Origin: a virus
IMG/VR virus record: IMGVR_UViG_3300035703_000022
Coordinates: 1-64,000 of that record
DNA length: 64,000 nt
Direction: 5' to 3' (one strand)
Within the stretch, counting starts at the first letter, position 1, and every line of letters begins with the position of its first letter. Below, in pieces: positions 1 to 64,000 of the stretch. The position numbers and the translations under genes are program-made. The notes under the pieces were generated by a model, which made no database searches, was not told the DNA's origin, and was given only the letters and a program-made list of their open reading frames with translations.

Positions 1-1893
1 TGTAATGGGCAATCTGGATTGAGGTTTCTTGTGTCGGAGGTCTTCATTCCTATTTGAATGTAAGAACAGGTGCATTTAGTCATTTTTTCAATACCTCATC
101 AACTTCTTTAAGCAACTTATCTGTTTCTTCCATTCGTTCCTCAATACCATCATAAAGAACCCAGAGATTATCATAATAATTCTTCTCCCAATCTGGGTCA
201 AGTTCTTTCAATTCTTTGATATAATCATCAAGTGAGTTTGGTGGTTGAGCAAGATTACCAAAGAAAACAGCACAATCAAAAACATCATAAGGATATTTGA
301 GTATCATTTTCCAGTGCCGATAATCTTTGAGAACCATTTTCCAACCTTCAAGTATTTGGTTCATTTCTGGTTCTCTTGAAGTTTTAGGTAATCATAAGCA
401 ATCTTACACTCTTTTGGTTTCTCTATGCAATACACAATACCCTCATTCTTTCCTACACTCATACCATTATGCCCACCGATATTGAAACCAAGAAAGAATA
501 TCACAGTAGCAATCGTTGGAATACCCAGTATAAAAGGAATAATAATACCTGGTTCAATCATTTCACAAAATCTCCAATTACAGGAACATCACCACAAATC
601 TCATTCACTCGTACTACTGTTTGGTCTTTGAGTGCTTGACGACACTCCAAGTTCTTATTGTATGTTTGTTGAAAGAGTGTTCGTTGTTGTTGGGCATCAT
701 AAGTGAGGATAACACCAGCAACAAGTACAACAAAAAATACAGACAAAATTGCCCAATCAATTCCTTCAAAGTTTTTCATAGTGCCTCCACATCATCAGCA
801 AGTTTCTTAAAGTCATCGGCAGAAAACCAAGATATTCCATTATCATCATACACAAAACTATCAGCCATAGCACGAATAGCAGCAGCAACTCCATCATTTG
901 GAAAGTTGTAAGTATCCTCTGCTTCGTATGCCTTCATAATCTTTTGTGCTCGTTCTTGATTAGTCACAGTGCCTCCACATTATAAGATAAACGATACAAA
1001 TAATCTACATCTGGGTCGTGATAGAGTTGATCAGCAACTTCACGAATAGCAGTAGCAAGTGCTTCTCTCATATCATCTGTGGGTTCTACAATCAATTCTG
1101 CCTTGAATGCTTCCCAAACTTTGTATGCTGCGTCAGTCATAGTCATAATCAGTAGGATAAGAGGAGTTCAAGTATACACTTTCTTGGTGACTTTCCCAAC
1201 CTTCATCGTGTCCTTCATTATAAGCAATTTCATAGATTGCTCGGGCAAACTCAATAAAATTTTCAGGAGTTCCAAAATATTCAGAACAACTACCATCGTC
1301 TCTCAATCCACCCTCTTGAAAGTGAAATCTTACAAGTTCAAGGATTTGTTCGTCAGTCATTCTTCCCACCCATCAAAGTATTCTGTAAAAAAGTTGAAAC
1401 TCAAACCAACCTTACCAAGTTGAAAATCTACTCCAAATAAAGAATTAGTAAAGAATGAGAATAGGATGTGTAATCCACCATCACTAAAAACTAAACGACT
1501 GGGATTTTCATAATGAACCCAAAGTAATGTTTTATTGTTGATGATACCAAACTGCCAAGTGCGGTCAGTATCACCATCATCCCAAACTTTTAGGTTGTAC
1601 TGATAGGGTTTCATTCTACAATCAAACAATAACGACACTGAAAAATAAAATTTTCTTTTTGCCAGATTTTCTTCACACCATTTTCTTCCCAAGAATACAC
1701 AACTTCATGCCAAGGGTCTGTATCTCCATAAGAATTGAAACCCTCAACGGTAACATAACCCTTGGAACCATCTGCTCGTGCCCAACGAGAACCAACTTGG
1801 ATTTCGTGTGGTTTGAAGAAATGACGGACAACTGCTTTGTGTCCATCTATGATTTCAGTTTCGTAGTCCATCGGTTTTGTTGCTTATGAAGTC

Positions 1894-1951
1894 ATTATAC
1901 AACGAAAAAGGGTCTCCGTGAAGACCCCTTGTGACGGTTTCTCAAGTGTCC
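1894..1951 (-). promoter_or_regulatory. sigma70-like promoter overlapping a terminator hairpin, with upstream GGACACTT..GTCAC box
   Basis: Minus strand: GGACACTTGAGAAACCGTCAC, hairpin AAGGGGTCTTCACGGAGACCCTTTTT, TTCACG-17-TATAAT. Confidence 0.6.
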
Positions 1952-2959
1952 TATTTCAGTTCCTCTTCAATCCTTTCAATCTCAAAGATTTCATTTAGAA
2001 ACTCCAGACCATACTTACCAACAACCCAGGCATCTTTGTCCTCAAAGAACCTATCACCTATGGTTCTCATATCATAACTCTCTTTGCCTTTATCAAAGAA
2101 AGCAATCACATAACAAGTCTCTTCTGCGGAACCATTGCGCTGATTCCACTTGACGAGTTCATATTTGTTGTTGCATTTGCTCCAACGGAACTCAATGTTA
2201 CGGAACCTCATTGTTTTCATCCTCAAAATCAAACCATTCATACAAAGAGTTCATCGCACCATCAACCACACAATCAACCACAGCATCTTGATGTGGGTTC
2301 TCTACGTGTTTATGAGCACGATTGTATCCATAACGGACACCTTCTTCAAGTGCCATCTCCAATACCTTACGAAAGTTGGGTTTCATAATCATGCAGTAGT
2401 TTTACGACCGTGAATTGGACAGGAAACATTTACCCATTTACGATCTTCGGGCATCTCTTGATTGTCCATCCAGGGACATGTGCAACCTTTTTCGTGAGCT
2501 TCAGTAGATCCAGGAGTTAAACCGTTCCAACTAGACATTGCATCCATTTCCTCATCAGTATATTGAAGATTATCTGGATTTTCTAGACGAGAGATTTTAG
2601 CTTCAAGACTACAAATCTCTTCTTCCAGTTTCTTAATTTCTTTATCATAATCTTCTGCAAGTTTCAGATCAAACTCATTTGCAATCCTACGCATATCCTC
2701 TTCACTTTGCATGTCATTAAATGCTGTGTGACAAGCACCTTTCATAATTCCAATTTCATTATGACCAATAGCTTTCATGAAATTAGAAAAGAACCGAAAC
2801 AACTGCATAGAGTTCAAATCTTCAGCAGGAATCTCCATGGTAATGTGTTCTTCGGGAAGAATCACATCATCATATAGACCACCATTATATTCAGATTTAG
2901 AATCAAACTTCAGAGTAATTTTTGCAGTGTAGGTCATTGATTTGGAGATTTATGTGGCT

Positions 2960-3016
2960 AATATAAAACCCCTAACTACAAAAGTCAAGGGTCAGTGGAC
3001 AGTCTATCAAGTGTCC
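2960..3016 (-). promoter_or_regulatory. sigma70-like promoter with upstream GGACACTT..TGTCCAC box
   Basis: Minus strand: GGACACTTGATAGACTGTCCAC, then TTGACT-17-TATATT. Confidence 0.65.
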
Positions 3017-3724
3017 CAATTATCATCCAATTCTACACCATCAGTAAGTTCTTTCAACCTATCAAAGAAATCCTCATCAAGTGGAATGAGTTTTTCTTCA
3101 CCTCGATCAATCCTAGCACACATCTCTAGTAATCCTTCGAGAAACTCTTTTGGATAAGTTTCATCTTCACCAAGAGTTACCCAAAACCATTCTAAACATT
3201 CTTGTTCTGGATCTTCTACTGATTTGAGTAAAGCATAATTCTCATAGTTTGATCCCATAAGATCTGCCCAAATTCTAAATGCTCCACGAATACTCTGCCA
3301 TCCAGTCATCCAACAATGACCTACCCAATATTCCCACCAGTTAAGAGTGGTTCTATTTTTCTTTGGTGCTGTTCCTCTAACTGGTGTGCTGAACATCATT
3401 CTGTAAGTCCTATGGTTGGATCAACATCATCAAGAGATTCATCAAACTCAATATCTTTTAGATGATCCCAATTCCAGGATCTACCGCAAAAATCAACATC
3501 AAATCCAAACTTATAAACCCAGAAAAGAATGCTCAACAAATCACCAGTTCCTGACTTAATTTGTAGATAAGGCCAAGACGGATAATCATTCCAACTCACA
3601 GACATTTGAATAAAACTCCAACGTTTGATATTCAAGATTTGAACATACCATTCGTGACCAAAATCTTCACGATGATTATATTTAATAAGAAATTTGCGTT
3701 TGTTAAATTTAATAAGGTTCATTT

Positions 3725-4114
3725 TTAATTACATCCAAAAATTGTACCACCCACGGCAGCGCCTACAGGAACTGCCCACCATCTACCATCACCTCTAGAT
3801 AGTGCAGCACCCACACCACCCCCTAGAAGTGCGCCTAGTGCGCTCTGCGTAGGATTACAATAACCCCTATCATTATAATTATTCCCAACATAGCCATTTC
3901 TGCGTGGCTGATAATTGATGGGTCCATTTCCGCAAGGGACTTGGTATGACTGAGTAGAAACATTTCCTTGTACATAATTACCATACCTATCATAGTAACC
4001 AGGATTATAAACCTCACGATACTTTGTGCAGATTTGATAATCATTTACCTGTTGAGCTTCAACTGGCACTGAAAACAGGGATGCAACTAATGGAAATAGA
4101 AGAAGTTTCTTCAT
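3725..4114 (-). CDS. Secreted or membrane protein with glycine-zipper C-terminus
   Basis: Likely start MKKLLLFPLVASLFSVPVEA (signal peptide); C-terminal GALLGGGVGAALS..AVPVGAAVGG. Confidence 0.6.
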   Translation of the reverse strand: MKKLLLFPLVASLFSVPVEAQQVNDYQICTKYREVYNPGYYDRYGNYVQGNVSTQSYQVPCGNGPINYQPRRNGYVGNNYNDRGYCNPTQSALGALLGGGVGAALSRGDGRWWAVPVGAAVGGTIFGCN

Positions 4115-4167
4115 AAGTTTGAGGTCTTTGACGCCACGATAACAGGTATTTAGTGGATTGGCAAGAA

Positions 4168-4443
4168 TTACCACATGTTTATTGGACATGATGCAGCTTT
4201 AAATTTCCATTTAACGACCATGTAACAACCACAAAGATAACATTTTTTACTTTCTTTGTTAAATTGAGAACAATCATTACATATTTTTTCTCTGTCATTT
4301 ACTTTTTGTTCGGAAACAAAAATTCCATCTCCTTCGACAACATTTTGTCCAACAGATTTTGCAAATTCTTTGAAACCTTTCATCTGGTCCCAAAAATCTG
4401 GGTACTTTTGTGGATCTATAAATTCTGGTAACTGTCCTTTCAT
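4168..4443 (-). CDS. Cys-rich small protein (DUF6171-like)
   Basis: R..IC..C, C.LCGC, K and CP..W pattern. Confidence 0.55.
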   Translation of the reverse strand: MKGQLPEFIDPQKYPDFWDQMKGFKEFAKSVGQNVVEGDGIFVSEQKVNDREKICNDCSQFNKESKKCYLCGCYMVVKWKFKAASCPINMW

Positions 4444-4460
4444 ATTCTTAAATAAAGATA

Positions 4461-4521
4461 TCTATAAACTAAAAAAGGGGAATTGTCAATATTGACAAAG
4501 CCCCTTGATTATTCTTATAAT
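4461..4521. terminator. Intrinsic terminator (minus strand) containing back-to-back -35 boxes
   Basis: Minus strand AAGGGGCTTTGTCAATATTGACAATTCCCCTTTTTT; palindromic core TTGTCAATATTGACAA. Confidence 0.65.
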
Positions 4522-4541
4522 AACTCTGTGGTAGTTAAGAA

Positions 4542-4754
4542 TCACTCTTCAGATTCATTTAGCTCTTCTGGAGTAGATTCTGCAATTTCTGTACCTAGAG
4601 CACTAAGTACTTCTAAAGCTCCTTGAATTTTAATGAATTGTTCTTTTTTCATGTTAAATTGTTTTTCTAGTTCAACCAATTCATTTCTAATATCATTGCT
4701 TTGCTTTACAAGTTGGGCAGCCATATCATCTTTGTTCATGGTATTTTCAGACAT
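4542..4754 (-). CDS. Small coiled-coil hypothetical protein
   Basis: Heptad-rich 70-aa ORF directly after the fibre gene. Confidence 0.6.
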   Translation of the reverse strand: MSENTMNKDDMAAQLVKQSNDIRNELVELEKQFNMKKEQFIKIQGALEVLSALGTEIAESTPEELNESEE

Positions 4755-4783
4755 AGGATTAAATAAACATCAAGTGTTCGATT

Positions 4784-7700
4784 TTATTTAGTACCTTTCA
4801 ATTCATTCAATTCTGCACGAAGTTCGGAAATTTCACCTTTAAGTTCTTTAATTGCTTCAATTAAAACAGCAGTTAAGTTACCATAAGCAACTGATTTCAT
4901 TCCTTTTTCATCAGTATGAACAATATCTGGTAAAACTTTTTCAACTTCTTGTGCAATTACACCGATTTGATGTGATGAAACATCAATACGATCATATTCA
5001 ACACCACGAAGTTGAATAACTTTATCTAAACCATTTTCGATAGTTTTAATGTTGGTTTTGATTCTTTCATCAGAACTTGCAGTTACTTCTCCAGAGAAAC
5101 TAACATTTCCACTATTGTCTATTGTGACAATAGTTGTATCAGTACTTGATCTGAATTGATATCCAGCTTGAGATCCAAAATATGTTGTTGAATTATTTCC
5201 AAAGTATAATCTATTTTTGCCATCATCACTGGTTTGCCAAACATCATTTGCACCTCTTAAAAATCCTGTTTCGGATCTTCCATCGAGGAAATCAGCATTT
5301 AAATTAGAGACTTTTGTTGTTGAAGTAACAACAAGAGGTGAGGTTCCTGTTGCAACTGTAGATGTATATCTTCTTGCGGAAACATCTCCTGATGCACCAC
5401 AATTGATATTCATATTACCTGCAGTTGGAGATGAAGCACCTGGACCAAAAGCACTAATAATACCAATATTTGCATATATACCCTCACCCGTTCCAGTTCC
5501 ATTAACCGATAATTTACTAGTAATTTGAGCATTGGTATATGTTGCACCAGTGCCCGTAATTGCAGTAATAACACCTACGTTAATATACGCAGTTAATGGA
5601 TCAGCAGAAGAAGTTCCACGAATAGTTCTAGCCGTAATATTGGTAATAATTCCAGTATTTACATAAGCAAGAGGTGATCCCAACCAACCATCAACTGTAG
5701 AACCCTGATATCCATTACTTGGTATGACCAGAGTGGTTACAATACCAGTATTTGCATACATGCTTGTAATTCCAGCATTACTACTTCTAAAATTAGTAAT
5801 AATACCAGTATTGATCGTTGCAAGTGGAGTTGCAAGAGCTGTTGTAGCTCGAATTCCTTCAATGAAAGCATTCGTTCCATTGATAGTTGTAATTGTACAT
5901 GCAACACCAGTAATAGATGTGACTATACCAACGTTAAAACATGCAAGAGCAACTGTTTGACCGGAACCTACATTACCAAGTCCGCCGATATATTTTGTAC
6001 GAATTGCAGTGATGATTCCGGACTGAATATATGCTTCTGTTGATATTGATACTGTGTTTGCGTTTAACTTATCAACAATTAGATTTGCAAATGATCCTAC
6101 TCCAGAATTTGAACGTAAGTACTTGACATCCAAAGTTCCAGCAATAGTTGAAACGCCAGTAAAAGTAGAATTAAATGAATTCTCAAATGTTACTGTTGCA
6201 TTTGTAAATGTTGCAGCAGTTCCAGTAATTTCCAAGTTTTGGAACTGTGCAATAGTATTTGCATTTGTGGTTTTAATGGTATAGTTAGTACCAATTCCAG
6301 CAAATGTAATCGTTTTATTAAGAAGGACGGTATCAAAGGATGCATTTCCAATTGCTTGACTACCTGCAAATGTAACTGCACCACCAACATAAAGGTTTTT
6401 AACTTTTAAAGTACCATTAACTTCTGCAGCGTCTGAGAAATTATAGACTCCCGAAGACTGTCCAATAGCGATTTGATCTAATTTGAGATAATCCCTGTCT
6501 TTTTCTTGTGAGATCATCCCCCATCGACGCCAATCTCCATCAGCATAAACATGACCAATATAACCAGCAGGGTCTGGATTAGCTAAGAAAGATACGTCTC
6601 CAGTTCTCTTAGGCGTTGTTGGAGTTGAAATGCCAACAGTTAATAGTTTTGGTTGAGATGCAAGTCCTTTGATATATAAATCTCTCGTTTCTAATCCATC
6701 ATCAGCAGAACTTGTTACTTTTTGTGAGAAGTTGACTGGCCCATAAAATTGGGTTGTTTGGTTATTATTCTCACCGCCTTCAACAGTAATTCTCTCTTTA
6801 ACAACTATATCGTCAAAAACTCCACTATTTCTTTTTTCAGCACCAGTTAATAAATCATCACCAAAGAAGGTGATTACTGGAGCTTCAATAGTTTCTTCTT
6901 CACCAGTTGATCCGCTGATTTTAGTAGCACCAGAATAAAATTCACCTCTGTCATTCATACCTGTATAAACAACAGTACCACCATCTTGTTCTCTAGCTTG
7001 AGAAACGAAAATTTCTTCACTACTTAAAATTCTATCTTGTTTTACCGGTAAACCAGTTGAATAGTTGCCAGGACCATATCCCAGATATTCAAAGGTATGT
7101 CCAGATGCTCTTAAAATTGATGGTCTACGAAGTTCAACAGGAAGAATACGAATTTTTCTTACTATTGAACCTATATTATTTGATGATGCAACAGTTGAAA
7201 ACTGACCTCTTAAAACAGTAAATGTATTTCCTGTTGGATCACTAGCAAGTCTAATAATTTCGGAATTGATTGAAATATAGTCACCTTTTCTAAATCCATT
7301 TGAACTTGCTAGAACTATTGATGTGTCTGTAGATGAAATTGCAGTAGAGAGAGTTGTACTAATTCCAGCGTAAAGGAAATTACCTCTTCCACCAAGATTC
7401 TCTTCCCCAGATCCTAGAGCTCTTCCGTTTGCAGATATAGTTGATTTCTGTATTGTTACTCCAGTCGTATTCCATGTTTGTGGTATGGTGGTTATACCTG
7501 AAAAGAATGTGAATGATGTAATCCCAAGAAATTCATTAACAATAAATTTATTTGAAAAATAAGTGTTTCCTATTCCACTTAGATTAAAAGTGTTTCCTGG
7601 TAAGAGTCCATGACCTTCTGCACAAACTACTGTTGTAATTCCAACTTCCTTATTTAAGTTGAGACTACTTACTCTAACTCCTTTTGAAGATAAGTATGCA

Positions 7701-10700
7701 ATGGGTAGTCTTTCATCATTTCTAAGTCTGTATGTTGAAGAAGGAAGTCCATTTTCCTTTATTACAACAATAGATTTAGTCGAAGGAACATCTATGATTT
7801 TAAATGTTCCATTCATGCGTGGTTCCATAAAACCACTCATTTCTAAAGAATCTCCAATGTTGTTGTTAATTGATTGAACTTGAACAACAGCATAAGTTGA
7901 TGGAGCTCCTGCTGGGTCAGCAGAGATTATCATAGTGTTTCCAATTCCATATACGGAACCACCATCAACTATTTCAATAGATGAAATAGTGTTTGCCACT
8001 GAAATGTTAGCTTTTACAGTAGCATTTTTTCCAGAAATTGAATTATTAATTAATTCAGCAGCATATATTGTACTTGTTACTCCAGCATTGTTATTATACC
8101 CAACTCCACCATTTGTTAGTGTTAAAGATTTAATAGAATTTAAATTATGGTCAATATCTGTGTATAATGTAATAGTTGTATTTCCAGTTCCTGTAATTAC
8201 TGCCCCAGTAATAGCGTATCCAACTCTATTATTAGTAAAGAAATCATTTAAAGCTTCTTTAGTTAAAGAATTCTTCTTGTTACTTGTTCTAACAACTCCT
8301 GAGGGATATAGTTTGGCGTGACTTAATGTTGGGAATGGATCGGACTCAAAATTATCTCTGTCAATTTGTGGATATAAGTTTCTTACATCTTGATTGAAAT
8401 TTGTGTTACTTAAACCAAATCCAATGTTAGAATCGGGTTTTATGCTTCCTGATAGTGCAATAATATTGTATATTCCGTCTTGTCCTCCAGCACCAGGAAT
8501 AAAGGGTTTAATTTCCTGACTTCTATAAATGAATATGCTATCTCTGGACTTTTCTTTTTGTACTGTTGGTAGAGATTGAATTTGTTGTTGAGTAGATCTT
8601 TGGTTTATCTGATTTAAAAATGTTCCTGGATTGGAGTCAACTCCAATTATAGTGAATTCTTTTGAGTTAACTACATTATAAACTTCAAATGATCCATTAT
8701 AAGTCGATGTGGGTTGATTTGAACTTGTCACATTGGATATTTTTACAATATCACCAATAAAAAGATTATGTGGTAATTCCGTCTTTACAGTAACGGTTCC
8801 ACCAATATATGAAATAGATTTAATTATTTTTGGATTTCTTAATTGAGTTGAATCCGATAATGCAGAAGTTAGGAATGATGCACTTGAAATACCTACAGAT
8901 TTTGATTCTTGAAGAACAAATCCATCAGTAGGTGGTCTAGCATTAACAAATTCTTTTGGAATTACGTAACGTAATTTGTAGATTCTATCGGTTAAACCTC
9001 TATTATCAACTCTTCTGGTAATAAATGTTGATCCTGTTTGATTTCCTAATAAAGAGGATCCTATTCCTACGACGCCAGTGTAGATAGTATTAAATAAAGT
9101 AACAGGAGTACTTTGAACATACCAATTACTTGCAGCAGCATCATATTGAATTGGATGTCCAAAGTCTCCAGGCAACTTATCAGCAACATAACTAACTATT
9201 TCTAATTTTCCTCCTCCATTTGAAATTCCTGTAATAGAATTTCCAGAGTTGGCATCATTTAATGATGAAGATAATTTAATTTGATTACTATTAAGTCCAA
9301 GTGTGGATGCGTAGTAAATTTTATCGGATACTAAGTTCTCAGGAAGATCACCATTGTCACTCAATATTCTTACTTTTTCACCATTGAAGAGTTGGTGATT
9401 GGATTCTAAAGTTAAAATATTAGAAGTAATACTATTAATACCAGAATTTCTTCCAACAGAATAGACTTTTTTAGATGAAGTTCCTATACCACTAGGAACT
9501 TGCATTAAAATAGGAGCTTTAAAATTACTTCTATTCGATCCAATAATTACTGAAAGATATAACTCATCATTTTCTTTAGCTCCAATTCTATACGAGTCTA
9601 TTTGTGATGGAGGAGCAACATCTAAACTTTCGTATCCAGATAAGTAGAGTCTTTCTGTATTGGCGAATGAAACTATTTTATTAACATCTAAAGCAATCCA
9701 AGTTACATTAGTCTCCCTAAAATCTAATTCTCTAGGTGGAATAACATGTGTTATATAACCAACATCATCTCTATCAAATGATTCTGGTCTGAATCCAATA
9801 GCTTCTAAAGATACTGCACCGAAGTTAGAGTTGGAGTTGGTGATTGACATATCACCACCAGTATTTGCAACAAAGTGCCTAGCAAAACCAATAGCAAATA
9901 CTGAAACTGCTTGAATGATAGCATTATCTGTTGCTTTTATGTGAGTACTTTCCCAACCAGGTCTATAAACTGATCTGGAATTTACATGTAGGGGTTTTTC
10001 GGAATCTGATACAGTAAGATCATCATTGTATATCCCTGTTTCTGGGTCATATAATATAAAAGCATTATCATCTTTTTGTAGAGAGATCCCTGTAAACTGA
10101 GCGGTTAACATGGATTTAAATCCAGTTGCCTTGGAACCATCTGCCCACATTCCATTCATACCATAAACAGATCTCAGTGAACATGAGAAAACATATGGAG
10201 AAGCTGAAGAAACACTATCAGATTCTACAATTGCTCTAGCATTGAGAATTTGTCCGGAGTTTGGTAAAGCTACAACTGGAGTAGATGGAGCGAAATACTT
10301 GAATTCAGTTTCACTTGTTACATCACTAACTAAGAAAGATCCATTATATTCATTAACACTAGTTGTAATTCCACTGATTAGAACTGGAGTATCTTTGAAT
10401 AAATTGTGAGGAGTTGAAGTAGTAACAGTAATTGTCGTCGTTGGTATGATACCATTTCCAGATTTAATACTTGTAATTCCAATGGGATCTGGACGAAGAT
10501 CTCCAACAATTCTATATTCGTCAACAGAAGGTTCAAAGTCTGAACTACCACTTACTGGATAATTTGGAATACCTCTTCCGGAAGTATCACCATAAGCGTA
10601 AGTGACTTTATAATAATACATATCCAAGTCAGTGAGACTTGTATGTTCAGAACCTAATTTAACTAGATTAACGCCATCTGCATATTCAAAACAGGTTAGT

Positions 10701-11347
10701 TTGTGGTGAGAATAATTTGGAACAGCTTTTCTTCCTGTAGAATCTTTATAACATGCTCTTTGTGGATCAGCATCAAGAAGTGTAAAGGAGGTGAAGTAGC
10801 AAGTACCTGTTACTTTAAAAATAGCTGAAGATTCTACCGAGTTGTTTAATGGATCCGGCACATACATTGGACGGATTTTAGTTTTTCTAAGATCCAAACC
10901 AACAATAGAAGTACCTCTAGGTAAAATTACACCTCCATGTACTGAGTTATATTTGTATAAATCATTGTCTTCATCAAAAATATCAAAATTAGAATTTTGT
11001 GAAAATTCTGTTAAAGTTGCTCCAGATGTTGTCCAGTTGCCATTCAAATATCTCTTAAACTGTGCTGTCCCGCTCTGATTCGTAATAGAATGTCCAGGTC
11101 TATTATCAATATAGTGAACACCTGGATAAACTAAAATTGTTGTTGTATCGATTTTATCGTTATTTCTTCCCGTTAAATATGAAAATCTCGACGCTTCAAT
11201 TAAAGCTCTTTGAATACTTTTAAAAGGTCTTGTAAGTGAATTACCTCTGTTTTCAATGCTATCAGTTGCATCAAAATCTGAAGGATTTACATATAAAATA
11301 TTACCTTCCGCATTTTTTAGGAAATTCTCTAATCTACTTAGCGGCAT
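4784..11347 (-). CDS. Long tail fibre / virion structural protein with C-terminal intramolecular chaperone (peptidase S74-like)
   Basis: 2187 aa; cyanophage-type N-terminus MPLSRLENFLKN..RPFKSIQRALIEA; GI(I/V)T repeats; C-terminal SSDERIKTNI..IGVIAQEVEKVLP..VAYGNL plus coiled coil; late-promoter-like CTAAATA at 11383-11389. Confidence 0.85.
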   Translation of the reverse strand: MPLSRLENFLKNAEGNILYVNPSDFDATDSIENRGNSLTRPFKSIQRALIEASRFSYLTGRNNDKIDTTTILVYPGVHYIDNRPGHSITNQSGTAQFKRYLNGNWTTSGATLTEFSQNSNFDIFDEDNDLYKYNSVHGGVILPRGTSIVGLDLRKTKIRPMYVPDPLNNSVESSAIFKVTGTCYFTSFTLLDADPQRACYKDSTGRKAVPNYSHHKLTCFEYADGVNLVKLGSEHTSLTDLDMYYYKVTYAYGDTSGRGIPNYPVSGSSDFEPSVDEYRIVGDLRPDPIGITSIKSGNGIIPTTTITVTTSTPHNLFKDTPVLISGITTSVNEYNGSFLVSDVTSETEFKYFAPSTPVVALPNSGQILNARAIVESDSVSSASPYVFSCSLRSVYGMNGMWADGSKATGFKSMLTAQFTGISLQKDDNAFILYDPETGIYNDDLTVSDSEKPLHVNSRSVYRPGWESTHIKATDNAIIQAVSVFAIGFARHFVANTGGDMSITNSNSNFGAVSLEAIGFRPESFDRDDVGYITHVIPPRELDFRETNVTWIALDVNKIVSFANTERLYLSGYESLDVAPPSQIDSYRIGAKENDELYLSVIIGSNRSNFKAPILMQVPSGIGTSSKKVYSVGRNSGINSITSNILTLESNHQLFNGEKVRILSDNGDLPENLVSDKIYYASTLGLNSNQIKLSSSLNDANSGNSITGISNGGGKLEIVSYVADKLPGDFGHPIQYDAAASNWYVQSTPVTLFNTIYTGVVGIGSSLLGNQTGSTFITRRVDNRGLTDRIYKLRYVIPKEFVNARPPTDGFVLQESKSVGISSASFLTSALSDSTQLRNPKIIKSISYIGGTVTVKTELPHNLFIGDIVKISNVTSSNQPTSTYNGSFEVYNVVNSKEFTIIGVDSNPGTFLNQINQRSTQQQIQSLPTVQKEKSRDSIFIYRSQEIKPFIPGAGGQDGIYNIIALSGSIKPDSNIGFGLSNTNFNQDVRNLYPQIDRDNFESDPFPTLSHAKLYPSGVVRTSNKKNSLTKEALNDFFTNNRVGYAITGAVITGTGNTTITLYTDIDHNLNSIKSLTLTNGGVGYNNNAGVTSTIYAAELINNSISGKNATVKANISVANTISSIEIVDGGSVYGIGNTMIISADPAGAPSTYAVVQVQSINNNIGDSLEMSGFMEPRMNGTFKIIDVPSTKSIVVIKENGLPSSTYRLRNDERLPIAYLSSKGVRVSSLNLNKEVGITTVVCAEGHGLLPGNTFNLSGIGNTYFSNKFIVNEFLGITSFTFFSGITTIPQTWNTTGVTIQKSTISANGRALGSGEENLGGRGNFLYAGISTTLSTAISSTDTSIVLASSNGFRKGDYISINSEIIRLASDPTGNTFTVLRGQFSTVASSNNIGSIVRKIRILPVELRRPSILRASGHTFEYLGYGPGNYSTGLPVKQDRILSSEEIFVSQAREQDGGTVVYTGMNDRGEFYSGATKISGSTGEEETIEAPVITFFGDDLLTGAEKRNSGVFDDIVVKERITVEGGENNNQTTQFYGPVNFSQKVTSSADDGLETRDLYIKGLASQPKLLTVGISTPTTPKRTGDVSFLANPDPAGYIGHVYADGDWRRWGMISQEKDRDYLKLDQIAIGQSSGVYNFSDAAEVNGTLKVKNLYVGGAVTFAGSQAIGNASFDTVLLNKTITFAGIGTNYTIKTTNANTIAQFQNLEITGTAATFTNATVTFENSFNSTFTGVSTIAGTLDVKYLRSNSGVGSFANLIVDKLNANTVSISTEAYIQSGIITAIRTKYIGGLGNVGSGQTVALACFNVGIVTSITGVACTITTINGTNAFIEGIRATTALATPLATINTGIITNFRSSNAGITSMYANTGIVTTLVIPSNGYQGSTVDGWLGSPLAYVNTGIITNITARTIRGTSSADPLTAYINVGVITAITGTGATYTNAQITSKLSVNGTGTGEGIYANIGIISAFGPGASSPTAGNMNINCGASGDVSARRYTSTVATGTSPLVVTSTTKVSNLNADFLDGRSETGFLRGANDVWQTSDDGKNRLYFGNNSTTYFGSQAGYQFRSSTDTTIVTIDNSGNVSFSGEVTASSDERIKTNIKTIENGLDKVIQLRGVEYDRIDVSSHQIGVIAQEVEKVLPDIVHTDEKGMKSVAYGNLTAVLIEAIKELKGEISELRAELNELKGTK

Positions 11348-11403
11348 CGTGCTTTCCTACAGTGACAAATTTATTCTTTTTATATTTAGACACTAAGAAA
11401 ATG

Positions 11404-11859
11404 TTATCTATTATTGTAGCCCCAAGTAGGTGTTTGTGTATGACAATTTGGACATAAGAATCTCAAATTCTCCAATCTGTTGTCATTATTGACACCATTA
11501 ATATGATCTAATTGTAGTGAAAGAGGATTTCCCAACCAATCGAAAATACCACAACAAGAACACTTATAAGGCAACAAATTTTCTTTGATAATTTTTCTTT
11601 TTAAGTCTTTTCTTTCATAGGTTGAATCTTTGGAAAAAATTTCTTTGTCGTCTTTTTTTCGGGTTAATCCTATACGTTTCCACAAAACTGGATACTTTTC
11701 TAGATTTATATTTCTTTTACTAAGATTATTTTTAACACTAGTATATACACGACTACTTTTATTTTTATATCCAACTTTTTTACAAAAGTCCCATAAAGAA
11801 AAACTTTCATTCAAAAAAGTTTCCAGTTCTTCGTTGGAAAATTTTTCTAGTATTTTCAT
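11404..11859 (-). CDS. HNH endonuclease (free-standing, homing type)
   Basis: CSCC..LQLDHING.NNDNRLENLRFLCPNCH. Confidence 0.9.
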   Translation of the reverse strand: MKILEKFSNEELETFLNESFSLWDFCKKVGYKNKSSRVYTSVKNNLSKRNINLEKYPVLWKRIGLTRKKDDKEIFSKDSTYERKDLKRKIIKENLLPYKCSCCGIFDWLGNPLSLQLDHINGVNNDNRLENLRFLCPNCHTQTPTWGYNNR

Positions 11860-11920
11860 ATAATTAAATGTTCTTCAATTATTTAGAACATCCTTTCTCT
11901 TTACGGAAGAGTACATACAA

Positions 11921-11948
11921 GAAAACCTCCCTTGATGGGGAGGTTTTC
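11921..11948 (-). terminator. Intrinsic terminator
   Basis: GAAAACCTCCC-catcaa-GGGAGGTTTTC perfect 11-bp stem. Confidence 0.8.
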
Positions 11949-12001
11949 AAGCCACACGGAAGGGATTTGTCGCTGGTGTCTTAGTATCACCAAGTATTAT
12001 A

Positions 12002-12613
12002 TTACCACTTAACTTCTTTCCAGGCAAGCCTTTCTTTCAACTCTTTTTGAAAAACCATAAGATACCGATGTTTACGAGACCGATCCCTCCACTCACCATC
12101 AGCATTTCTAATACTACCTCTAGAATGTTTTGTTCCATCGGAATAATAAAAGTCTTTTTTTGGATCGGTTAAACCGTAGTATTGAAAATTACAAGCTCTG
12201 TATATAGTTCCAGTGTGGTGATTAGAGTCAGCGTAACTAAGAATAGCAGAAACTGTGGCATCCTTTCTAAACCTCTTAATGCAACGACTAACGAACCATG
12301 AAGTAATGTTATGTTCTTCTTTTTGAACTTCTGGATCTATGCATAAACGAGAAAGTTCAAATAAACCTTCTTGTTCATCTCGTTGAAGACCAAAAGCTCC
12401 TACTGCAATTTCTGGGACTGGGAGGCCAGTAAAAATGCAAGCGCCAAGACACCTGCCAATTCTAAGGGGACATTCCCACTCAGCATGTTTGAAAAGGCCA
12501 TAATTATACCCAGATTTGAAGTCTTTAGATTCGTCTTTTAAATAATGATGAGTATAAAGAAGATCTTTAATTTCATCCTTACTAACTTTATCTATATAAA
12601 AATCACTTTTCAC
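12002..12613 (-). CDS. Mom-like (GNAT-fold) DNA modification protein
   Basis: HHYL, ELSRLC, SWFVSRC, ILSYADS..HTGTIYRACNF.Y.G and KHRY motifs characteristic of Mu Mom homologues. Confidence 0.75.
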   Translation of the reverse strand: MKSDFYIDKVSKDEIKDLLYTHHYLKDESKDFKSGYNYGLFKHAEWECPLRIGRCLGACIFTGLPVPEIAVGAFGLQRDEQEGLFELSRLCIDPEVQKEEHNITSWFVSRCIKRFRKDATVSAILSYADSNHHTGTIYRACNFQYYGLTDPKKDFYYSDGTKHSRGSIRNADGEWRDRSRKHRYLMVFQKELKERLAWKEVKW

Positions 12614-12626
12614 TGAGTATAATTAC

Positions 12627-12800
12627 TTATTTTTGTTTTGATTTGACAATATATTCGACTGTATTTGCAACATCATGCATTGCTGTTCGAAGATCAGATT
12701 GTCCTCCAGTGTGTTGTTCCATTGTTGAAGGATCTGTTAATGACCATCTCCACTGATCCATTTCTTGATTGTGCCAGAGATTAATAATCATGAATATTTT
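12627..12800 (-). CDS. Small conserved cyanophage hypothetical protein
   Basis: INLWHNQEMDQWRWSL..LRTAMHDVANTVEY; start moved downstream of tRNA-Thr and approximate. Confidence 0.5.
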   Translation of the reverse strand, partial: KIFMIINLWHNQEMDQWRWSLTDPSTMEQHTGGQSDLRTAMHDVANTVEYIVKSKQK

Positions 12801-12809
12801 AATTACTGA

Positions 12810-12883
12810 AGCCCCCGACAAGACTTGAACTTGCGACCTGAGCTTTACAAAAGCCCTGCTCTATCCAACTGAGCTACGAAGGC
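12810..12883 (-). tRNA. trnT: tRNA-Thr(UGU)
   Basis: GCCTTCG..TAGCTCAGTTGGATAGAGC..GGGCT-TT-TGT-AA-AGCTC..GTTCAAGTC..CGGGGGC cloverleaf; CCA not encoded. Confidence 0.95.
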
Positions 12884-12906
12884 AGATTTTCTTCTATGTA
12901 TACAAG

Positions 12907-12990
12907 TAGGAGCGGGGGGACTTGAACCCCCACGGAGTTACCTCCAACAGATTTTAAGTCTGGTGTGTCTACCACTTCCACCACGCTCCC
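12907..12990 (-). tRNA. trnL: tRNA-Leu(UAA), intron-less
   Basis: GGGAGCG..CCAGA-CT-TAA-AA-TCTGT, long variable arm GGAGGTAACTCC, GTTCAAGTC, CGCTCCT-A. Confidence 0.95.
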
Positions 12991-12999
12991 ATAAAAATT

Positions 13000-13526
13000 C
13001 TAATCTGGTTGGTAGGTCTTAGGATTATACTTCAAATACTCAAAGAATGTCAACTTCATTTCTTTTTGAGTCATTCCACAGTGTTTTGCTGCGGCTGGCA
13101 GAGTCATCTTAGCATGAAATAATCCCTCATTAGCTTCACGAACATTTTCTGGAGTTGTTTTTACCACAGTTTCGTAAAGGTTTTTATAACTAATTTTGTA
13201 AGGATTCATACTAGATTGGTACAATCTTTAGGTTTTGTGCATTGAGTTCGATCTTAACGTAAGACTCCCACCTCATTGCGTCTTCTATATTGTAGAACAC
13301 GACTTCGTGTTTGGCAAGACCCTTTTTCTTGGGTTTAAGATACTGAACCTTATACTTCATCTGCGACCACTTCACCACGCAGTTCTGCAAGTTTTGCAGT
13401 TGCAAGACATTCTACCATTGTCCAATAAAGTTCTCCACTCATAGGAAAAAATTCATCAACAAAATGTGATGCACAATCTTCATGAAATTCACGAAGTTCT
13501 TGTACTGTTTCACGATCGACTTGCAT
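13000..13526 (-). other. Three small hypothetical ORFs (13000-13224, 13211-13360, 13350-13526)
   Basis: Overlapping short ORFs; 13350-13526 (MQVDRETVQELREFHEDC..) read manually and absent from the track. Confidence 0.55.
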
Positions 13527-13600
13527 AGAGGGGAGGTCTTGATTACATGGCTATAATACCACGGAAAGAAGGCCTTGGTATAGAGGCCTGTGACACTTCT

Positions 13601-15262
13601 TTAGGTGGGTACTCCGACAGTACTACTCGTATACTTATTCTTCGTTATGTTTGTTGTGGGTTCATATGCAGATAAATCCATTGATTCTAAACTGGTAAGT
13701 TGGTTAGTTATCCTAACTATTTCTGCATCACAAGCTGCTCTTCCTTGTAAAAGAATAAATGCTTGTCCTTCTAAGTTATCTCTAAGTTTTCTCAATGAGT
13801 TTGATGCTGCAAGTGTCTCATCAATACCTGCTTGATAATTTGAAAGGAGTGAATTTCTAGTAGATTCTGCATTGGATATTGTTGTATCTTTTGAACCGCA
13901 ACCAGAGAAAGATGGATTATTGGAACTAGTTGCAGTATATCCTATTCCATACTTTTGAGGTAAAGTTGATCCAGTTGATATTGTTACTGTAGTCCCTTCA
14001 GCAGCATGTGCAGATGTTTGTCCGAGTAACATTCCCTCAGCATCATATGTATATGTTATAAGAATAGGCCATTGTGTATTTCCTTCATACCAATCTTGGA
14101 ATCCTCCTCCACATGCAGGTTCTGGATCATAATCTCCCAAAACTTCTCTCCATTGGAACGGTCCAGGTGGAGCTGTGTTTGGATGACTAACTCTCACCAC
14201 AGTGTGGCCATATCCAGCAGTACTGGGACTCAATATTCCAATAGTTACTGGGTCTATAGGATTGTTTGAAGGATCAAATTCATCTAATACTGATTGTGTA
14301 GTTCTAATTACAGTAAAGTTAGTAGTATCTACAGCAACATCACATGTTGTACTGAGAAAATATGATGAATATGTACTCGTAACTCCAACTGCAAAGTTAA
14401 TACTTGTTGCAGCTAGAGCCGGCGAACTTACAACTAATGCTGGAACCGTAACTGATGTTGTGATAAAACCACCATAATCAAAGTCAAATAATTCAATTTC
14501 AAATGGAGCTGTACTAATAGCCACCACAGTAGTTCCTGGAACCAAAACACTAGTTCCAATAATTCCTTGTCCTGGACCTATTCCTCCTGTAGATCCGACT
14601 CCCGTAGCAGCAATAACAGTAGATCCAATTGTTGTTTGTCCACCAAACATTTGAATATCAATAACTATAGTAGTTTCTCCAGTACCGACAATAGTTGGTA
14701 GATCATCTACTCCAAATGCTGTTGGGTTTTCCAAATCATCGGTAATAATATCTCCAAGTTGTATTCCCGCTGTTCCAGCAAGACCGGTTCCAACAATGGC
14801 TATCTCAGTGCTTCCTACACTAATAGTTCCATAAAATTCTGAGACAATGTTTGAACCATAATCTTGATTTTTTGGTCTTCTATAATATTTTATCGATGTA
14901 TTGCCATGTTGTTCATAATTTTCTTTATTCTTTTGAACTTCATATGTTATAGTTGTTGGTTGTTCTGAACCGAATAGAGCTGGAAATTTAGGTTTAATTT
15001 CTCCAACTTGGACCCAAGCCAAATCACTTTTACAACCTGCAGTAACTCTAGATTCATATGCAGTTGCAACTGCAGCATTTGCTGTATTGACTTCGGACAA
15101 CATACCAAAAAGGGATTTATCCATATTCTCAATAATAGCATCATATCGATCTATTCTTACATCATACAATGCAAGTTGATCCATTAATTGTTCTCTTTCT
15201 TTCTTTTTAAATTCAAGTTCGTCTTTTAATTCTTGAATAAAAATAGTGGATACACCAGCCAT
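13601..15262 (-). CDS. Putative virion structural protein
   Basis: 553 aa; coiled-coil ends flank a Thr/Gly-rich beta core; end of the baseplate gene run. Confidence 0.55.
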   Translation of the reverse strand: MAGVSTIFIQELKDELEFKKKEREQLMDQLALYDVRIDRYDAIIENMDKSLFGMLSEVNTANAAVATAYESRVTAGCKSDLAWVQVGEIKPKFPALFGSEQPTTITYEVQKNKENYEQHGNTSIKYYRRPKNQDYGSNIVSEFYGTISVGSTEIAIVGTGLAGTAGIQLGDIITDDLENPTAFGVDDLPTIVGTGETTIVIDIQMFGGQTTIGSTVIAATGVGSTGGIGPGQGIIGTSVLVPGTTVVAISTAPFEIELFDFDYGGFITTSVTVPALVVSSPALAATSINFAVGVTSTYSSYFLSTTCDVAVDTTNFTVIRTTQSVLDEFDPSNNPIDPVTIGILSPSTAGYGHTVVRVSHPNTAPPGPFQWREVLGDYDPEPACGGGFQDWYEGNTQWPILITYTYDAEGMLLGQTSAHAAEGTTVTISTGSTLPQKYGIGYTATSSNNPSFSGCGSKDTTISNAESTRNSLLSNYQAGIDETLAASNSLRKLRDNLEGQAFILLQGRAACDAEIVRITNQLTSLESMDLSAYEPTTNITKNKYTSSTVGVPT

Positions 15263-15302
15263 AATTAGTTAATACTACGATCAAGGATAACAGTAATATT
15301 AT

Positions 15303-16202
15303 TTATGGGAATATTCCAGGGCTAAACCAGAACCTATATTCACTATTGTCTCCTGGATAATCGTTATATGACAAACCTTTATATTCTACAATATTTTTGG
15401 GGGTATCTTTCCTTTCCGCAAATATTTTATAATAACAATGAATTTGATTATTTGAATTATTTGAAACTATAATTTTAGTTCCACACTCGGAAAGATTGTA
15501 AAACAACTTTTGATGATTTCCTATTGGAGTCAGTATTGCGTGGATTGTTTCTCTATGAACTAAACCAATCCAGTAATCTGGTAGTTCTATGATGTTACTA
15601 TTTTTTAGAATTCCCTTAATTGTAACGTCTGCTGTTGGGCCTTCTGTACAAACATAACGAATTCTCCATCCCTTTTTTATTGGATTTTCAATATCAAAGT
15701 TTTGAGACCCAAGAGGTTTCTTTGATTGGACTGCAGCTTGAAACTGAGCATTCATGGCTTTTGTTGTTGCCATATTTCCTTGCCATACCGCAGCATTAAA
15801 TAGTGGAGTTTCTTTGAATGCCTGAGCGTAATATGGACCAGAAGTAGATTGTGCAGCTGCTTTTGCACTAAATCCTGTTGTTGCAGAAAAAGCCAGTTTT
15901 ACATCTGCACCTGTTTTATTGGTATATCCAAAAACATTAGCAAATCCGGATCTATTAAAAATACCAATTTGATTATTAATTGCAGGAATCTGAGATATGC
16001 CAATAACTTGTAGAGAAATTGGATTTAAACCGGGACCAATCATACAGTTAGCTGTAGGAATTGGTGGCCCACCAGCACCAATCCATACAGGTCCATTTAA
16101 AACTGTTGTACCGGGTATAGCTCCAATAGCAGGTATAAATGAGTAATCTAATGGACCTACACAGAGTTTATCGCCAATGTATTTTACGGGTTCTGCAGGC
16201 AT
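15303..16202 (-). CDS. Putative spike/baseplate protein, paralog B
   Basis: N-terminus shared with 16208-17077; C-terminal FDIENP..RIRYVCTEGP..IELPDYW..LTPIG domain. Confidence 0.55.
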   Translation of the reverse strand: MPAEPVKYIGDKLCVGPLDYSFIPAIGAIPGTTVLNGPVWIGAGGPPIPTANCMIGPGLNPISLQVIGISQIPAINNQIGIFNRSGFANVFGYTNKTGADVKLAFSATTGFSAKAAAQSTSGPYYAQAFKETPLFNAAVWQGNMATTKAMNAQFQAAVQSKKPLGSQNFDIENPIKKGWRIRYVCTEGPTADVTIKGILKNSNIIELPDYWIGLVHRETIHAILTPIGNHQKLFYNLSECGTKIIVSNNSNNQIHCYYKIFAERKDTPKNIVEYKGLSYNDYPGDNSEYRFWFSPGIFP

Positions 16203-16996
16203 AATAATTATAAAGTAAATAATCCATATTGAGTGTTGTCTCCAGGGTAATCTTCCACAGATAATCCTTCATATTCTGCAATATTTCGATCAACATCTTT
16301 TCTTTCTCCAAAAACAAGATAACTATATTTTTTAACTTGTCCTAGATTATTAAAAACTTTTATTTTAGTATTACACTCTAATAATTTTGCAGATAGTTCT
16401 TGATATTCTCCAATAGGGGTTAAACTTATTGTGATCGTTTCGGAATCAACTAATCCAGTCCAATAATCTGGGAGGTCAATGATGTCCGAATTTTCTATTA
16501 TACCCCTAACATAAACATCTGCGGTTGGTCCTTCTACACAAACGTGTCTGAGTCTCCAACCTTCTTTTGTAGGGTGTTTAATATCAAATGGTTTTTTTGT
16601 GGCAAGTGCTGCGGCTTGAGTTGGGTTGATTCCAGTAGTCGTTGAAACGTTTCCAAGAATTACTGCAGCTTTTGCTAAAGGAGTTTGTGCAAATGCTTGA
16701 GCATAATTTGGTCCAGCAGTAGTTTGTGCAGCAGATTTTGCACTATATCCAGTTGTTCCTGAAAATGCGGCTTTTGTACTTGCTCCGAGTTTTTGTGTAA
16801 ATCCAGTTATGTTTGCTAAGCCGGTTCTATTATTGATTCCTATTTGATTAGTGATTGAATAAAAATTCGCAATGCCAATAACTTGTAGAGAAATTGGATT
16901 TAACCCGGGACCAATCATACAGTTAGCTGTAGGAATTGGTGGCCCACCAGCACCAATCCATACAGGTCCATTTAAAACTGTTGTACCGGGTATAGC
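15997..16996. repeat. 125-bp near-identical direct repeat (15997-16121 and 16872-16996); also 39 bp identical at 16165-16203 and 17040-17078
   Basis: Direct comparison: 124/125 and 39/39 identity. Confidence 0.9.
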
Positions 16997-17077
16997 AGGA
17001 AGTGCTGGTAAAAATGAATAATCTACTGGACCTACTGTTAGTTTATCGCCAATGTATTTTACGGGTTCTGCAGGCAT
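16208..17077 (-). CDS. Putative spike/baseplate protein, paralog A
   Basis: C-terminal FDIKHP..RLRHVCVEGP..IDLPDYW..LTPIG domain; downstream of gp5. Confidence 0.55.
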   Translation of the reverse strand: MPAEPVKYIGDKLTVGPVDYSFLPALPAIPGTTVLNGPVWIGAGGPPIPTANCMIGPGLNPISLQVIGIANFYSITNQIGINNRTGLANITGFTQKLGASTKAAFSGTTGYSAKSAAQTTAGPNYAQAFAQTPLAKAAVILGNVSTTTGINPTQAAALATKKPFDIKHPTKEGWRLRHVCVEGPTADVYVRGIIENSDIIDLPDYWTGLVDSETITISLTPIGEYQELSAKLLECNTKIKVFNNLGQVKKYSYLVFGERKDVDRNIAEYEGLSVEDYPGDNTQYGLFTL

Positions 17078-17087
17078 ATTTCACCTC

Positions 17088-17639
17088 TTAACATTCTAAC
17101 CACTCTTGAAACTTTTTAGCAATATTTAATAGTCTTGTTAATATAGACCCTTCAGAATCTTCTGCACCAGAAGTCTGACTGTTTTGCATGTTTCCAGTCG
17201 TGTCCGTTGCTTGAGCGCCAATAGATGCACTATTAGACATAACGGTGTTGGAATTACTTCCTTTTAAATTCTGTACAGGAGCATTTACAGCAAAATGTTT
17301 CCCAGAAACTACTGTCACTTCTCCAGCACCATCTAAAGCAACGATTCTAACATTTTTTCCTCTTAATATTATATCGCCATCCATGGCTTCAATAATAATA
17401 TCACCTTTTTTTGCTCTTATAATTTTTGCGGGTTCGCCATCTTTTCCATCTAGTCCACAAATTTCATATGAAGTTTTTCTACACTGTTGTTTATATTGAC
17501 CATCTTGAGTATATTCAAATCCTTGACCATAATCAGTAAATACTGCATAGTCTATTGTTTTTCCTGATAAATCGGGAGTTCCAGATTTGACTATAAATCC
17601 AGGTTTTTTTTCATAGTATTCTTTTGGTTGTTCTGCCAT
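17088..17639 (-). CDS. gp5 C-terminal-like beta-helix/spike protein
   Basis: Short beta-strand repeats (IIRAKKGDIIIEAMDGDIILRGKNVRIVA); directly after gp5. Confidence 0.5.
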   Translation of the reverse strand: MAEQPKEYYEKKPGFIVKSGTPDLSGKTIDYAVFTDYGQGFEYTQDGQYKQQCRKTSYEICGLDGKDGEPAKIIRAKKGDIIIEAMDGDIILRGKNVRIVALDGAGEVTVVSGKHFAVNAPVQNLKGSNSNTVMSNSASIGAQATDTTGNMQNSQTSGAEDSEGSILTRLLNIAKKFQEWLEC

Positions 17640-17642
17640 GGG

Positions 17643-19943
17643 TTACACACAATCTACTACATTTACAATAGAAGTAATACCGACATTCAGATCAGGATTG
17701 TCAACAATAAATGACGGTACAAACTGAATAACTGGATAAAGAACAGCACCTTCTCCTGTTGTAGTATTTATAGTGACTGTCGGAACTCTTGTAAAAGTTT
17801 CTCCGCCGCCACCAGCACCTTGCCCGCCAATAGATGGTATTATTCCCGTTGGTGCAGTTAATCCAATTCCAGTTTCAGGAGTGAGTCCAGTTGGCAGTTC
17901 TACACCGATAATCGAACCATTTTCTGTGAGAATAGGAGAATAGAAAGTATTATCCCCAACTTGAATTGTATCTCCAAAGGTGTATCCTATTCCAGGAGAT
18001 TCCACAACTACATTAGTATTAATTCCTACAATATCTGGGGTTAATTGGCCTTGACCTACATCTAAACATGGTGGTAAAACTATAGTATTTCCGTTTCCAT
18101 CTGTAGTTGAAGTTTCTTCACCTAAATTAGTTTGACAGTATCCTGATCCTGGATTTAAAATATAAATTGATTCTATTCCACCATCTCGAATAGTAGTTTT
18201 TGCTTGTGCGCCTTTTCCATAATTAGAATTATCCACTACTCTTATTTCTGGTGGGTATGTATATCCTCTACCAGGATCACATAGTAAAAATGTTACGATT
18301 GATCCATCTTTCTCAGATACTACTGCCTTTGCTCTTGCGCCAACACCATCACCATAAATTCTGACTTCAGGTGGAATACAATCATAGAACTTAACTCCAA
18401 TTGGCATAGGAGCAAGATCATCTTGTGTTTGTGGATTCGTAATTTTCTTTCTACATTTACTAAATGGTGTATCTGATGATCCAAACATTGAAAGATATCC
18501 TAAAGATTGGTTTGCTCCACCAAGTCCACTTAGGATGTCCATGTTACCTAAAACATTACTCCAACTATCAAGTTCGGGGAATGATGCCCCACTGAAAGGA
18601 TTCCAAGACGTGGTACTTCTGCAAGCTAAAGAATCACAATCTAGAAAACTTAGAATTTTGCTGATCATGTTTAGTCCATTTGTTAAAGCACTAGCAATTG
18701 AACTAATTCCATTAGCTAACCAATCTAATCCACTTAATATGGCAGACAATGCATTATCTGCCATATCAGCTAATTTGTTTACCAAAGAACCAACAATTTC
18801 TTCTATTGCACAGAGAGGTATATTTGGACTTTTTCCAATAAGTCCATTTAAGAGACCTTTTATGAAGTCCATAAGAGGTCCAAATAATTTCTCAAAAAGA
18901 CAAAAAATTAAGTTTAAAATATTTTTAGCGGCTTCAGAGATTGGTAATTTAATTGAAGATGGTAATGTTATTGAAAGTAGTTTGAATAATTTTCCAACCA
19001 AACAAAAAATACTGTCACGCATTCCATTAATTACAAATTTCATAACGGATGCAATAAGTCTAGCTACAGAATTAACTGTCTGTCCAACATCTACAACGAC
19101 ATTTCTAATAGGATCTATGAATCCTAAAGCAGTTTTTTCGAGTCCATTAACAGTTTTAATAAATCCTTGAAGAGCATTTGTAATTTGACTTAGAATATTA
19201 TTTCCGCATCCATTTTCGGTTTCGACATTTCCCAATCTATCAAATTCTGCTAAAAATGCAACCTCTGCTTTTTCATCATAAAATAATTGATCTTTAGGAA
19301 TTTTCGGGTTCCCAAAGATTGCACCAGCTTTAGAACTAGTATCTGTTGTAAGTGGAGCAAAACCAGGACTCAAATCTAAACTTTTTGTTGTTGCTGCACC
19401 GAATTGTGGATTAGCAAACATTTCAAACTGAGGTCCAGATCCAAGTTTATCATCAACTCTTTTTGCAGTTCCATCATCTTGACCTTTATTCCTTGTTGCT
19501 TGTGCTCCTGTAGATAAATTGCCTTTAGATCCCGTAAAAGGCTCAAATGGGTTTGGGTTAGGCACATTTTCAACTACTGGACTTCTATGGAAACATGACA
19601 TTACAACTGGTTGTTGAGCTTCTTCGCCATCCAGAAAGAATCCAAATACAGATTCTCCACCAACAAGTAATGGTAACTTACCAAAACCCCCTTGGGCTGG
19701 TGCTCCATCTGATGCACTAGTTAAAACATGTGCCCAAGGCAAATCTTCATCTTTTAGTTCGTTTCTATCGAAACTATGATATCCAATGATTCGTACCTTA
19801 CATCTATATCCCCAGGCAGATTCTCCATTATCAATTCGAGTTTTTTCATTACGCCAAACTTTGGGATCAGCAACTTGACCGATCCACCAAATGAATCCAT
19901 CTCTACCTAAAAAGTTAGATTTTATAAAAGATTCGTCTATCAT
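17643..19943 (-). CDS. gp5: Baseplate hub / spike protein gp5 (OB-fold N-terminus)
   Basis: GRDGFIWWIGQV..RCKVRIIGYH..LPWA..VFGFFLDGEEAQQPVVM; C-terminal GxGY repeats; no T4-lysozyme domain recognised. Confidence 0.85.
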   Translation of the reverse strand: MIDESFIKSNFLGRDGFIWWIGQVADPKVWRNEKTRIDNGESAWGYRCKVRIIGYHSFDRNELKDEDLPWAHVLTSASDGAPAQGGFGKLPLLVGGESVFGFFLDGEEAQQPVVMSCFHRSPVVENVPNPNPFEPFTGSKGNLSTGAQATRNKGQDDGTAKRVDDKLGSGPQFEMFANPQFGAATTKSLDLSPGFAPLTTDTSSKAGAIFGNPKIPKDQLFYDEKAEVAFLAEFDRLGNVETENGCGNNILSQITNALQGFIKTVNGLEKTALGFIDPIRNVVVDVGQTVNSVARLIASVMKFVINGMRDSIFCLVGKLFKLLSITLPSSIKLPISEAAKNILNLIFCLFEKLFGPLMDFIKGLLNGLIGKSPNIPLCAIEEIVGSLVNKLADMADNALSAILSGLDWLANGISSIASALTNGLNMISKILSFLDCDSLACRSTTSWNPFSGASFPELDSWSNVLGNMDILSGLGGANQSLGYLSMFGSSDTPFSKCRKKITNPQTQDDLAPMPIGVKFYDCIPPEVRIYGDGVGARAKAVVSEKDGSIVTFLLCDPGRGYTYPPEIRVVDNSNYGKGAQAKTTIRDGGIESIYILNPGSGYCQTNLGEETSTTDGNGNTIVLPPCLDVGQGQLTPDIVGINTNVVVESPGIGYTFGDTIQVGDNTFYSPILTENGSIIGVELPTGLTPETGIGLTAPTGIIPSIGGQGAGGGGETFTRVPTVTINTTTGEGAVLYPVIQFVPSFIVDNPDLNVGITSIVNVVDCV

Positions 19944-20155
19944 CAGTCTTCGTAAATTTTACATTCGGCAGCGTCAGGATGAGAATCGCAATACAACTCT
20001 AATGCTGTTGGGTCGTGATCTTCATCTGGGTGATTGGCTTTATATGACTCAAGGGCAGATAATTCTTCTTCTGTATGCCTACGTGCTTGTGGTGATGTTT
20101 GAGGATCATCAAGGATTTGTTTATCCTTTGCAATATGTTCGTTAATGTTATTCAT
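19943..20155 (-). CDS. cp12: CP12 Calvin-cycle inhibitor (auxiliary metabolic gene)
   Basis: C-terminal LELYCDSHPDAAECKIYED; phage-type N-terminus without the first Cys pair. Confidence 0.92.
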   Translation of the reverse strand: MNNINEHIAKDKQILDDPQTSPQARRHTEEELSALESYKANHPDEDHDPTALELYCDSHPDAAECKIYED

Positions 20156-21450
20156 TGTTTTGCTCCGTATAATCCGTAGGAGTCTCTAATTAGTTTTAGT
20201 GACGATACCATTTGACCACTTTCAAAATGATGCCTAACTTCTTTTATTAAGTAATTGCCGCTTTGTTCAGAGTCCACTTCACTAGATTGAGATGCATCAA
20301 TTTTTTGAAATTGTGTATAAATTATGTTTCCGGCTTTCAAATTGACGTTCATTGGTACTACAATATTTAGTGACTGAGTGAACAATAAATTGTAACGAGA
20401 AAAGGATTTTGCCATGTCTGTGTTATCTCTGCCAGAATCCTCAGTTTTTCCTGAATTATCTAATATTCCAACATCTGCAGATCTAAAAAGAATTCTTGAA
20501 GGTCTATTGCCAAAATCTTTTGGGAATGGTGGTTTGGATCCACCAAGTTTTGATTTGACTTCAGAATTTATACTATAAGTAATTCCGCTAATTTTATTTT
20601 GATACAAATCATAAAAATATGTAATATTGGCGTACATTCCCACTCTAAGAGATTTCATTAAGTCAATGTTTTTTTCAAAATTATAATTTAAAATATTGAA
20701 ATTAGCAGCTAGATTTCCAGATTCTGTAATTCCCGGATTATAATTGTATTTTGGTATTGATTCTTTTGATGTACTTCCATCTTGAGATTTTGTTGCAGAA
20801 ACTAACGTATCAATACTTCTGAAATGAAATCCATCTTTATTCTCATAAAATAAAAACCCAGCAACCCCCCTTGCGGTTGTTCCATTATTTCCTGATGATG
20901 ATGTAGCTGGAATACTTTTTGGTCCTAACCAAGTTAAAATATGAAAAGGTTTCTTAAGAGTTCCAATAAAACTATATGAGTTGGATGTTTTTTCAATATT
21001 AGTACTTTTAAATTTTTTTGTTTTTAAAACGTCTTTAAGTATTGAGTTTACATGGTCATTGATTGGTTTTTTGTTATATTTCTTTTGCACTCTAGCAGTT
21101 TCATTTGTTAATGCCTCTCTTGAACATAAATGAAGTGTAAAAAATTCCTTAGTACCATCAGAAACTATTCCACTCACTTTATAAACATACATTGCATAAT
21201 CACCGTCTAATTTAAAGTTTCCACTTAAAGTTTCAATATCAATCGCAACCTTTTCTCCTCCTCGAATAGGTAGACTGTTGAATATTGTATACGTAGCAGC
21301 AACTTGGATCGTCATTGTCACACATGGAGACAAAATATCTTCAAAATAATCTATAAAAACAATAGCGTTTGTTAAATCAAATTTATTTTTTGTTTCTGAA
21401 GATTCAATGATTACTGAATTATACTTTAGTGTAGTTAACGCATTAGACAT
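20152..21450 (-). CDS. Baseplate hub protein (gp27-like)
   Basis: IDYFEDILSP, FLFYENKDGFHFRSID and SGNYLIKEVRHHF motifs of phage hub proteins; genomic position. Confidence 0.6.
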   Translation of the reverse strand: MSNALTTLKYNSVIIESSETKNKFDLTNAIVFIDYFEDILSPCVTMTIQVAATYTIFNSLPIRGGEKVAIDIETLSGNFKLDGDYAMYVYKVSGIVSDGTKEFFTLHLCSREALTNETARVQKKYNKKPINDHVNSILKDVLKTKKFKSTNIEKTSNSYSFIGTLKKPFHILTWLGPKSIPATSSSGNNGTTARGVAGFLFYENKDGFHFRSIDTLVSATKSQDGSTSKESIPKYNYNPGITESGNLAANFNILNYNFEKNIDLMKSLRVGMYANITYFYDLYQNKISGITYSINSEVKSKLGGSKPPFPKDFGNRPSRILFRSADVGILDNSGKTEDSGRDNTDMAKSFSRYNLLFTQSLNIVVPMNVNLKAGNIIYTQFQKIDASQSSEVDSEQSGNYLIKEVRHHFESGQMVSSLKLIRDSYGLYGAKQ

Positions 21451-21451
21451 A

Positions 21452-23404
21452 TTACGTTCCCGATAAGTTCGTTAACAAGATGGTTTTAAATAAACTATTT
21501 AACACTTGACCTTCAGGGGTTGGTGGCATAATAGTTGTTGTCCCTCCTCCACTTGCAGAAACAACCATTGGTCTTTGTTGAGTTCCACCTCCTCCACCCA
21601 TGACAATTGGCATCAAGGTTACACTTGATTGTGGTAAATTATAATCGGGATATTGTTCAATTTGTTTTGGTGTTGTTGGTTGTTGCGAAACAGCTTGAAT
21701 TTGTTTGGGAACAACTGGAGCGGACAACTTCATTTCTTTCCAGTCATAACCTTTCGATTCAGCCCAACTAACTGCTTGTTGTTTTTGTTCAGTTGACATG
21801 TTTTTCCACGCATCTTCTATTCTTCCTCTTGCAAATGGATTATTTCTATACTGCCATGCTTGTTCAAATTTTGCAACTGTATCTGGACTTGGTTTTGATG
21901 TGGAAGTAGGAATAGGTTTGGTTTGGCTCACGGCAGTGGCTTGTGGTGGACCTTGGGTTTGTGGTTGTGGCTTAAGACCTTCCATTTCACCAGTTTCTTT
22001 TCCTTTGGATTTAATTTCTCCTTTTTCTTGTGAAAGTCCACCTTTTGATCCTGGTTTTAAATGTCCAATCCAAGTTCTGGTTCCTTGAATATAACCAGCA
22101 ATTCCACCTCTACCATATCCACCAAAACCAGATCCTGTAGGCCCTACGTCTGTTAATGGTACTGGAACTTTTGTCCCTTTTTTTACAAACACATCAATAG
22201 ATTTTCCTGTTCCACTATGAGTATGTGCTTTTCTAGCAGCTTCAACATAAGATCTTAATTGTTCATCAGTATACTTCTTTTTGGGATCCAAGTCCACTCC
22301 AGGATTTAAGTAGACAGGAGAACCTTGTTGTAATAGTGCTTTTACTACCATTGTTGTATCTTTAGTTACTGCAGCTGCACTATCGGACTGAAAATGTCCA
22401 TGAACCCAATTTGGAGCATTACTAACATTGCCAGTTTCTCCAAATTCAGCATTTCCTGTTCCGTATTTAATTGATTCTGCTCCACCATCTGGAGTTCCTT
22501 CAGGGAGATCTGGAACATCTTCTCCAGTCAATTCTTCATCATATCCGATTGGGGTCGTTATTGTTTCAGCTAAATTTAAATTAATAATAGACTTTTCAAA
22601 CTGAGTAACTACGGAATCAAACTTATCCAATACCTGTGGTAATGTCGCTGTTGTTTTAGCTGCGGCTGTGGCTTTTTGTTTTTGTTCTTGTTGTTTAAGT
22701 TTTGTTTTTGTTTTTTCTTTTACACTACCCTCTCCAGTTGCTTTTTCATACGCTCTATCAGCTAAATATCCACCTGCAAAGGATCCTAAAGTGCCTACTG
22801 CAGCTCCCAATACGAAACCAAGTCCAGGTATAGGAACCAAAGCTTGACCAATTGTTCCAGCTAATGCTACCCCGGCAAGTCCTCCAGCAGCTGCACCAAC
22901 TGCAGCTCCTCCTGCACCAGCAGCTGCTTTCCCTGTAGATTCTCCTTGAGATATGCCCTCTGCAAAATCTAAACCAGCTAAAGCTGCGGATAAAATTGGT
23001 AGTCCCCTAACTCCTGGAAGTCTGATTCTTCTTCCTTTAGGAATTGGTTTTCCCGCTTTTGGTTTTGCTTTTGGTTTCCCACCTTTACCTCCTTTTCTTC
23101 CCCCAAATAAATCTCCAACTAGTCCAGCAGCATCTAATGCACCACTAGCTAAACTAGCCAATAAACTTCCAGCAGATCCAAATGTGGCAGAAACATTGAT
23201 ATTAGCTAGTTTCTTTACCTTTTTTTCATCTGGAAGTTTAATTGATTCTAAATTTTTCACCTCAGTGGTCATAAATCTCAAAAATTCATTATATGAACGT
23301 TGTGTAGATTTTATTTGAGATTTAGATCTAGTAACATTAACAATATTGTTAAGAGCAGTTACTAGGGGTGACTGAAGTGGAGTTTCTTTTTTGGGAGTAG
23401 CCAT
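21452..23404 (-). CDS. Tail-associated protein with Gly/Ala-rich region and degenerate M23-like peptidase
   Basis: HTHSGTGKSIDVFVKKGTKV..GGYG..WIGHL resembles the M23 HxxxD..GTPV..GYG..HL layout. Confidence 0.5.
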   Translation of the reverse strand: MATPKKETPLQSPLVTALNNIVNVTRSKSQIKSTQRSYNEFLRFMTTEVKNLESIKLPDEKKVKKLANINVSATFGSAGSLLASLASGALDAAGLVGDLFGGRKGGKGGKPKAKPKAGKPIPKGRRIRLPGVRGLPILSAALAGLDFAEGISQGESTGKAAAGAGGAAVGAAAGGLAGVALAGTIGQALVPIPGLGFVLGAAVGTLGSFAGGYLADRAYEKATGEGSVKEKTKTKLKQQEQKQKATAAAKTTATLPQVLDKFDSVVTQFEKSIINLNLAETITTPIGYDEELTGEDVPDLPEGTPDGGAESIKYGTGNAEFGETGNVSNAPNWVHGHFQSDSAAAVTKDTTMVVKALLQQGSPVYLNPGVDLDPKKKYTDEQLRSYVEAARKAHTHSGTGKSIDVFVKKGTKVPVPLTDVGPTGSGFGGYGRGGIAGYIQGTRTWIGHLKPGSKGGLSQEKGEIKSKGKETGEMEGLKPQPQTQGPPQATAVSQTKPIPTSTSKPSPDTVAKFEQAWQYRNNPFARGRIEDAWKNMSTEQKQQAVSWAESKGYDWKEMKLSAPVVPKQIQAVSQQPTTPKQIEQYPDYNLPQSSVTLMPIVMGGGGGTQQRPMVVSASGGGTTTIMPPTPEGQVLNSLFKTILLTNLSGT

Positions 23405-23407
23405 ATC

Positions 23408-25192
23408 TTATCCGTCCACTATGTTATAAACCATTTTAGAATATAATGTAAGGAAATTATCATGATTTGATGATGTTAAAAATGGAACTGTTACTCCACC
23501 TTTACTCATCACTGGAGGAGGAGCTATTGTGTCTCCCACTTTTGTGGATTGCGTTTGTGGTGAAGAAACGTTTAAAGGTGCAATGTTGACTTGTGGAGCT
23601 TGTTGAATAGGTGGTTGCGATACTGTTTGTGCAATTTGTTGTTGGGTTGCAACTTGTGTTTGTGATGCTGCAACTGTTGATGGTTTTATTTGGGTAGTTG
23701 CAGCTGTAACTCCTGTTGGTTGACTGCCAAGTTTACCTATTGGTCCACTAAAGTTATAAAAATAATTTCCACCAGGCCTGAATTGAAGATCTCCAGACTG
23801 TTGTTGTCTACCACCATAAAAATTCAAAGCACCTTTTACATTTTGTCTAGACATTTCCAAATATTTTGGATCATTAAGTATTTTTGCGGCAACACCAGCG
23901 GATCCTCCTCCAAATAGATTTTGAAGTTTATTTAAACCATCAGGTTCATTAGCAATTTGTTGTAATGCTTGAAATTTTTCTTGTGGAGTTTTTCCTGGTA
24001 GTTTTGCAGCAATGGGTCCATATTTTGCAGCTGCAGCAGGATCTGCACTTTTTCCAAAAATTGCAGCAGATATTGGTGAAAACTGGTCATAGCCAGACAA
24101 AACCCCTGACAATCCTTTACCATATTTACCAGAAGCTGAACGATTTAACATCACTTGCATTGCATCAGCAGCATTTTCTGGAGAAGACGCTTCCATACTT
24201 GCAACAAATGCTGCTAATTTTTCATCTCCTGGTGCAGAACTAGTCGCAGGAGTTGTTGGAGTCGCACCACTTTTGGTTCCTGCAGGTTTTGATTTTTCTG
24301 GTTGTTTTGAACTAGGAGATGTTCCACCACCTGTCGGTTGAGTCTTTTTGACATTTGATAATGAATCTATTGCTTTTGAAAATCTATCTAAAATGGAATT
24401 AAAACGATCCAATAAAACACCTGGTATTGTTCCTTCGGCCATTGGTGCAGCTTGAACATCCCCACCAATGTCCAACATTCCACTCACTACTTTAGATCCT
24501 AGTCCACCAGCTAATGCAGCTCCACCTAACATTAAACCGGCTTTACCACCTCTAGCTACTTTGGAAAGTAGACTCATTGGACCTTTTCTGAGACCAGCTC
24601 CAGGAATATCAATATCTAAATTTAAACCTCCACCACCTGCGTTAGCTGTAGGTAAGTTGGAAAGTTGTTTTACGATCTTTACAATTGTTTGGCGAATAAT
24701 TTTTGCTATATTGAATGTTTCAGTGAATACATTTTGTAAGGCTTTTAAATTATCTCCAAGAGTTTTTATATTTTTTCTATTACCTAAAAATTGAATATAA
24801 CCAATTGCTTCTTTGTATAAATTTAAGAAATTTTGTAAAATTGAGTTGGGTCTTGCAGCATCAATTCTATTCAATCTTTCTCCATAATCTTTTTCTAGTT
24901 TACCAATTCTAGTATCAACTATTTGAGTTACATTTTGATTTATTGATTGTACTCTATTCTCTACATTATTTAAAATATTTGATGATAAAGTTTGAATAAT
25001 TGAGTTTAAATCTGGTGGTTTAGGAGTAACAACTCCTGCGCCCCTCTGGAATCCGACAATTTTGTTGGCAGCACTTGCAACAACTCCAGATCCAAGAGGC
25101 GATCCTCCAGTTATAAAATTTTGAGCAGCTGAAACCGTTGCTCTTCGTTCTTTTACGATACTAGATGGATTGAGTAGTGAACTAACTGCCAC
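23408..25192 (-). CDS. Hub/tape-measure-like protein with SleB-type cell-wall hydrolase domain
   Basis: MEASSPENAADAMQVMLNR..YGKGLSGVL..QFSP matches the Hydrolase_2 layout. Confidence 0.6.
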   Translation of the reverse strand: MAVSSLLNPSSIVKERRATVSAAQNFITGGSPLGSGVVASAANKIVGFQRGAGVVTPKPPDLNSIIQTLSSNILNNVENRVQSINQNVTQIVDTRIGKLEKDYGERLNRIDAARPNSILQNFLNLYKEAIGYIQFLGNRKNIKTLGDNLKALQNVFTETFNIAKIIRQTIVKIVKQLSNLPTANAGGGGLNLDIDIPGAGLRKGPMSLLSKVARGGKAGLMLGGAALAGGLGSKVVSGMLDIGGDVQAAPMAEGTIPGVLLDRFNSILDRFSKAIDSLSNVKKTQPTGGGTSPSSKQPEKSKPAGTKSGATPTTPATSSAPGDEKLAAFVASMEASSPENAADAMQVMLNRSASGKYGKGLSGVLSGYDQFSPISAAIFGKSADPAAAAKYGPIAAKLPGKTPQEKFQALQQIANEPDGLNKLQNLFGGGSAGVAAKILNDPKYLEMSRQNVKGALNFYGGRQQQSGDLQFRPGGNYFYNFSGPIGKLGSQPTGVTAATTQIKPSTVAASQTQVATQQQIAQTVSQPPIQQAPQVNIAPLNVSSPQTQSTKVGDTIAPPPVMSKGGVTVPFLTSSNHDNFLTLYSKMVYNIVDG

Positions 25193-25367
25193 GGTTTGCT
25201 GCCTGCTGCGCCTTTAAAGTTTCTTCTTCAATATGTTGTTTCAACAGAGTGAGGTAAATATCTCTCTCCCAAGGCATCATATTTTCAATCTCCGTCAAAG
25301 AGTATTTATGGAACTGCATGAGAGCAAAATTGATACGGAAATATGACTCAAGATCAATATGAGCCAT
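25182..25367 (-). CDS. gp51: Baseplate hub assembly catalyst gp51
   Basis: YFRINFALMQFHKYSLTEIENMMPWERDIY. Confidence 0.85.
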   Translation of the reverse strand: MAHIDLESYFRINFALMQFHKYSLTEIENMMPWERDIYLTLLKQHIEEETLKAQQAANRGS

Positions 25368-25369
25368 GA

Positions 25370-26098
25370 TTAACCGAAAAAACTTGTTAGACCCTCCAGA
25401 GTTACAGTATTCTCTACTTTGGTGTTTGGATTCATGACAGTAAAAGTATGAGATAATCTAGGCATCGTCTCAAAAAACTTTTCAATTTTCTTAAATTGAT
25501 CTGCGTTCATACTTTCAATAAATTCAACCAACTCTTTCTTTGTGACATCCACGGCGGCCCAAGCTTCTTCTTCTGTGAAGATAGATTCAATACAAGAAGA
25601 GATAATATCAAAAGATCTTTCAATAGTTGATATGGACTCTTGGGTTGTAAAATCAAAATTATTTTTGATAAATTGATCCAATGAAGGATATTTCATTTTA
25701 ATAACAATTTGATCATCAATTCGTATCTCTGTAGTATGTTCTCCATCTTTTTGGACTTCAATTTCATCCACAAAGACTTTAACTGGAACCTCTGTTGTGC
25801 CGTCATCTGAACATGTAACAATTAAATCTATGGATTCTCCTACCGATTTTCCACGAACATTCAGAAAGATGTATTCTATATCAAAAGATGGTAATTCTTC
25901 TACTTTTATACCTTTTGTTAAAATACAATCTTTTAGTACTGATTTAATAGCTAAAGTAATTTGTTTAATGTCTTGACTTTCTAAAGCTAAAATTAAAACT
26001 TTTTCTTCTTTAACTAAAAAAGGTCTATATTTTATAGGTTTTCCAGTAGAAGGTAGTTTGAGTTCATACGTTGGCGTAGCAATTTTAGGTAATGGCAT
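25370..26098 (-). CDS. gp26: Baseplate hub subunit gp26
   Basis: MPLPKIATPTYELKLPS..YRPFLVKEEK..FDIEYIFL..RGKSVGE..LEGLTSFF. Confidence 0.9.
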   Translation of the reverse strand: MPLPKIATPTYELKLPSTGKPIKYRPFLVKEEKVLILALESQDIKQITLAIKSVLKDCILTKGIKVEELPSFDIEYIFLNVRGKSVGESIDLIVTCSDDGTTEVPVKVFVDEIEVQKDGEHTTEIRIDDQIVIKMKYPSLDQFIKNNFDFTTQESISTIERSFDIISSCIESIFTEEEAWAAVDVTKKELVEFIESMNADQFKKIEKFFETMPRLSHTFTVMNPNTKVENTVTLEGLTSFFG

Positions 26099-26124
26099 AT
26101 AATGATGTAATCAGGTAAATTTAT

Positions 26125-27096
26125 TTAGAATGGTTGGAAAGATGGGGAAACATCAATTGCAGAGTTAACTCCAAACGTTGGATTATTGTAATCAATATTT
26201 GTATTGTTACCCCAAGTAATAGAAGGAACTGAAAGACTTATATTTTCTCCATTTTCGGTTATAAATGGATTATTATAATCATTTTGTCCAGTTCCAAAAT
26301 GATTTAAAATTACATATCTATCATAGTTAAAAGTTACTGTTGTTTTGGTAATAGTGCTTCCCTCATAAGTTACTGGCAATGCCGTTAAATTTGTTGGGAA
26401 TGAATTGATAAATTTATATGTCAACATTGAAGGAGTTTTATTAACATCTCCACTACTTGGATCTACAACAATATCTCTTTCAAACTTAGTTATAGCTAAA
26501 TCTCTTTTATATGTGTTTGGATATCTAAATCTAAAAAATTGTTCATCTCCAAATTGACCAACTCCACCTCTAGGATTTCCAGTAACTAGTCTTCCTCGTG
26601 TGTTATAAAGTGGATTTATGAAATTTATCCATTCCTCAAATAAACGAATAATACCATATTCAGCGTCAACATAAAAAGTCATGGTGACTTCTGGGAAATC
26701 TCTACGATTTGGAAATCTTTCTATAATTCCTTGTCTACTTCCGGTTTCTTCAATCATACTGAAAGATACCCCTGGAAGAGCAGTCTCATTGCACATAAAT
26801 TCATAACGAAGTGAATTCAAATATGATTGCCCACCATTAAACAAGTTTGACCCCAAAACACCACAAGTAACTAACCAAGCATTAATATCGGAATCGGAAT
26901 TTGTGGTTGGATAAGTATCTCCCAAAAATAAAGTAACTTTAAATTGACTTGTGACTGATAGTTCGCCAAATAATTCACTAACTCCTGGTAAAGCTGCACG
27001 GCCATCGTTAGTATTCCTAGGAAGAGTCATCCTTAAATAGATTGGATCTATTCTATACGGATTTGAAGGAAAATCGGGTCTGAATGGCTCAGCCAT
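26125..27096 (-). CDS. Tail-tube-fold protein (gp54/gp19-like)
   Basis: MCNETALPG, VTMTFYVD..FEEW, FPT..L..TVTFNYDRY. Confidence 0.6.
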   Translation of the reverse strand: MAEPFRPDFPSNPYRIDPIYLRMTLPRNTNDGRAALPGVSELFGELSVTSQFKVTLFLGDTYPTTNSDSDINAWLVTCGVLGSNLFNGGQSYLNSLRYEFMCNETALPGVSFSMIEETGSRQGIIERFPNRRDFPEVTMTFYVDAEYGIIRLFEEWINFINPLYNTRGRLVTGNPRGGVGQFGDEQFFRFRYPNTYKRDLAITKFERDIVVDPSSGDVNKTPSMLTYKFINSFPTNLTALPVTYEGSTITKTTVTFNYDRYVILNHFGTGQNDYNNPFITENGENISLSVPSITWGNNTNIDYNNPTFGVNSAIDVSPSFQPF

Positions 27097-27097
27097 C

Positions 27098-27105
27098 TAT
27101 AAATA
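27098..27105 (+). promoter_or_regulatory. T4-type late promoter
   Basis: TATAAATA about 20 nt upstream of gp4. Confidence 0.75.
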
Positions 27106-27124
27106 TTACTTAAGGATCTATAAT

Positions 27125-27568
27125 ATGTATATGAGTTATAAGGGAAAATACCGTCCAGAAAATCCAAAAAAATATAAAGGAGACCCCACAAATATCATCT
27201 ATCGTTCTTTGTGGGAAAGAAAATTTTGTAGGTATTGTGACTTAAACGAAAATGTGAGTCAATGGCAGTCAGAAGAATTTTGGATTCCCTATAAGTCTCC
27301 ACTAGATGGAAAAATTCACAGATATTTTCCAGATTTTTTTGTCAAGTATAAAGATAAAAATGGAAATACACGAACTGTAGTTATAGAAATAAAACCAAAA
27401 AAAGAAGTAGAAATGCCAGAACAAAACCCCAAAAGAAGAACAAAGGCTTGGGCATATAAAGTTGAGACTTGGGTAAAAAATCAAGCAAAATGGAAAGCAG
27501 CAAGAGAATATTGTGCAGATAGAAATTATGAATTTAAAATTATGACTGAAGAGGATTTAGGAATATGA
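27125..27568 (+). CDS. gp4: Head completion nuclease gp4
   Basis: YKGKY.P.NP.KYKGDP..I.YRSLWE..HRYFPDF..IEIKP..NQAKWKAA. Confidence 0.92.
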   Translation: MYMSYKGKYRPENPKKYKGDPTNIIYRSLWERKFCRYCDLNENVSQWQSEEFWIPYKSPLDGKIHRYFPDFFVKYKDKNGNTRTVVIEIKPKKEVEMPEQNPKRRTKAWAYKVETWVKNQAKWKAAREYCADRNYEFKIMTEEDLGI

Positions 27569-28092
27569 GTTTTGATGGCACCTTTGAACCAGGAAAAGGA
27601 TTTGGATACGATCTTATAAAAAAGTACAAAGGGAAAAATATTAAGACTGACACATATACTGGAGAATTGCGTCAATATCTTGGTGAACTTGAACAATTTA
27701 ATATAAACGAAACTGATACTGGAGGTATAGAAGTAGGTAGATTGTACTTCTTTATCTATGGAATATCTAGTCCTAATCTTCAATTTTATGATGCTCAACC
27801 ATTAACATATATCACTAAAATAGATTATTCCAATGGATATTTTATTGGTGTGAATTTACATTATTTGAATAGAAAATATCGTGAAGGAATTGCAAAAGGT
27901 TTAATAAATAATGGCAGCACTGTAGGTGTACCTCGAAATACGATTCATCGTTACTTTTTTTCTGGAGTTAGTGGAGGATTTTTAAGAGTTCCAGAAAAAG
28001 ATTGGCCCTCCGTTGCATTATTACCTACTGAAAAATTTGTTGATAATAGAGGACAACCCTTCCCAAATCACAAAGCTTGGAGCAAATCATAA
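27565..28092 (+). CDS. gp2: DNA end protector gp2-like
   Basis: GRLYFFIY..YDAQPL..GVNLHYL..R..LPTEKF. Confidence 0.75.
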   Translation: MSFDGTFEPGKGFGYDLIKKYKGKNIKTDTYTGELRQYLGELEQFNINETDTGGIEVGRLYFFIYGISSPNLQFYDAQPLTYITKIDYSNGYFIGVNLHYLNRKYREGIAKGLINNGSTVGVPRNTIHRYFFSGVSGGFLRVPEKDWPSVALLPTEKFVDNRGQPFPNHKAWSKS

Positions 28093-29712
28093 GTGTCCTA
28101 TAGAAACGTCAAATCACCATTAGTTACTAAAAATGGAGTTCCTTATGATCTTCAATATAATTTGACAACTGGTGATGTTCAAATTATACAACAAAATGCT
28201 CCCACAAATACAAAACCCATCTATCAAGATGGTAAATGGAATGCATCTGCAACTGAATTGGGATTTTCTGAAATAGAAAAAAATCAACTGCATGTACAAA
28301 CAATCATAGCAGTTCAAACTGCATATAAGAATATAGGTGGAGTTAATTCTGGGTCAATATTAGCTCAATGGGCTTCTGAAAATTTTACAACAGGAATTCC
28401 CGAACAATCATCAATTCAACCACAAAATGCAGTTTCAGGAAGAGTTGGAGCTATAGGGGGCGGTGGACTTCTTACTGGAGCGGGAACTCAAGTTGCAGCA
28501 GCTCCAGGAACAGGATCTGGAACTGGAACTGGGGGTGGAGGAACGCCTATAAGTGGAGCTCCTACAACAACTACTAGTGGTGGTGGCACCAACCGTGGAG
28601 TTGGTGGTGGTGGCGGAGTTGGAGATCTATTTGGATTTTTAGAAGATCCCAAATCGGCATACAAAAATTTTGCCGTCAATGGCGATAAATTTGGAATGAA
28701 AAATGAGAAAGAATTATTCAGTAAAGAAATGAAATATCCTGTTGATTTAATGACAAGTCAACAGGATCATTTTGCAATTTCTCAATTTAGATATAGACCA
28801 TCTAAAAGCGAGGCTATTTTCGGAGGTACTCAGGAAGCCGTAACTACACTAACCAACGGAATTCAAGCTGTATCAAATTTGAGTCAAATTATCGGAACAG
28901 TTTTCCTTCCTATGCCCAATAGTGTTGCTGATAGTAATAATGTTAATTGGGGTGAAGATTCTATGGGAAATATTGCGGCTGCAATATCTGCAAATACCAT
29001 GGGAAATCTTAAAGGCACCGCTGCATCTGCAGCAGCTGGAGCTGGACTTGGATTATTGACTGGTGCTGGAATGCAGCAAGGTGCTGGATATGGCGTATTA
29101 GTGAAAAACTTATATGATTTGGCGCAAAAAGGTGCAGTAAGTCAAGAATTATCTATGTTAATAGGATCTGAAGGAGTATCAAAATTACTAAAACTTCAGG
29201 GAATGGGTGTTGAATCAGAATCAATCCTTGCAAGAGGTGCTGGAGTTGTTCCAAATTCAAATCTTGAACTTCTTTTTAATTCACCCGTTCTTAGGCAATT
29301 CACATTTAACTATAGATTATCCCCAAGAAGTGTAGAAGAAGCTGAGAGAATTAGAAGAATTATTAGATTTTTTAAACAAGGAATGGCAGTTAAAAAAATG
29401 AGTGGTAAGTCTGGGGAAGCATCTTTCTTTTTGGGGACTCCAAATGTTTTTAAATTAGAATACAGGACAGGAGGATCTCGTCCAATTGATGGTGTGAATA
29501 AATTTAAAAGTTGTGCATTAGTCAGTTTTAGTTGTAATTATACTCCTGATGGATTATGGGCTGCATATGAAAAGGGTCAACCAATTTCAACAGTTATGCA
29601 AATGAGTTTTAGCGAACTTGAACCAATATATGATACCGATTACCAAGAAGGAAATATTTTTGGTGGAAGGAATGATCTATCTTCAGTAAGTGCAAACTCC
29701 GTAGGATACTAA
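28093..29712 (+). CDS. gp48: Baseplate tail-tube cap gp48
   Basis: LPMP..D.N.V.W, NLELLFNSP.LRQFTF..PRS..E..IIRFFK, NYTPDG, F.ELEPIY. Confidence 0.85.
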   Translation: MSYRNVKSPLVTKNGVPYDLQYNLTTGDVQIIQQNAPTNTKPIYQDGKWNASATELGFSEIEKNQLHVQTIIAVQTAYKNIGGVNSGSILAQWASENFTTGIPEQSSIQPQNAVSGRVGAIGGGGLLTGAGTQVAAAPGTGSGTGTGGGGTPISGAPTTTTSGGGTNRGVGGGGGVGDLFGFLEDPKSAYKNFAVNGDKFGMKNEKELFSKEMKYPVDLMTSQQDHFAISQFRYRPSKSEAIFGGTQEAVTTLTNGIQAVSNLSQIIGTVFLPMPNSVADSNNVNWGEDSMGNIAAAISANTMGNLKGTAASAAAGAGLGLLTGAGMQQGAGYGVLVKNLYDLAQKGAVSQELSMLIGSEGVSKLLKLQGMGVESESILARGAGVVPNSNLELLFNSPVLRQFTFNYRLSPRSVEEAERIRRIIRFFKQGMAVKKMSGKSGEASFFLGTPNVFKLEYRTGGSRPIDGVNKFKSCALVSFSCNYTPDGLWAAYEKGQPISTVMQMSFSELEPIYDTDYQEGNIFGGRNDLSSVSANSVGY

Positions 29713-29713
29713 A

Positions 29714-32038
29714 ATGACATACTTTAGAGAATTACCAAATCTTCAAGTTCTCAACAGAACAAAAAATATAACCTCGAATGATGAAAAACTTATTATTAAA
29801 AATATCTTCAAAAGGGCAAAACTCAGAGAAGATATTATCTCCATAGCTTCTGCTTTTGAATATTATACGATTACTGAGAATGAAAGACCTGAACAAGTTG
29901 CAGAAAAAATTTATGGAGATCCAAATCTAGATTGGGTGGTATTAACGACTAACAATATTATAAATGTTCAAGAACAATGGCCATTGAATGGCAATAGTTT
30001 CAATAAGTACATGTTGGAAAAATATGGGTCAGAAAGTGCTTTTACTGAAATTCACCATTACGAATCTATTTCTACAAGAGATTCTTTTGGTAGAGAAGTT
30101 TTTCCTAAGGGATTAATTCTCGATGAGGCTTTTTATAATAGCCCAGAATATGAAGATTTAGATGAGATTCCCCCAGGAATAACGTTTCCTCCAATCTACC
30201 TTGATGGGACCCAAGCAGTATTAACACCAACAGTAGGAATTGGTTATAGTGTAACCTCTATTCAAATTACAAATCCTGGATTGGGATATCAAAATCCTCC
30301 GACCATTACAATTTCAAATCCTCCAATTACTAGTAATGCTTCAGCTGATTGTTTAATAACAGATTTCAGAGTATCTTCTATTGTAAATTTAGTAGGAGGT
30401 CAGGGTTACAATAACAGTCCAACAGTAACATTTTCAAATCCAACTCCATCAGTACAAGCTACTGCTGAATGTGATATAGGTGATGGAGTTGATTTTGATA
30501 AGGTTTCATCAATTAAAAATCTTGTTGGTGGTGCTGGATATGGAGTTACATCCCCATCGGTAACATTTTCAAGTTCCGACAGACTTTTAGCTGGACAATA
30601 TGTAAATCAATCGACATCAACAATAGGCACTGATATTGAAGGATTTTATATTGATTCAACGGGTACATATCTATATACATCCAATTTTACTGGGGACAAT
30701 CAAATTAAACAACACACTTTGACTACAAGTTGGGATGTTTCTACAATAGAACTAACTTATGAATTGGATGTAAGTGAGGATTTTTCCTACACGACTAGTG
30801 TTGAATTCAAACCAGATGGAACTATAATGTATGTAAGTGGTGGAAGTGGGCCATTTTATAAAATTGTTGCATATAATCTCTCAACTCCATGGAATATTTC
30901 TACTGCGATAAAATGGAATGAGGAATTTATAAGTTCTCCTAGCAGATTTAGATTCAAATTAGATGGATCTAAATTATTTGTTTTAGATTCAAATAATAAT
31001 ACTATTCAAGAAATACCTCTTGCAACTTCATGGAACATTACTTCAGTACAACCTGAAAGTGATAATCTAAATCTTACATCTGTTATTGGAGACGATGGTA
31101 TTCTTGGATTTACTTTCAATTCTAATGGAAATAAACTATTTGTTACAAGTCAAAACAATTCCAACATTTATGAATTTGATTTGGAACCATGGCAAATAAA
31201 CTCTGCGGTTTACAAATATACTTTTTATGTTGGAAATAGAATTTCATCTCCATCCGACATTGTTATAGACACCGATGTTGATAAATTTTTAATTGCCGAA
31301 GGTGAAGGAGATAAAATTTTCGAATATAACATATCATCTAGAGCAAAAGGAATTGCACAAGTAACAAATGGATCTATTAGTAGTATTGACATCATAAATC
31401 CAGGACTTGGTTACACAATAGCTCCAACAATTACAATTGGAGCTCCATATCCAGAAGTTACTGCTACTGGTACAGCTAATTTGACAAATGGAATTGTCAC
31501 TAGTATTACTGTAAATGATTCTGGGTTTGGGTATATTAATCCACCATCAATATCTATTGAAAATGCTCCGATATCAAGAAAACTGGTAATATCTTTTAGT
31601 ATGTCAAATACAGGTATCGGAACAGTTAGGATTGTCGATGGAGGGTCAAATTATACCTCAACTCCAACAATTACTATAAGTCCACCTCAAGATATTGTAA
31701 ATGTTGAAGTCGGTGAATTGTATAGTCAAAATCAAACTACGTGGAAATGGAACGGAACGAATTGGCAAGAAAAGATAACTGAAGAATTTCAGTATTTTGA
31801 TCCAACAACAAATTCTATAATTAGAATACCTGGATCTGAACTTTGTATTCCAATAACAAATTATGAGTATGAATCAAATATAAATGATAACAAAAGACAA
31901 ATATTAATTTTAAAACCAGAATATCTATCGGTGTTTATTAGTGATTTTAAAAATATCATGACATATGATCCAGATGATCCAAATTATATTAATGATAAAC
32001 TAAAAACTACATATAATGAAAAAATAATGAAGATATAA
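29714..32038 (+). CDS. gp53: Baseplate wedge gp53 with large internal insertion
   Basis: YFRELP..KNIFKR..ERPEQVA..YGD..LDWVVL..N.I..QWP..HHYE at N-terminus; TNYEYE..N..KRQI.ILKPEY at C-terminus; about 500 aa inserted. Confidence 0.85.
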   Translation: MTYFRELPNLQVLNRTKNITSNDEKLIIKNIFKRAKLREDIISIASAFEYYTITENERPEQVAEKIYGDPNLDWVVLTTNNIINVQEQWPLNGNSFNKYMLEKYGSESAFTEIHHYESISTRDSFGREVFPKGLILDEAFYNSPEYEDLDEIPPGITFPPIYLDGTQAVLTPTVGIGYSVTSIQITNPGLGYQNPPTITISNPPITSNASADCLITDFRVSSIVNLVGGQGYNNSPTVTFSNPTPSVQATAECDIGDGVDFDKVSSIKNLVGGAGYGVTSPSVTFSSSDRLLAGQYVNQSTSTIGTDIEGFYIDSTGTYLYTSNFTGDNQIKQHTLTTSWDVSTIELTYELDVSEDFSYTTSVEFKPDGTIMYVSGGSGPFYKIVAYNLSTPWNISTAIKWNEEFISSPSRFRFKLDGSKLFVLDSNNNTIQEIPLATSWNITSVQPESDNLNLTSVIGDDGILGFTFNSNGNKLFVTSQNNSNIYEFDLEPWQINSAVYKYTFYVGNRISSPSDIVIDTDVDKFLIAEGEGDKIFEYNISSRAKGIAQVTNGSISSIDIINPGLGYTIAPTITIGAPYPEVTATGTANLTNGIVTSITVNDSGFGYINPPSISIENAPISRKLVISFSMSNTGIGTVRIVDGGSNYTSTPTITISPPQDIVNVEVGELYSQNQTTWKWNGTNWQEKITEEFQYFDPTTNSIIRIPGSELCIPITNYEYESNINDNKRQILILKPEYLSVFISDFKNIMTYDPDDPNYINDKLKTTYNEKIMKI

Positions 32039-32066
32039 AAAAAGGAGGGTTTTATCCCTCCTTTTA
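32037..32066. terminator. Bidirectional terminator between convergent gp53 and gp32
   Basis: AAAAAAAGGAGGG-ttttat-CCCTCCTTTT. Confidence 0.85.
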
Positions 32067-32071
32067 GTTTA

Positions 32072-32995
32072 TCAGGACTCGGCCAGTTTCTGGAAGTAAC
32101 TCAGAGCATCATCTGCATCTTCATCATCTTCTTCCTGAACTGCAGGACGAGCAATCTCAAAGGAAGGAGTAGAACGTTTCGGAGCGGATTCACCGCGACG
32201 TTCTGCTTCCCATTGTTCATCCTCTTCAATGGTCTCAGGATCCTGTCGTGCGGGAGTTTTTGCACCCAGGACATAATCCAGACGTTTTTTCAAGTCCTCA
32301 TAGGTTTTGAAGTTACTAGCAGCACTGAACTCATTGAGATCATTCAGATTCTTGTAGATACGTTCAAGTTTGTCATCATCATCTAGAAGAACGGAAGGTT
32401 TTTCAAACTCAGACTTGTCATAGTTCCAGTAACCTTCAACCTTACGAATCTTCAGTTTGAAGTTAGCACCAGTCCAGAAATCAAAAGGATTGACGGCTTC
32501 TTCATCTGCAAACTGTGGTTGCATCGCTTCTGTAATCTTATCATAGATCTTCTTACCGAACTTGTAGAGGAAGACACGACCCTCGTTCTCTGGGTGTGCA
32601 GGATCACTCACCACATAAATGTTGGCGTAGTAAGAGAGTTTGCGTTTCTGTTTCCGAGCAATCTCCTTATCACGATCAGATCCAGAGTTCCACAGAACAC
32701 GATTGTGTTCAGACACAGGATCTTTCTGTCCCAGAGTCGTCAGAGAGTTTTCGATGTACCAACCACCAGGGCCTTGGAATGCATGACTCCAAACTTGGGC
32801 CCAAGGAAGTTCACATCCTTCGGGTGCAGGGAGGAATCGGATGACTGCATAACCATTTCCGGCTTTGTCTACTTCGGGTTTCCAGAAGCGGTCATCAGCA
32901 CCACCTTCTCCACTATTCAGTTTTTCGACTTGTTTGATCAGTTTTTCAGTCAGTGAACCAGCACGGGACTGTTTCTTGAGATCAGCAAAAGACAT
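32072..32995 (-). CDS. gp32: Single-stranded DNA-binding protein gp32
   Basis: DDRFWKP..GNGYAVIRFLP..HAFQGPGGWYIENS..YKFGKKI..NYDKSEF; acidic tail. Confidence 0.97.
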   Translation of the reverse strand: MSFADLKKQSRAGSLTEKLIKQVEKLNSGEGGADDRFWKPEVDKAGNGYAVIRFLPAPEGCELPWAQVWSHAFQGPGGWYIENSLTTLGQKDPVSEHNRVLWNSGSDRDKEIARKQKRKLSYYANIYVVSDPAHPENEGRVFLYKFGKKIYDKITEAMQPQFADEEAVNPFDFWTGANFKLKIRKVEGYWNYDKSEFEKPSVLLDDDDKLERIYKNLNDLNEFSAASNFKTYEDLKKRLDYVLGAKTPARQDPETIEEDEQWEAERRGESAPKRSTPSFEIARPAVQEEDDEDADDALSYFQKLAES

Positions 32996-33039
32996 TTGTA
33001 TTCTCCGTATTGAGTGTATTTGGCCTTTGGGACGACTTT

Positions 33040-33068
33040 ATCTTACACGGGGTAGGAATGGTTGTCAA
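33040..33068 (-). promoter_or_regulatory. sigma70-like promoter of gp32
   Basis: TTGACA-17-TAAGAT. Confidence 0.75.
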
Positions 33069-33076
33069 GCCACAGG

Positions 33077-33505
33077 TTATTTAGATTTGTTTCGGTGTTG
33101 GGCCAATGCAGCCAATCTACACCTTTCTATTACTTCTGGCGAGTGTTTTTTCCCTTTTGGCCAACCTCCTTTGTGGGGTTGGTTTTTCTTTGTTTCACTT
33201 ATTTTTCTTTTAGTTTCTTCCGATCTTTTCTCACAAAAATAAAACTTTTTGGAAGTTTGTTTTGATTTATTTGCAAAATGTGGATTTACATCTACTTTAT
33301 AAAATTCATGAAGATAACATTCTGCATTTATAGAATCTTCTATATTATCAAAAACTTCCAAAATAATTTTTTGAGTAGGTTTGAAAGTTTTGTCATGAAA
33401 ACTTCCAAAATAATTTACATCTTTTTCGGGTAAACATTTGCATTGGCGTTGACCAATATATCCTCTACCATACTCTTCATAAGAGTAATAGACATAAAAG
33501 TGCAT
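33077..33505 (-). CDS. GIY-YIG (Seg-like) homing endonuclease with NUMOD3-type tail
   Basis: FYVYYSYEEYGRGYIG.R..YFGS; SEETKRKIS and GKKHSPE motifs. Confidence 0.8.
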   Translation of the reverse strand: MHFYVYYSYEEYGRGYIGQRQCKCLPEKDVNYFGSFHDKTFKPTQKIILEVFDNIEDSINAECYLHEFYKVDVNPHFANKSKQTSKKFYFCEKRSEETKRKISETKKNQPHKGGWPKGKKHSPEVIERCRLAALAQHRNKSK

Positions 33506-33607
33506 GACTGCTCTTTAGTTAACTCGCATTATTATTTATATTTAAAAGGGGAGATTTTACTCTCCCCCACCTTACAGATTGCGAGTCAACTAAGGCAAAA
33601 TTATTTA

Positions 33608-33892
33608 TTAGTCTTTTGGCATTTCTTCTGGATTCTCTATTTGAAGTTCAAATAACAATGGGTGACACATTTCATCAATTAAGTAATTTGACCAACGATA
33701 CATGTCTTCAGATGTATATTCGTAATTATTTTCCGCTTCTATCTGTATATATGGATCTTGTTGCATAATCAACGGAATGTCATCAAAAGTAAAAGGAATT
33801 CCGTTGATGAAATACATGTCTACAATCTCACCATTGTGGAAACAATATGCGGAGGTGATTTTGTAGTGGTAGGACATCTTACATATCTGCAA
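33608..33892 (-). CDS. Conserved cyanophage hypothetical protein
   Basis: MYFINGIPFTFDD..YLIDE..HP. Confidence 0.6.
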   Translation of the reverse strand: MQICKMSYHYKITSAYCFHNGEIVDMYFINGIPFTFDDIPLIMQQDPYIQIEAENNYEYTSEDMYRWSNYLIDEMCHPLLFELQIENPEEMPKD

Positions 33893-34208
33893 TTTTATCT
33901 AGACGGGACAGAGTGTTTTCCATCTCTGCAAATAATTCGTTAACATTATTTCCATCAAACCCCAGGAATTTGGCAGCATCTTGAATTCTTTCTTTCATTT
34001 CAAGTGCTTCTGGGTCATCAGATAACGAGAGACGGAAGTATAGATTCTTCTGTTTCTCTAGAAAAGTTCTCATGAGTTCGACATGTTCCTTCTTTTCCTC
34101 CTTACTCATAATAGGAGCTCTGAAGGTGTCTTGAATAATTTTTTGTTGAAGTTCTTCCATCTCTTTGATGGATTCTCTTACAATTTCGGATTGAAAAAAT
34201 CCACTCAC
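33879..34208 (-). CDS. DUF1825-family protein
   Basis: FFQSEIV..LEKQK..YFRLSLSDDPEA. Confidence 0.75.
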   Translation of the reverse strand: MSGFFQSEIVRESIKEMEELQQKIIQDTFRAPIMSKEEKKEHVELMRTFLEKQKNLYFRLSLSDDPEALEMKERIQDAAKFLGFDGNNVNELFAEMENTLSRLDKIADM

Positions 34209-34609
34209 TGTGCGATCTCCCTTTGTTTTAATTTTTTTAGAGTATTTTCCAATTCTAATAAAAATATGTCATTGGAATTATTTGAAGTAAATCCAAATAT
34301 TTTACCAGCATCTTCAAGTCTATTTTTCATATTAATCATTTCTGGATCTTCTGAAAAATTCACAATATTATATAATTTTCTTGTCTTTTTTAGAAAAGAG
34401 CTCATTAAAAGTATTTGTTCTTTTCTTTTTTTGTTATCTATGTAAGGATCATTTAAGGTTTCTTCAATAACTTGAAGGAGATTCTTGTCGCCTAATAGTA
34501 TATAATAATGAGTTGTTTCAACGTTACTATTATTATCCACAACAAAATTTTGAACTGTTTCGAGAATTTCTTTAAGTTTTTTTCCTTCTTTTAGAAGAAA
34601 TTTTTTCAC
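34205..34609 (-). CDS. Diverged DUF1825-like paralog
   Basis: SEDPEMINMKNRLEDAGKIFGF aligns with SDDPEALEMKERIQDAAKFLGF of the neighbouring gene. Confidence 0.55.
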   Translation of the reverse strand: MKKFLLKEGKKLKEILETVQNFVVDNNSNVETTHYYILLGDKNLLQVIEETLNDPYIDNKKRKEQILLMSSFLKKTRKLYNIVNFSEDPEMINMKNRLEDAGKIFGFTSNNSNDIFLLELENTLKKLKQREIAQ

Positions 34610-35199
34610 AACACAATCTCCTTTAAGATCTTTATATATTTTTCCTTATCAATATTTAGGAAAGACCTGTATTTTTTTATACGCAAACTGACGGATTCCC
34701 ACACTGGATCGAATAGTTTTTTGTCAAACTTTTTAGAAAAATTTAAGATCATATCCATAATAACAAAAGTTTCTATAGATATGGCATTTTGCAAATATTT
34801 TTTAAGAATCTCTGGATGGGATGAACCTTTAAGTTCAAACAAAGAATCAAAGGTTTTTTTGTTGAAAAATATTTCGGATTCAGTTTTAAAGAGATATAAA
34901 AGACTTTGAGATCTTTTTAACCAATTTGAATAATTTTTTTCTCCTGACTCAATAATTTCACCTATCCATAGTTTTGAAGGATCATCACATTCTACAAAAT
35001 TAGCCAGGAAATATTGACGGATCTCATCATCAGACTTCTGACGAGACATACGTTCAAAAAAGTAACGATCTTTTCTTTTGTTGAACGACTCTTTTGAAGC
35101 TCGTGACTTCCCGCAATATTGAAAGTAATCGTAGTTCGGTTTAGTGAAATGATTCTTGAATGCCAGATATGTTTTGTATACCTCTATTGGCGTCATCAA
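34606..35199 (-). CDS. gp59: Helicase loader gp59
   Basis: YKTYLAFKNHFT..YDY..Y.GK..SF.KRKDRYFF..ISIET. Confidence 0.85.
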   Translation of the reverse strand: MMTPIEVYKTYLAFKNHFTKPNYDYFQYCGKSRASKESFNKRKDRYFFERMSRQKSDDEIRQYFLANFVECDDPSKLWIGEIIESGEKNYSNWLKRSQSLLYLFKTESEIFFNKKTFDSLFELKGSSHPEILKKYLQNAISIETFVIMDMILNFSKKFDKKLFDPVWESVSLRIKKYRSFLNIDKEKYIKILKEIVL

Positions 35200-35459
35200 A
35201 AAACTAATTTAGCACGACTTGTTTTTTTAAGAAAGTTAAGTTGAGTTGCTTCATACTTAAGTTTTTCTTTTAATGGTTTTGAGATCAGTTTAGATACTGA
35301 TTCAAACTCGATACTGTTTTCTTCACAGTATGTGACAATTGCTTCAATATAATTAATTTTTGAAGTAGTCACTAGATATTCAATATCTTGTGCAAACTTG
35401 GACTGACACAAAAATTTTTCTTTTATTAGTAAATTTACGTCTTCAGTGTTATTTTGCAT
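35196..35459 (-). CDS. gp33: Late transcription coactivator gp33
   Basis: F..DIE..NYIEAIV.YCEEN.IE.ESV.KLISKPLKEKLK.EA..LNFLK; start set at MQNNTE. Confidence 0.88.
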   Translation of the reverse strand: MQNNTEDVNLLIKEKFLCQSKFAQDIEYLVTTSKINYIEAIVTYCEENSIEFESVSKLISKPLKEKLKYEATQLNFLKKTSRAKLVF

Positions 35460-35463
35460 GGGA

Positions 35464-36129
35464 TTAGGTTTTGTATGTGACAAATTCTCTAATGTATTTG
35501 GTAAGAAGTTTAATATAGTAATCTTTGTTTCTTTTTTCATAGACGAAGCATTCTCCATTGTCAGCGACCATAATAGTGATCAATTTTTTAACTGGAATAC
35601 CAGTCATTTCATAATACATGCAAGCATATGCTGTTTCCTGGACAAAATAATTTTCAATCCATTCTTCAGGTTTTATTTTTTTTGAAGTCTTGAAGTCAAT
35701 AACTGCGAGCTCTCCCTCGTACTCAGCGATGCAATCTACTCTGCCCGCAAGTCCCAAGTAGTCACTATAAAGTGACTTTTCTAAAGCATGTATATTATTT
35801 ATACGATCAAGATAAGGCTTTGCTGCAAGAAAGAGAAACTTTGTTACAGGAAGTGGATTATACTTGTCAATATCTTCATTCAACAAATACTTCTCAACAA
35901 TATCATGAAACTTGGTTCCACGATCTGTTGCAACCTTAGTGATCTTATTGGCTTCTTCTTCACCAACTTTCTTACGCCAGTCAATAAATTTTTGTCTACC
36001 ATAAAAACTGGTCACAGAAGTGATAGAAGGATATAACCTACCAGAAGGGACTCGATAAAACCGAGTCCCTTCAATCATTTCTGCTTGTAAGTCAACCTCT
36101 TCTTTCAAATAATCTAAATGAACAAACAT
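35464..36129 (-). CDS. PD-(D/E)XK exonuclease
   Basis: YPSITSV..RGT.FH..E..L..AGRVDCIAEY.G.LAVIDFKTS..YFVQ..AY. Confidence 0.88.
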   Translation of the reverse strand: MFVHLDYLKEEVDLQAEMIEGTRFYRVPSGRLYPSITSVTSFYGRQKFIDWRKKVGEEEANKITKVATDRGTKFHDIVEKYLLNEDIDKYNPLPVTKFLFLAAKPYLDRINNIHALEKSLYSDYLGLAGRVDCIAEYEGELAVIDFKTSKKIKPEEWIENYFVQETAYACMYYEMTGIPVKKLITIMVADNGECFVYEKRNKDYYIKLLTKYIREFVTYKT

Positions 36130-36887
36130 TACATACCTAAAGCCAATTTAGCAACAATATAGTTTTTGACAAGTCCAGAACGAACAATATCATCAACTCC
36201 AAATTCTACCATGGAAAAATCATATTCCATTGCACGAATAATTTTCATAAAATCAAGAATCCCATTTTTTTCATGGGTTTTAACAAGATCAGATTGAGTA
36301 GCATCACCACAAAATACAATCTTACTATTTTCACCAATACGAGTAATTATACTATCTAATTCATGAAAATTCAAGTTTTGCATTTCATCGACTAATACAA
36401 TTGCGTTATCGAGAGTAGTACCACGAATAAAACTAGTTGACCAGAATGAAATAGTCTCTTGGGCTTTAAGATTTCCATAGAGCATTTCAAAGTCAGCATC
36501 AGAAGGCAACTCAAACATATACTTACACATGTTCTTGTAAGGAATCTGATAGAGAGAGGATTTATCCTCATGATCTCCTGGCAGGAAACCAATTTCTCTA
36601 GTAGAAACAAGAGATCTTACAATATAAACTTTTTCATATGGAGTTCTTTCGTCAAGAACATCTTTAAGTGCAAGATAAAGACCCACAAATGTTTTACCTG
36701 TACCTGCAGCACCGTAGGCAAAGATATTTTTACCTTTTTTGTATTCATCAAAAAAGATTTTTTGATTATCCGTTAACGGAGAAATATCCGTCATTAACTC
36801 AGAGTTAATTGGTTTTTTACGGCGCATTTGTTTTGCGCTCATACCAATACCGATGTTGCCATTAGAAGATTTTCTTGATCTGGGCAT
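36129..36887 (-). CDS. phoH: PhoH-family ATPase
   Basis: GAAGTGKT, REIGFLPG, SFIRGTT, DEMQN, GDATQSD, DIVRSGLV. Confidence 0.96.
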   Translation of the reverse strand: MPRSRKSSNGNIGIGMSAKQMRRKKPINSELMTDISPLTDNQKIFFDEYKKGKNIFAYGAAGTGKTFVGLYLALKDVLDERTPYEKVYIVRSLVSTREIGFLPGDHEDKSSLYQIPYKNMCKYMFELPSDADFEMLYGNLKAQETISFWSTSFIRGTTLDNAIVLVDEMQNLNFHELDSIITRIGENSKIVFCGDATQSDLVKTHEKNGILDFMKIIRAMEYDFSMVEFGVDDIVRSGLVKNYIVAKLALGM

Positions 36888-36888
36888 A

Positions 36889-37137
36889 CTAGATTTTCTT
36901 TACTTTGGAACCAGGTGCTTTAGAGGCTTTGTGAAGAACATCATTCCAGCCTGGATTTCTGGAAATGAGTTTGTCTTTCCACTCGCCTACTTCACCAGCA
37001 CTAGGACAGGTAGATGGATCACTCCAATCTCTGTCCCAATCTGGATTATCTTTTTTCCACTGGTCCCAGGCGTGGATACTCATTTCCACTTCTTTCTGTT
37101 CTCCAGTGGTTTTATTAATAACAGGATAAGTCGCCAT
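36889..37137 (-). CDS. Conserved T4-like hypothetical protein upstream of phoH
   Basis: MATYPV.N..TGE..GWNDVL.K..KAPGS. Confidence 0.7.
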   Translation of the reverse strand: MATYPVINKTTGEQKEVEMSIHAWDQWKKDNPDWDRDWSDPSTCPSAGEVGEWKDKLISRNPGWNDVLHKASKAPGSKVKKI

Positions 37138-37162
37138 TTAAGTAATGAATTTCAATTATGAT

Positions 37163-38017
37163 TTATTTATTGGGTATTTTTTTGGCGATATAGTGTTGTT
37201 GAGAAACTTGTTCTATATGCCATTTTACCACAGGTTCTACGTAATAACCAGCATCACTTTTTAGCTTGTATTTTTTATAATTTTTTCTGTTGTGTTTTTC
37301 TAAAATTAGTTTATGCACTACATTGTCATCATCGACATTATTATATTTTTTAAGATGTTCTCTAATTGTTAATTCTAGATATTTGTTTTCTTTATAAGCT
37401 TGAAACTCTTCCACTCGTTTTTTTGTTAAATGTGGCAATGAAAATAATGTTTTTGCGTAAAAATCAATATTCACATGTTTCAGTCCCAAGAGTAATATTC
37501 TTTCATAAATTTCAGTGTCTTCCCAGGCAGCAAATTTACTCATATTTTCATTATATCCACCCACTTTAAAGTAATTTTCTCTCGATATGTATAATGTACC
37601 CCAAAGTGGTTTTAAGTACTTATAATTTTGATAAACATGATCAGGATCAAGTTTTGAATTAGTAAAATGCCACCCTTCATCAGTACCAGTTAAAAAGGTT
37701 TTATTATCAATTTTATGATGATCAAAAAAATTAAAATATGGATTCATAACTGTATCTGAATCCAACTTTAGAATATAATCACTCTTAACTAGAGATGCAG
37801 CTAAATTTAATGGTTGGGGTTGATTAAAATAGGGTTCTTTTGGGACAGTAATGATTTTAATTCTACTATCTAATCGACTTAAATGTTGAATTGGAACATC
37901 AGAATTCCAATCTGTTACGATGATTTCATCTACTTCACTGAATTGAATCCAAGAACTTATGGACACAGTTAAAGCCTCACCCCTATTTTTACATGCAGAT
38001 ATTATGGAAATACTCAT
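37163..38017 (-). CDS. GT-A glycosyltransferase (GT2 / GT7-C-like), paralog 1
   Basis: ACKNR, EIIVTDWNS, ILKLDSD (DxD), VGGYNE..WED. Confidence 0.85.
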   Translation of the reverse strand: MSISIISACKNRGEALTVSISSWIQFSEVDEIIVTDWNSDVPIQHLSRLDSRIKIITVPKEPYFNQPQPLNLAASLVKSDYILKLDSDTVMNPYFNFFDHHKIDNKTFLTGTDEGWHFTNSKLDPDHVYQNYKYLKPLWGTLYISRENYFKVGGYNENMSKFAAWEDTEIYERILLLGLKHVNIDFYAKTLFSLPHLTKKRVEEFQAYKENKYLELTIREHLKKYNNVDDDNVVHKLILEKHNRKNYKKYKLKSDAGYYVEPVVKWHIEQVSQQHYIAKKIPNK

Positions 38018-38898
38018 ATTTTAACTGCTTCATATATTTGATCATTTATTTGGGTTATTTCCCATTTGTATAGTGGTTTTGAATACCATTCTATAGAATT
38101 TATTGTTTCTTTTTGTTTTTCTTTATCAAATTTTTCATCGGATTCTATAAAATTAAGTATTTCCATCATTCTTGCAGATGTTGGATATACGTTATGATTT
38201 TTTTCTTTACATAGTTTAACCATATAGTTATAGAGTTCCTCTCCAACAAAGTCTTTTCCAAATTCACTTAAAATTTGACTTATACTTTCAAATGATTCAA
38301 AGTTCTTTACTCTATCTTTATTTGTATGTGGAATATGTAAAGCTGAAAGTTTCTGTGCATCTATTAGAATTGGAGTAAGTCCATATGATATCAATCTTAC
38401 TGCCAATTCATCATCTTCTACTGCATAATACTTTCCCATGTTTTCATTATATCCACCGACTTTTCTAAAGGTTTCGGTACTTACATAGAGCAGTCCCCAT
38501 AAAGGATGTAAAAAATCAAAATCCATTCCTTTTAACAAACTATTCGATCCAGTTATAAAAGAATTTTCTTGAATTTGGTGAAAATCAAAAAAATTAAAAT
38601 ATGGATTAAATAAATGATCACAATCCAACTTTAGAATATAATCACTCTTAACTAGAGATGCAGCTAAATTTAATGGTTGGGGTTGATTAAAATAAGTTTC
38701 ATCTTTTACATTAATTATTTTTACTTTTTTATCCCATACCGTCAAGTGATCTATTGGATCATCGGAATTCCAATTTGTTATGATGATTTCATCAACCTCA
38801 TCAAATTGCATCCACGAAGAAACAGATATAGCCAAAGCTTTAGATCTGTTTTTACATGCAGTTATTATAGAAATTGACATTTTATTGACTAATATCAA
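38014..38898 (-). CDS. GT-A glycosyltransferase (GT2 / GT7-C-like), paralog 2
   Basis: ACKNR, ILKLDCD, VGGYNE..VEDDE. Confidence 0.85.
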   Translation of the reverse strand: MILVNKMSISIITACKNRSKALAISVSSWMQFDEVDEIIITNWNSDDPIDHLTVWDKKVKIINVKDETYFNQPQPLNLAASLVKSDYILKLDCDHLFNPYFNFFDFHQIQENSFITGSNSLLKGMDFDFLHPLWGLLYVSTETFRKVGGYNENMGKYYAVEDDELAVRLISYGLTPILIDAQKLSALHIPHTNKDRVKNFESFESISQILSEFGKDFVGEELYNYMVKLCKEKNHNVYPTSARMMEILNFIESDEKFDKEKQKETINSIEWYSKPLYKWEITQINDQIYEAVKI

Positions 38899-39089
38899 GA
38901 TCAGAGTAATCTAATTTTTGGAGTTCTTCTGGATCAATTTCTTTAGTCTTGAATTCTCCATTTTCCGTATATTCGACAATATATTTTTCAGGTGTTGCTT
39001 CAAGTATCGTACATGAAGTCCAAACTTTGTCTTTAGATAAGGCTTGAGTTTGATAGTACATATTATTTTTCTATTATCCTTGGTATATA

Positions 39090-39722
39090 TCACCACTCCA
39101 GAGCTTCTGCAACTGAAGGGAATTGTTGTTTGAATACCTCTTTACAAGCAAGTGCGATATCCATGTGTTCTTTCTGAGTTCCATTGGATGAACGCAGATT
39201 GATATAATGAATCCAACTACGACAAGAGCCTGTCATGTAGATACGAGTTGGAGTTGCGAGAGGAAGTACAAAACGAGCACACTCCTTAGCAACACCTTGA
39301 CTCAGAAGATAGTTATAGACCTCCTGAGCGTCCCTGAAGAGGTCTTGAATCATTTTGTTCATCACGAAGACCCTTTCTTCATCCATGTCATCAATCGAGT
39401 TCTGGCGGTTCTTGGTGTCCTGCCTACGCAGTTCTGGCACGGGAATGTCAGTACTCAGCAGATTTGTATCTGCATATCTTTGAGAAAACTCCTGGAATGT
39501 GAAGCTACGATGACGAAGAATCTGGGCTGCAATACCACGATTTGTTTCAATCTCAAGAGTCATAGAAGACTGCTCAAACACAGACCAATGATTATGCTTA
39601 ATACAATAAGCGAGCAACTTGGCATAGTTTTCGTTGTCTTGATTCGCAGGATTAGAAACTCGAGCAATATACGCCATTGTTTTTTCTGCATCGGGAGTGA
39701 TCGAAATAAGTTTTACAGTCAT
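39090..39722 (-). CDS. thyX: Flavin-dependent thymidylate synthase
   Basis: HWSVFE, QILRHRSFTFQEFSQRY, ARFVLP, TQKEH. Confidence 0.97.
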   Translation of the reverse strand: MTVKLISITPDAEKTMAYIARVSNPANQDNENYAKLLAYCIKHNHWSVFEQSSMTLEIETNRGIAAQILRHRSFTFQEFSQRYADTNLLSTDIPVPELRRQDTKNRQNSIDDMDEERVFVMNKMIQDLFRDAQEVYNYLLSQGVAKECARFVLPLATPTRIYMTGSCRSWIHYINLRSSNGTQKEHMDIALACKEVFKQQFPSVAEALEW

Positions 39723-39919
39723 TTAATTTCTCAGTCAGGGTATCCATCGTCATCGAAGACCTCATCATAATCGGAGATGTGGCCTTCTGGTTTGGGGGTT
39801 AGTCTATAAGAATCTGGATCAGAATAAATTTCTGATTTAAGACATTCTACAAGTGACTCCAGATTTCTTACAATCAATTTAAGTTTTTCTCTATCCATGA
39901 TTATACATAATCTCTACTA

Positions 39920-39958
39920 ATTATAGACAAAAAAAGAGGGGGAGTCAAGTCCCCCTCT
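39920..39958 (-). terminator. Intrinsic terminator overlapping a near-consensus sigma70 promoter
   Basis: AGAGGGGGA-cttgac-TCCCCCTCT-TTTTTT; TTGACT-17-TATAAT. Confidence 0.85.
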
Positions 39959-39962
39959 AATA

Positions 39963-40064
39963 TTAAGCAACTTGAGGTTGCTTTGCCATATTCAGTTGTG
40001 CATTATGAAGGAGTTGTTCCTTCTTTGCCTTTTTCTTAAGATAACGAACGAAGTAAGTGTTCAT
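39963..40064 (-). CDS. 33-aa basic peptide coupled to the DUF4278 gene
   Basis: MNTYFVRYLKKKAKKEQLLHNAQLNMAKQPQVA; ATGA overlap; AGGAGG upstream; not in the track. Confidence 0.65.
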   Translation of the reverse strand: MNTYFVRYLKKKAKKEQLLHNAQLNMAKQPQVA

Positions 40065-40198
40065 TTATGCCCCTCCTTTACAAACTTAATACCACGATAG
40101 GTTTCGTTGTATTGTTGGGGTTGTTGCATCATTTGCTGTTGATATGCGATACGCTTTTCAGTATCATATTCAACGCCACGATATACGACTTTAGACAT
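40061..40198 (-). CDS. DUF4278-family peptide (45 aa), Gln-rich
   Basis: MSKVVYRGVEYDTEKRIAYQQQMMQQPQQYNETYRGIKFVKEGHK with two YRG motifs; SD AAGGAG; not in the track. Confidence 0.85.
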   Translation of the reverse strand: MSKVVYRGVEYDTEKRIAYQQQMMQQPQQYNETYRGIKFVKEGHK

Positions 40199-40230
40199 TA
40201 GGGTTCTCCTTAGTTTTTTAAGTTAAAGAG

Positions 40231-40446
40231 CGTTCCTTCAGTCGGCTTTTGCGTCTTGGAAACAACCTTTCTTGGTTACCTGTTTAATCTCCCATACAAT
40301 ATCATTCTTCTGTTGAAGACTTAATTCTGGGTGAGTTATCACTCTACCAATAATAAACTGTGCCTGTAGACAAGTTAAGAAGAGTGCTTCCATAGATGAA
40401 CGATCCGTTCCGAGTCGGCTTACTTCCGTCCCATAGGGATGAACGT
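40231..40446 (-). ncRNA. Tandem glnA-type glutamine riboswitch
   Basis: Aptamer 1: CGTTCATCCCTATGGGACGGAAGTAAGCCGACTCGGAACG (40445-40406). Aptamer 2: CGTTCATC..GACGCAAAAGCCGACTGAAGGAACG (40402-40231). Lies upstream of DUF4278. Confidence 0.75.
40238..40393 (-). CDS. 51-aa ORF embedded in the second aptamer
   Basis: MEALFLTCLQAQFIIGRVITHPELSLQQKNDIVWEIKQVTKKGCFQDAKAD*; ATG and TGA abut or overlap the aptamer strands. Confidence 0.55.
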   Translation of the reverse strand: MEALFLTCLQAQFIIGRVITHPELSLQQKNDIVWEIKQVTKKGCFQDAKAD

Positions 40447-40452
40447 AAGGTC

Positions 40453-40504
40453 ATTATAGACCTATTGACTTATATATGCAAGTACTTTTGTAAAATAAGA
40501 TACA
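40453..40504 (-). promoter_or_regulatory. sigma70 promoter plus NtcA box
   Basis: TTGCAT-17-TATAAT (40481-40453); TGTA-N8-TACA at 40489-40504. Confidence 0.7.
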
Positions 40505-40508
40505 ATTT

Positions 40509-40826
40509 TTAATCTCTCTGTCTCCAATCATCTGGTTTATCACCAGAAAAGAAATCAACTATATCGTCTACACTATTAAATCCTGTTCTATGGTTCGATG
40601 GATCAGGATCTCCCAAGTCCAATGCATTCATAAAGTCATCTAAACTACCTTCTTGCATATCAGGATTAGCAGCACGGCGTCTTGCTTGCCTGAGAATAGT
40701 TGCGGCAGAACGATTAGACTTTGCTAATTTTTCTGCCCAAATCATATCACTTAGCTCTACAGATTCACCTTTCCCAATTCTTTCACAGATTGATTCGAGG
40801 CGTAAACGATATTGAGTAGAGAGCAT
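40509..40826 (-). CDS. Conserved cyanophage hypothetical protein
   Basis: MLSTQYRLRLE.IC..DMIWAEKL..LDDF.N.L.LGDPDP. Confidence 0.7.
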   Translation of the reverse strand: MLSTQYRLRLESICERIGKGESVELSDMIWAEKLAKSNRSAATILRQARRRAANPDMQEGSLDDFMNALDLGDPDPSNHRTGFNSVDDIVDFFSGDKPDDWRQRD

Positions 40827-40853
40827 ATACTTCTCCAGATATAGTGTATTTAG

Positions 40854-41180
40854 TTACCGCTCAATGTAACTTAGTGTGTGATTTTGAGCATATAGTTGTT
40901 GAATGATCATATCGCACCCGATCTTTGGATTGCAATTACCACAAGTGTAAACATCTACTGCCGCTTTACCATCTTCAGGCCATGTATGAATACTTATATG
41001 ACTTTCAGATAACAAACATAAAACGGTAACTCCTTGTGGATCAAACTTTTTGAAAATAGTTTGACATACAGTTGCACCACTTGCAGTCGCCGCTTGTTCT
41101 AATAGTCCCATAAGATAATGCTCATCGTTTAACAAAACGAATGAGCATCCAAAGAGATTTAGAAGATAGTGTTTTCCCAT
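40854..41180 (-). CDS. speD: Pyruvoyl-dependent S-adenosylmethionine decarboxylase family protein
   Basis: GKH..F.PQGVT..LLSESHISIHTWPE..AAVDVYTCG (E-S self-cleavage site). Confidence 0.9.
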   Translation of the reverse strand: MGKHYLLNLFGCSFVLLNDEHYLMGLLEQAATASGATVCQTIFKKFDPQGVTVLCLLSESHISIHTWPEDGKAAVDVYTCGNCNPKIGCDMIIQQLYAQNHTLSYIER

Positions 41181-42552
41181 TTATGTAGGATTATCCTCCT
41201 GGTCCTTAAGTAAACGACTTACGATTTTTTCCTTTCCGTCCATCATAGCCACTGTGTAAATAGAAGATCTCATGTATTTTTTGATTTTCTTATATTGTTT
41301 TTTAACTTCTTTAATTGCGTCGAGATTCATCTCAACATTCATATCGCCAGAAATTACTTTCTTTTCTTTTTCTCCGATGGTTGATAGTTCCACATCTTCG
41401 GATTGATAGTTCCGTCTGTCCATTTAATACCTCTCACATCTCTATATTTGTCCCAGTAATAATTAAAAATATCAATTTGTGATCCAGCTTGAACCACATC
41501 ATACTGAATAGAATCATCTACACCATAAGTTACCAAGTAAGAATTTCTCGGTAATTCACGATTTTTAGCAGCGGATGGATCACAATCTACATGAATAATG
41601 TTCACCGACATATCAAGAACGATTCCCCCATTGGATATCAGGATAAGCCTCGGAAACAAGTTCTTTGGTGATATTATATTTAGTCTGCAACCTTTTATCC
41701 TTTACAAGACACAATACTTCGGCCTCACCAGGATGAAAAGACTCCAACATATTAATAAACATCGTTTCTTTACGAAGTTTATTCATTGCATCATTACCAC
41801 CCTTCACAAAGTTATAAAACTTAGACCATTCTTTACGAATACTTGAAGATGGATTTTTTTCAGCATCTTCTTTAACTTGGATTGGAACGTCTCCCTCAGG
41901 AAGAACGGACTGAATACTCGGATCAAAGTTCCAAATCAAAAGAGATTTCAGAAAATTCTCATTATATTGTTGGAGAATGTTAATCTTTTTGTCTTTAGTC
42001 CGTTCTGCAACAACAGCAGCAAAGATTTCATGGACATAAGAATTTGATGTCAATTCAATTTTTTCTGTAGTTTTTGTTACTGGTTTTCTACTAGGAGTAG
42101 TCTTTTTTGCGGCGGTAGAAGGTTTTCTACTACTGGTCGTCGTCTTCTTCGTAGTCGTCATAGCTATTTTCAAATCTTACTGCAATTACTTCATCTGGAA
42201 TTAGATTTCCATGATCGTCAAACATTTCTGGATGAGCGAATACTTGTTGCGGAGTGGAGAAAACCACATGTTCTTTCCATAACCAACCAACTACACCACC
42301 AACTATCAAGAACATAAATGATATTAAACAAAAGATGGCAACTAAAGGTGTTGTCATGGTCTTGCCTCCGAGAGATTACTTTTTCTTTATATCTAATGAA
42401 AAGTTTAGATAAATGCGAATCTCTCTTTTGAAGAGAGAAACCATCTTACCAAAACTAAATTGAAATGTTTTTGGTGCTTCAGGTTTTTCCCTCCTTTTTC
42501 TTAACAATAACTCCACACCTTTATTTATGTGAAGCTCTTTGACTTCACTCAT
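41181..42552 (-). other. Five conserved hypothetical ORFs (41181-41423, 41354-41659, 41613-42173, 42130-42357, 42376-42552)
   Basis: Overlapping ORFs; 41613-42173 has the LPEG.VP..RKETMFI..LE..HP.EAE motif common in T4-like phages. Confidence 0.65.
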
Positions 42553-42555
42553 AAT

Positions 42556-42792
42556 TTAAATCAACGAACGCAATTTGAGATACTCAATAGTATCTTTACA
42601 ACCACCAATGTGTTTGTCATCCATTACAACTTGTGGAAATGTTGACCCATTACCAAATTCAGAATAAAATTCTTTTTTAGTGAAATGTTCGTCAAGATTA
42701 TATACAACAAAGTCCTTTCCACAAAGTTCAAGAACTTTTTTTACTTTATAACAATAAGGGCAATCTTGTTTTGAATAAACAGTAAACTTCAT
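42556..42792 (-). CDS. nrdC: Glutaredoxin
   Basis: CPYC, TFPQV, IGG. Confidence 0.92.
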   Translation of the reverse strand: MKFTVYSKQDCPYCYKVKKVLELCGKDFVVYNLDEHFTKKEFYSEFGNGSTFPQVVMDDKHIGGCKDTIEYLKLRSLI

Positions 42793-42836
42793 TTCATTTG
42801 TGATATTTTGTAATATTTAGAATTGGTAATTTATAG

Positions 42837-42865
42837 ATAATACACTAAAATTGTGCCTGTGTCAA
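42837..42865 (-). promoter_or_regulatory. sigma70-like promoter
   Basis: TTGACA-17-TATTAT. Confidence 0.7.
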
Positions 42866-42870
42866 TAGAA

Positions 42871-43542
42871 TCACTCGCTCATTGGATGGCCAGTACGCCA
42901 AATTTTTGTATCAGGGGGATCACACTTTGCGTCCCAAGATCGTACAAGCAACTCAGTGAACAGCTCCATCTTTTCTGGATGTACAGAAGCAGGATTTTGA
43001 TTGATAGCCTGTTTCAGGGCAACAAGTTCTTTCCATTCTTCATCTGTAAGAGGATTAACACTGGATTGCGAATAGGTCATTAGTTCTCCCGTTGATTGTG
43101 TTTAAATTCTAACACAAAATATACTACTATCTAGGGGACTTAATAATTTCTTCGGGATTGCGTTACGTATCCTTAACAATTATTTTTTGTCTAAGAATTT
43201 ATCAAGTGCGTCAAGATCGTCTTGCAGCTCTTTTTCTTGATTTTTATCGTGATAATAAGACCAGAGAGCATTATGAACATCCATAAGTCCATCAATCCAG
43301 AAACCAGTAGGATAAATGCCTAATTTATCCATCAACCCACGATGACTGGTTCCTTCTTTTTCTGCATTGCACATAATAATGCAGATTGCTTGAACCATAT
43401 CAAGTTTATCTTCTTCGGAAAGCATAAAATACTTTCCTACTGCTCGTTGCTTTGATTCTTCATTTTTTTTCTGCATTTCTTTGCAAGCATCAGAATCCCA
43501 CCATTCTTGAAGTGCTTTACCAAATTCGTTAGGTTTAGTCAT
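42871..43542 (-). other. Two hypothetical ORFs (42871-43080, 43180-43542)
   Basis: ORF track; SD GGGAG before the ATG at 43080. Confidence 0.6.
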
Positions 43543-44032
43543 AGTGATATTGTTTCCACTCCTCTACATTAGTTTTTTCAAGATCAAAAATCATTTTATT
43601 TACAGGAGCTTTTGGTTTTCTTGCAAGTTTCATTCCAGTATGTTCCAAAAGCATACTACCTTTTTTAGTATTGCATGAACTACACGCAACGACTAAGTTT
43701 TCCCAAGTATCTTCTCCACCCCTTGAACGAGGAAGAACATGATCTATGGTTAGCTTAGACCTAGCACCGCAATACTGGCAAGTATGATTGTCCCTCTTGT
43801 AAATCATTGAACGAGAAGGATTAATATTCATAATTTTTGACAATGGTAACTTTACATAATCTAGTAGGCGAATAACTCTACTTGAAAGAACTTGAGCTTT
43901 CTCTTTTAGAAGAAGAACAATTGCTCTCTTCCAATTTGTAAAATTAATTGGTTCGTAACTAGAATTTAAGACCAATATTGTTTTGTATGGTTCTATTGGT
44001 AACTCATGCATGACTTTTTTATGAGCTATCAC
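43535..44032 (-). CDS. HNH endonuclease (McrA-like)
   Basis: LVLNSSYEP..RD.HTCQYCG..LTIDHVLPRSRGG..WENLV.AC..CN..KG. Confidence 0.9.
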   Translation of the reverse strand: MIAHKKVMHELPIEPYKTILVLNSSYEPINFTNWKRAIVLLLKEKAQVLSSRVIRLLDYVKLPLSKIMNINPSRSMIYKRDNHTCQYCGARSKLTIDHVLPRSRGGEDTWENLVVACSSCNTKKGSMLLEHTGMKLARKPKAPVNKMIFDLEKTNVEEWKQYHYD

Positions 44033-44039
44033 TATCTAG

Positions 44040-44681
44040 TCAAGATCCAAAAGGACCCCAACGACCTCTTTTGTTATCTTCATCACCATTCATTCTGGAT
44101 TCAAGTTTATCAATAAGTTGATCTGCTGCAATCAAATTATCAATTTCCATAATCATATCTGCAATGTGTTTTCCAACAAAAGGTTTTTCTTGTCGTGCTG
44201 CATAAGAAAGTGCATTACGCAAAGATTGTTCCGCGTCTCTTAGACTAGTTTCTACTGATTCTGATAGTGCCATGATTAAAAATTAACAGTTGATCGTTTT
44301 TGTTGAAATTCTTCTACAATTTCTAAAATTTTTTTGGATGTTTTCTTTGCAGATTCTTCATCCCAACTTTCACTAGAAACATTCAAAAGATAAATTTCAT
44401 TTGAAATTGAATCAATAAGTTTATCGTAGTTTGTCATTTTCAGATTTAAGTAAATTGTGATATTTCAAAACCTCAGGATTTTCCAAGTCTTTACATCTTG
44501 GATAAAAAATACCATCTCGATAACAAGAATTTTCAGGACTCTGAGGATCATATTTTACTACACGACTAGGATACTCTCTTGCATTACAAAGATCTCCTTG
44601 TCTTCGAACAAAGTTATCAAGGCATACTGCTCCAATAAATGGAGCAAGACCTTTTAACATGTATAAAGTATACATCAACAC
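44040..44681 (-). other. Three small hypothetical ORFs (44040-44273, 44276-44437, 44421-44681)
   Basis: ORF track plus manual reading. Confidence 0.55.
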
Positions 44682-45454
44682 TCATCCATTCCAAGAGGTT
44701 GAGTTACTTTTTTAATAAGATAAGAACCATCTCCCTGATCTACCCACTCAACGAAATCACCTTCTTTCAGATCTGTTGCTTCTAACAAATCATCGGGAAA
44801 TGTTACACAGTAAATATCTTCATCAGTATCTTCATCTCTTATTTCTTCAACAGGAAGAACCCACTTCTTTACTTTATCTTTAAGGGGAACAGTGCGATTA
44901 GGATCATTGCGAGTGTAGTCATAGTAATATTTGGAATGATTCAAATCAAGTTCAGTACGTTTGTTGTAATACTCTGCCTCACGCAGATTATACTCACGAC
45001 ACTTATTTTTTTCTTCATCAGATGCTGCCTTATCGCACATGGCATTCAGTTCTTCATCACTATATTTGAGTGCCTCCATATCACTATGACCCCAAGGTGG
45101 CATCACACTACTCACAGTTGAACCTTTATATTCTTCTGGATAGTAGTTTTCTTCCCAGAAAGAAGTCCAAGAATTTTTACATTCTGGTGATTGATCTTCC
45201 TTATCACACACAAGATTTTCTTTTTTCTCAACATATTCATCATATGTTGGAATATGCCCTTTGCCATTGCCATTCAAAAGTGCAAGAAGTTCATAGCAAC
45301 GGGAAGCGTTGTTTTTATAACAATAGTAATTGTCCTCAACTACTTTGCGAACACAGTCATAAATTTCTTGTGGAGATGCTTCAGCAGAATTTAGAGCATC
45401 TTCTACCCAATTCTCAAGGTTTTCAAGAGAATACTTTTTGTAGTCAAAGTCCAT
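44675..45454 (-). CDS. Hypothetical protein with C-terminal AbrB/MazE-like domain
   Basis: VTFPDDLLEATDLKEGDFVEW.D.GDGSYLIKK; upstream TTGACA-17-TATTAT at about 45481-45509. Confidence 0.6.
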   Translation of the reverse strand: MDFDYKKYSLENLENWVEDALNSAEASPQEIYDCVRKVVEDNYYCYKNNASRCYELLALLNGNGKGHIPTYDEYVEKKENLVCDKEDQSPECKNSWTSFWEENYYPEEYKGSTVSSVMPPWGHSDMEALKYSDEELNAMCDKAASDEEKNKCREYNLREAEYYNKRTELDLNHSKYYYDYTRNDPNRTVPLKDKVKKWVLPVEEIRDEDTDEDIYCVTFPDDLLEATDLKEGDFVEWVDQGDGSYLIKKVTQPLGMDEC

Positions 45455-45602
45455 TAATGTGATCCTTGATTGCTTGTTCTATAATAACTTGGATTTCCTT
45501 GCTTGTCAACCCATTTAACCACTTCCAATTTGGGTCTTGTGGATCCCAGTCCATCGTGAACGACCCATCTTCATTTTCTGTTATTTTAAGTGAATCTTCC
45601 AT

Positions 45603-47183
45603 CTATTTTTCAACTAATTGTTGTGTTTCTTCAAACCAAAGATAATCTAAAGAAGAATTATTTAGAGTTTTAACTGCATCTGTTGGAGTTTCTACTAATG
45701 GTTCCCCAGATAAATTAAAACTAGTATTCAAAAGTATTCCATGTCCAGATAATTTTTTAAATTCTTGCAAAAGTTCATATAAGTAACTATTATTTTTAGA
45801 AATAGTTTGAATTCTACATGTGTTATCTATGTGAGTTATACCAGACAACATTTTAACATATTCTGATCTTACTGGAAAACATATAGTCATAAATGGACTT
45901 GATTTTATTTTTCCTAGGTTGAAATAAACATCAGCATCTTCTTCCAGTACAACACATGCAAAAGGACGATACCATTCTCTTTTTTTGATTTTATTTACGA
46001 TATTTTTTGCTTCAAAATTTAAGGGATTAAAAAATATAGAACGATTCCCAAGTGCTCTTTGGCCAGCTTCTGCGATACCCCTATATACAGCAATAGATTT
46101 ATTCTGATTTAATAAATTACTAATATCTTTTATTGACGTTGTTTTACCTTTATATAAAGAAACATCATAATAAGATCCGTGGAAAAAAGTTGTCTGGATT
46201 TGATTTGGAATTTTATTTGTTAATTCTATGTGCGAATTCATTGCAGCTCCAATACTAACTCCATTATCATTACATACTGGTTCAAAATAAAATTCTACAT
46301 CAGGAAATCTCTGCAAGTAATAATAATTTGCAACAATATTCATACCATAACCACCAGAGATACAGACTTTCTTAATCCCTGTTTTTATTATTGAATCTTC
46401 TATTAGATCTCCAACTACTTTTTGGGTTTGTTGTTGAACCTCATAACAAAAATCCGCATGTAATTTGTAGTTTTTACTGTCTACTATTTTAATTGGATTC
46501 TTCAAAAATTGTTTGATTTCTTCAGAAGAGTTTTTATAAAAATCATTATTAAAAATATTTTTTTCTAAGAATAACTTTTTAAATGATTTATTATCAGATC
46601 CATATGAGGAAAGTCCCATTGCTTTTCCACAATCATCTGGAGTATTTCCCATCAAAATTGCAGCAATGTCATATAACTTACCGACTCCAAAAGTACCGTC
46701 TTCCCAAAAAAGATCAAATGGATTTGAATCTTCTATAATATTTTTATAAATTAAACTATTTTTATGTTTATCAAAAACAAAAACACTTTCTACTTCTACT
46801 AAGTTATCTCTAATTGTTGATCCGGCTCCATCAACTACAACAACGATACTTTCATCAAAACCACTATTGTAAAAGGCAAGAGAAGCATGATTTAAATGAT
46901 GATCCTGTTGCATCATTAATTTCACATTGGAGTTATATTTTTTACATTCTTCAAAAATTTTTGATATTATATCGTCTCTTGTATTAAAGTTAGATATGGT
47001 AACAACATCTAATTTTTGATCTAATTTATTACAAATATCATCTATCAATGTCAATATTATTGATTGATCATCATCGTGTTTTTTTCTTGTATATCTTTCC
47101 ACTAAGAAATATTGTTCTAAATTTCCATCATTTAGAACACATATCGAAGAGTCATGTCCCAAATGAATACTAAGTATTAACAT
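45603..47183 (-). CDS. O-carbamoyltransferase (NodU/CmcH/TobZ family)
   Basis: GHDSS, ERYTRKKHD, HHLNHA, VVDGAG, GKAMGLSSYG, SGGYGMN, E.GQRALGNRS, KKREWYRPFA, H.D.TCRIQT, LNTSFNL.GEPLVE. Confidence 0.93.
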   Translation of the reverse strand: MLILSIHLGHDSSICVLNDGNLEQYFLVERYTRKKHDDDQSIILTLIDDICNKLDQKLDVVTISNFNTRDDIISKIFEECKKYNSNVKLMMQQDHHLNHASLAFYNSGFDESIVVVVDGAGSTIRDNLVEVESVFVFDKHKNSLIYKNIIEDSNPFDLFWEDGTFGVGKLYDIAAILMGNTPDDCGKAMGLSSYGSDNKSFKKLFLEKNIFNNDFYKNSSEEIKQFLKNPIKIVDSKNYKLHADFCYEVQQQTQKVVGDLIEDSIIKTGIKKVCISGGYGMNIVANYYYLQRFPDVEFYFEPVCNDNGVSIGAAMNSHIELTNKIPNQIQTTFFHGSYYDVSLYKGKTTSIKDISNLLNQNKSIAVYRGIAEAGQRALGNRSIFFNPLNFEAKNIVNKIKKREWYRPFACVVLEEDADVYFNLGKIKSSPFMTICFPVRSEYVKMLSGITHIDNTCRIQTISKNNSYLYELLQEFKKLSGHGILLNTSFNLSGEPLVETPTDAVKTLNNSSLDYLWFEETQQLVEK

Positions 47184-48034
47184 TTCTCTAAAAATTTTGT
47201 TATGTCTTCCATTTTTACTTTCATGGTCATTTTTAGATCATTTGGTTTACCATAAGTAAAAAAGTCTTCCAATGGAAATTTATGGTGATGATTTTTCCAC
47301 CAATCTTCTATTAATCGACTACAAATTATATCTATAGGGAACATTTTATTATCATTCTGTTCACTATCTCCGTTTATATTGATATTAAGATTGAAAAGAG
47401 GAATTGAATATGTAATTCCAATATCAAATAAATTGGCATCTCCAGTTATATGAGTTTTACTGTATCTTTTATGAAAAGAATTATCTACAAATGTTAATCT
47501 ATATTTTCCATCACGGTACATCAAATCTTTAACTTTTTTTGCATATGATCGATTTATTAGGTATGCAGCTGCAGATCCAGAATCAGATCTTTTGTGTAAA
47601 AACATTGGTACAAATAGACCATTTGAATGATATGTACTGCAAAAGTAGAGTTGAATACATTCCCAATTTTCTGGTAGATTACTTTGAAAATATGTCCAAT
47701 CGAAATTCCAATATTTTATATTCTGTATTGATAAGTCATCTTCCATTATAATGCAAGTTTCAGAAAGATTACCATCATACCAATTAATGATGGTTTCTAT
47801 ATGATTTAATGCAGTTGACATTGCAGATAGACATTCCAAAATTCCATTCTCTACGATTATATCTTTCCATTCATCATATTTGGAAATGTCATACTTAGAA
47901 GCATTAATCCTTTGATAGTTTGTTATTCCCCAATTATTGAATTGAGATTCCATCCATTTTTTTCTATCAGTCCTATGAAAAAGATTGATATAGTAAATTG
48001 GGGGAAACTCTTTGAGTTTATTTTCTAAGTCCAC
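47177..48034 (-). CDS. Glycosyltransferase family 25-like
   Basis: YYINL..R.DR, IIMEDD, P.NWECIQL, AYLINR.YA. Confidence 0.85.
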   Translation of the reverse strand: MDLENKLKEFPPIYYINLFHRTDRKKWMESQFNNWGITNYQRINASKYDISKYDEWKDIIVENGILECLSAMSTALNHIETIINWYDGNLSETCIIMEDDLSIQNIKYWNFDWTYFQSNLPENWECIQLYFCSTYHSNGLFVPMFLHKRSDSGSAAAYLINRSYAKKVKDLMYRDGKYRLTFVDNSFHKRYSKTHITGDANLFDIGITYSIPLFNLNININGDSEQNDNKMFPIDIICSRLIEDWWKNHHHKFPLEDFFTYGKPNDLKMTMKVKMEDITKFLEKC

Positions 48035-48996
48035 TATTCTCTTTCAAGATCTAATGTAACGCAATGAAAACATCCACTCAATGTTCTTGAGTGTCTCATA
48101 GGGAGCATTGCACATTCTATACCGTGTTTTTCCAGTTCTTTTCGGGTAGGTTCTTGATGTTCTTCCAGAGCCACCAAATTAGGATTTACGCTGAAAAGAT
48201 TCATATTGATCCATTCAGAAGAATGGTTATATCCTGGATAATATCCAATATCTACTGGTTCTGGACACCAAACAACATCCCAGTTTCTAAAAGGTTCTGG
48301 GAGAATGTCCACAGACTTGATTCTTTCGGGATTTAATAACATCAAACCTTCACGAAGAAACGCAATCGTAGTATCTATGTGCATGTAACTATAAACACCC
48401 TGAAGAAGGTGAACTTTTGCACGATCTCTAAGCATTTCTTGAAGTAAATTAGCTCCCACAATATTTCCACTATTAGATACAAGATACAAAATATCATCAT
48501 TTGCACGAATAATATTTGCTGCATCAAATGCAGGAGTTACTTCCGTGAGTGCAAGAGTATCTTTATCTCCTACACAATCTTCATTGTAGAGTTCTTTTTG
48601 ATGTTTACATGGGACAATGATTGTTGTATCTAACCTATCAATTACGGATTTCCATGCATCTTTTCTACACTCCAACGGCATAGGAGTTGCAACGGTCAGA
48701 TCTTTATGGGTAAAGATTACATCTCTTGGACAAAAATTGTAATATTCTGTAGCAGTTCTTTTTGGTCTTACTACTTCTACGCCTTCTCCCAACAAAAACT
48801 TAACAAAGGTCTCCAAATCTTCATTTGCTTCATCTATGACTTGTTGTGGATATGGTCCAACTGGAACGTCTGAGACATCTTTTCTATCTGCATAGTTAAT
48901 TGTACGGACACTTAAATCTACTTCGGGAACTGTTGCATGGTCTGCAACTCCCACAACTACCTTTTTTAGTTTACTCCACTCATTTTGACTTTTCAT
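48034..48996 (-). CDS. Amidinotransferase (AGAT/StrB1 family)
   Basis: NEWSKLKKVVVG, CPRD, FDAAN, HIDTT, MN, GCFHCVTLDL.R; Asp/His/Cys catalytic motifs present. Confidence 0.92.
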   Translation of the reverse strand: MKSQNEWSKLKKVVVGVADHATVPEVDLSVRTINYADRKDVSDVPVGPYPQQVIDEANEDLETFVKFLLGEGVEVVRPKRTATEYYNFCPRDVIFTHKDLTVATPMPLECRKDAWKSVIDRLDTTIIVPCKHQKELYNEDCVGDKDTLALTEVTPAFDAANIIRANDDILYLVSNSGNIVGANLLQEMLRDRAKVHLLQGVYSYMHIDTTIAFLREGLMLLNPERIKSVDILPEPFRNWDVVWCPEPVDIGYYPGYNHSSEWINMNLFSVNPNLVALEEHQEPTRKELEKHGIECAMLPMRHSRTLSGCFHCVTLDLERE

Positions 48997-49493
48997 TTCT
49001 TGACCCCAGTGATTTGAATCGCATATCTATCTTTCATACTAAAATTATAAAATGCATGTATTTCATCATAATCCCAATAAAAACAATGCCCAGCTTTCCA
49101 TCTACAATATGCAGTATCTTTAACCTGCAAAATTTGACCTGGAGAACTATCTTCCAACATTACCATACATCGGATTACATTTTCAGAATCAACATTATTT
49201 AATTCTACATACTTTCCATAAAGATCTGTATGGAGAGGTAAATATTGTCCAGGTTTAAAATAATTAACTGCAGCAGCTACTTTATCTAAAAAACTAAACT
49301 TAGGAATAATATAATCATTCACGCATTTTGGCATAGGATTTGGTAAATGATATTTGTACATAGACAACTTATCTTTACTGTGTCCAGAATTCAAATATTG
49401 ATTTACTAACTCCTCATCTTTATGAGTACATAAAATATAATCAAGATTATAGAAGTCTTTAATATCCCAATTAGGCGTTATATGATTAATCAT
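48993..49493 (-). CDS. 2OG-Fe(II)/cupin hydroxylase (Asp/Asn beta-hydroxylase-like)
   Basis: PGQYLPLHTD..W.AG..H..YN..RY.IQITG. Confidence 0.75.
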   Translation of the reverse strand: MINHITPNWDIKDFYNLDYILCTHKDEELVNQYLNSGHSKDKLSMYKYHLPNPMPKCVNDYIIPKFSFLDKVAAAVNYFKPGQYLPLHTDLYGKYVELNNVDSENVIRCMVMLEDSSPGQILQVKDTAYCRWKAGHCFYWDYDEIHAFYNFSMKDRYAIQITGVKK

Positions 49494-50089
49494 GCAAATA
49501 CTGACATTCTCGTTAAATCAGGGTAATCCCTGTGGCTCCATTTTTTACCGGGAATTTTTTTCCGCTCATTTAGTAATTTAATTCCGATTTTGGCCACCTC
49601 AGGGGTCATATAGTAATGATACCCGATAGTATCTATGTCTTGTTCAACCCATGGACGACTGAGATCACGACCATCATAAGACATTTTTTTCAGTGTATCA
49701 TAATCTTCTTTGTTTTGCAATAAGATCGCACCACCTCTTCCAAGGTTTAAGTGTTTTTTAAACTGAAAACTTAAACACATAAACGTACCAGGAATATAAG
49801 TATTCTCTCCCCAAAGAACAGCAGCATCAATGATATTTGTAGGTGCTAAGTAATAATAATCAGACCATTCTTCTTCCCTCCAGTTCCAGTCTAATCTAAG
49901 TTTCATACAGGTCATTGGAACTGAAATATAAGTTCTCGTAGGGATGGTAATATAATCTTCCTGAGTATGTCTTAAACAAAGTTCCAATGCATGAGTACAC
50001 GAATCAGTAGCTACTGCATAAGGGGATCCGAAAAACTCTGCAATTTGATTCTCAAATTCAGTAACGTACTCAAACATTTTCAAATTCAC
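49490..50089 (-). CDS. Minimal DegT/DnrJ/EryC1/StrS PLP aminotransferase
   Basis: FE..IAEFFG..AVATDSCTHALEL, IIDAA, SFQFKKHL..GRGG; only 199 aa. Confidence 0.85.
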   Translation of the reverse strand: MNLKMFEYVTEFENQIAEFFGSPYAVATDSCTHALELCLRHTQEDYITIPTRTYISVPMTCMKLRLDWNWREEEWSDYYYLAPTNIIDAAVLWGENTYIPGTFMCLSFQFKKHLNLGRGGAILLQNKEDYDTLKKMSYDGRDLSRPWVEQDIDTIGYHYYMTPEVAKIGIKLLNERKKIPGKKWSHRDYPDLTRMSVFA

Positions 50090-50921
50090 TGGGTAAAATT
50101 ATTCTATCATTTGGTTTGCCATAAGTAAAGAAGTCTTCCAAAGTATATTCATCTCGAAGTTCTGTCCACCATTTTTTACATGATTTGTACGAAAATTCTA
50201 AATCACCTCTTTCCTCTTTTCTACAAATATTTTCAGCATAACTACCAAAACGTTGATTTATAGAAAACAAAGGCATGGAGTAAGTTTTGCCATTATGACA
50301 TAAAAAATAGTCTACCGTAAAATTTGGATTGTTAGTTTCTTTTTCAGTCCATTTATAATTACAGATTTTTTTGGATAAATCAAACTTACCATCTTTATAA
50401 TGAAGACTTATAATTTTTTCTGCATATCTTCTATTAATCATACAACCCCCAACTCCATGGCCAGGTAAAATTGGATGTAAAAAACAAGGAATTAGATCCG
50501 GATTTTCAAAACTCATTTGTATACAGTCCCAATCATAGGGGATATTGTTCATTAAATATTGCCAATCAAAGTGCCAGTATTCAATAAAAAATAAATCATA
50601 GTCATCCTCCATTAAAATTAAATATTTTTCATTGGTAGTTTCCAACCAATTCTTAATTATTAATAGATATGAAAGGGCTATACTTGTATCGGTAATATGT
50701 CGTTTATTTTTCTCGATGTCCTTTGGAAATGGGTTCAAAATAACCATATTTTTCCAATCTTCATATGTAGAAAATTGGTATTTTGATCCAGATACTTTCG
50801 TATAATTTGATATCCCCCAATAATCATATTGTATCTCAGCATATTTTTGTCTGTCCTCCCTTTCATCCAAAGTCAATAACATAATATGAGGAAGATCTTT
50901 TAATTTATTAGCTAAATTCAT
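50070..50921 (-). CDS. Glycosyltransferase family 25-like
   Basis: LDEREDR, LMEDD, PYDWDCIQ, INRRYA. Confidence 0.8.
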   Translation of the reverse strand: MNLANKLKDLPHIMLLTLDEREDRQKYAEIQYDYWGISNYTKVSGSKYQFSTYEDWKNMVILNPFPKDIEKNKRHITDTSIALSYLLIIKNWLETTNEKYLILMEDDYDLFFIEYWHFDWQYLMNNIPYDWDCIQMSFENPDLIPCFLHPILPGHGVGGCMINRRYAEKIISLHYKDGKFDLSKKICNYKWTEKETNNPNFTVDYFLCHNGKTYSMPLFSINQRFGSYAENICRKEERGDLEFSYKSCKKWWTELRDEYTLEDFFTYGKPNDRIILPSEFENV

Positions 50922-51787
50922 ATATCTATCTCTCTCGGTGTAATTATTCTATCATTTGGTTTGCCATAAGTAAAGAACTCATCCAAAGTATACTCATCTC
51001 TAAGTTCTGTCCACCACTTTTTATAAGCTTTATAAGAAAACTCTAAATCAGTTCTCTCTGGTTTTCTGCAAATATTTTGAGCCCAACTACCAAGATTTTG
51101 ATTTACGGAAAATAGAGGAATGCAGTAAGTTTTTCCATTGTGACCTAGAAAATAATCTGTGGTAAAATTTGGCATACCTAGTCCTTCATAGGTAGAGATG
51201 CCCTTGGGTGACCACTTATAGTTAGAAATTTTTTGTGAGAGATCAAACTTACCATCTTTATAATGAAGACTTATAATTTTTTCTGCATATCTTCTATTAA
51301 TTAATGAACCTCCACTATCATGTTTAGCTAGAATTGGATGCAAAAAACAGGGAATTTCTTCTTCATTTTCAAAACTCATCTGAATACAATCCCAATCATA
51401 CGGAAGACTATTCATCAGATATTCCCAATCAAAGTGCCAATGTTCTATAAAACTTAGATCATAGTCATCTTCCATGATAATAACATATTGATCATTACTA
51501 GTCTCCAACCAATTTTTAATGTTTACTAAATGGGAAAGAGTAATAGAAATTTCTGCAATATGATGATTCTTTCTCAGATAATCTTCAGGAAAAGGATTCA
51601 AAATAACTAAATCTTTCCAATAATTTTCATATGTTGAAAGTTGATACTTTGATCCAGATACTTTTGTATAATTTTTTATTCCCCAATAATCATATTGAGT
51701 TTCGGTATATTCCAACCTATCCTTTCTTTCATCTATTGTTGCCAGAATAATAGGAGGAAAATTTCGTAACTTATCTTTTAAATTCAT
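50918..51787 (-). CDS. Glycosyltransferase family 25-like
   Basis: DERKDR, SH, IMEDD, PYDWDCIQ, LINRRYA. Confidence 0.8.
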   Translation of the reverse strand: MNLKDKLRNFPPIILATIDERKDRLEYTETQYDYWGIKNYTKVSGSKYQLSTYENYWKDLVILNPFPEDYLRKNHHIAEISITLSHLVNIKNWLETSNDQYVIIMEDDYDLSFIEHWHFDWEYLMNSLPYDWDCIQMSFENEEEIPCFLHPILAKHDSGGSLINRRYAEKIISLHYKDGKFDLSQKISNYKWSPKGISTYEGLGMPNFTTDYFLGHNGKTYCIPLFSVNQNLGSWAQNICRKPERTDLEFSYKAYKKWWTELRDEYTLDEFFTYGKPNDRIITPREIDI

Positions 51788-52586
51788 GACTCACTTCTAT
51801 GCACAATTCTTTCATTCTAGATGAATTTAAATAAAAAATATCATCCAAAGTATAATTTAAAGACTTACGTTTCCACCAATCTAAAACTATAACATCACAA
51901 TTTTTAGCCATATAATTTATATCTCCATTCCTAAGTCCATCACTTACAAAATTATAATTAGTAGTGAAAATTGGAATAGAATAAGTAACCCCTATTTGAT
52001 ACAAAACAAAATCTACAGACTGGTAATGATATTGTGGCCAATTTAAATTATATCCGTAATTAGAATACAATTTAAATTTTTCATCCACATAATGAAGATT
52101 GATGAGTTTTTGTGCATATGATCTATTAATAAGTATGCATCCAGTAGAGTGATTATTCCTAGTCCATTTGGATAAATTCATCTTAACAAATCTCTCACCA
52201 ATAATATGAAGTTGAACACATTCCCAATTGCAAGGTAAATTATTTTCAAAAGTTTTCCAATCAAAATTCCAGTATTCAACTGGTTCTAGGCATAAATCAT
52301 CCTCAATAATTAAACAAGTTTCCGAAACATTTGATTCATACCAATCAATTATGCCATGCATTCTATCAATTAAAGTAGCAAGAAACCATACTTGCGTTCT
52401 AAGTTTATCAGTTATTACTTTAGGTTTCCATTCTTTGTAATTATCTACCGAATATCTAGAAGAATTAACTCTATGGTAGTCTTTTATCCCATATTTTGAG
52501 AACTGGGTTTCCAAGTACTCTCTGCGATCTGCTCTATGATCTAAGTTAAAATAATATATGGGAGGAATCGTATCCAACTTTGTCAT
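51771..52586 (-). CDS. Glycosyltransferase family 25-like
   Basis: YYFNLDHRADRR, IIEDD, P.NWECVQL, LINRSYA. Confidence 0.8.
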   Translation of the reverse strand: MTKLDTIPPIYYFNLDHRADRREYLETQFSKYGIKDYHRVNSSRYSVDNYKEWKPKVITDKLRTQVWFLATLIDRMHGIIDWYESNVSETCLIIEDDLCLEPVEYWNFDWKTFENNLPCNWECVQLHIIGERFVKMNLSKWTRNNHSTGCILINRSYAQKLINLHYVDEKFKLYSNYGYNLNWPQYHYQSVDFVLYQIGVTYSIPIFTTNYNFVSDGLRNGDINYMAKNCDVIVLDWWKRKSLNYTLDDIFYLNSSRMKELCIEVSHEFKR

Positions 52587-53380
52587 TATAAATTTACTTT
52601 TACAGTCATTTCAGAATCATTATCTTTACCATAAGAAAAAAATTCATCTAAAGAATAATTATCTCTCAGATTGTTCCACCAATTATAGTAAATATCTCTG
52701 CAGATAAAATGATGTTTTTTGGGTATTTTATCTAACTCTGGATTTTGAGTTATTAGAGGTAATTGATATGTTTTTCCTAGAAAAGAAAAGAAACCATCCA
52801 ATGAAACGACTCGATAACCTTTATTAAATGGATGAATTCCATATTTACGAATTAATAGATATTTTTCTTTGAAATAGTGTAAGTTGATTAATTTTTGAGC
52901 AAAATGTCTATTAATTAAGAGTGGACCAAAAGCACTAGTCTGATCCTTTGGATGTAGAAAAAACTTAATATGATACGATGATTCATATCCCAATTGTATA
53001 CAATCCCAATCATATGGAATGTTATTCATTAGATATTGCCAATCAAAGTGCCAGTGTTTGATTAAACTTAAATCATAATCGTCTTCCATAATAATAAGAT
53101 ATTTTTCATTGGTAGTTTCCAACCAATATCTAATCATTTCAAAAGTCGAGAGACTAATTGAAGCAGTTAATATATGATCGTCTTTTGTAATCATTTCAGA
53201 AAAATGTAATACATCTTTCCAATCATTATAATTTTTAGATAAGTAATTTGATCCAGAAAATCTCACCACATTAGTGAGATTCCAGTTTTCAAATTGTGTT
53301 TCCATATATTTTCTTCTATCCAATTCAGAATCCAAATTTAGATAGTAGATACTAGGAATTCCTTTAAGTTTATCAGACAT
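52586..53380 (-). CDS. Glycosyltransferase family 25-like
   Basis: YYLNLD..DRR, IMEDD, PYDWDCIQL, LINRHFA. Confidence 0.8.
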   Translation of the reverse strand: MSDKLKGIPSIYYLNLDSELDRRKYMETQFENWNLTNVVRFSGSNYLSKNYNDWKDVLHFSEMITKDDHILTASISLSTFEMIRYWLETTNEKYLIIMEDDYDLSLIKHWHFDWQYLMNNIPYDWDCIQLGYESSYHIKFFLHPKDQTSAFGPLLINRHFAQKLINLHYFKEKYLLIRKYGIHPFNKGYRVVSLDGFFSFLGKTYQLPLITQNPELDKIPKKHHFICRDIYYNWWNNLRDNYSLDEFFSYGKDNDSEMTVKVNL

Positions 53381-54542
53381 ACCAAGTAATAATAGAATAT
53401 CTAGTTCCAGAAATTACCGGCATTATTTCATGTGGATACATAAAATTTGAAGGAAACATGATAATAGATCCTTTAGAACCTCTTATTATGATTTCTCTAT
53501 CAAAAAATGCAAACTCACCTCCTTCATAATCATCATTCAAAAGAAAAGAACAACTTACTGATCTTTGTTGATTTTTGAATGAATCGGTATGTTGAATATA
53601 AAACTGTCCTTTTTTATATCTCAGTAAATCATAACCAGTGTCAATCTCTGAAGCAACTTCTGGAAATATTTTTCTATATTCATTTATAGCATTTGAAGCG
53701 CAGACATAAAAATCCTCATCTAATTTTTTTCTAACATCAAAATTCTTTTGGTGTGCAATATCACTAGATATACTTAAAATATCGCAATTCCTAACCTTAT
53801 CATCAACATTTCCAACACCTACACTACTCTGTTGCCAAAGACTACATCCTTGATATTCTTCCAAAATTCTATCACACAATTCTTTCGGAACAACATTATC
53901 TAATGTAAAAATATAGTCTTCTAATGATTTTTTACTCTTAATGTGAATTGGTTTTGTTTCTGATTTTTTCTTAGGAACAATATCTTCAACTATTGGTTTA
54001 GTCGTTTCATTAAGTTTATCGAAGTATGTATATGAACAATCTCCACGACTTCTAACATAATGTAAAAATACTTGGGTATAGTATTCACCATGATAAGAAT
54101 TTCTCCAATGTGGAGCAATTTTACCAAGATAAATCATGGCATCTCCCGGATTTAAATCCACGGAATGTTGTTCTCCTGTTGGGGTTTCAATCCATATTGG
54201 CCAATCAGAATCACCATGCAAATGCAAAGTCAATGATATTTCACAAGCATCTCTATCGATATGACGTAGTAATTCACTACCATTTTTATAAATTCTAGCG
54301 TAAGTATACGTAGGTAAGACAGTTTCTCCAATCGCATTAGAAATTTCTGAAGTTTTTTCACAAAGTAATTCTAAAAATGGAATGTAATTATACTTGGAAT
54401 AAGAATTTGGAGCTTGTTCATCTCCATTTAAATTATTTTCTTTGCAATACTCCAAAAATTCAAAAGAAAGAGAATCCGACCTTTCCTTTGAAATAAAATT
54501 TGGTAGTACAATATAATTATTATTAATTAATTTATCATTCAT
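53373..54542 (-). CDS. Two-domain 2OG-Fe(II) oxygenase (C-terminal domain prolyl-4-hydroxylase-like)
   Basis: Domain 1: RIY..G..L.RHIDR..HWR. Domain 2: LRY..GQFY..HTD..LNDDYEGGEF..FPSNFMYPHE..PV..GTRYSI. Confidence 0.88.
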   Translation of the reverse strand: MNDKLINNNYIVLPNFISKERSDSLSFEFLEYCKENNLNGDEQAPNSYSKYNYIPFLELLCEKTSEISNAIGETVLPTYTYARIYKNGSELLRHIDRDACEISLTLHLHGDSDWPIWIETPTGEQHSVDLNPGDAMIYLGKIAPHWRNSYHGEYYTQVFLHYVRSRGDCSYTYFDKLNETTKPIVEDIVPKKKSETKPIHIKSKKSLEDYIFTLDNVVPKELCDRILEEYQGCSLWQQSSVGVGNVDDKVRNCDILSISSDIAHQKNFDVRKKLDEDFYVCASNAINEYRKIFPEVASEIDTGYDLLRYKKGQFYIQHTDSFKNQQRSVSCSFLLNDDYEGGEFAFFDREIIIRGSKGSIIMFPSNFMYPHEIMPVISGTRYSIITWYV

Positions 54543-54565
54543 AATTTAATATAATCAATGAAAGT

Positions 54566-55078
54566 TTAAATTTCTTTTAGTAACTCCTCAATATCATAAA
54601 ATAGATCTTCATCTTCATCATCTTCTTCAACTTTTTGATTAGGAAGCAAAGGTTCTACTGGAGGTATGTGGTTTGGTGTTGGTGGAATATATGTTTCTGC
54701 TACTACTTCATCAACAAAGTCATCAAAGTTCTCAATAGATATGCCATCTTCATCATCAAAAGAAATGAATTGTGATCTCACACGTTCTTCATGTTCTTTT
54801 TTAAGTCTCTCTTCTTCCTCTAAACGTTTTTGTAGAAGTGCATCCTCTTCTTCTTTTCGTTCGTTCCATAAATTAACTGCGGTTTGGAATATACCCAGCT
54901 CAGTAATTTCCAAATTTTGATCTGGTCCAACAAATTCAACTTCACCTTTAGTATCATACCACTGAACTGCATGAACTTTCTTTCCATCAATATCAGGAAC
55001 CCAACTCATATCCAAATCGGAATATCCAATTCCATTTAAATAAACAGAACGATCTATAGGAATAATAGATAGTCTCAT
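54566..55078 (-). CDS. Hypothetical protein (possible fibre-assembly factor) with acidic tail
   Basis: RLSIIP.D..V..HAVQW..GEVE; adjacent to fibre-like genes. Confidence 0.5.
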   Translation of the reverse strand: MRLSIIPIDRSVYLNGIGYSDLDMSWVPDIDGKKVHAVQWYDTKGEVEFVGPDQNLEITELGIFQTAVNLWNERKEEEDALLQKRLEEEERLKKEHEERVRSQFISFDDEDGISIENFDDFVDEVVAETYIPPTPNHIPPVEPLLPNQKVEEDDEDEDLFYDIEELLKEI

Positions 55079-55081
55079 AAT

Positions 55082-55426
55082 TTATTCTCCTAAATTTTCT
55101 GGTAACGTGTGAGTACTTGTCAAAGAAGTTATATTTACTGGCAAAATACCATTTTGTTGAATCATATCAATATATAGTTGTCTATTTTCATCATTAGACT
55201 TTACTACTTCGTTTCTAAATGACTCTACTGCTGCTCCAGTTTGTCTCTGTTGTTGAGAATTTTCAATAGTTAACATAGGCATCCAAGTAACAGCACATGA
55301 CCAATGATCTACATCTTCTCCCGTATTTGGATTCATTCCCCTTACATGCATATACCAAGAACACTTATGTTCTACACAGTCCTTTTTAATCAAGGGACAA
55401 AAATTTCCAGATTGATTTTTTTTCAT
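55082..55426 (-). CDS. Cys-rich conserved phage protein
   Basis: CPL..DC..C.W..G.NP.TG..CA..P.L.IENS..AAVESFRNE. Confidence 0.6.
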   Translation of the reverse strand: MKKNQSGNFCPLIKKDCVEHKCSWYMHVRGMNPNTGEDVDHWSCAVTWMPMLTIENSQQQRQTGAAVESFRNEVVKSNDENRQLYIDMIQQNGILPVNITSLTSTHTLPENLGE

Positions 55427-55461
55427 ATTGAAATAACAATTATACTATATTCTACTACAAC

Positions 55462-55980
55462 TTAATTAAAACTACAAACAATAACATCAATATACTGAAC
55501 CCTAAGATCTAAATCGATTGTAAAATTAGCTGTACCAGACCATGGGTGGGAATGAGATTCTCCTCCACCAGTAGATCCTGTTGATGGTGTAGTTCTAGTC
55601 CAACCAGAACCACTTCCAACATCACCACCACCAGGAGACAATCCAATAGCGCCTGAGTTTGGGTGTGTATGACTTGGCAATTGGGCAGTTGTTAATGTAT
55701 GATTACCAACAGATCCAGTCATTGGTATACTTGGGGATGTTACAGTTCTAAGGGAGGTAGGAAATACTGTACTAAAAGATGAAGTTCCACCAGAACCTCC
55801 TCCATCACCATTAACAACTCTAAGAGTCTTATCATTATGGGTTGTACTCTTTGTCCACCCAGAGGGTGCGGATTGTTGAAAAAATATAGATACTGAACTT
55901 TGAGGGACAATACCATATTTGGAATTCAAAATTGTATTATCACCAAAAACTACTCCAGAAGATGTTAATTTAGCTGCCAT
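55462..55980 (-). CDS. Short tail-collar/fibre-tip-like protein, paralog 1
   Basis: F.Q.SAPSGWTK..HN.K.LRVV.G, HTLT..QLPSHTH, HSH, VQY.D.I.C. Confidence 0.65.
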   Translation of the reverse strand: MAAKLTSSGVVFGDNTILNSKYGIVPQSSVSIFFQQSAPSGWTKSTTHNDKTLRVVNGDGGGSGGTSSFSTVFPTSLRTVTSPSIPMTGSVGNHTLTTAQLPSHTHPNSGAIGLSPGGGDVGSGSGWTRTTPSTGSTGGGESHSHPWSGTANFTIDLDLRVQYIDVIVCSFN

Positions 55981-56018
55981 TTTATATAATGTAAACTACA
56001 GATTGTTATTAACAGTAT

Positions 56019-56567
56019 TTATCCATCAAAAGTACAGATAATAATATCTACATATTGAACAGATATACTAACTGATTGTGGGCTTACGGGTCCACTTACA
56101 CTAACAGGATGACTATGACCGTCGCCTCCAGTAAATTCACCTATTGCAGGAGTTGTTCTAGTCCAACCAGCAGATCTAATTACATCGCCTCCATTCCATC
56201 CAATAAAAGATCCATCTGGGTTAAATAATTGTGGAACTGCATCCAATCCAGTTGGTTGAGGGTGGGTATGAGACGCAATTTGACTAGTTAATAATTGATG
56301 TGGTCCAGAAGGATTAGTAGAATATATTGTACCTCCAATATTAAAACTACTCATAGTAGATGTAAATGAATTTGTTCCCCCAGAACCTCCACCATTACCA
56401 CTAACAACTCTAAGTGCCTTATTGTTGTGAGTTGTAACCTTAGTCCATCCGGAGGGTGCTGATTGTTGATAAAAAATCCAAGAAGTACCTGTACTAAAAA
56501 TACCTCTTTTGGAATTTAGTTGGCTTGTGTCACTAAATGTAATACCATTTGCAGTCAATTTGGCCAT
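56019..56567 (-). CDS. Short tail-collar/fibre-tip-like protein, paralog 2
   Basis: Same motif set with HTH/HSH pairs. Confidence 0.65.
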   Translation of the reverse strand: MAKLTANGITFSDTSQLNSKRGIFSTGTSWIFYQQSAPSGWTKVTTHNNKALRVVSGNGGGSGGTNSFTSTMSSFNIGGTIYSTNPSGPHQLLTSQIASHTHPQPTGLDAVPQLFNPDGSFIGWNGGDVIRSAGWTRTTPAIGEFTGGDGHSHPVSVSGPVSPQSVSISVQYVDIIICTFDG

Positions 56568-56598
56568 TTTTTATTCCAACATATTACCTATCTTAGAA

Positions 56599-56606
56599 TA
56601 TTTATA
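56599..56606 (-). promoter_or_regulatory. T4-type late promoter
   Basis: TATAAATA about 30 nt upstream of the ATG at 56567. Confidence 0.7.
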
Positions 56607-56608
56607 AT

Positions 56609-57920
56609 TTAATTTTTGGGCTTTATCTTATTACATTCGTTACAATAATAACTAAATCCATCTCTAAAATATTTTACTTTTTGAAAGTTTTCTTCATTCA
56701 GTGATTTAGTCTCACCACATTTACTACATGTCCTTTCCGTATTGTTTTTTTGCTCGCTTGAGATCTTTGAGTTCTGCTTTAATTTCTTTATAAGCGGCGT
56801 TAGCATCAATTTTTCCCCCCATTTCTAATGCACAAATAATATCCACTCTAGTGCCAAAATGTGCAAGTGCTTTTTCAAAATCGTCTAATTCATACATCGT
56901 AATCAATCCTACAATGTTCTGCAATAATATCTATACGAGCATCTAAAGAATTTTCCATCTCATACAAAGCATTAGTCAAACCTACATTTTCTTCTTCCAA
57001 TACTTTAATACGATCTTCAAGTTCTTGCAACTTTTGAAAGACTACATCACCAGGAGTAGGATCTGGGAACCCCCACTTCTTAAAAAACCAATAAGGATCA
57101 CTCATAGTCCAACAGACCTCAGATAATTTTCATATCTCATAAATCTTTGAAGTGATGGAGTTACTCCAAGACTTTCACAACACCTACAATATGAAATAAA
57201 TTCATACCAAGGCGTTGTCGGATCCGTATCACTCACAATTTGCCTCCTACTGTACCTTCGTGAATTTTTTCGGGTTCAGGGAAACCTTCCTGCCGTCCTT
57301 TAAGATAAAAACGGGTTGCTGCAACACATTGTTCTTCAGTGAGAGACGTGACCAATCCTTTTCCATCAGAATCGGTTGATTCCCAGAGTCCATACTTTCT
57401 TTGAGTAATGTAAAAACAATCATCAATTAATTTCTTTTCGGTCATTTACTTGTTTTACAATTTCATGAAGTTGTTTCAGTGCCTCAATGGTTTCAGGAGT
57501 TTCTTCCCAAAACCAAGAATTGCCGTTTTTGTCTACAAATGTGCGTTCAGTCATACTTATAACTCAATGTAATGTCTTTCTTTTTAAGATTGTATCGATC
57601 AATATGTTTTTTACGGTGTTCTTCACTCTGAAAATAACACTTACGAGTTTCTTTTCCGTCTGCGTGAATCAATTTATAAGGAAATTGATCGAAAGGGAAT
57701 TCTTCTTCCCTATTTTGAGAAACCGTTAGTTCACTTTTCTTTGGTCGTCCCATAATCATTAAGTCGGCTGCTCTACTCGTTGAGTATACACGGTATCAAA
57801 CAGTTCGTCAAGTATGGTGGCGCACTCCCAGTATTCTTTACTGTCGTGAGTGCATTTTTCAATCTGATAACGACGAACTGCATTATGAATAAGTTTCCAC
57901 TGATCTTGTCTGAATTCCAT
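56609..57920 (-). other. Run of about 8 small hypothetical ORFs, including a CxxC..CxxC zinc-finger ORF
   Basis: ORF track plus manual reading (57102-57236, 57759-57920); promoter TTGACG-17-TATACT at about 57783-57811. Confidence 0.6.
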
Positions 57921-57921
57921 A

Positions 57922-58395
57922 TTACTCTCCTAGTGTATGAATAACTGGTTTTTCGTGTGCTAGTATATGGTAAAGGTCTGGGTTCTTTGCTGCTGATATC
58001 GGAACAAATTCCGTCTCAGAATCAAACTCTTCGTCACGAATTGCCTGGTTGATAACAATAGAACCATCTATACCAGAGTATGAACGATGAAAAGTCATTT
58101 TAGGAATGACCAAAGCACCAGAAGAACGATTAAGATGAACAATATGGTAAGGATATCTCCATTCTGGATTGACCAACTCAAAAGTTCTCATTCCAGATAA
58201 CACACGATTATGATCTATTTGATGATAATGAATATAAAATTGTTTTGCTCCTACAATGTCATCTGGTGGACTGATAGCCGGACCAGTATGACATACTAAG
58301 TCTTGTGCATTTGATCCATCTACTGATATATCATAAAATACAACCGATTCTGTTTCACGGAATACTCTATGTTTTTTAAAAGTTACTTCGCTCAT
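57922..58395 (-). CDS. Cupin-fold (RmlC-like) protein
   Basis: FYIHYHQ.D..RVLSG.R.FELV..LVIP..FHRS.S. Confidence 0.55.
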   Translation of the reverse strand: MSEVTFKKHRVFRETESVVFYDISVDGSNAQDLVCHTGPAISPPDDIVGAKQFYIHYHQIDHNRVLSGMRTFELVNPEWRYPYHIVHLNRSSGALVIPKMTFHRSYSGIDGSIVINQAIRDEEFDSETEFVPISAAKNPDLYHILAHEKPVIHTLGE

Positions 58396-59411
58396 TTTAA
58401 CAGGTTTAAATAAGATCCACTATAGACTCCACCTTCTATATATTCATCATAATTTGGTGCCCATTTATTAACATTAATATCACTAGAACAGTGACACAAT
58501 GTTGTATTGCAGATGATTGGACTAGTTGGCCACTTAATGTTTTCATAGTCTTCTATTTCTCCAATAAAGTCCCCAACCATACAATTTCCGGGTTTTATTT
58601 TCCCATCATAATGCACAAATAAACTTTTTAATCCTATTTCACATGTATATCCTTCAAAATTAGTCATTCCAGAATTAACGAATTGGACCGGATTAATTTC
58701 CATACCTGATACAATAGATCCATCGTCAAATTCGAAAGAAGAACCCATATCTACTGGTTGATGTTTTGGTAATAAGTGATTCATGATTTTACGATGACCC
58801 TTATTATTTTCTTGATCATCAAACCAATCTAATTGATCTTTCGTGTAAACATGTGCATCTCTATTTTCACCACCGAAGTCTAAAATTCTAACAGGTTCCA
58901 CACAAGATGTAGGAATATCTGATATGGAATTGAATACTTCTACGCAATGATCCCACATAGATGGTAACATCATAACTCTTACAGTTAGATAAGTATTTAA
59001 ACTAGATGCAATTATTTTTTCCTTAAAGTCTTTAACTGGAAACTCGGGATGATATGAAAAACAAATATAATACAAATATTTTGAAATATCTTCCCAATAC
59101 TCTATTGATTTGATAGCATTACTAGTCACACCTATAGTGTTACCAGAAGAATTAAATTTTTTTACCAGATCTGGAAAGAATGGGCTAAGAGTTGGTTCAC
59201 CTCCACTTACTGAACAATGAACATTTGAATAATTTTCAAATAATTTATCTAAAAATTTTTCTGCATTTTCCCAACTATAGTGATGTCCAATGCCTGAATT
59301 TAAAGCGGGTATACAATATGAACATCTATTATTACACATATTGTTAATTACCCAAGTTAAATTCATAAAAGATTGATCATTTTGAATTACTCTAATAATT
59401 TTTTTGTTCAT
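58392..59411 (-). CDS. Radical SAM protein with C-terminal Cys cluster
   Basis: CNNRCSYC, SGGEPTL, TSN, SYHPEF; C..G..C..C..C.C tail. Confidence 0.9.
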   Translation of the reverse strand: MNKKIIRVIQNDQSFMNLTWVINNMCNNRCSYCIPALNSGIGHHYSWENAEKFLDKLFENYSNVHCSVSGGEPTLSPFFPDLVKKFNSSGNTIGVTSNAIKSIEYWEDISKYLYYICFSYHPEFPVKDFKEKIIASSLNTYLTVRVMMLPSMWDHCVEVFNSISDIPTSCVEPVRILDFGGENRDAHVYTKDQLDWFDDQENNKGHRKIMNHLLPKHQPVDMGSSFEFDDGSIVSGMEINPVQFVNSGMTNFEGYTCEIGLKSLFVHYDGKIKPGNCMVGDFIGEIEDYENIKWPTSPIICNTTLCHCSSDINVNKWAPNYDEYIEGGVYSGSYLNLLK

Positions 59412-59415
59412 TATA

Positions 59416-60623
59416 CTAATCGTACAAATTTTGTTCTCTTTGTACTCTATCTAGGTAATGATATAAAGTTTGTTTAGAATATTTAAATTCTTTGAATCTA
59501 CATGGATTATTTTTTTCCATTTTATGTAACATATTAATCCAGTCATAATGTTTGTCTACAATCCATCCATAACGACGTTCATCATAAAATATATCAAAAA
59601 TGGAAACCATTATTCAAACTCTCTCGAAACATTCATTTTTTTTGTAGGCGGTTCGTATGGGGGAATAACCTCACAAGTTATACGAATATCTGTACTTTTA
59701 GTCGCTTCTGCCATCTGACGATATCCCGAACCAACATAAATCTGACCTCCAACTACAGCTATAGCCATGATTCCCCAAAAAATGTAATACCACTTGGATT
59801 TTACTTGGTGTTGTTTATTCATTTGAATACCGCAGTAACGCCTACAACTTTAGCATTAGGATTACGAGCAAGAGCAACTTGTCGTGCATCTTGGCAATCT
59901 TTTGCCTCCACAATTTCATCAAATACTTTACCAGCAACGTAAAGTTGAACTTTACACCTCATAATAGTATCTCCCTAATAAAAATTTAATTAACAAATAC
60001 AGAATGACAATGAGGACATTTCCAATATTCTATCTTACCAGTTTCAGAATTTCTTCCACCTAAAAGGTTAGAATGAAAGGCTCCTGGTTCATAAGCATAA
60101 CTAATATCTTCAAGTATCTCATCGTCAACGAGGGTTTGATGACATGAAGGACAATTTCTCCATGTGAGAGGACTATGCATATTTCTTAGAGTTAGATCCA
60201 TATTTTGGTTGTTCTGAGTCAAATTTAATCCATTTAGCATCTTTCATTTTAATACACATCAATAATGTTTCATGTTCTCTCCAATAAAGATCCCAATCAT
60301 TTTTTATTTTTGCATTATATCTTCTTTGATATGCACAACACCATACGTTATAGTAAATTTTTGCCTTCTCAGAAAGAGCCATTACCCAACCTCTCAAAAC
60401 ACACACTATTAAATTTACCTTCTACTCCACGAAGAATAAGTTTAGTATGCGATGACTTTACAATTATTTCTTGAACATAATAAACCCCACCATTAACAAG
60501 AAGATTTTCTGGATCTGTATTATTTCCCCAATTAATTTGTTCTCTGGTACATCCAATAAATTTTACATAATCATCTTTACGAATTTTTCCATAAGAAAAT
60601 TTGGGTATACGAAGATCTTTCAT
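59416..60623 (-). other. Six small hypothetical ORFs
   Basis: ORF track plus 59819-59962 (MRCKVQLYVAG..ALARNP.AKV). Confidence 0.6.
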
Positions 60624-60633
60624 TGTTTTATGG

Positions 60634-61806
60634 TTAGGTTAGATTCAGGAACTTTTCTTTATTATAGACACTTCCATCTATAAAGTCAATCTCATTATCC
60701 ATCAATATCCAATTTCCCAAACTATTATCCGAAGTTATCATATCTGCAAGTATGACTCTCTTTTTTTTATAAAGTGAAGAAATTTTACTCCAATTAGAAG
60801 TTGATCTAACTATAGTTTTTGAATAACAACCTACCATAAGATCAAAAATATTCTCAAAAACTCTAGGGATTGAAGTAGAATACTTTTTTTCAAGGATTTC
60901 TTTTGGAATTTTATCTTTGTGAAAATTCAAAAACATTTCAAAATAAAAATCTTTGTCTATTATATTTTCTGAAAAATTATCATAGTAATGTGAATAGTAC
61001 TTTTTGGGAATATCCGAACTTATATAAATCTTTTGATTAGGATTTTCTTTAAGGATATAATTAAGAATTAAATTAAAATAATCAGAGTCTGGTACTATTT
61101 TATAAGTGTTTACCCATTTGTAATTATAACAAATTTCTTCAGTAGAAGAATATTTTTCTTCATTATAAGTATCTTTTTCAATTAAACTATCATAATACTT
61201 ATAAGTTTTTGAATGTATATTAGACCCTAATCTAGTTCTATGAAAAATTTTCCAATAGTCCAACACAATTTCTTTTGTTAAACACTGTTCCATTTCATTT
61301 AAAAATTTTATCGTAGGAAATGTCCCTCGACCTCTTCGCAAATGTATGTAACAGCAATCGGAAAATTTTTGTTCTATAAAATCGGAAACTATTGGTAATT
61401 TTAATCTAATTTTAGATACGCCATCATGTATGACATAATTATTTGTGACACTTTGGCCTTCAAAAATGTTAGACATTTCTTCCAAAGAGAAATTAAAATA
61501 ATAATAACTATCCTTAGAAGGGGTCAAAAAACTATTATGTTTAGTTATCATAATAGTTTTAACATCTTCCCAAGTAATTGGAACTTTTTTTTTACATGTT
61601 CTAATATCCTGGGATGTAGTATTCGGCAAATCAATTAACAATAATTCTGGCCAATATTTTTCTTCTACGATTATTTGAATATCTTCGATAATTAAAGAGA
61701 GTTGATATGCTAGAACCCAATATTTAATTCTATCTCCAAATCCGTTGTCATATGGTGTTATACCAATTCCCCTCCAAGGTTCAAAACATATCAAATTGAT
61801 AGACAT
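60634..61806 (-). CDS. Fucosyltransferase-like GT-B protein (GT11/GT23-like)
   Basis: NGFGDR, YIHLRRG, IYISSD, DL..STSNWS motifs. Confidence 0.6.
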   Translation of the reverse strand: MSINLICFEPWRGIGITPYDNGFGDRIKYWVLAYQLSLIIEDIQIIVEEKYWPELLLIDLPNTTSQDIRTCKKKVPITWEDVKTIMITKHNSFLTPSKDSYYYFNFSLEEMSNIFEGQSVTNNYVIHDGVSKIRLKLPIVSDFIEQKFSDCCYIHLRRGRGTFPTIKFLNEMEQCLTKEIVLDYWKIFHRTRLGSNIHSKTYKYYDSLIEKDTYNEEKYSSTEEICYNYKWVNTYKIVPDSDYFNLILNYILKENPNQKIYISSDIPKKYYSHYYDNFSENIIDKDFYFEMFLNFHKDKIPKEILEKKYSTSIPRVFENIFDLMVGCYSKTIVRSTSNWSKISSLYKKKRVILADMITSDNSLGNWILMDNEIDFIDGSVYNKEKFLNLT

Positions 61807-62418
61807 TATTCTTTAATATTATTTTTAAATTCCTTTTCCAATTCTGTTGCGAGTTTCATCGCTCGTCTCCACATTAAGTATTTTACTATAGGATTGCGAG
61901 GATTATTTAGTAACCACCACTTAGTTTTTTCATACTGGAACTTTAGAAGTTTACTTATATAATAAACTAACTGAGATATACTATTATCTGTTACAATAAA
62001 ATATGCACATATTATGAATAAAGAAAGCCAAATATAATAACTTTCCATTATCACTGCCAACGAATAGTTTTTAGATACTCTAAAACTGTATCTCTAACGT
62101 CCATAAGTTCATGAAAACACTTTTGATCATGTGCAGATTGTCTCAATTCATGATCTGGTTTATGTACACTTTCAATAAACAAATCCAATCCACGATTCCA
62201 CTTATCCTGTTTTGATTCTGCATCATAAATGAAATAAGGTTTTGTCATTTTACTTCCTCCAAATCCTCGATGGACGATACTGGTACTTCGTGTTCTGCAA
62301 TTCGGTAATAATGTTCACCTTCTCGTACACCGAGATATTCAATGTCATCACAACTATGTTCTCTCAACCAAGCTTGAAGACGCAGATGCATCAGTTCAGA
62401 AGAATTTGGAACTTTCAT
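61806..62418 (-). other. Three small hypothetical ORFs (61806-62060, 62051-62248, 62245-62418)
   Basis: ORF track plus manual reading; upstream TTGACA-16-TATAAT at 62442-62469. Confidence 0.55.
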
Positions 62419-62472
62419 ATTAAATCACTAAACACTTAGTAATTATAAGTTATTTAGCCTATTTGTCAATAA

Positions 62473-62543
62473 TGGAGAATAGGAGAATCGAACTCCTAAT
62501 AAGTGCTTGCAAAGCACCCGTTATACCGTTTAACTAATTCCCC
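62473..62543 (-). tRNA. trnA: tRNA-Ala(UGC)
   Basis: GGGGAAT/ATTCTCC acceptor stem with G3:U70; GGTGC-TT-TGC-AA-GCACT; GTTCGATTC. Confidence 0.93.
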
Positions 62544-62553
62544 ATGAAAAAAA

Positions 62554-63928
62554 TCATGACTTATGAGAAATGAACTCAACTTCAGTTTTCCATTTATATC
62601 CAGGAGTATCCCAAGTTTGATTATTATTAAAAATCTTATTATTATTTTCCAGTTCTTCTTCCGTTATTTCTGATTGATGTGAGAGAACAACATCCGAAAA
62701 AGTATTTCCAAAATATAGTTTATCAATTTTAGATTTTTCTGGATAATTTTCCAATAAATTTTTTGCGGAAAATCTAATTTTTTTGGGAAGATTTGGATAC
62801 TTTACTTCATCTAAAAGTAGTTTTAAAAACTCTCTTGTAGCTAGAAGAGAGTTATGTTCTTGTTGTGGCAAGGTCATAAGTCATCTAGAATACTGATCAA
62901 TAATGAATAATACTTCATCTAGGTACTTGTTGGCAAGTTCTTTTTCTCCAGGATACCTATGTTCAAATTGAAGTTGATGTTTCAACTTCATCACTCTAAC
63001 TTTAAATTCATCTTTTAACAACTGATTCTTTGGCATAAAAACACAACATCAGATATTATATAGGATTGATTTTTTACCGGAAAAATTTTTACCTCCAAAA
63101 TGAAGCTAAAAGCTAATTTTGATTTTTCTTTTTGCAAGCACCACGAGCATATGCTCTCGCCATACTATCTACATGAGAACAAGGTTTCCCTTTCTCACCA
63201 CAGTAAGGACACTTGGCATCTTGGGGATCATTAGGGTACGAAAACTTCGGCATCGCTCTGATTTAATTGTTTTTGATTTTTAACACCAAATGCCTCATCA
63301 AATTGTTCATATATTTCCTTCCAAGAACCACCTACTCCACCATCCATATTCACAACAACTTCGTTAGTTGGAAGTGCTTTTGGAATCTCAATATCAACAA
63401 CAGGGCCCATCAGAAACTTATTACGAGTGTAAGTTCTATTTTCTGGATCCATAGAAACCATATGCAAAGCGTCTTGTTCATCACCACAATCTAAAAGTTT
63501 TTTTCCAGTCTTTTTATTCAGGACTGAAAAGTATTCTTCATTGTATTTTTTCATTAATTAAATCCTCTAGGTGTACTTTTTTCTTTTCGTTTATCCAAAA
63601 CTTCAACATGACTCAAAAACTGTTCTGGAGTTTGCCACCATTCTTTTCTAAGATCTTCGAAATTATCAAAAATTACCGACTTATTACTAAAATAAACTAA
63701 TTTATAATCATGTCGATTATAGGGTTCATTTGATGTTTGTTGAAAATTTTTTGGAAGATTCATTATTTTTTTTTTCAATAGGTCTATACAGTTGGGGCCA
63801 AGTATCACGAATGATCTCTGCGAGTTTGTATGGAGTTTCAGAAGTTATCATAAATCTTGTGTAACGGACAATATAAACATAATGACACCAAAGAGTTGAA
63901 ATAAAAAAAGAATTAAAAGAAATGACAT
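62554..63928 (-). other. Run of about 7 small hypothetical ORFs downstream of psbD
   Basis: ORF track plus manual reading (62881-63036, 63113-63253, 63726-63851, 63848-63928). Confidence 0.55.
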
Positions 63929-63929
63929 G

Positions 63930-63955
63930 AAAAGGAGTTCTTGTAGAACTCCCTT
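63930..63955 (-). terminator. Terminator after psbD
   Basis: Minus strand GGAGTTCT-aca-AGAACTCC-TTTT. Confidence 0.75.
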
Positions 63956-63964
63956 ATTTAGTTT

Positions 63965-64000
63965 TTAGAGTGCATTACCTCGTGGTAGAACTTCCTCTGG
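63965..64000 (-). CDS. psbD: Photosystem II D2 protein, 3' end (truncated by window edge)
   Basis: Reads PEEVLPRGNAL*, the conserved D2 C-terminus, followed by a terminator. Confidence 0.9.
   Translation of the reverse strand, partial: PEEVLPRGNAL

Follow-up and report, generated by a model that had tools for sequence, protein, structure and literature searches.

In T4-like phages, ORFs such as homing-endonuclease genes are looped out of the peripheral helices of group I introns, and in the trp and erm leader-peptide systems the position of the ribosome on a short upstream ORF decides the downstream RNA structure. Upstream ORFs (uORFs) have also been reported within riboswitch expression platforms, as far as the accessible parts of two preprints go (bioRxiv 10.1101/2022.06.01.494293 and 10.1101/2024.07.19.603033). 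The closest described relatives of the locus presented here are the glutamine-I riboswitches (glnA RNA motif, RF01739). For the solved Synechococcus glutamine aptamer, the accessible text of PMC11477058 gives the roles of G22, G23 and C60, with G23-C60 as the linchpin pair. According to the accessible part of PMC9481103, 157 glutamine riboswitch doublets were catalogued, as independent switches with several expression platforms. The anti-SD strand of the Synechocystis gifB leader was proposed to start at the linchpin partner (PMC6212724, accessible part).

We analyzed a DNA stretch of 64,000 nt from a T4-like cyanophage (IMG/VR record IMGVR_UViG_3300035703_000022, positions 1 to 64,000; hereafter the window), in which the variable hairpin of the second of two glutamine-riboswitch cores is occupied by a minus-strand ORF of 51 codons (40393-40238; MEALFLTCLQ...CFQDAKAD in the ORF listing). 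The observation of an ORF inside the second core, made in the initial annotation of the window, is confirmed in its coordinates, its start and its stop: CGTTCATCT-ATG covers 40402-40391, the nested ORF starting directly 3' of CGTTCATCT, and the TGA (40240-40238) lies within the conserved GCCGACTGAAGGAACG, which ends at 40231. The last codons of the ORF are indeed the 3' strand of core 2, as was stated there, and the spacing from CGTTCATC to GACG in this core amounts to 139 nt. The reading that we favor, with a little better than even confidence, is that the two cores make up a single composite sensor, one arm of which houses a gene, and that ribosomes and folding are mutually exclusive on it. 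The coordinates of all features are collected in Table 1.

Table 1. Features of the composite sensor, its nested gene and the flanking putative transcription unit (window coordinates).
Feature	Positions	Strand	Basis or remark
Promoter-like site	40453..40481	-	TTGCAT 40481-40476, 17-nt spacer, perfect TATAAT 40458-40453
CGUUC of core 1, read as outer P1 5' strand	40441..40445	-	partner 40235-40231
P2 hairpin of core 1, UCCC-UAU-GGGA	40429..40439	-	covariation
Junction CGG-A-AGUA of core 1	40421..40428	-	Rfam alignment
P3 strand of core 1, AGCCGACU	40413..40420	-	pairs with 40247-40240
Inner hairpin: GAACG (40410-40406), GAU loop, CGUUC (40402-40398)	40398..40410	-	predicted fold
Long P2 arm of core 2, 5' side; start codon (40393-40391) and codons 1-8	40370..40396	-	
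Nested gene, 51 codons and TGA	40238..40393	-	phrog_504 member
Long P2 arm of core 2, 3' side; codons 37-47	40254..40283	-	
Junction CGC-AAA of core 2; C40251 is position 23	40248..40253	-	
P3 strand of core 2, AGCCGACU (40247-40240), then GAA (40239-40237)	40237..40247	-	
GAACG of core 2, read as outer P1 3' strand	40231..40235	-	
Expression platform	40206..40230	-	anti-SD CUCUUUA 40230-40224, SD UAAGGAG 40212-40206
DUF4278-like gene, 45 aa, MSKVVYRGVEYD...	40061..40198	-	phrog_5049 match
33-aa ORF	39963..40064	-	ATG overlaps the preceding TGA (ATGA)
Intrinsic terminator-like hairpin, then T run	39935..39958	-	terminator scan

Relatives of the nested ORF are encoded in 402 viral stretches. 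A protein search gave 86 clusters, the majority with a length of 51 aa. Among 43 distinct DNAs, the nested frame is open in every one, and each of the other five frames contains stops in 42-43 of them; the entropy per column equals 0.55, 0.32 and 1.04 for codon positions 1, 2 and 3, respectively, the amino-acid replacements are conservative, and dN/dS is about 0.15 (726 of the 903 pairs). Outside the RNA stem (codons 9-18 and 30-36), pN/pS is 0.22. Frame conservation and dN/dS were among the checks named in the initial annotation, and by these measures of selection the nested ORF is a real gene, the product of which is under purifying selection. A leader-peptide attenuator is expected to encode a peptide that is unconstrained except at its regulatory codons, and the same two ratios show a constrained one here, also outside the stem. 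Attenuation at glutamine codons was considered as well, as the window's peptide contains six Gln residues, and it was rejected because these are not conserved across the wider nested-ORF family.

The profile HMM of phrog_504, a phage protein family of unknown function, matched the nested ORF with an E-value of 1.9e-5 (25.3 bits; residues 4-49 on profile positions 8-52/53), and gp180 of P-HM1 matched phrog_504 with an E-value of 3.5e-12; it should be stressed that part of the shared signal is supplied by the CFxDAKAD tail, which is dictated by the RNA. A Pfam search with the protein gave no match, the ESM Atlas search returned unnamed clusters only, and Foldseek against the PDB found nothing at E <= 0.001, with generic helical hairpins only. 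In the AlphaFold model (pLDDT 85.3), helices span residues 2-19 and 26-39, so that a helix-loop-helix with a disordered tail behind it is predicted for the product. Two cysteines, C8 and C44, are invariant. A weak SD-like GGAU sits 10 nt 5' of the AUG, and no stronger SD is present there.

The distribution of this arrangement was followed in two sets of loci. The first one (protein-fetched set) was retrieved by protein similarity to the nested ORF: in 78 of 80 viral loci the ORF directly follows CGTTCATCTATG and ends in the core (a contig end truncates the remaining two), so the arrangement is not due to chance. The second one (ORF-independent sample) comprised 83 parsed tandem sensors chosen without reference to the ORF. 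A long arm 2 was present in 50 of these 83, all 50 with an ORF, and 33 were ORF-less. The ORF starts at most 14 nt from CGTTCA in 50/50 cases. These ORFs are very divergent, and 48/50 of them terminate in the same frame at the U(G/A)A of the core. Moreover, within the class with a 5-nt P3, a GGAG-forming linker was found in 25/26 ORF-bearing vs 0/10 ORF-less sensors. The nested layout is common in cyanophage contigs, and the cultured relatives S-SRM01, DSL-LC02 and P-HM1 have it as well. The virus record to which the window belongs (138.5 kb, 67% complete) contains one such junction only. A junction-motif scan of genome contigs gave no sensor-like sequence among the 120 matches listed, a count that has no bearing on cyanobacterial genomes. 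In contigs from RNA libraries (four runs, shares of 0.08-0.23, 80% likeness), relatives span the sensor and the ORF without a break (e.g., 40229-40431), and joints skipping 139-141 nt correspond to ORF-less relatives; such contigs do not show transcription, its starts or its ends.

Besides coding selection, the ORF carries traces of constraint on the RNA. Its last five codons (47-51) have a pS of 0.10 vs 0.55-0.66 elsewhere, i.e., synonymous differences per site are reduced about five-fold, and this points to RNA constraint in the segment. The mean energy of end-to-end pairing of the ORF was -17.7 kcal/mol vs -5.8 kcal/mol for control segment pairs, and it was under the mean of synonymous shuffles in 41 of the 43 sequences (mean z of -1.56); the window's own end-to-end pairing had a z of -0.76 against its synonymous shuffles, which is not significant. 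Judging from the whole set of sequences, the 5' and 3' ends of the ORF are paired, closing a hairpin, and this pairing is selected. RNAalifold applied to 43 nested-ORF RNAs recovered only P1, conserved pairing within the insert being absent, and a conserved internal fold of the insert was therefore dropped.

Core 1, i.e., CGTTCATC-CCTATGG-GACGGAAGTAAGCCGACTCGGAACG (40445-40406), is followed by the linker GAT, and core 2 begins after these 3 nt. Compared with RF01739, core 1 (40447-40402) scored 34.0 bits (E-value of 1.7e-5) and did not reach the gathering score of 35 bits. At the gathering score, Rfam returned three tRNAs only across the window; the sensor appears at E-value thresholds only, and the split core 2 had no Rfam match even at those. 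Relatives scored 33.5-35.9 bits against the same model, with 33.5 bits for S-CREM1, in which the same flanks enclose a short hairpin. AGUA is present and GAA absent in core 1, and GAA is present and AGUA absent in core 2; these two strands we take to be the loop-E motif. The counterparts of G22 and G23 of the solved aptamer are G40427 and the linchpin base G40426, respectively, and all four pairs of the core 1 P2 hairpin covary among 23 distinct ORF-less relatives. The columns of the inner hairpin are invariant. G40405 occupies position 60 of core 1, which is G in 82/83 loci of the ORF-independent sample, and position 23 of core 2 is C in 83/83.

The linchpin was found to pair across the cores. 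In the window it joins G40426 of core 1 with C40230, the base just 3' of core 2, and the corresponding pair is retained in all 23 ORF-less relatives (C-G in 16, G-C in seven), in 83/83 loci of the ORF-independent sample and in 83/83 of the protein-fetched set. The within-core (self-contained) linchpin fails in 7/23 relatives, which constitute the window's class. When C occupies both positions 23 and G both positions 60, as in the majority class, either model accommodates the linchpin data, and the discrimination therefore comes from the window's class only (7/23); the change from G-C to C-G may stem from few evolutionary events. At the end of the between-core P3, the last pair is G-C in seven, U-A in five and A-U in three of the 15 cells with letters, whereas the local P3 closing pairs form in only 5/19 (core 1) and 5/15 (core 2). 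In a class of 32 loci, core 1 has AGUCG and core 2 CGACU, with which local hairpins are impossible. As P3 and the linchpin are common to both cores, these form one fold, and the initial description of two independent aptamers in series is not compatible with pairs that cross between the cores and covary.

For P1, all ten columns of the CGUUC/GAACG strands are invariant in the 23 relatives and no covariation can be seen, so the choice between an outer/inner and a self-contained P1 is made on topology and the MFE only. In the MFE structure of the RNA beginning at 40446, the strands 40445-40441 and 40235-40231 are paired, as are the anti-SD and the SD; a fold begun 2 nt further 5' contained neither long-range P1, and the forced composite fold is about 6 kcal/mol costlier than the MFE in the nearest-neighbour model. 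From homology to the solved fold, together with the covariation of P3 and the linchpin, we infer that 40235-40231 should pair with 40445-40441 instead of 40402-40398, the partner assigned to it earlier.

Transcription is expected, from the promoter-like sequence, to start near A40446, one base 5' of the sensor. A consensus promoter scan did not list the TTGCAT/TATAAT site, because its -35 hexamer matches at only 3/6 positions; the promoter is a reading of the sequence. The anti-SD and SD strands are predicted to form a 7-bp hairpin, the only such hairpin 3' of core 2, and C40230 is both the linchpin partner and the first base of the anti-SD strand. By analogy, this expression platform may work like the Synechocystis gifB leader (accessible part of PMC6212724). 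The nested-gene stop lies 7 nt 5' of the anti-SD and 39 nt 5' of the next AUG; S-SRM01 has lost this TGA, its nested ORF extending to a TAA inside the anti-SD strand. At all 14 inspected loci, a DUF4278-like gene with a strong SD (AAGGAG) is found 3' of the sensor. DUF4278 (PF14105) is the family of the GS-inactivating factor IF17. Since the match of the window's gene to PF14105 (19.8 bits, E-value of 0.001) does not reach the curated cut-off of 25.3 bits, and the YRGxxYD motif is common to the downstream genes at 14/14 loci, we use the label DUF4278-like; the match to phrog_5049 has an E-value of 5.2e-12. The 33-aa ORF that follows matched phrog_545 weakly (E-value of 0.024).

According to the composite-sensor reading, the locus would be a phage transcription unit of about 510 nt, composed of a promoter, the glutamine sensor, the DUF4278-like gene, the 33-aa ORF and a terminator. 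A near-canonical pocket would receive the outer P1 5' strand, the P2 hairpin, the G22/G23 junction and the AGUA strand from core 1, and the GAA strand and the P1 strand from core 2. Both halves would be joined by the between-core P3 duplex (40420-40413 with 40247-40240), enclosing 40410-40398 and the core 2 P2 arm. The nested AUG would be placed at the base of this arm, in which the first 28 or so nt of the gene would pair with approximately its last 30 nt, and the last five codons and the stop are at the same time the core 2 junction and P3 strand. At high glutamine, the ligand-bound fold would bury the nested start codon, switching the nested gene off, and the folded sensor would pull C40230 from the anti-SD helix, switching the DUF4278-like gene on. 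The nested and downstream genes would probably respond to glutamine in opposite ways, and the direction given here is the one that we infer. A ribosome on the nested gene would keep the 3' half of the sensor unfolded until termination inside the core; a ribosome terminating there could open the anti-SD, and the downstream gene would be on instead. Because the nested gene is located inside a hairpin of the sensor, host nitrogen sensing and translation should compete on one mRNA. It is also conceivable, although we hold this only tentatively and with some doubt, that the RNA is a pseudo-symmetric, domain-swapped single sensor, which may bind two glutamines on the shared P3 and act as a reciprocal translational switch. 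Closure by glutamine would then free the SD of the GS-inhibitor-like DUF4278 gene and bury the start of the nested one, and ribosomes on the nested gene would reset the sensor by unwinding its 3' half.

The nested gene might be a mere passenger, i.e., a small phage gene parked in the length-tolerant P2 loop, the translation of which is unlinked to glutamine sensing, with the sensor operating on mRNAs, or at moments, free of ribosomes. Variability in this family is located in P2, short hairpins of many sequences occurring at both arms, ORF-less and ORF-bearing forms coexist in related phages (33 vs 50 of the 83), and arm 1 harbors unrelated ORF families (the two compared, from P-HM1 and locus L029, have no detectable relation, E-value of 2.8). 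However, the ORF fills the arm exactly (start in 50/50, stop in 48/50), its ends are selected to pair, the GGAG-forming linker follows its presence (25/26 vs 0/10), and a translating ribosome is physically incompatible with helices that contain the codons; we consider a passenger unlikely. A similar judgement, with still more reserve, applies to positive coupling, in which translation of the nested gene would be the main route to DUF4278-like expression and glutamine would only modulate it. A ribosome ending at 40240-40238 would cover the outer P1 strand and the start of the anti-SD, opening the SD 26 nt downstream, and both genes would rise together. The short distances from the stop to the anti-SD and to the next AUG, the S-SRM01 ORF running on into the anti-SD strand, the strong SD at 14/14 inspected loci and the ATGA overlap of the next gene pair all fit such coupling, but the same platform and downstream gene are kept in ORF-less sensors (S-CREM1; 33/83 loci), so the platform works without the nested ORF.

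The relay proposed in the initial annotation, with a self-contained aptamer 1 gating the ORF and a ribosome unfolding aptamer 2, the sole control of the DUF4278-like gene, holds in part: the nested ORF is conserved and a ribosome translating it must unwind the 3' strand of core 2. Both halves are similar to the Rfam model, with 34.0 bits for core 1 and 33.5 bits for the intact core 2 of S-CREM1, and glutamine doublets are treated as independent, 'pseudo-cooperative' switches in the accessible text of PMC9481103. What does not stand are the two self-contained aptamers, as local P3 hairpins and self-contained linchpins fail in the window's class whereas the between-core pairs hold with covariation, and core 1 is devoid of GAA and core 2 of AGUA. 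Gating of the ORF by aptamer 1 is likewise without separate support, the 3 nt between the cores leaving no room for an expression platform, and the relay as a whole seems to us highly improbable. As regards the view that the insert is no gene but an expansion of P2 by structured RNA, with a frame that is open incidentally, the insert ends do pair strongly and the conserved N- and C-terminal codons fall within that stem. This view is nevertheless already contradicted by the alignments, and we give it almost no credence: variation has a three-base periodicity, dN/dS is 0.15 and pN/pS 0.22 outside the stem, one frame is open in 43/43 DNAs and the five others are closed in 42-43/43, no conserved internal pairing was found, and the replacements are conservative.

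The usual view of riboswitch aptamers is one of compact modules that do not code for protein; this locus challenges it, and its shared P3 and linchpin challenge the view that tandem glutamine aptamers are independent of each other. In the accessible text of the literature searched, neither a gene inside a glutamine aptamer nor a P3 shared between glutamine cores is described (the scope includes PMC2864571, PMC6212724, PMC9964418, PMC9004378, PMC12379486, PMC9481103, PMC12452182, and PMC11477058). A selected protein gene here shares its last codons and stop with the predicted ligand-binding core. If the tentative reading as a domain-swapped reciprocal switch is true, the locus would be the first case in nature of a translated gene housed within a riboswitch aptamer. 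As standard Rfam scans miss the layout, riboswitch censuses and phage gene annotation misread such loci. The locus also offers a testable case of ribosomes acting against ligand-dependent RNA folding, in a phage which seems to sense the nitrogen state of the host cell.

With the glutamine-I riboswitch (RF01739) the sensor shares the CGUUC and GAACG strands read as P1, the variable P2, the AGUA and GAA strands, and the ACG-G/C junction, whose linchpin pair to the base just 3' of P1 forms here across the cores only. It differs in that P3 is a duplex between two half-degenerate cores and not a local hairpin, and in that a translated-looking gene of 51 codons occupies one P2 arm, scans at the gathering score missing the locus. 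Like the gifB (IF17) leader in the accessible part of PMC6212724, it has a DUF4278-like gene downstream and an anti-SD beginning at the linchpin partner. As in the doublets of PMC9481103 (accessible part), two glutamine-type cores lie head to tail with one gene downstream, but here covariation ties the cores, separated by 3 nt, into a single fold served by a single platform; the accessible text of that paper makes no mention of a nested ORF in glutamine doublets. The likeness to the ORFs of group I introns consists in a gene placed in a length-tolerant loop of a functional RNA, a closing helix that joins its ends, and RNA structure near the start codon, whereas here the gene is carried by a ligand sensor of a 5' leader and not by a ribozyme, the last codons belong to the conserved core, and the product has 51 aa and no known function. 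Finally, in leader-peptide and uORF systems the ORF is situated in the expression platform and its peptide is usually unimportant, while in the case presented here the ORF lies inside the sensor and its protein is selected.

When the ORF and the core flanks were re-read 5' to 3', the locus proved to be, to the single base, as the initial annotation had described it, with a 51-codon ORF placed inside the second of two tandem riboswitch aptamers (core 1 and core 2 below). The unit is flanked on the minus strand by thyX-like and speD-like genes, and the closest database relatives are T4-like cyanophages of Synechococcus and Prochlorococcus. The phrog_507 gene upstream of the unit is also the upstream neighbor in phage DSL-LC02 (L002), where an NtcA-type box (GTATAGCATTTTAC) of the same type as that of the window (GTATCTTATTTTAC) precedes the sensor; in the window, the spacing between the box and TATAAT differs from the canonical -41.5. 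The inverted repeat containing the -10 hexamer may serve as a regulator site or form a 5' hairpin, and similar palindromes (GGTCTATAATAGACC) lie ahead of sensors in many viral contigs. The third ORF (…KKEQLLHNAQLNMAK…) is similar to the C-terminal half of the one 48-aa protein encoded after the S-CREM1 sensor (…EKENKLKEAQLAMAMK; L005 726-872). A single gene may have been split into the two small genes of the window or, alternatively, fused in S-CREM1.

Features of the transcription unit and its surroundings, and ORFs found in the first arm of related loci
Feature	Position	Strand	Description
speD-like gene	41180-40854	-	flanks the unit
105-aa gene	40509-40826	-	upstream of the unit; phrog_507, E 3.5e-50
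NtcA-type box GTA-N8-TAC	40490-40503	-	~50 nt before the point where the transcript is expected to start
Promoter-like element	40481-40453	-	TTGCAT, 17-nt spacer, TATAAT; read from sequence
Inverted repeat	40447-40462	-	AGGTC-TATAAT-GACCT
Core 1	to 40406	-	CGUUC (40445-40441), hairpin UCCC-UAU-GGGA, CGGAAGUA, AGCCGACU, C, GGAACG
Linker between cores		-	GAU
Core 2, start	40402-40398 (CGUUC)	-	CGUUC, A, UCU, then AUG at 40393
Nested ORF	40393-40238	-	51 codons, open from AUG 40393 to UGA 40240-40238
Nested ORF, final 18 nt	to 40231	-	GAC GCA AAA GCC GAC UGA, running into AGGAACG
Complementary strands	40230-40224, 40212-40206	-	CUCUUUA and UAAGGAG
DUF4278-like gene	40198-40061	-	45 aa
Third ORF	40064-39963	-	33 aa; ATGA overlap with the DUF4278-like gene
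Terminator	39958-39935	-	
thyX-like gene	39722-39090	-	flanks the unit
P-HM1 gp179 (arm 1)	L004 412-615		67 aa, phrog_6471; ends on the UAA within AAGUAAG of the core
IMG/VR arm-1 ORFs	~743-953		L029-L032, L034, L035, L038, L039, L060-L062, L065, L076

At the gathering score, Rfam returned no riboswitch match at the locus. In a scan with E-value thresholds, core 1 matched the glutamine riboswitch RF01739 with 34.0 bits (cut-off 35; E 1.7e-5), and no RF01739 match was obtained for core 2, which is split by the ORF. In phage S-CREM1, the equivalent core 2 flanks, with a 22-nt hairpin between them, reach 33.5 bits, and the pair of cores is annotated in the record as a glnA riboswitch. Therefore, core 2 of the window is the regular second half of a glutamine doublet as found in phages, with 139 nt substituted for the hairpin.

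The nested ORF is a real gene. It matches phrog_504 (E 1.9e-5), as does gp180 of P-HM1 (E 3.5e-12), and a search of 5.8 billion proteins revealed 86 related clusters, mostly of exactly 51 aa, with conservative substitutions and two invariant cysteines. Relatives are encoded in 402 IMG/VR stretches, of which 80 were kept; in 78 of these the ORF directly follows CGTTCATCTATG and ends in the core, and the other two are cut by contig ends. The initial annotation had named frame conservation and dN/dS as measures of this ORF, and both speak for coding: among 43 distinct 51-codon DNAs the frame is open in all, each of the five other frames contains stops in 42-43, and dN/dS is 0.15 (Nei-Gojobori, 726/903 pairs, those with dS below 0.05 or saturated being left out). 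Column entropy at codon positions 1, 2 and 3 was 0.55, 0.32 and 1.04, and pN/pS was 0.22 in codons 9-18 and 30-36, outside the RNA stem. An AlphaFold2 model of the protein (pLDDT 85) comprises helices 2-19 and 26-39 and a disordered tail; fold and family searches yielded no function.

The two cores interlock. Core 1 has the conserved AGUA strand and lacks the GAA strand, and core 2 has GAA, with CAAAA where GGAAGUA is expected. In the solved aptamer, according to the cited passages of two papers (PMC11477058, PMC6212724), the junction contains a G23-C60 linchpin pair, C60 being the base 3' of P1. Viral contigs were sampled by the junction motif alone, independently of any ORF, giving at least 119 loci (21 chance matches and 98 sensor-like, 83 of them parsed). 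Among the matches listed, core 1 position 23 and core 2 position 60 were C:G in 64 and G:C in 19 of the 83, without exception; core 2 position 23 was C in 83/83, and core 1 position 60 was G in 82/83. A C:G linchpin fits both an interlocked and a self-contained structure, so the discriminating class is G:C, to which the window belongs (G40426 with C40230). In the alignment of 23 distinct ORF-less sensors, the interlocked structure pairs the linchpin in 23/23, and its terminal between-core P3 pair is G-C in 7, U-A in 5 and A-U in 3. The self-contained structure leaves both linchpins unpaired in 7/23 and forms local P3 pairs in just 5/19 and 5/15. In a class of at least 32 loci, core 1 carries AGUCG and core 2 carries CGACU, a perfect between-core duplex for which local hairpins are impossible. 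At the opposite duplex end, S-SRM01 (L001 653-829) shows a double change: in core 2, U>G turns UGA into GGA, and core 1 compensates with A>C. The stop is thereby lost, and the nested ORF continues for 4 more codons, up to a UAA located in the anti-SD strand.

The P1 strands are invariant. Homology with the canonical three-way junction predicts pairing of 40445-40441 with 40235-40231, and this pairing is present in the unconstrained MFE computed for the RNA starting at 40446. All helices are nested and, linchpins aside, no pseudoknot is involved: inside the outer P1 lie the core 1 P2 and the long-range P3, and inside this P3 lie an inner hairpin (40410-40398) and the arm with the gene.

The RNA also constrains the coding letters. 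In codons 47-51, pS is 0.10, versus 0.55-0.66 in the rest of the ORF; it is therefore the RNA core that dictates the tail DAKAD. The two ends of the ORF, ~28 nt at the start and ~30 nt at the finish, pair with each other (mean -17.7 kcal/mol versus -5.8 for control segment pairs), so that the arm encircles the gene and has the AUG at the base. The duplex energy lies under the synonymous-shuffle mean in 41/43 sequences (mean z -1.56; window alone z -0.76), and variants with ECK instead of GCF at the C-terminus pair their ends in another register. In the alignment of the nested-ORF RNA, no conserved structure was found in the insert interior.

Among the matches listed in the ORF-independent sample, the P2 arm of core 2 (arm 2) is long (139-192 nt) in 50/83 and short (40 nt or less) in 33/83. 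All 50 long arms have an ORF start within 14 nt of CGTTCA, and 48 of their ORFs stop, in the same frame, at U(G/A)A where the core 2 P3 strand meets GAA, even though the encoded proteins (49-66 aa) are very divergent. Of the 83 listed, 19 have a long P2 arm in core 1 (arm 1), and in 10 both arms are long; a second nested ORF occupies arm 1 in P-HM1 (gp179, besides gp180) and in loci such as L029. The IMG/VR arm-1 proteins (66-68 aa) have a signal-peptide-like N-terminus (MTKALLLLAWVPLLS...), and pairwise comparison detected no similarity between them and that of P-HM1. Among the listed loci of the 5-nt P3 class, 25/26 with an ORF versus 0/10 without one have GAG or GAGC as the linker, making GGAG ~10 nt before the AUG; it looks like a ribosome-binding site selected for the nested gene. 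Sensors with C at core 1 position 23 and G after core 2 (L013, L014, L016, L032, L049 and L004) have a different platform; a small hairpin starting from that G (e.g., GGGAUCUAAUCC) lies ahead of the SD and replaces the CUCUUUA anti-SD.

It is very probable that a real gene sits in the arm of an interlocked glutamine sensor. While this anatomy comes directly from the data, the regulation we infer as follows. C40230 has two roles: it pairs with G40426 in the linchpin, and it begins a 7-bp anti-SD/SD hairpin. A matching arrangement was proposed for the glutamine-ON gifB leader (PMC6212724); given this dual role and likeness, the SD of the DUF4278-like gene would be expected to become accessible with glutamine. 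With the sensor closed, the stretch around the nested AUG (40413-40378) would lie wholly in helices, so the nested gene would be translated mainly with the sensor open, i.e., at low glutamine or before the 3' partner strand is transcribed. A ribosome on the nested gene would unwind the arm and, in core 2, the junction and the P3 strand; on terminating it would also open the strands of GAA and the outer P1. This would make translation and sensing mutually exclusive on one molecule. A regulatory link between the two is likely. That it is reciprocal, with the nested gene OFF and the downstream gene ON at high glutamine, we propose tentatively; the main alternative is a positive coupling, exerted through the terminating ribosome.

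The locus should interest both riboswitch and phage biologists. In the portions of the full-text literature searched, neither a gene inside a glutamine aptamer nor a shared P3 was described. The locus derives from the glutamine-I riboswitch and would operate in the same way, but it lies one bit under the Rfam threshold and has no local P3. It does not fit the glutamine doublets that are described, in the text cited from PMC9481103, as independent pseudo-cooperative switches.

Follow-up and report, generated by a model that had tools for sequence, protein, structure and literature searches.

Closest described systems

Synechococcus phage S-SCSM2R is the only cultured cyanophage record in which we found a cassette of the type described here. 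As far as the accessible text of the paper goes, the genes are only annotated, as 'antibiotic synthesis' and 'cell wall modification', and functional data are absent (BMC Biol 2025, PMC12801897). We analysed a 64,000-nucleotide stretch of DNA, hereafter the window, from a T4-like cyanophage, which infects cyanobacteria of the sea or of lakes. Its locus shares with S-SCSM2R ORF299-310 (PQ898602) syntenic orthologues of o114, o170, the double oxygenase, the glycosyltransferases (GTs), the half-size DegT enzyme, the small oxygenase and the amidinotransferase. The two amidinotransferases are 70% identical. The arrangements differ: in S-SCSM2R a radical SAM gene is inserted, a GT2 gene stands at the end, and the carbamoyltransferase belongs to a separate glycan operon at a distance of 44 kb, upstream of which the fibre-like genes are found.

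The streptidine/bluensidine branch of aminoglycoside biosynthesis offers a chemical parallel. StrB1 is the best solved match to the phage amidinotransferase, a DegT-family enzyme is adjacent to it (the branch has the DegT-family aminotransferase StsC) and a TobZ-class carbamoyltransferase is present. The shared step is likely to be conversion of an amine to a guanidine with arginine as donor. Conversely, the phage operon lacks a cyclitol dehydrogenase, kinase, phosphatase, exporter and resistance gene, and has a half-size DegT enzyme, five GT25 genes and a P4H-type oxygenase.

In collagen hydroxylysine glycosylation (LH3 and COLGALT1; Mimivirus L230, R655 and R699), a 2OG oxygenase of protein-hydroxylase type is likewise combined with GT25-fold transferases. 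Mimivirus is a viral precedent for such glycosylation in the accessible part of the source, R655 itself being a putative enzyme (PMC9546862). However, the collagen system has no amidino or carbamoyl tailoring, the phage oxygenase is nearer to prolyl than to lysyl hydroxylases, and no collagen-like G-X-Y run occurs in any frame of the 138.5-kb contig.

Two further groups of phages show partial likeness. Campylobacter phages CP220 and CPt10 (PMC2853527) encode a homologous 'glycine amidinotransferase' (24-26% identity over the full length) beside GT-A-type transferases, in a hypervariable, interchangeable block. Unlike the phage studied here, they have five radical SAM genes but lack a GT25 array, half-size DegT enzyme and carbamoyltransferase; tblastn detected no small oxygenase in them. 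In the LPS-like or glycan gene clusters of large T4-like cyanophages (P-SSM2, S-SCSM1), GTs and NDP-sugar enzymes likewise form hypervariable blocks. A wcaG RNA is present in the window's genome. As described, the P-SSM2 and S-SCSM1 clusters are without the amidino trio of half-size DegT enzyme, small oxygenase and amidinotransferase.

Layout of the operon and its upstream fibre module

The features of the locus are listed in Table 1. From 54542 to 45603 on the minus strand, ten genes overlap at 9/9 junctions, by 8, 1, 17, 4, 20, 4, 4, 1 and 7 nt in order from the double oxygenase. The initial annotation had described exactly this overlapping operon (1-20 nt). Related loci preserve this close packing, with overlaps at 272 of the 297 junctions that lie between oxygenase and amidinotransferase. 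Between 43000 and 60000 we found 12 matches to a terminator consensus (6.1 expected from shuffles), all within coding sequence and none in an intergenic gap, in keeping with the earlier remark that no obvious terminator separates the genes. The sigma-70-like promoter just beyond the last gene is likely, from its sequence and position, to start the next transcription unit. No operon protein contains a hydrophobic segment of transmembrane grade; all are soluble.

Table 1. Features of the operon, its surroundings and the window. Lengths are in amino acids (aa) or nucleotides (nt).
Feature	Coordinates	Strand	Remarks
TATAAATA, T4-type late-promoter-like motif	56599..56606	-	31 nt before ATG of first fibre-like gene
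Fibre-tip-like protein 1, 182 aa	56019..56567	-	two HxH motifs; family profile matches trimeric tail fibre structures
ATAAATA (GATAAATA), late-promoter-like motif	56016..56022	-	35 nt before ATG of second fibre-like gene
Fibre-tip-like protein 2, 172 aa	55462..55980	-	paralogue of protein 1, about 45% identity
o114, 114 aa, Cys4 protein	55082..55426	-	alignment A3: highly conserved, four invariant Cys
o170, 170 aa, acidic	54566..55078	-	alignment A4
Double Fe(II)/2OG oxygenase, 389 aa	53373..54542	-	PF13640, 64.9 bits
GTa, GT25-fold, 264 aa	52586..53380	-	phrog_2835 at 1.3e-36
GTb, GT25-fold, 271 aa	51771..52586	-	distinct orthologue clade, support 100/100
GTc, GT25-fold, 289 aa	50918..51787	-	GT25-fold by PHROG match, EDD motif and tree
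GTd, GT25-fold, 283 aa	50070..50921	-	recent GTc duplicate, 70% identity
Half-size DegT-family PLP enzyme, 199 aa	49490..50089	-	PF01041, 61.8 bits
Small cupin/DSBH oxygenase, 166 aa	48993..49493	-	HxD...H...R; PF05118, 23.4 bits, barely over cutoff
StrB1-like L-arginine amidinotransferase, 320 aa	48034..48996	-	PDB 1bwd, E 1e-57, full length
GTe, GT25-fold, 285 aa	47177..48034	-	phrog_2835 at 2.3e-41; deep sister of GTb clade, support 100/99
TobZ/NodU-class O-carbamoyltransferase, 526 aa	45603..47183	-	Carbam_trans_C 6.5e-53, Carbam_trans_N 6.4e-22
Sigma-70-like promoter, TTGACA-17-TATTAT	45481..45509	-	11/12 consensus match only; immediately downstream of last operon gene
Mom-family DNA-modification protein	12002..12613		

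Four ORFs lie upstream of the enzymes. Two are the paralogous fibre-tip-like genes recognised initially; o114 and o170, which stand between these and the enzymes, had been overlooked. Fibre-tip-like protein 1 had no match in Pfam or PHROG searches. The family profile (alignment A2, n=39 sequences) matched the trimeric tail fibre structures 9qgo (E 4.6e-7) and 9nxk (E 2e-6), and the family has four invariant histidines with variable loops between them. The protein o114 belongs to an apparently virus-only family: nearly all members of its atlas clusters are hypothetical proteins from viruses. Its gene goes together with the fibre-like genes, adjoining one in 60 of the 66 o114-centred loci with sufficient upstream DNA. 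In o170 the N-domain is conserved, the acidic linker variable and the C-terminal peptide DIEELLKEI invariant; Pfam and PHROG searches returned no match.

A late promoter had been proposed for the whole locus. The bare count of late-promoter motifs in the window (5 found, 9.5 expected) is not above chance. The position of the motif is conserved at the two fibre genes, and in related loci 52 of 59 distinct regions upstream of fibre-like genes contain ATAAATA at a distance of 20-37 nt from the ATG. The enzyme genes have no such motif of their own (related loci: double oxygenase, 0/35; every other family, 0-4). Hence, putative late expression of the enzymes would require read-through.

Enzymes of the operon and their distribution

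Profile, structure and alignment searches upheld the identity and order first assigned to every enzyme. The C-terminal half of the double oxygenase is prolyl-4-hydroxylase-like and the N-terminal half is a second HxD...H domain; H94, D96 and H145, and H318, D320, H371 and R381, do not vary across 25 sequences. Its profile matched Bacillus anthracis P4H (3itq/5hv0, E 1.2e-7) and also PHD2, P3H1 and LH3; the nearest solved relatives are protein hydroxylases without exception. The small oxygenase has invariant H88, D90, H146 and R156 and an AF2 model with pLDDT 94.6; the folds that it matches are unspecific (AspH, AsqJ, P3H and plain cupins, at TM about 0.5).

The five GT genes represent four distinct lineages, which form position-specific orthologue clades in the tree, and the EDD motif is retained in 5/5. 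The top Foldseek matches of the GTa model (AF2, pLDDT 93.7) were Mimivirus R655 (3e-9), beta-1,4-GalT (3e-7) and COLGALT1 (1e-6), and GTa matched viral GT25 proteins at up to 6.5e-16. GTe scored 22.5 bits against PF01755, under the 24-bit cutoff. GT25 also covers lipooligosaccharide galactosyltransferases, a counterpoint to a protein acceptor.

The enzyme initially called a DegT aminotransferase does belong to the DegT family, but as a virus-specific, half-size form and not the standard two-domain enzyme. It aligns with sugar aminotransferases as two blocks and its clusters are virus-only. Across 31 sequences of 194-204 aa, the PLP lysine K112 and D88 never vary. Compared with the standard enzyme, this form lacks the C-terminal domain and about 45 residues; hence, its activity is uncertain. 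In the amidinotransferase the catalytic triad (D92, H206, C312) is intact, and it is invariant in 56/56 distinct sequences; HsvA, SxtG and AGAT matched at 1e-26 to 1e-30. Its nearest cellular relatives (36-41% identity) lie in SbnA/SbnB-like and NRPS-like amino-acid loci, which points to amino-acid acceptors in cells. Because those loci have no GT, only the phage context suggests a sugar acceptor. Matches of the carbamoyltransferase in the PDB were 7xb6 (1.5e-39) and TobZ (8e-37), and also NovN and GdmN.

Database searches found the same genes together in other phages: hundreds of contigs from uncultured phages carry the cassette, as does S-SCSM2R. The order of its frame is conserved in relatives and its gene content is hypervariable, taking in nucleotide-sugar enzymes, a sulfotransferase and radical SAM proteins. 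Inserts in the same frame at sister loci include GDP-mannose 4,6-dehydratase (Gmd, E 2.5e-113), an epimerase, a sulfotransferase, GT2/GT7 and UDP-glucose/GDP-mannose dehydrogenases (UGDH-like), which strengthens the original reading of the operon as glycan tailoring. The statement that an amidinotransferase is unusual in a phage did not hold: although the gene is rare among cultured phages (13 of 50,697 records), uncultured phages have it in abundance (220 stretches of viral contigs; 4646 representatives of protein clusters at E <= 1e-10). A GT and/or nucleotide-sugar enzyme is present in 78, and a carbamoyltransferase in 31, of 80 amidinotransferase-centred viral loci, although related loci are kin, some from the same contigs, and such co-occurrences cannot be counted as independent. 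A carbamoyltransferase homologue is present in 146 phage records. The window's genome has a second glycan operon, in which Gmd-like, epimerase, UGDH, GT10, GT11 and GT25 genes follow a wcaG RNA and an OprB/SLH porin gene comes last.

The fibre module (fibre-like genes and o114) stands without enzymes in about half of o114-centred loci (oxygenase, 32/66; GT, 20/61; amidinotransferase, 10/33). Hence, its adjacency to the enzymes may only mark an insertion hot spot. P4H-type oxygenases follow the module even at loci without GTs, and two distant versions of the cassette, L065 and L078, likewise have tail-fibre-like genes beside them.

A proposed route and its alternatives

We infer the following order of steps. 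The double oxygenase would hydroxylate a protein acceptor, most likely an adjacent fibre-module protein or another virion protein. The GT25-fold transferases would then add sugars successively, in the manner of COLGALT1 and LH3 on collagen hydroxylysine. The half-size DegT enzyme, small oxygenase and amidinotransferase would convert a keto or amino sugar to a guanidino sugar, with L-arginine as amidino donor; a candidate source of the starting sugar is the operon of GDP-mannose-4,6-dehydratase type that the phage itself carries at 70-82 kb. Finally, the TobZ-like enzyme would O-carbamoylate a hydroxyl. The kinship of the oxygenase with protein hydroxylases, that of the GTs with collagen hydroxylysine galactosyltransferase and Mimivirus R655, and the adjacent fibre-like genes all argue for a protein acceptor.

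The enzymes might instead build or alter the host lipopolysaccharide core or exopolysaccharide, using a host carrier, flippase and ligase. This would serve to block superinfection, grazers or adsorption of progeny, and we consider it unlikely. The lipooligosaccharide/lipopolysaccharide galactosyltransferases of GT25, after which PF01755 is named, and the beta-1,4-GalT structures among the top fold matches are consistent with such a role, as is the second glycan operon with its wcaG RNA and porin gene. Surface modification is put forward for such genes, as a proposal and not a result, in the accessible text of the S-SCSM2R paper and in works cited there (PMC12801897). However, the operon encodes no membrane protein, priming transferase, flippase, polymerase or ligase, its oxygenase is of protein-hydroxylase type, and its linkage to fibre genes occurs in three arrangements. 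Furthermore, a lytic T4-like phage has little time for envelope renewal.

It is rather improbable that there is no single pathway, and that the fibre module, oxygenases, GT25 array, amidino trio and carbamoyltransferase are independent modules that have a transcript and a hypervariable site of insertion in common but make no shared product. Conserved order and ten-gene translational coupling in relatives speak against this, and the amidino trio never occurs without some GT or NDP-sugar partner. Conversely, the trio is found without GT25 genes at L062-type loci, the fibre module without enzymes and oxygenases without GTs both occur, and the carbamoyltransferase is confined to a minority of loci and heads the other operon in S-SCSM2R.

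A soluble aminoglycoside-like or guanidino-amino-acid metabolite, with the GTs acting on a small aglycone, is improbable. Three of the genes are termed antibiotic synthesis genes in the accessible text on S-SCSM2R (PMC12801897). Among solved structures, the best matches come from natural-product enzymes (StrB1, SxtG and HsvA; TobZ, NovN and GdmN), and cellular relatives of the amidinotransferase are encoded in NRPS-like or exporter loci, one with a carbamoyltransferase. However, the operon has no inositol/cyclitol enzymes, kinase, exporter or resistance gene, five transferases of four lineages fit a small aglycone poorly, and the phage amidinotransferase keeps company with GTs and NDP-sugar enzymes in nearly every locus.

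The pairing of an oxygenase with GT-A enzymes has precedent in base J and phage TET systems. A glycan built on a hydroxylated base of phage DNA as protection against restriction is nonetheless very unlikely here: the window encodes a Mom-family protein and DNA glucosylation is raised as a possibility in the accessible S-SCSM2R text (PMC12801897), but the matches of the oxygenase are to P4H/PHD enzymes rather than to TET/JBP, the ORFs of at least 90 aa on the incomplete contig yielded no thymidylate-synthase-type hydroxymethylase, C5-methylase or TET/JBP domain, and no DNA glucosyltransferase is among the best 50 viral or PDB fold matches.

Taken together, the overall interpretation in the initial annotation is partly supported. 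Judged from sequence, the product is most likely a short sugar chain with guanidino and carbamoyl groups. Its target is most likely a phage fibre-module protein; a host-envelope glycan, a small molecule and DNA are possible. We tentatively favour a view of the operon as a cytoplasmic line for glycan assembly and tailoring, joined to the tail-fibre-tip module of the cyanophage as an optional, hypervariable add-on.

Organisation and transcription signals of the cassette

The source contig spans 138.5 kb and belongs to a T4-like cyanomyovirus. As the initial annotation stated, the ten minus-strand ORFs running from 54542 to 45603 are tightly coupled; the overlaps at the nine junctions measure 8, 1, 17, 4, 20, 4, 4, 1 and 7 nt. 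In order, the genes encode a double oxygenase, four glycosyltransferases (GTa to GTd), a half-size DegT protein, a small oxygenase, an amidinotransferase, a fifth glycosyltransferase (GTe) and a carbamoyltransferase. The two fibre-like genes reported upstream were found and are paralogues, but this region contains four minus-strand ORFs rather than two. The additional genes are designated o114 and o170. The 11-kb cluster gave no megablast match to phage records, and none of 19 proteins checked contained a hydrophobic stretch of transmembrane grade. Features outside the cassette are listed below.

Features of the region upstream and downstream of the cassette, and of the wider genome (numbering of the virus record)
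Feature	Position	Strand	Remarks
Late-promoter-like motif TATAAATA	56599-56606	-	31 nt ahead of first fibre-like gene
First fibre-like gene	56019-56567	-	182 aa
ATAAATA	56016-56022	-	35 nt ahead of second fibre-like gene
Second fibre-like gene	55462-55980	-	172 aa
o114	55082-55426	-	114 aa
o170	54566-55078	-	170 aa
Sigma-70-like promoter	45509-45481	-	11/12 consensus match; past last cassette gene
gp32, gp59, PhoH, ThyX, baseplate and tail module	inside window		
psbA, psbD, talC, gnd	just outside window		
Second glycan operon	70260-82047 (L083:7260-19845 with RNA; beyond window)	-	two Gmd/epimerase-type genes, UGDH, NAD-synthase-like amidotransferase candidate, GT10, three GT11, GT7C, bona fide GT25, OprB/SLH porin
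wcaG RNA (RF01761)	about 82747-82845		heads second operon; 58 bits (gathering score 42)

The cassette and the fibre-like genes had been placed together under a late promoter. Late-promoter-like motifs do precede both fibre-like genes, but no TATAAATA-type motif was found at a short fixed distance ahead of o114, o170 or any enzyme gene. Across related loci, 52 of 59 distinct fibre-like upstream regions contain ATAAATA at 20-37 nt ahead of the ATG. The motif occupies the same position ahead of 0/35 double oxygenase, 1/32 o114 and 0/32 o170 genes, and of 0-4 genes in each of the other enzyme families. Hence, the putative late promoter is the fibre genes' own, since the motif precedes these genes and seldom others. 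With no late motif of their own, the enzyme genes would therefore need read-through to be expressed from it. The proposed lack of an obvious terminator held; a search of 43000-60000 returned 12 weak hits (6.1 expected), every one within a coding sequence. The strongest terminator-like match in the region, a 13-bp hairpin followed by TTTTTGG (54459-54492, minus strand), also lies within coding sequence, about 50 nt into the 5' end of the double-oxygenase ORF.

Several further observations concern the surrounding DNA. The carbamoyltransferase gene is followed by a 148-nt gap (45455-45602, minus strand) that contains the sigma-70-like promoter. An ATG immediately 3' of the carbamoyltransferase stop codon opens what reads as a short ORF, which would enter the next gene in a different frame. 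GC content is 0.28-0.30 in the glycosyltransferase and carbamoyltransferase genes (46001-48000 and 50001-54000), 0.35 in the amidinotransferase stretch and about 0.34 in the window; this contrast suggests separate origins for the cassette modules. A 339-aa radical SAM gene and a 157-aa gene matching phrog_9052 ('hemagglutinin', 3.3e-81) overlap each other by 4 nt at 57922-59411 (minus strand), about 1.4 kb ahead of the fibre genes on the upstream side; the two are present in 23/80 and 7/80 related loci, respectively. Tandem phrog_17490 paralogues occupy 15303-16202 and 16208-17077 (minus strand) in the tail/baseplate region. A Mom-family DNA-modification protein is encoded at 12002-12613 (minus strand; PF25680, 5.6e-23), adjoining two tRNA genes (12810-12990) and an HNH endonuclease gene (11404-11859).

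Enzymes of the cassette

The double oxygenase (389 aa) contains two HxD...H sets, each invariant in 25 sequences. Its C-terminal half scored 64.9 bits against PF13640 (cutoff 27 bits), with H318, D320, H371 and R381 invariant. The family profile matched the collagen-type prolyl 4-hydroxylase of Bacillus anthracis (3itq) over the whole C-domain (E 1.2e-7). The next solved matches were PHD2, P3H1 and LH3, and there were no TET/JBP enzymes among the profile's matches. The small oxygenase (166 aa) barely passed PF05118 and matched no PDB sequence. Its HxD...H...R set is invariant, and its structural model (pLDDT 94.6) resembles AspH, AsqJ, proline hydroxylases and plain cupins about equally, as for a generic cupin/DSBH fold.

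None of the five glycosyltransferases reached the gathering score of Pfam PF01755; GTe came nearest (22.5 bits, cutoff 24) and the other four had no Pfam match. All five matched phrog_2835 (1e-36 to 1e-41) and share 29-35% identity with the bona fide PF01755 member of this genome (53 bits). An acidic EDD/DxD metal-binding motif is present in all five, and in 26 of 27 aligned members. The AlphaFold model of GTa (pLDDT 93.7) has a predicted GT-A fold nearest to solved GT25 members. Its top PDB matches were Mimivirus R655 (3e-9), bacterial beta-1,4-galactosyltransferases (3e-7) and COLGALT1, the human collagen hydroxylysine galactosyltransferase (1e-6). In a viral structure library, 28 of the best 50 matches, mostly from giant viruses, carried a GT25 label (best 6.5e-16), and none of these 50 was a DNA glucosyltransferase. 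R655 is itself described as a putative collagen galactosyltransferase homologue (PMC9546862). The glycosyltransferase tree resolves four well-supported lineages, with GTd a recent copy of GTc.

The protein first called a DegT aminotransferase belongs to that family (PF01041, 61.8 bits; cutoff 19.8), but not in the usual two-domain architecture of about 360-390 aa. The protein has 199 aa, and its alignment to sugar aminotransferases falls into two blocks, with about 45 residues missing between them and the C-terminal domain absent. The PLP lysine K112 and ring-nitrogen aspartate D88 align with those of solved DegT members. Neither varies across 31 homologues, which are 194-204 aa long, and this short form is a virus-only family. 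The last gene encodes a two-domain O-carbamoyltransferase of the TobZ/NovN/GdmN class, with Carbam_trans_N (78.9 bits) and Carbam_trans_C (179.2 bits) both above cutoff and E 8e-37 against TobZ. It is not NodU itself, because its equivalog score of 128.9 falls short of the cutoff of 1000.

The amidinotransferase (48034-48996) had no Pfam match. It aligned over its full length with StrB1 (1bwd; residues 4-319 against 7-339, E 1e-57), and with AGAT, HsvA and SxtG at E 1e-26 to 1e-30. Residues D92, H206 and C312, which correspond in the alignment to CPRD, H(V/I)D and FHC of StrB1, are invariant in 56/56 distinct sequences; from the role of their StrB1 counterparts, we take them to be the catalytic Asp-His-Cys triad. 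By homology and triad, the protein is thus a predicted pentein-fold L-arginine amidinotransferase (StrB1/AGAT). StrB1 proper acts on scyllo-inosamine 4-phosphate. Whereas the streptidine-type aminocyclitol pathway has a cyclitol dehydrogenase, kinase and phosphatase, we found none of these among 14 cluster ORFs searched with Pfam, NCBIfam and PHROGs, and no cyclitol genes near the amidinotransferase.

Distribution of the cassette and its link to the fibre module

An amidinotransferase had been considered unusual in a phage. Only 13 of 50,697 phage records contain a relative: the cultured Synechococcus phage S-SCSM2R (70% identity), which carries an orthologous, syntenic cassette, and 12 Campylobacter CP220/CPt10-type records (23-26%). 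Yet the enzyme is common in uncultured phages, with 220 confirmed IMG/VR stretches and 4646 protein cluster representatives at E <= 1e-10. The radical SAM and amidinotransferase block of CP220/CPt10 is treated as an interchangeable module with no assigned role (PMC2853527). Our literature searches on amidinotransferases in cyanophages or Campylobacter phages, and on cyanophage glycosyltransferases with prolyl 4-hydroxylases, found no functional characterisation.

We retained 80 viral loci and counted genes in them by tblastn (at least 50% coverage), taking truncated contigs as they stand. The loci represent related phages, in some cases sharing a contig, and their counts should not be taken as independent events. 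The cassette genes recur together and keep their order, as the expected co-occurrence required. Alongside the amidinotransferase (80 loci), we found the half-size DegT protein (75), small oxygenase (75), GT25-like genes (60-61), double oxygenase (47), o114 (47), fibre-like genes (43-44) and carbamoyltransferase (31). The conserved order is one to three fibre-like genes, o114, o170, double oxygenase, one to five glycosyltransferases and half-size DegT; small oxygenase and amidinotransferase follow, each preceded by variable inserts, and then a variable tail. Inserts include GDP-mannose 4,6-dehydratase (2.5e-113), UGDH-like dehydrogenases, an epimerase, a sulfotransferase, GT2/GT7-type transferases and many radical SAM enzymes. 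The streptomycin-type amidinotransferase stands beside a glycosyltransferase and/or nucleotide-sugar enzyme in 78 of the 80 loci; the other two loci are short or cut off at an edge. The cassette is real, intact and conserved, and joins glycan-type enzymes to a fibre module.

The fibre-like family gave only scattered, chance-level Pfam matches at E up to 1. Its profile matched two solved trimeric tail fibre proteins, 9qgo (4.6e-7) and 9nxk (2e-6), in their C-terminal, receptor-binding portions. Both HxH motifs align with these structures; the four histidines are invariant, with hypervariable loops separating them. We also retrieved loci by o114 (at least 582 confirmed stretches). A fibre-like gene was present in 60 of 66 such loci with at least 1300 nt upstream; the enzymes were less constant (oxygenase 32/66, glycosyltransferase 20/61, amidinotransferase 10/33). 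Since o114 tracks the fibre-like genes and not the enzymes, the fibre module is widespread, and the enzymes downstream of it form an optional addition. For the same reason, o114 is less likely to be a dedicated oxygenase acceptor. A proline-rich patch of o170 in the window was also discounted as a conserved hydroxylation site, the patch not being conserved.

In two loci that contain no glycosyltransferase (L163 and L154), the fibre module is still trailed by the double oxygenase and one or two extra P4H-type oxygenases. Distant cassette versions also have flanking tail-fibre-like genes (L065, phrog_4492, 1.4e-46; L078, phrog_19602, 3e-13). In S-SCSM2R, the fibre-like paralogues are absent from the orthologous cassette and lie directly upstream of that phage's other glycan operon, headed by a wcaG RNA and a carbamoyltransferase.

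Acceptor, product and significance

We consider it probable that the cassette builds or tailors a glycan. No sugar-activating or dehydratase enzymes are present in the cassette. The second glycan operon of the genome (on L083, a stretch beyond the window) is syntenic with ORF235-248 of S-SCSM2R, and could plausibly make a GDP-4-keto-6-deoxyhexose as substrate for the DegT enzyme. A third cluster (L084:11687-19872 and L085:199-1740 of the same genome, at about 94687-104740) encodes a C39-like peptidase, a second carbamoyltransferase (489 aa), two radical SAM-SPASM proteins and an AMP-binding enzyme. By analogy, its gene set is reminiscent of peptide-modification loci.

For a guanidino sugar as product, the chances are about even. 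A single amidinotransferase query retrieved no relatives from cellular-genome contigs; an alignment query retrieved 212, all confirmed, with 36-41% identity. In the eight lineages whose neighbourhoods we inspected, some homologues neighbour SbnA/SbnB-like PLP and ornithine-cyclodeaminase genes and an NRPS-like A-T-hexapeptide protein (about 1400 aa), and others neighbour LysE exporters, GDSL enzymes and, in one case, a carbamoyltransferase; no glycosyltransferase was found there. In cells, this clade thus looks like an amino-acid pathway enzyme, which counts against a sugar acceptor. Bacterial loci from marine Halieaceae, Zhengella (which we place in Hyphomicrobiaceae) and Planctomycetota (L193:6855-14275, L242, L224, L226 and L199) encode the homologue followed by the NRPS-like protein (A domain, carrier domain and hexapeptide repeats), often with SbnA/SbnB-like genes ahead of it. 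From their gene content, they look like a conserved guanidino-amino-acid pathway, apparently uncharacterised. The best match listed for the S-SCSM2R orthologue is a cyanobacterial 'inosamine-phosphate amidinotransferase 1' (44.5% identity; PMC12801897). Literature searches found no paper on a guanidino sugar in a glycan, and 'guanidino sugar' with amidinotransferase returned none. Mentions of an amidinotransferase in a 7-deazaguanine paper (PMC10516641) were confined to its reference list and concern ArcS, a tRNA enzyme unrelated to the present one.

That the acceptor is a phage protein is slightly less probable than not. The S-SCSM2R paper (PMC12801897) reports both ORF266, a second amidinotransferase, and ORF269, an oxygenase of P4H type, in the proteome of CsCl-purified virions. 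It annotates the glycosyltransferases as cell-wall modification genes, with DNA glucosylation put forward as an extra possibility, and places ORF305, ORF306 and ORF309 under 'antibiotic synthesis genes'. On our incomplete contig, we found no hydroxymethylase, C5-methylase or TET/JBP domain in the other ORFs of at least 90 aa, although the Mom-family gene is present. Collagen-type O-glycosylation of hydroxylysine or hydroxyproline would be expected to come with a virus-encoded collagen-like acceptor; such an acceptor is rejected for the incomplete 138.5-kb contig, because no (G-X-Y)n run of five or more occurs in any of its six frames.

Taking these parts together, we offer one tentative model, itself rather unlikely. 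Cyanophages would decorate their own receptor-binding fibre-tip proteins: prolyl or lysyl hydroxylation would be followed by a GT25-built chain, giving a short glycan with a cationic guanidino sugar and a carbamoyl group. The hypervariable enzymes would serve to adjust host range or to protect the fibres. A bacterial virus would thereby possess a system for glycosylating hydroxylated amino acids, akin to those acting on Skp1 or collagen.

That viruses can encode their own glycan machineries is established in giant viruses and a few phages; to our knowledge, the large 'LPS-like' gene blocks of marine cyanophages are still functionally blank. The cassette would add to this machinery, and is already in print as annotation. 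Its abundance, by amidinotransferase stretches, o114 fibre partners and cluster representatives alike, accompanies an intact gene set under evident constraint. S-SCSM2R is a cultured carrier, so that a role in fibre glycosylation is open to direct test. If guanidino- and carbamoyl-bearing glycans on fibre proteins prove true, they would represent new sugar chemistry and a new class of phage protein modification. They would also bring a new variable to the host range of cyanophages and, hence, to marine carbon cycling.
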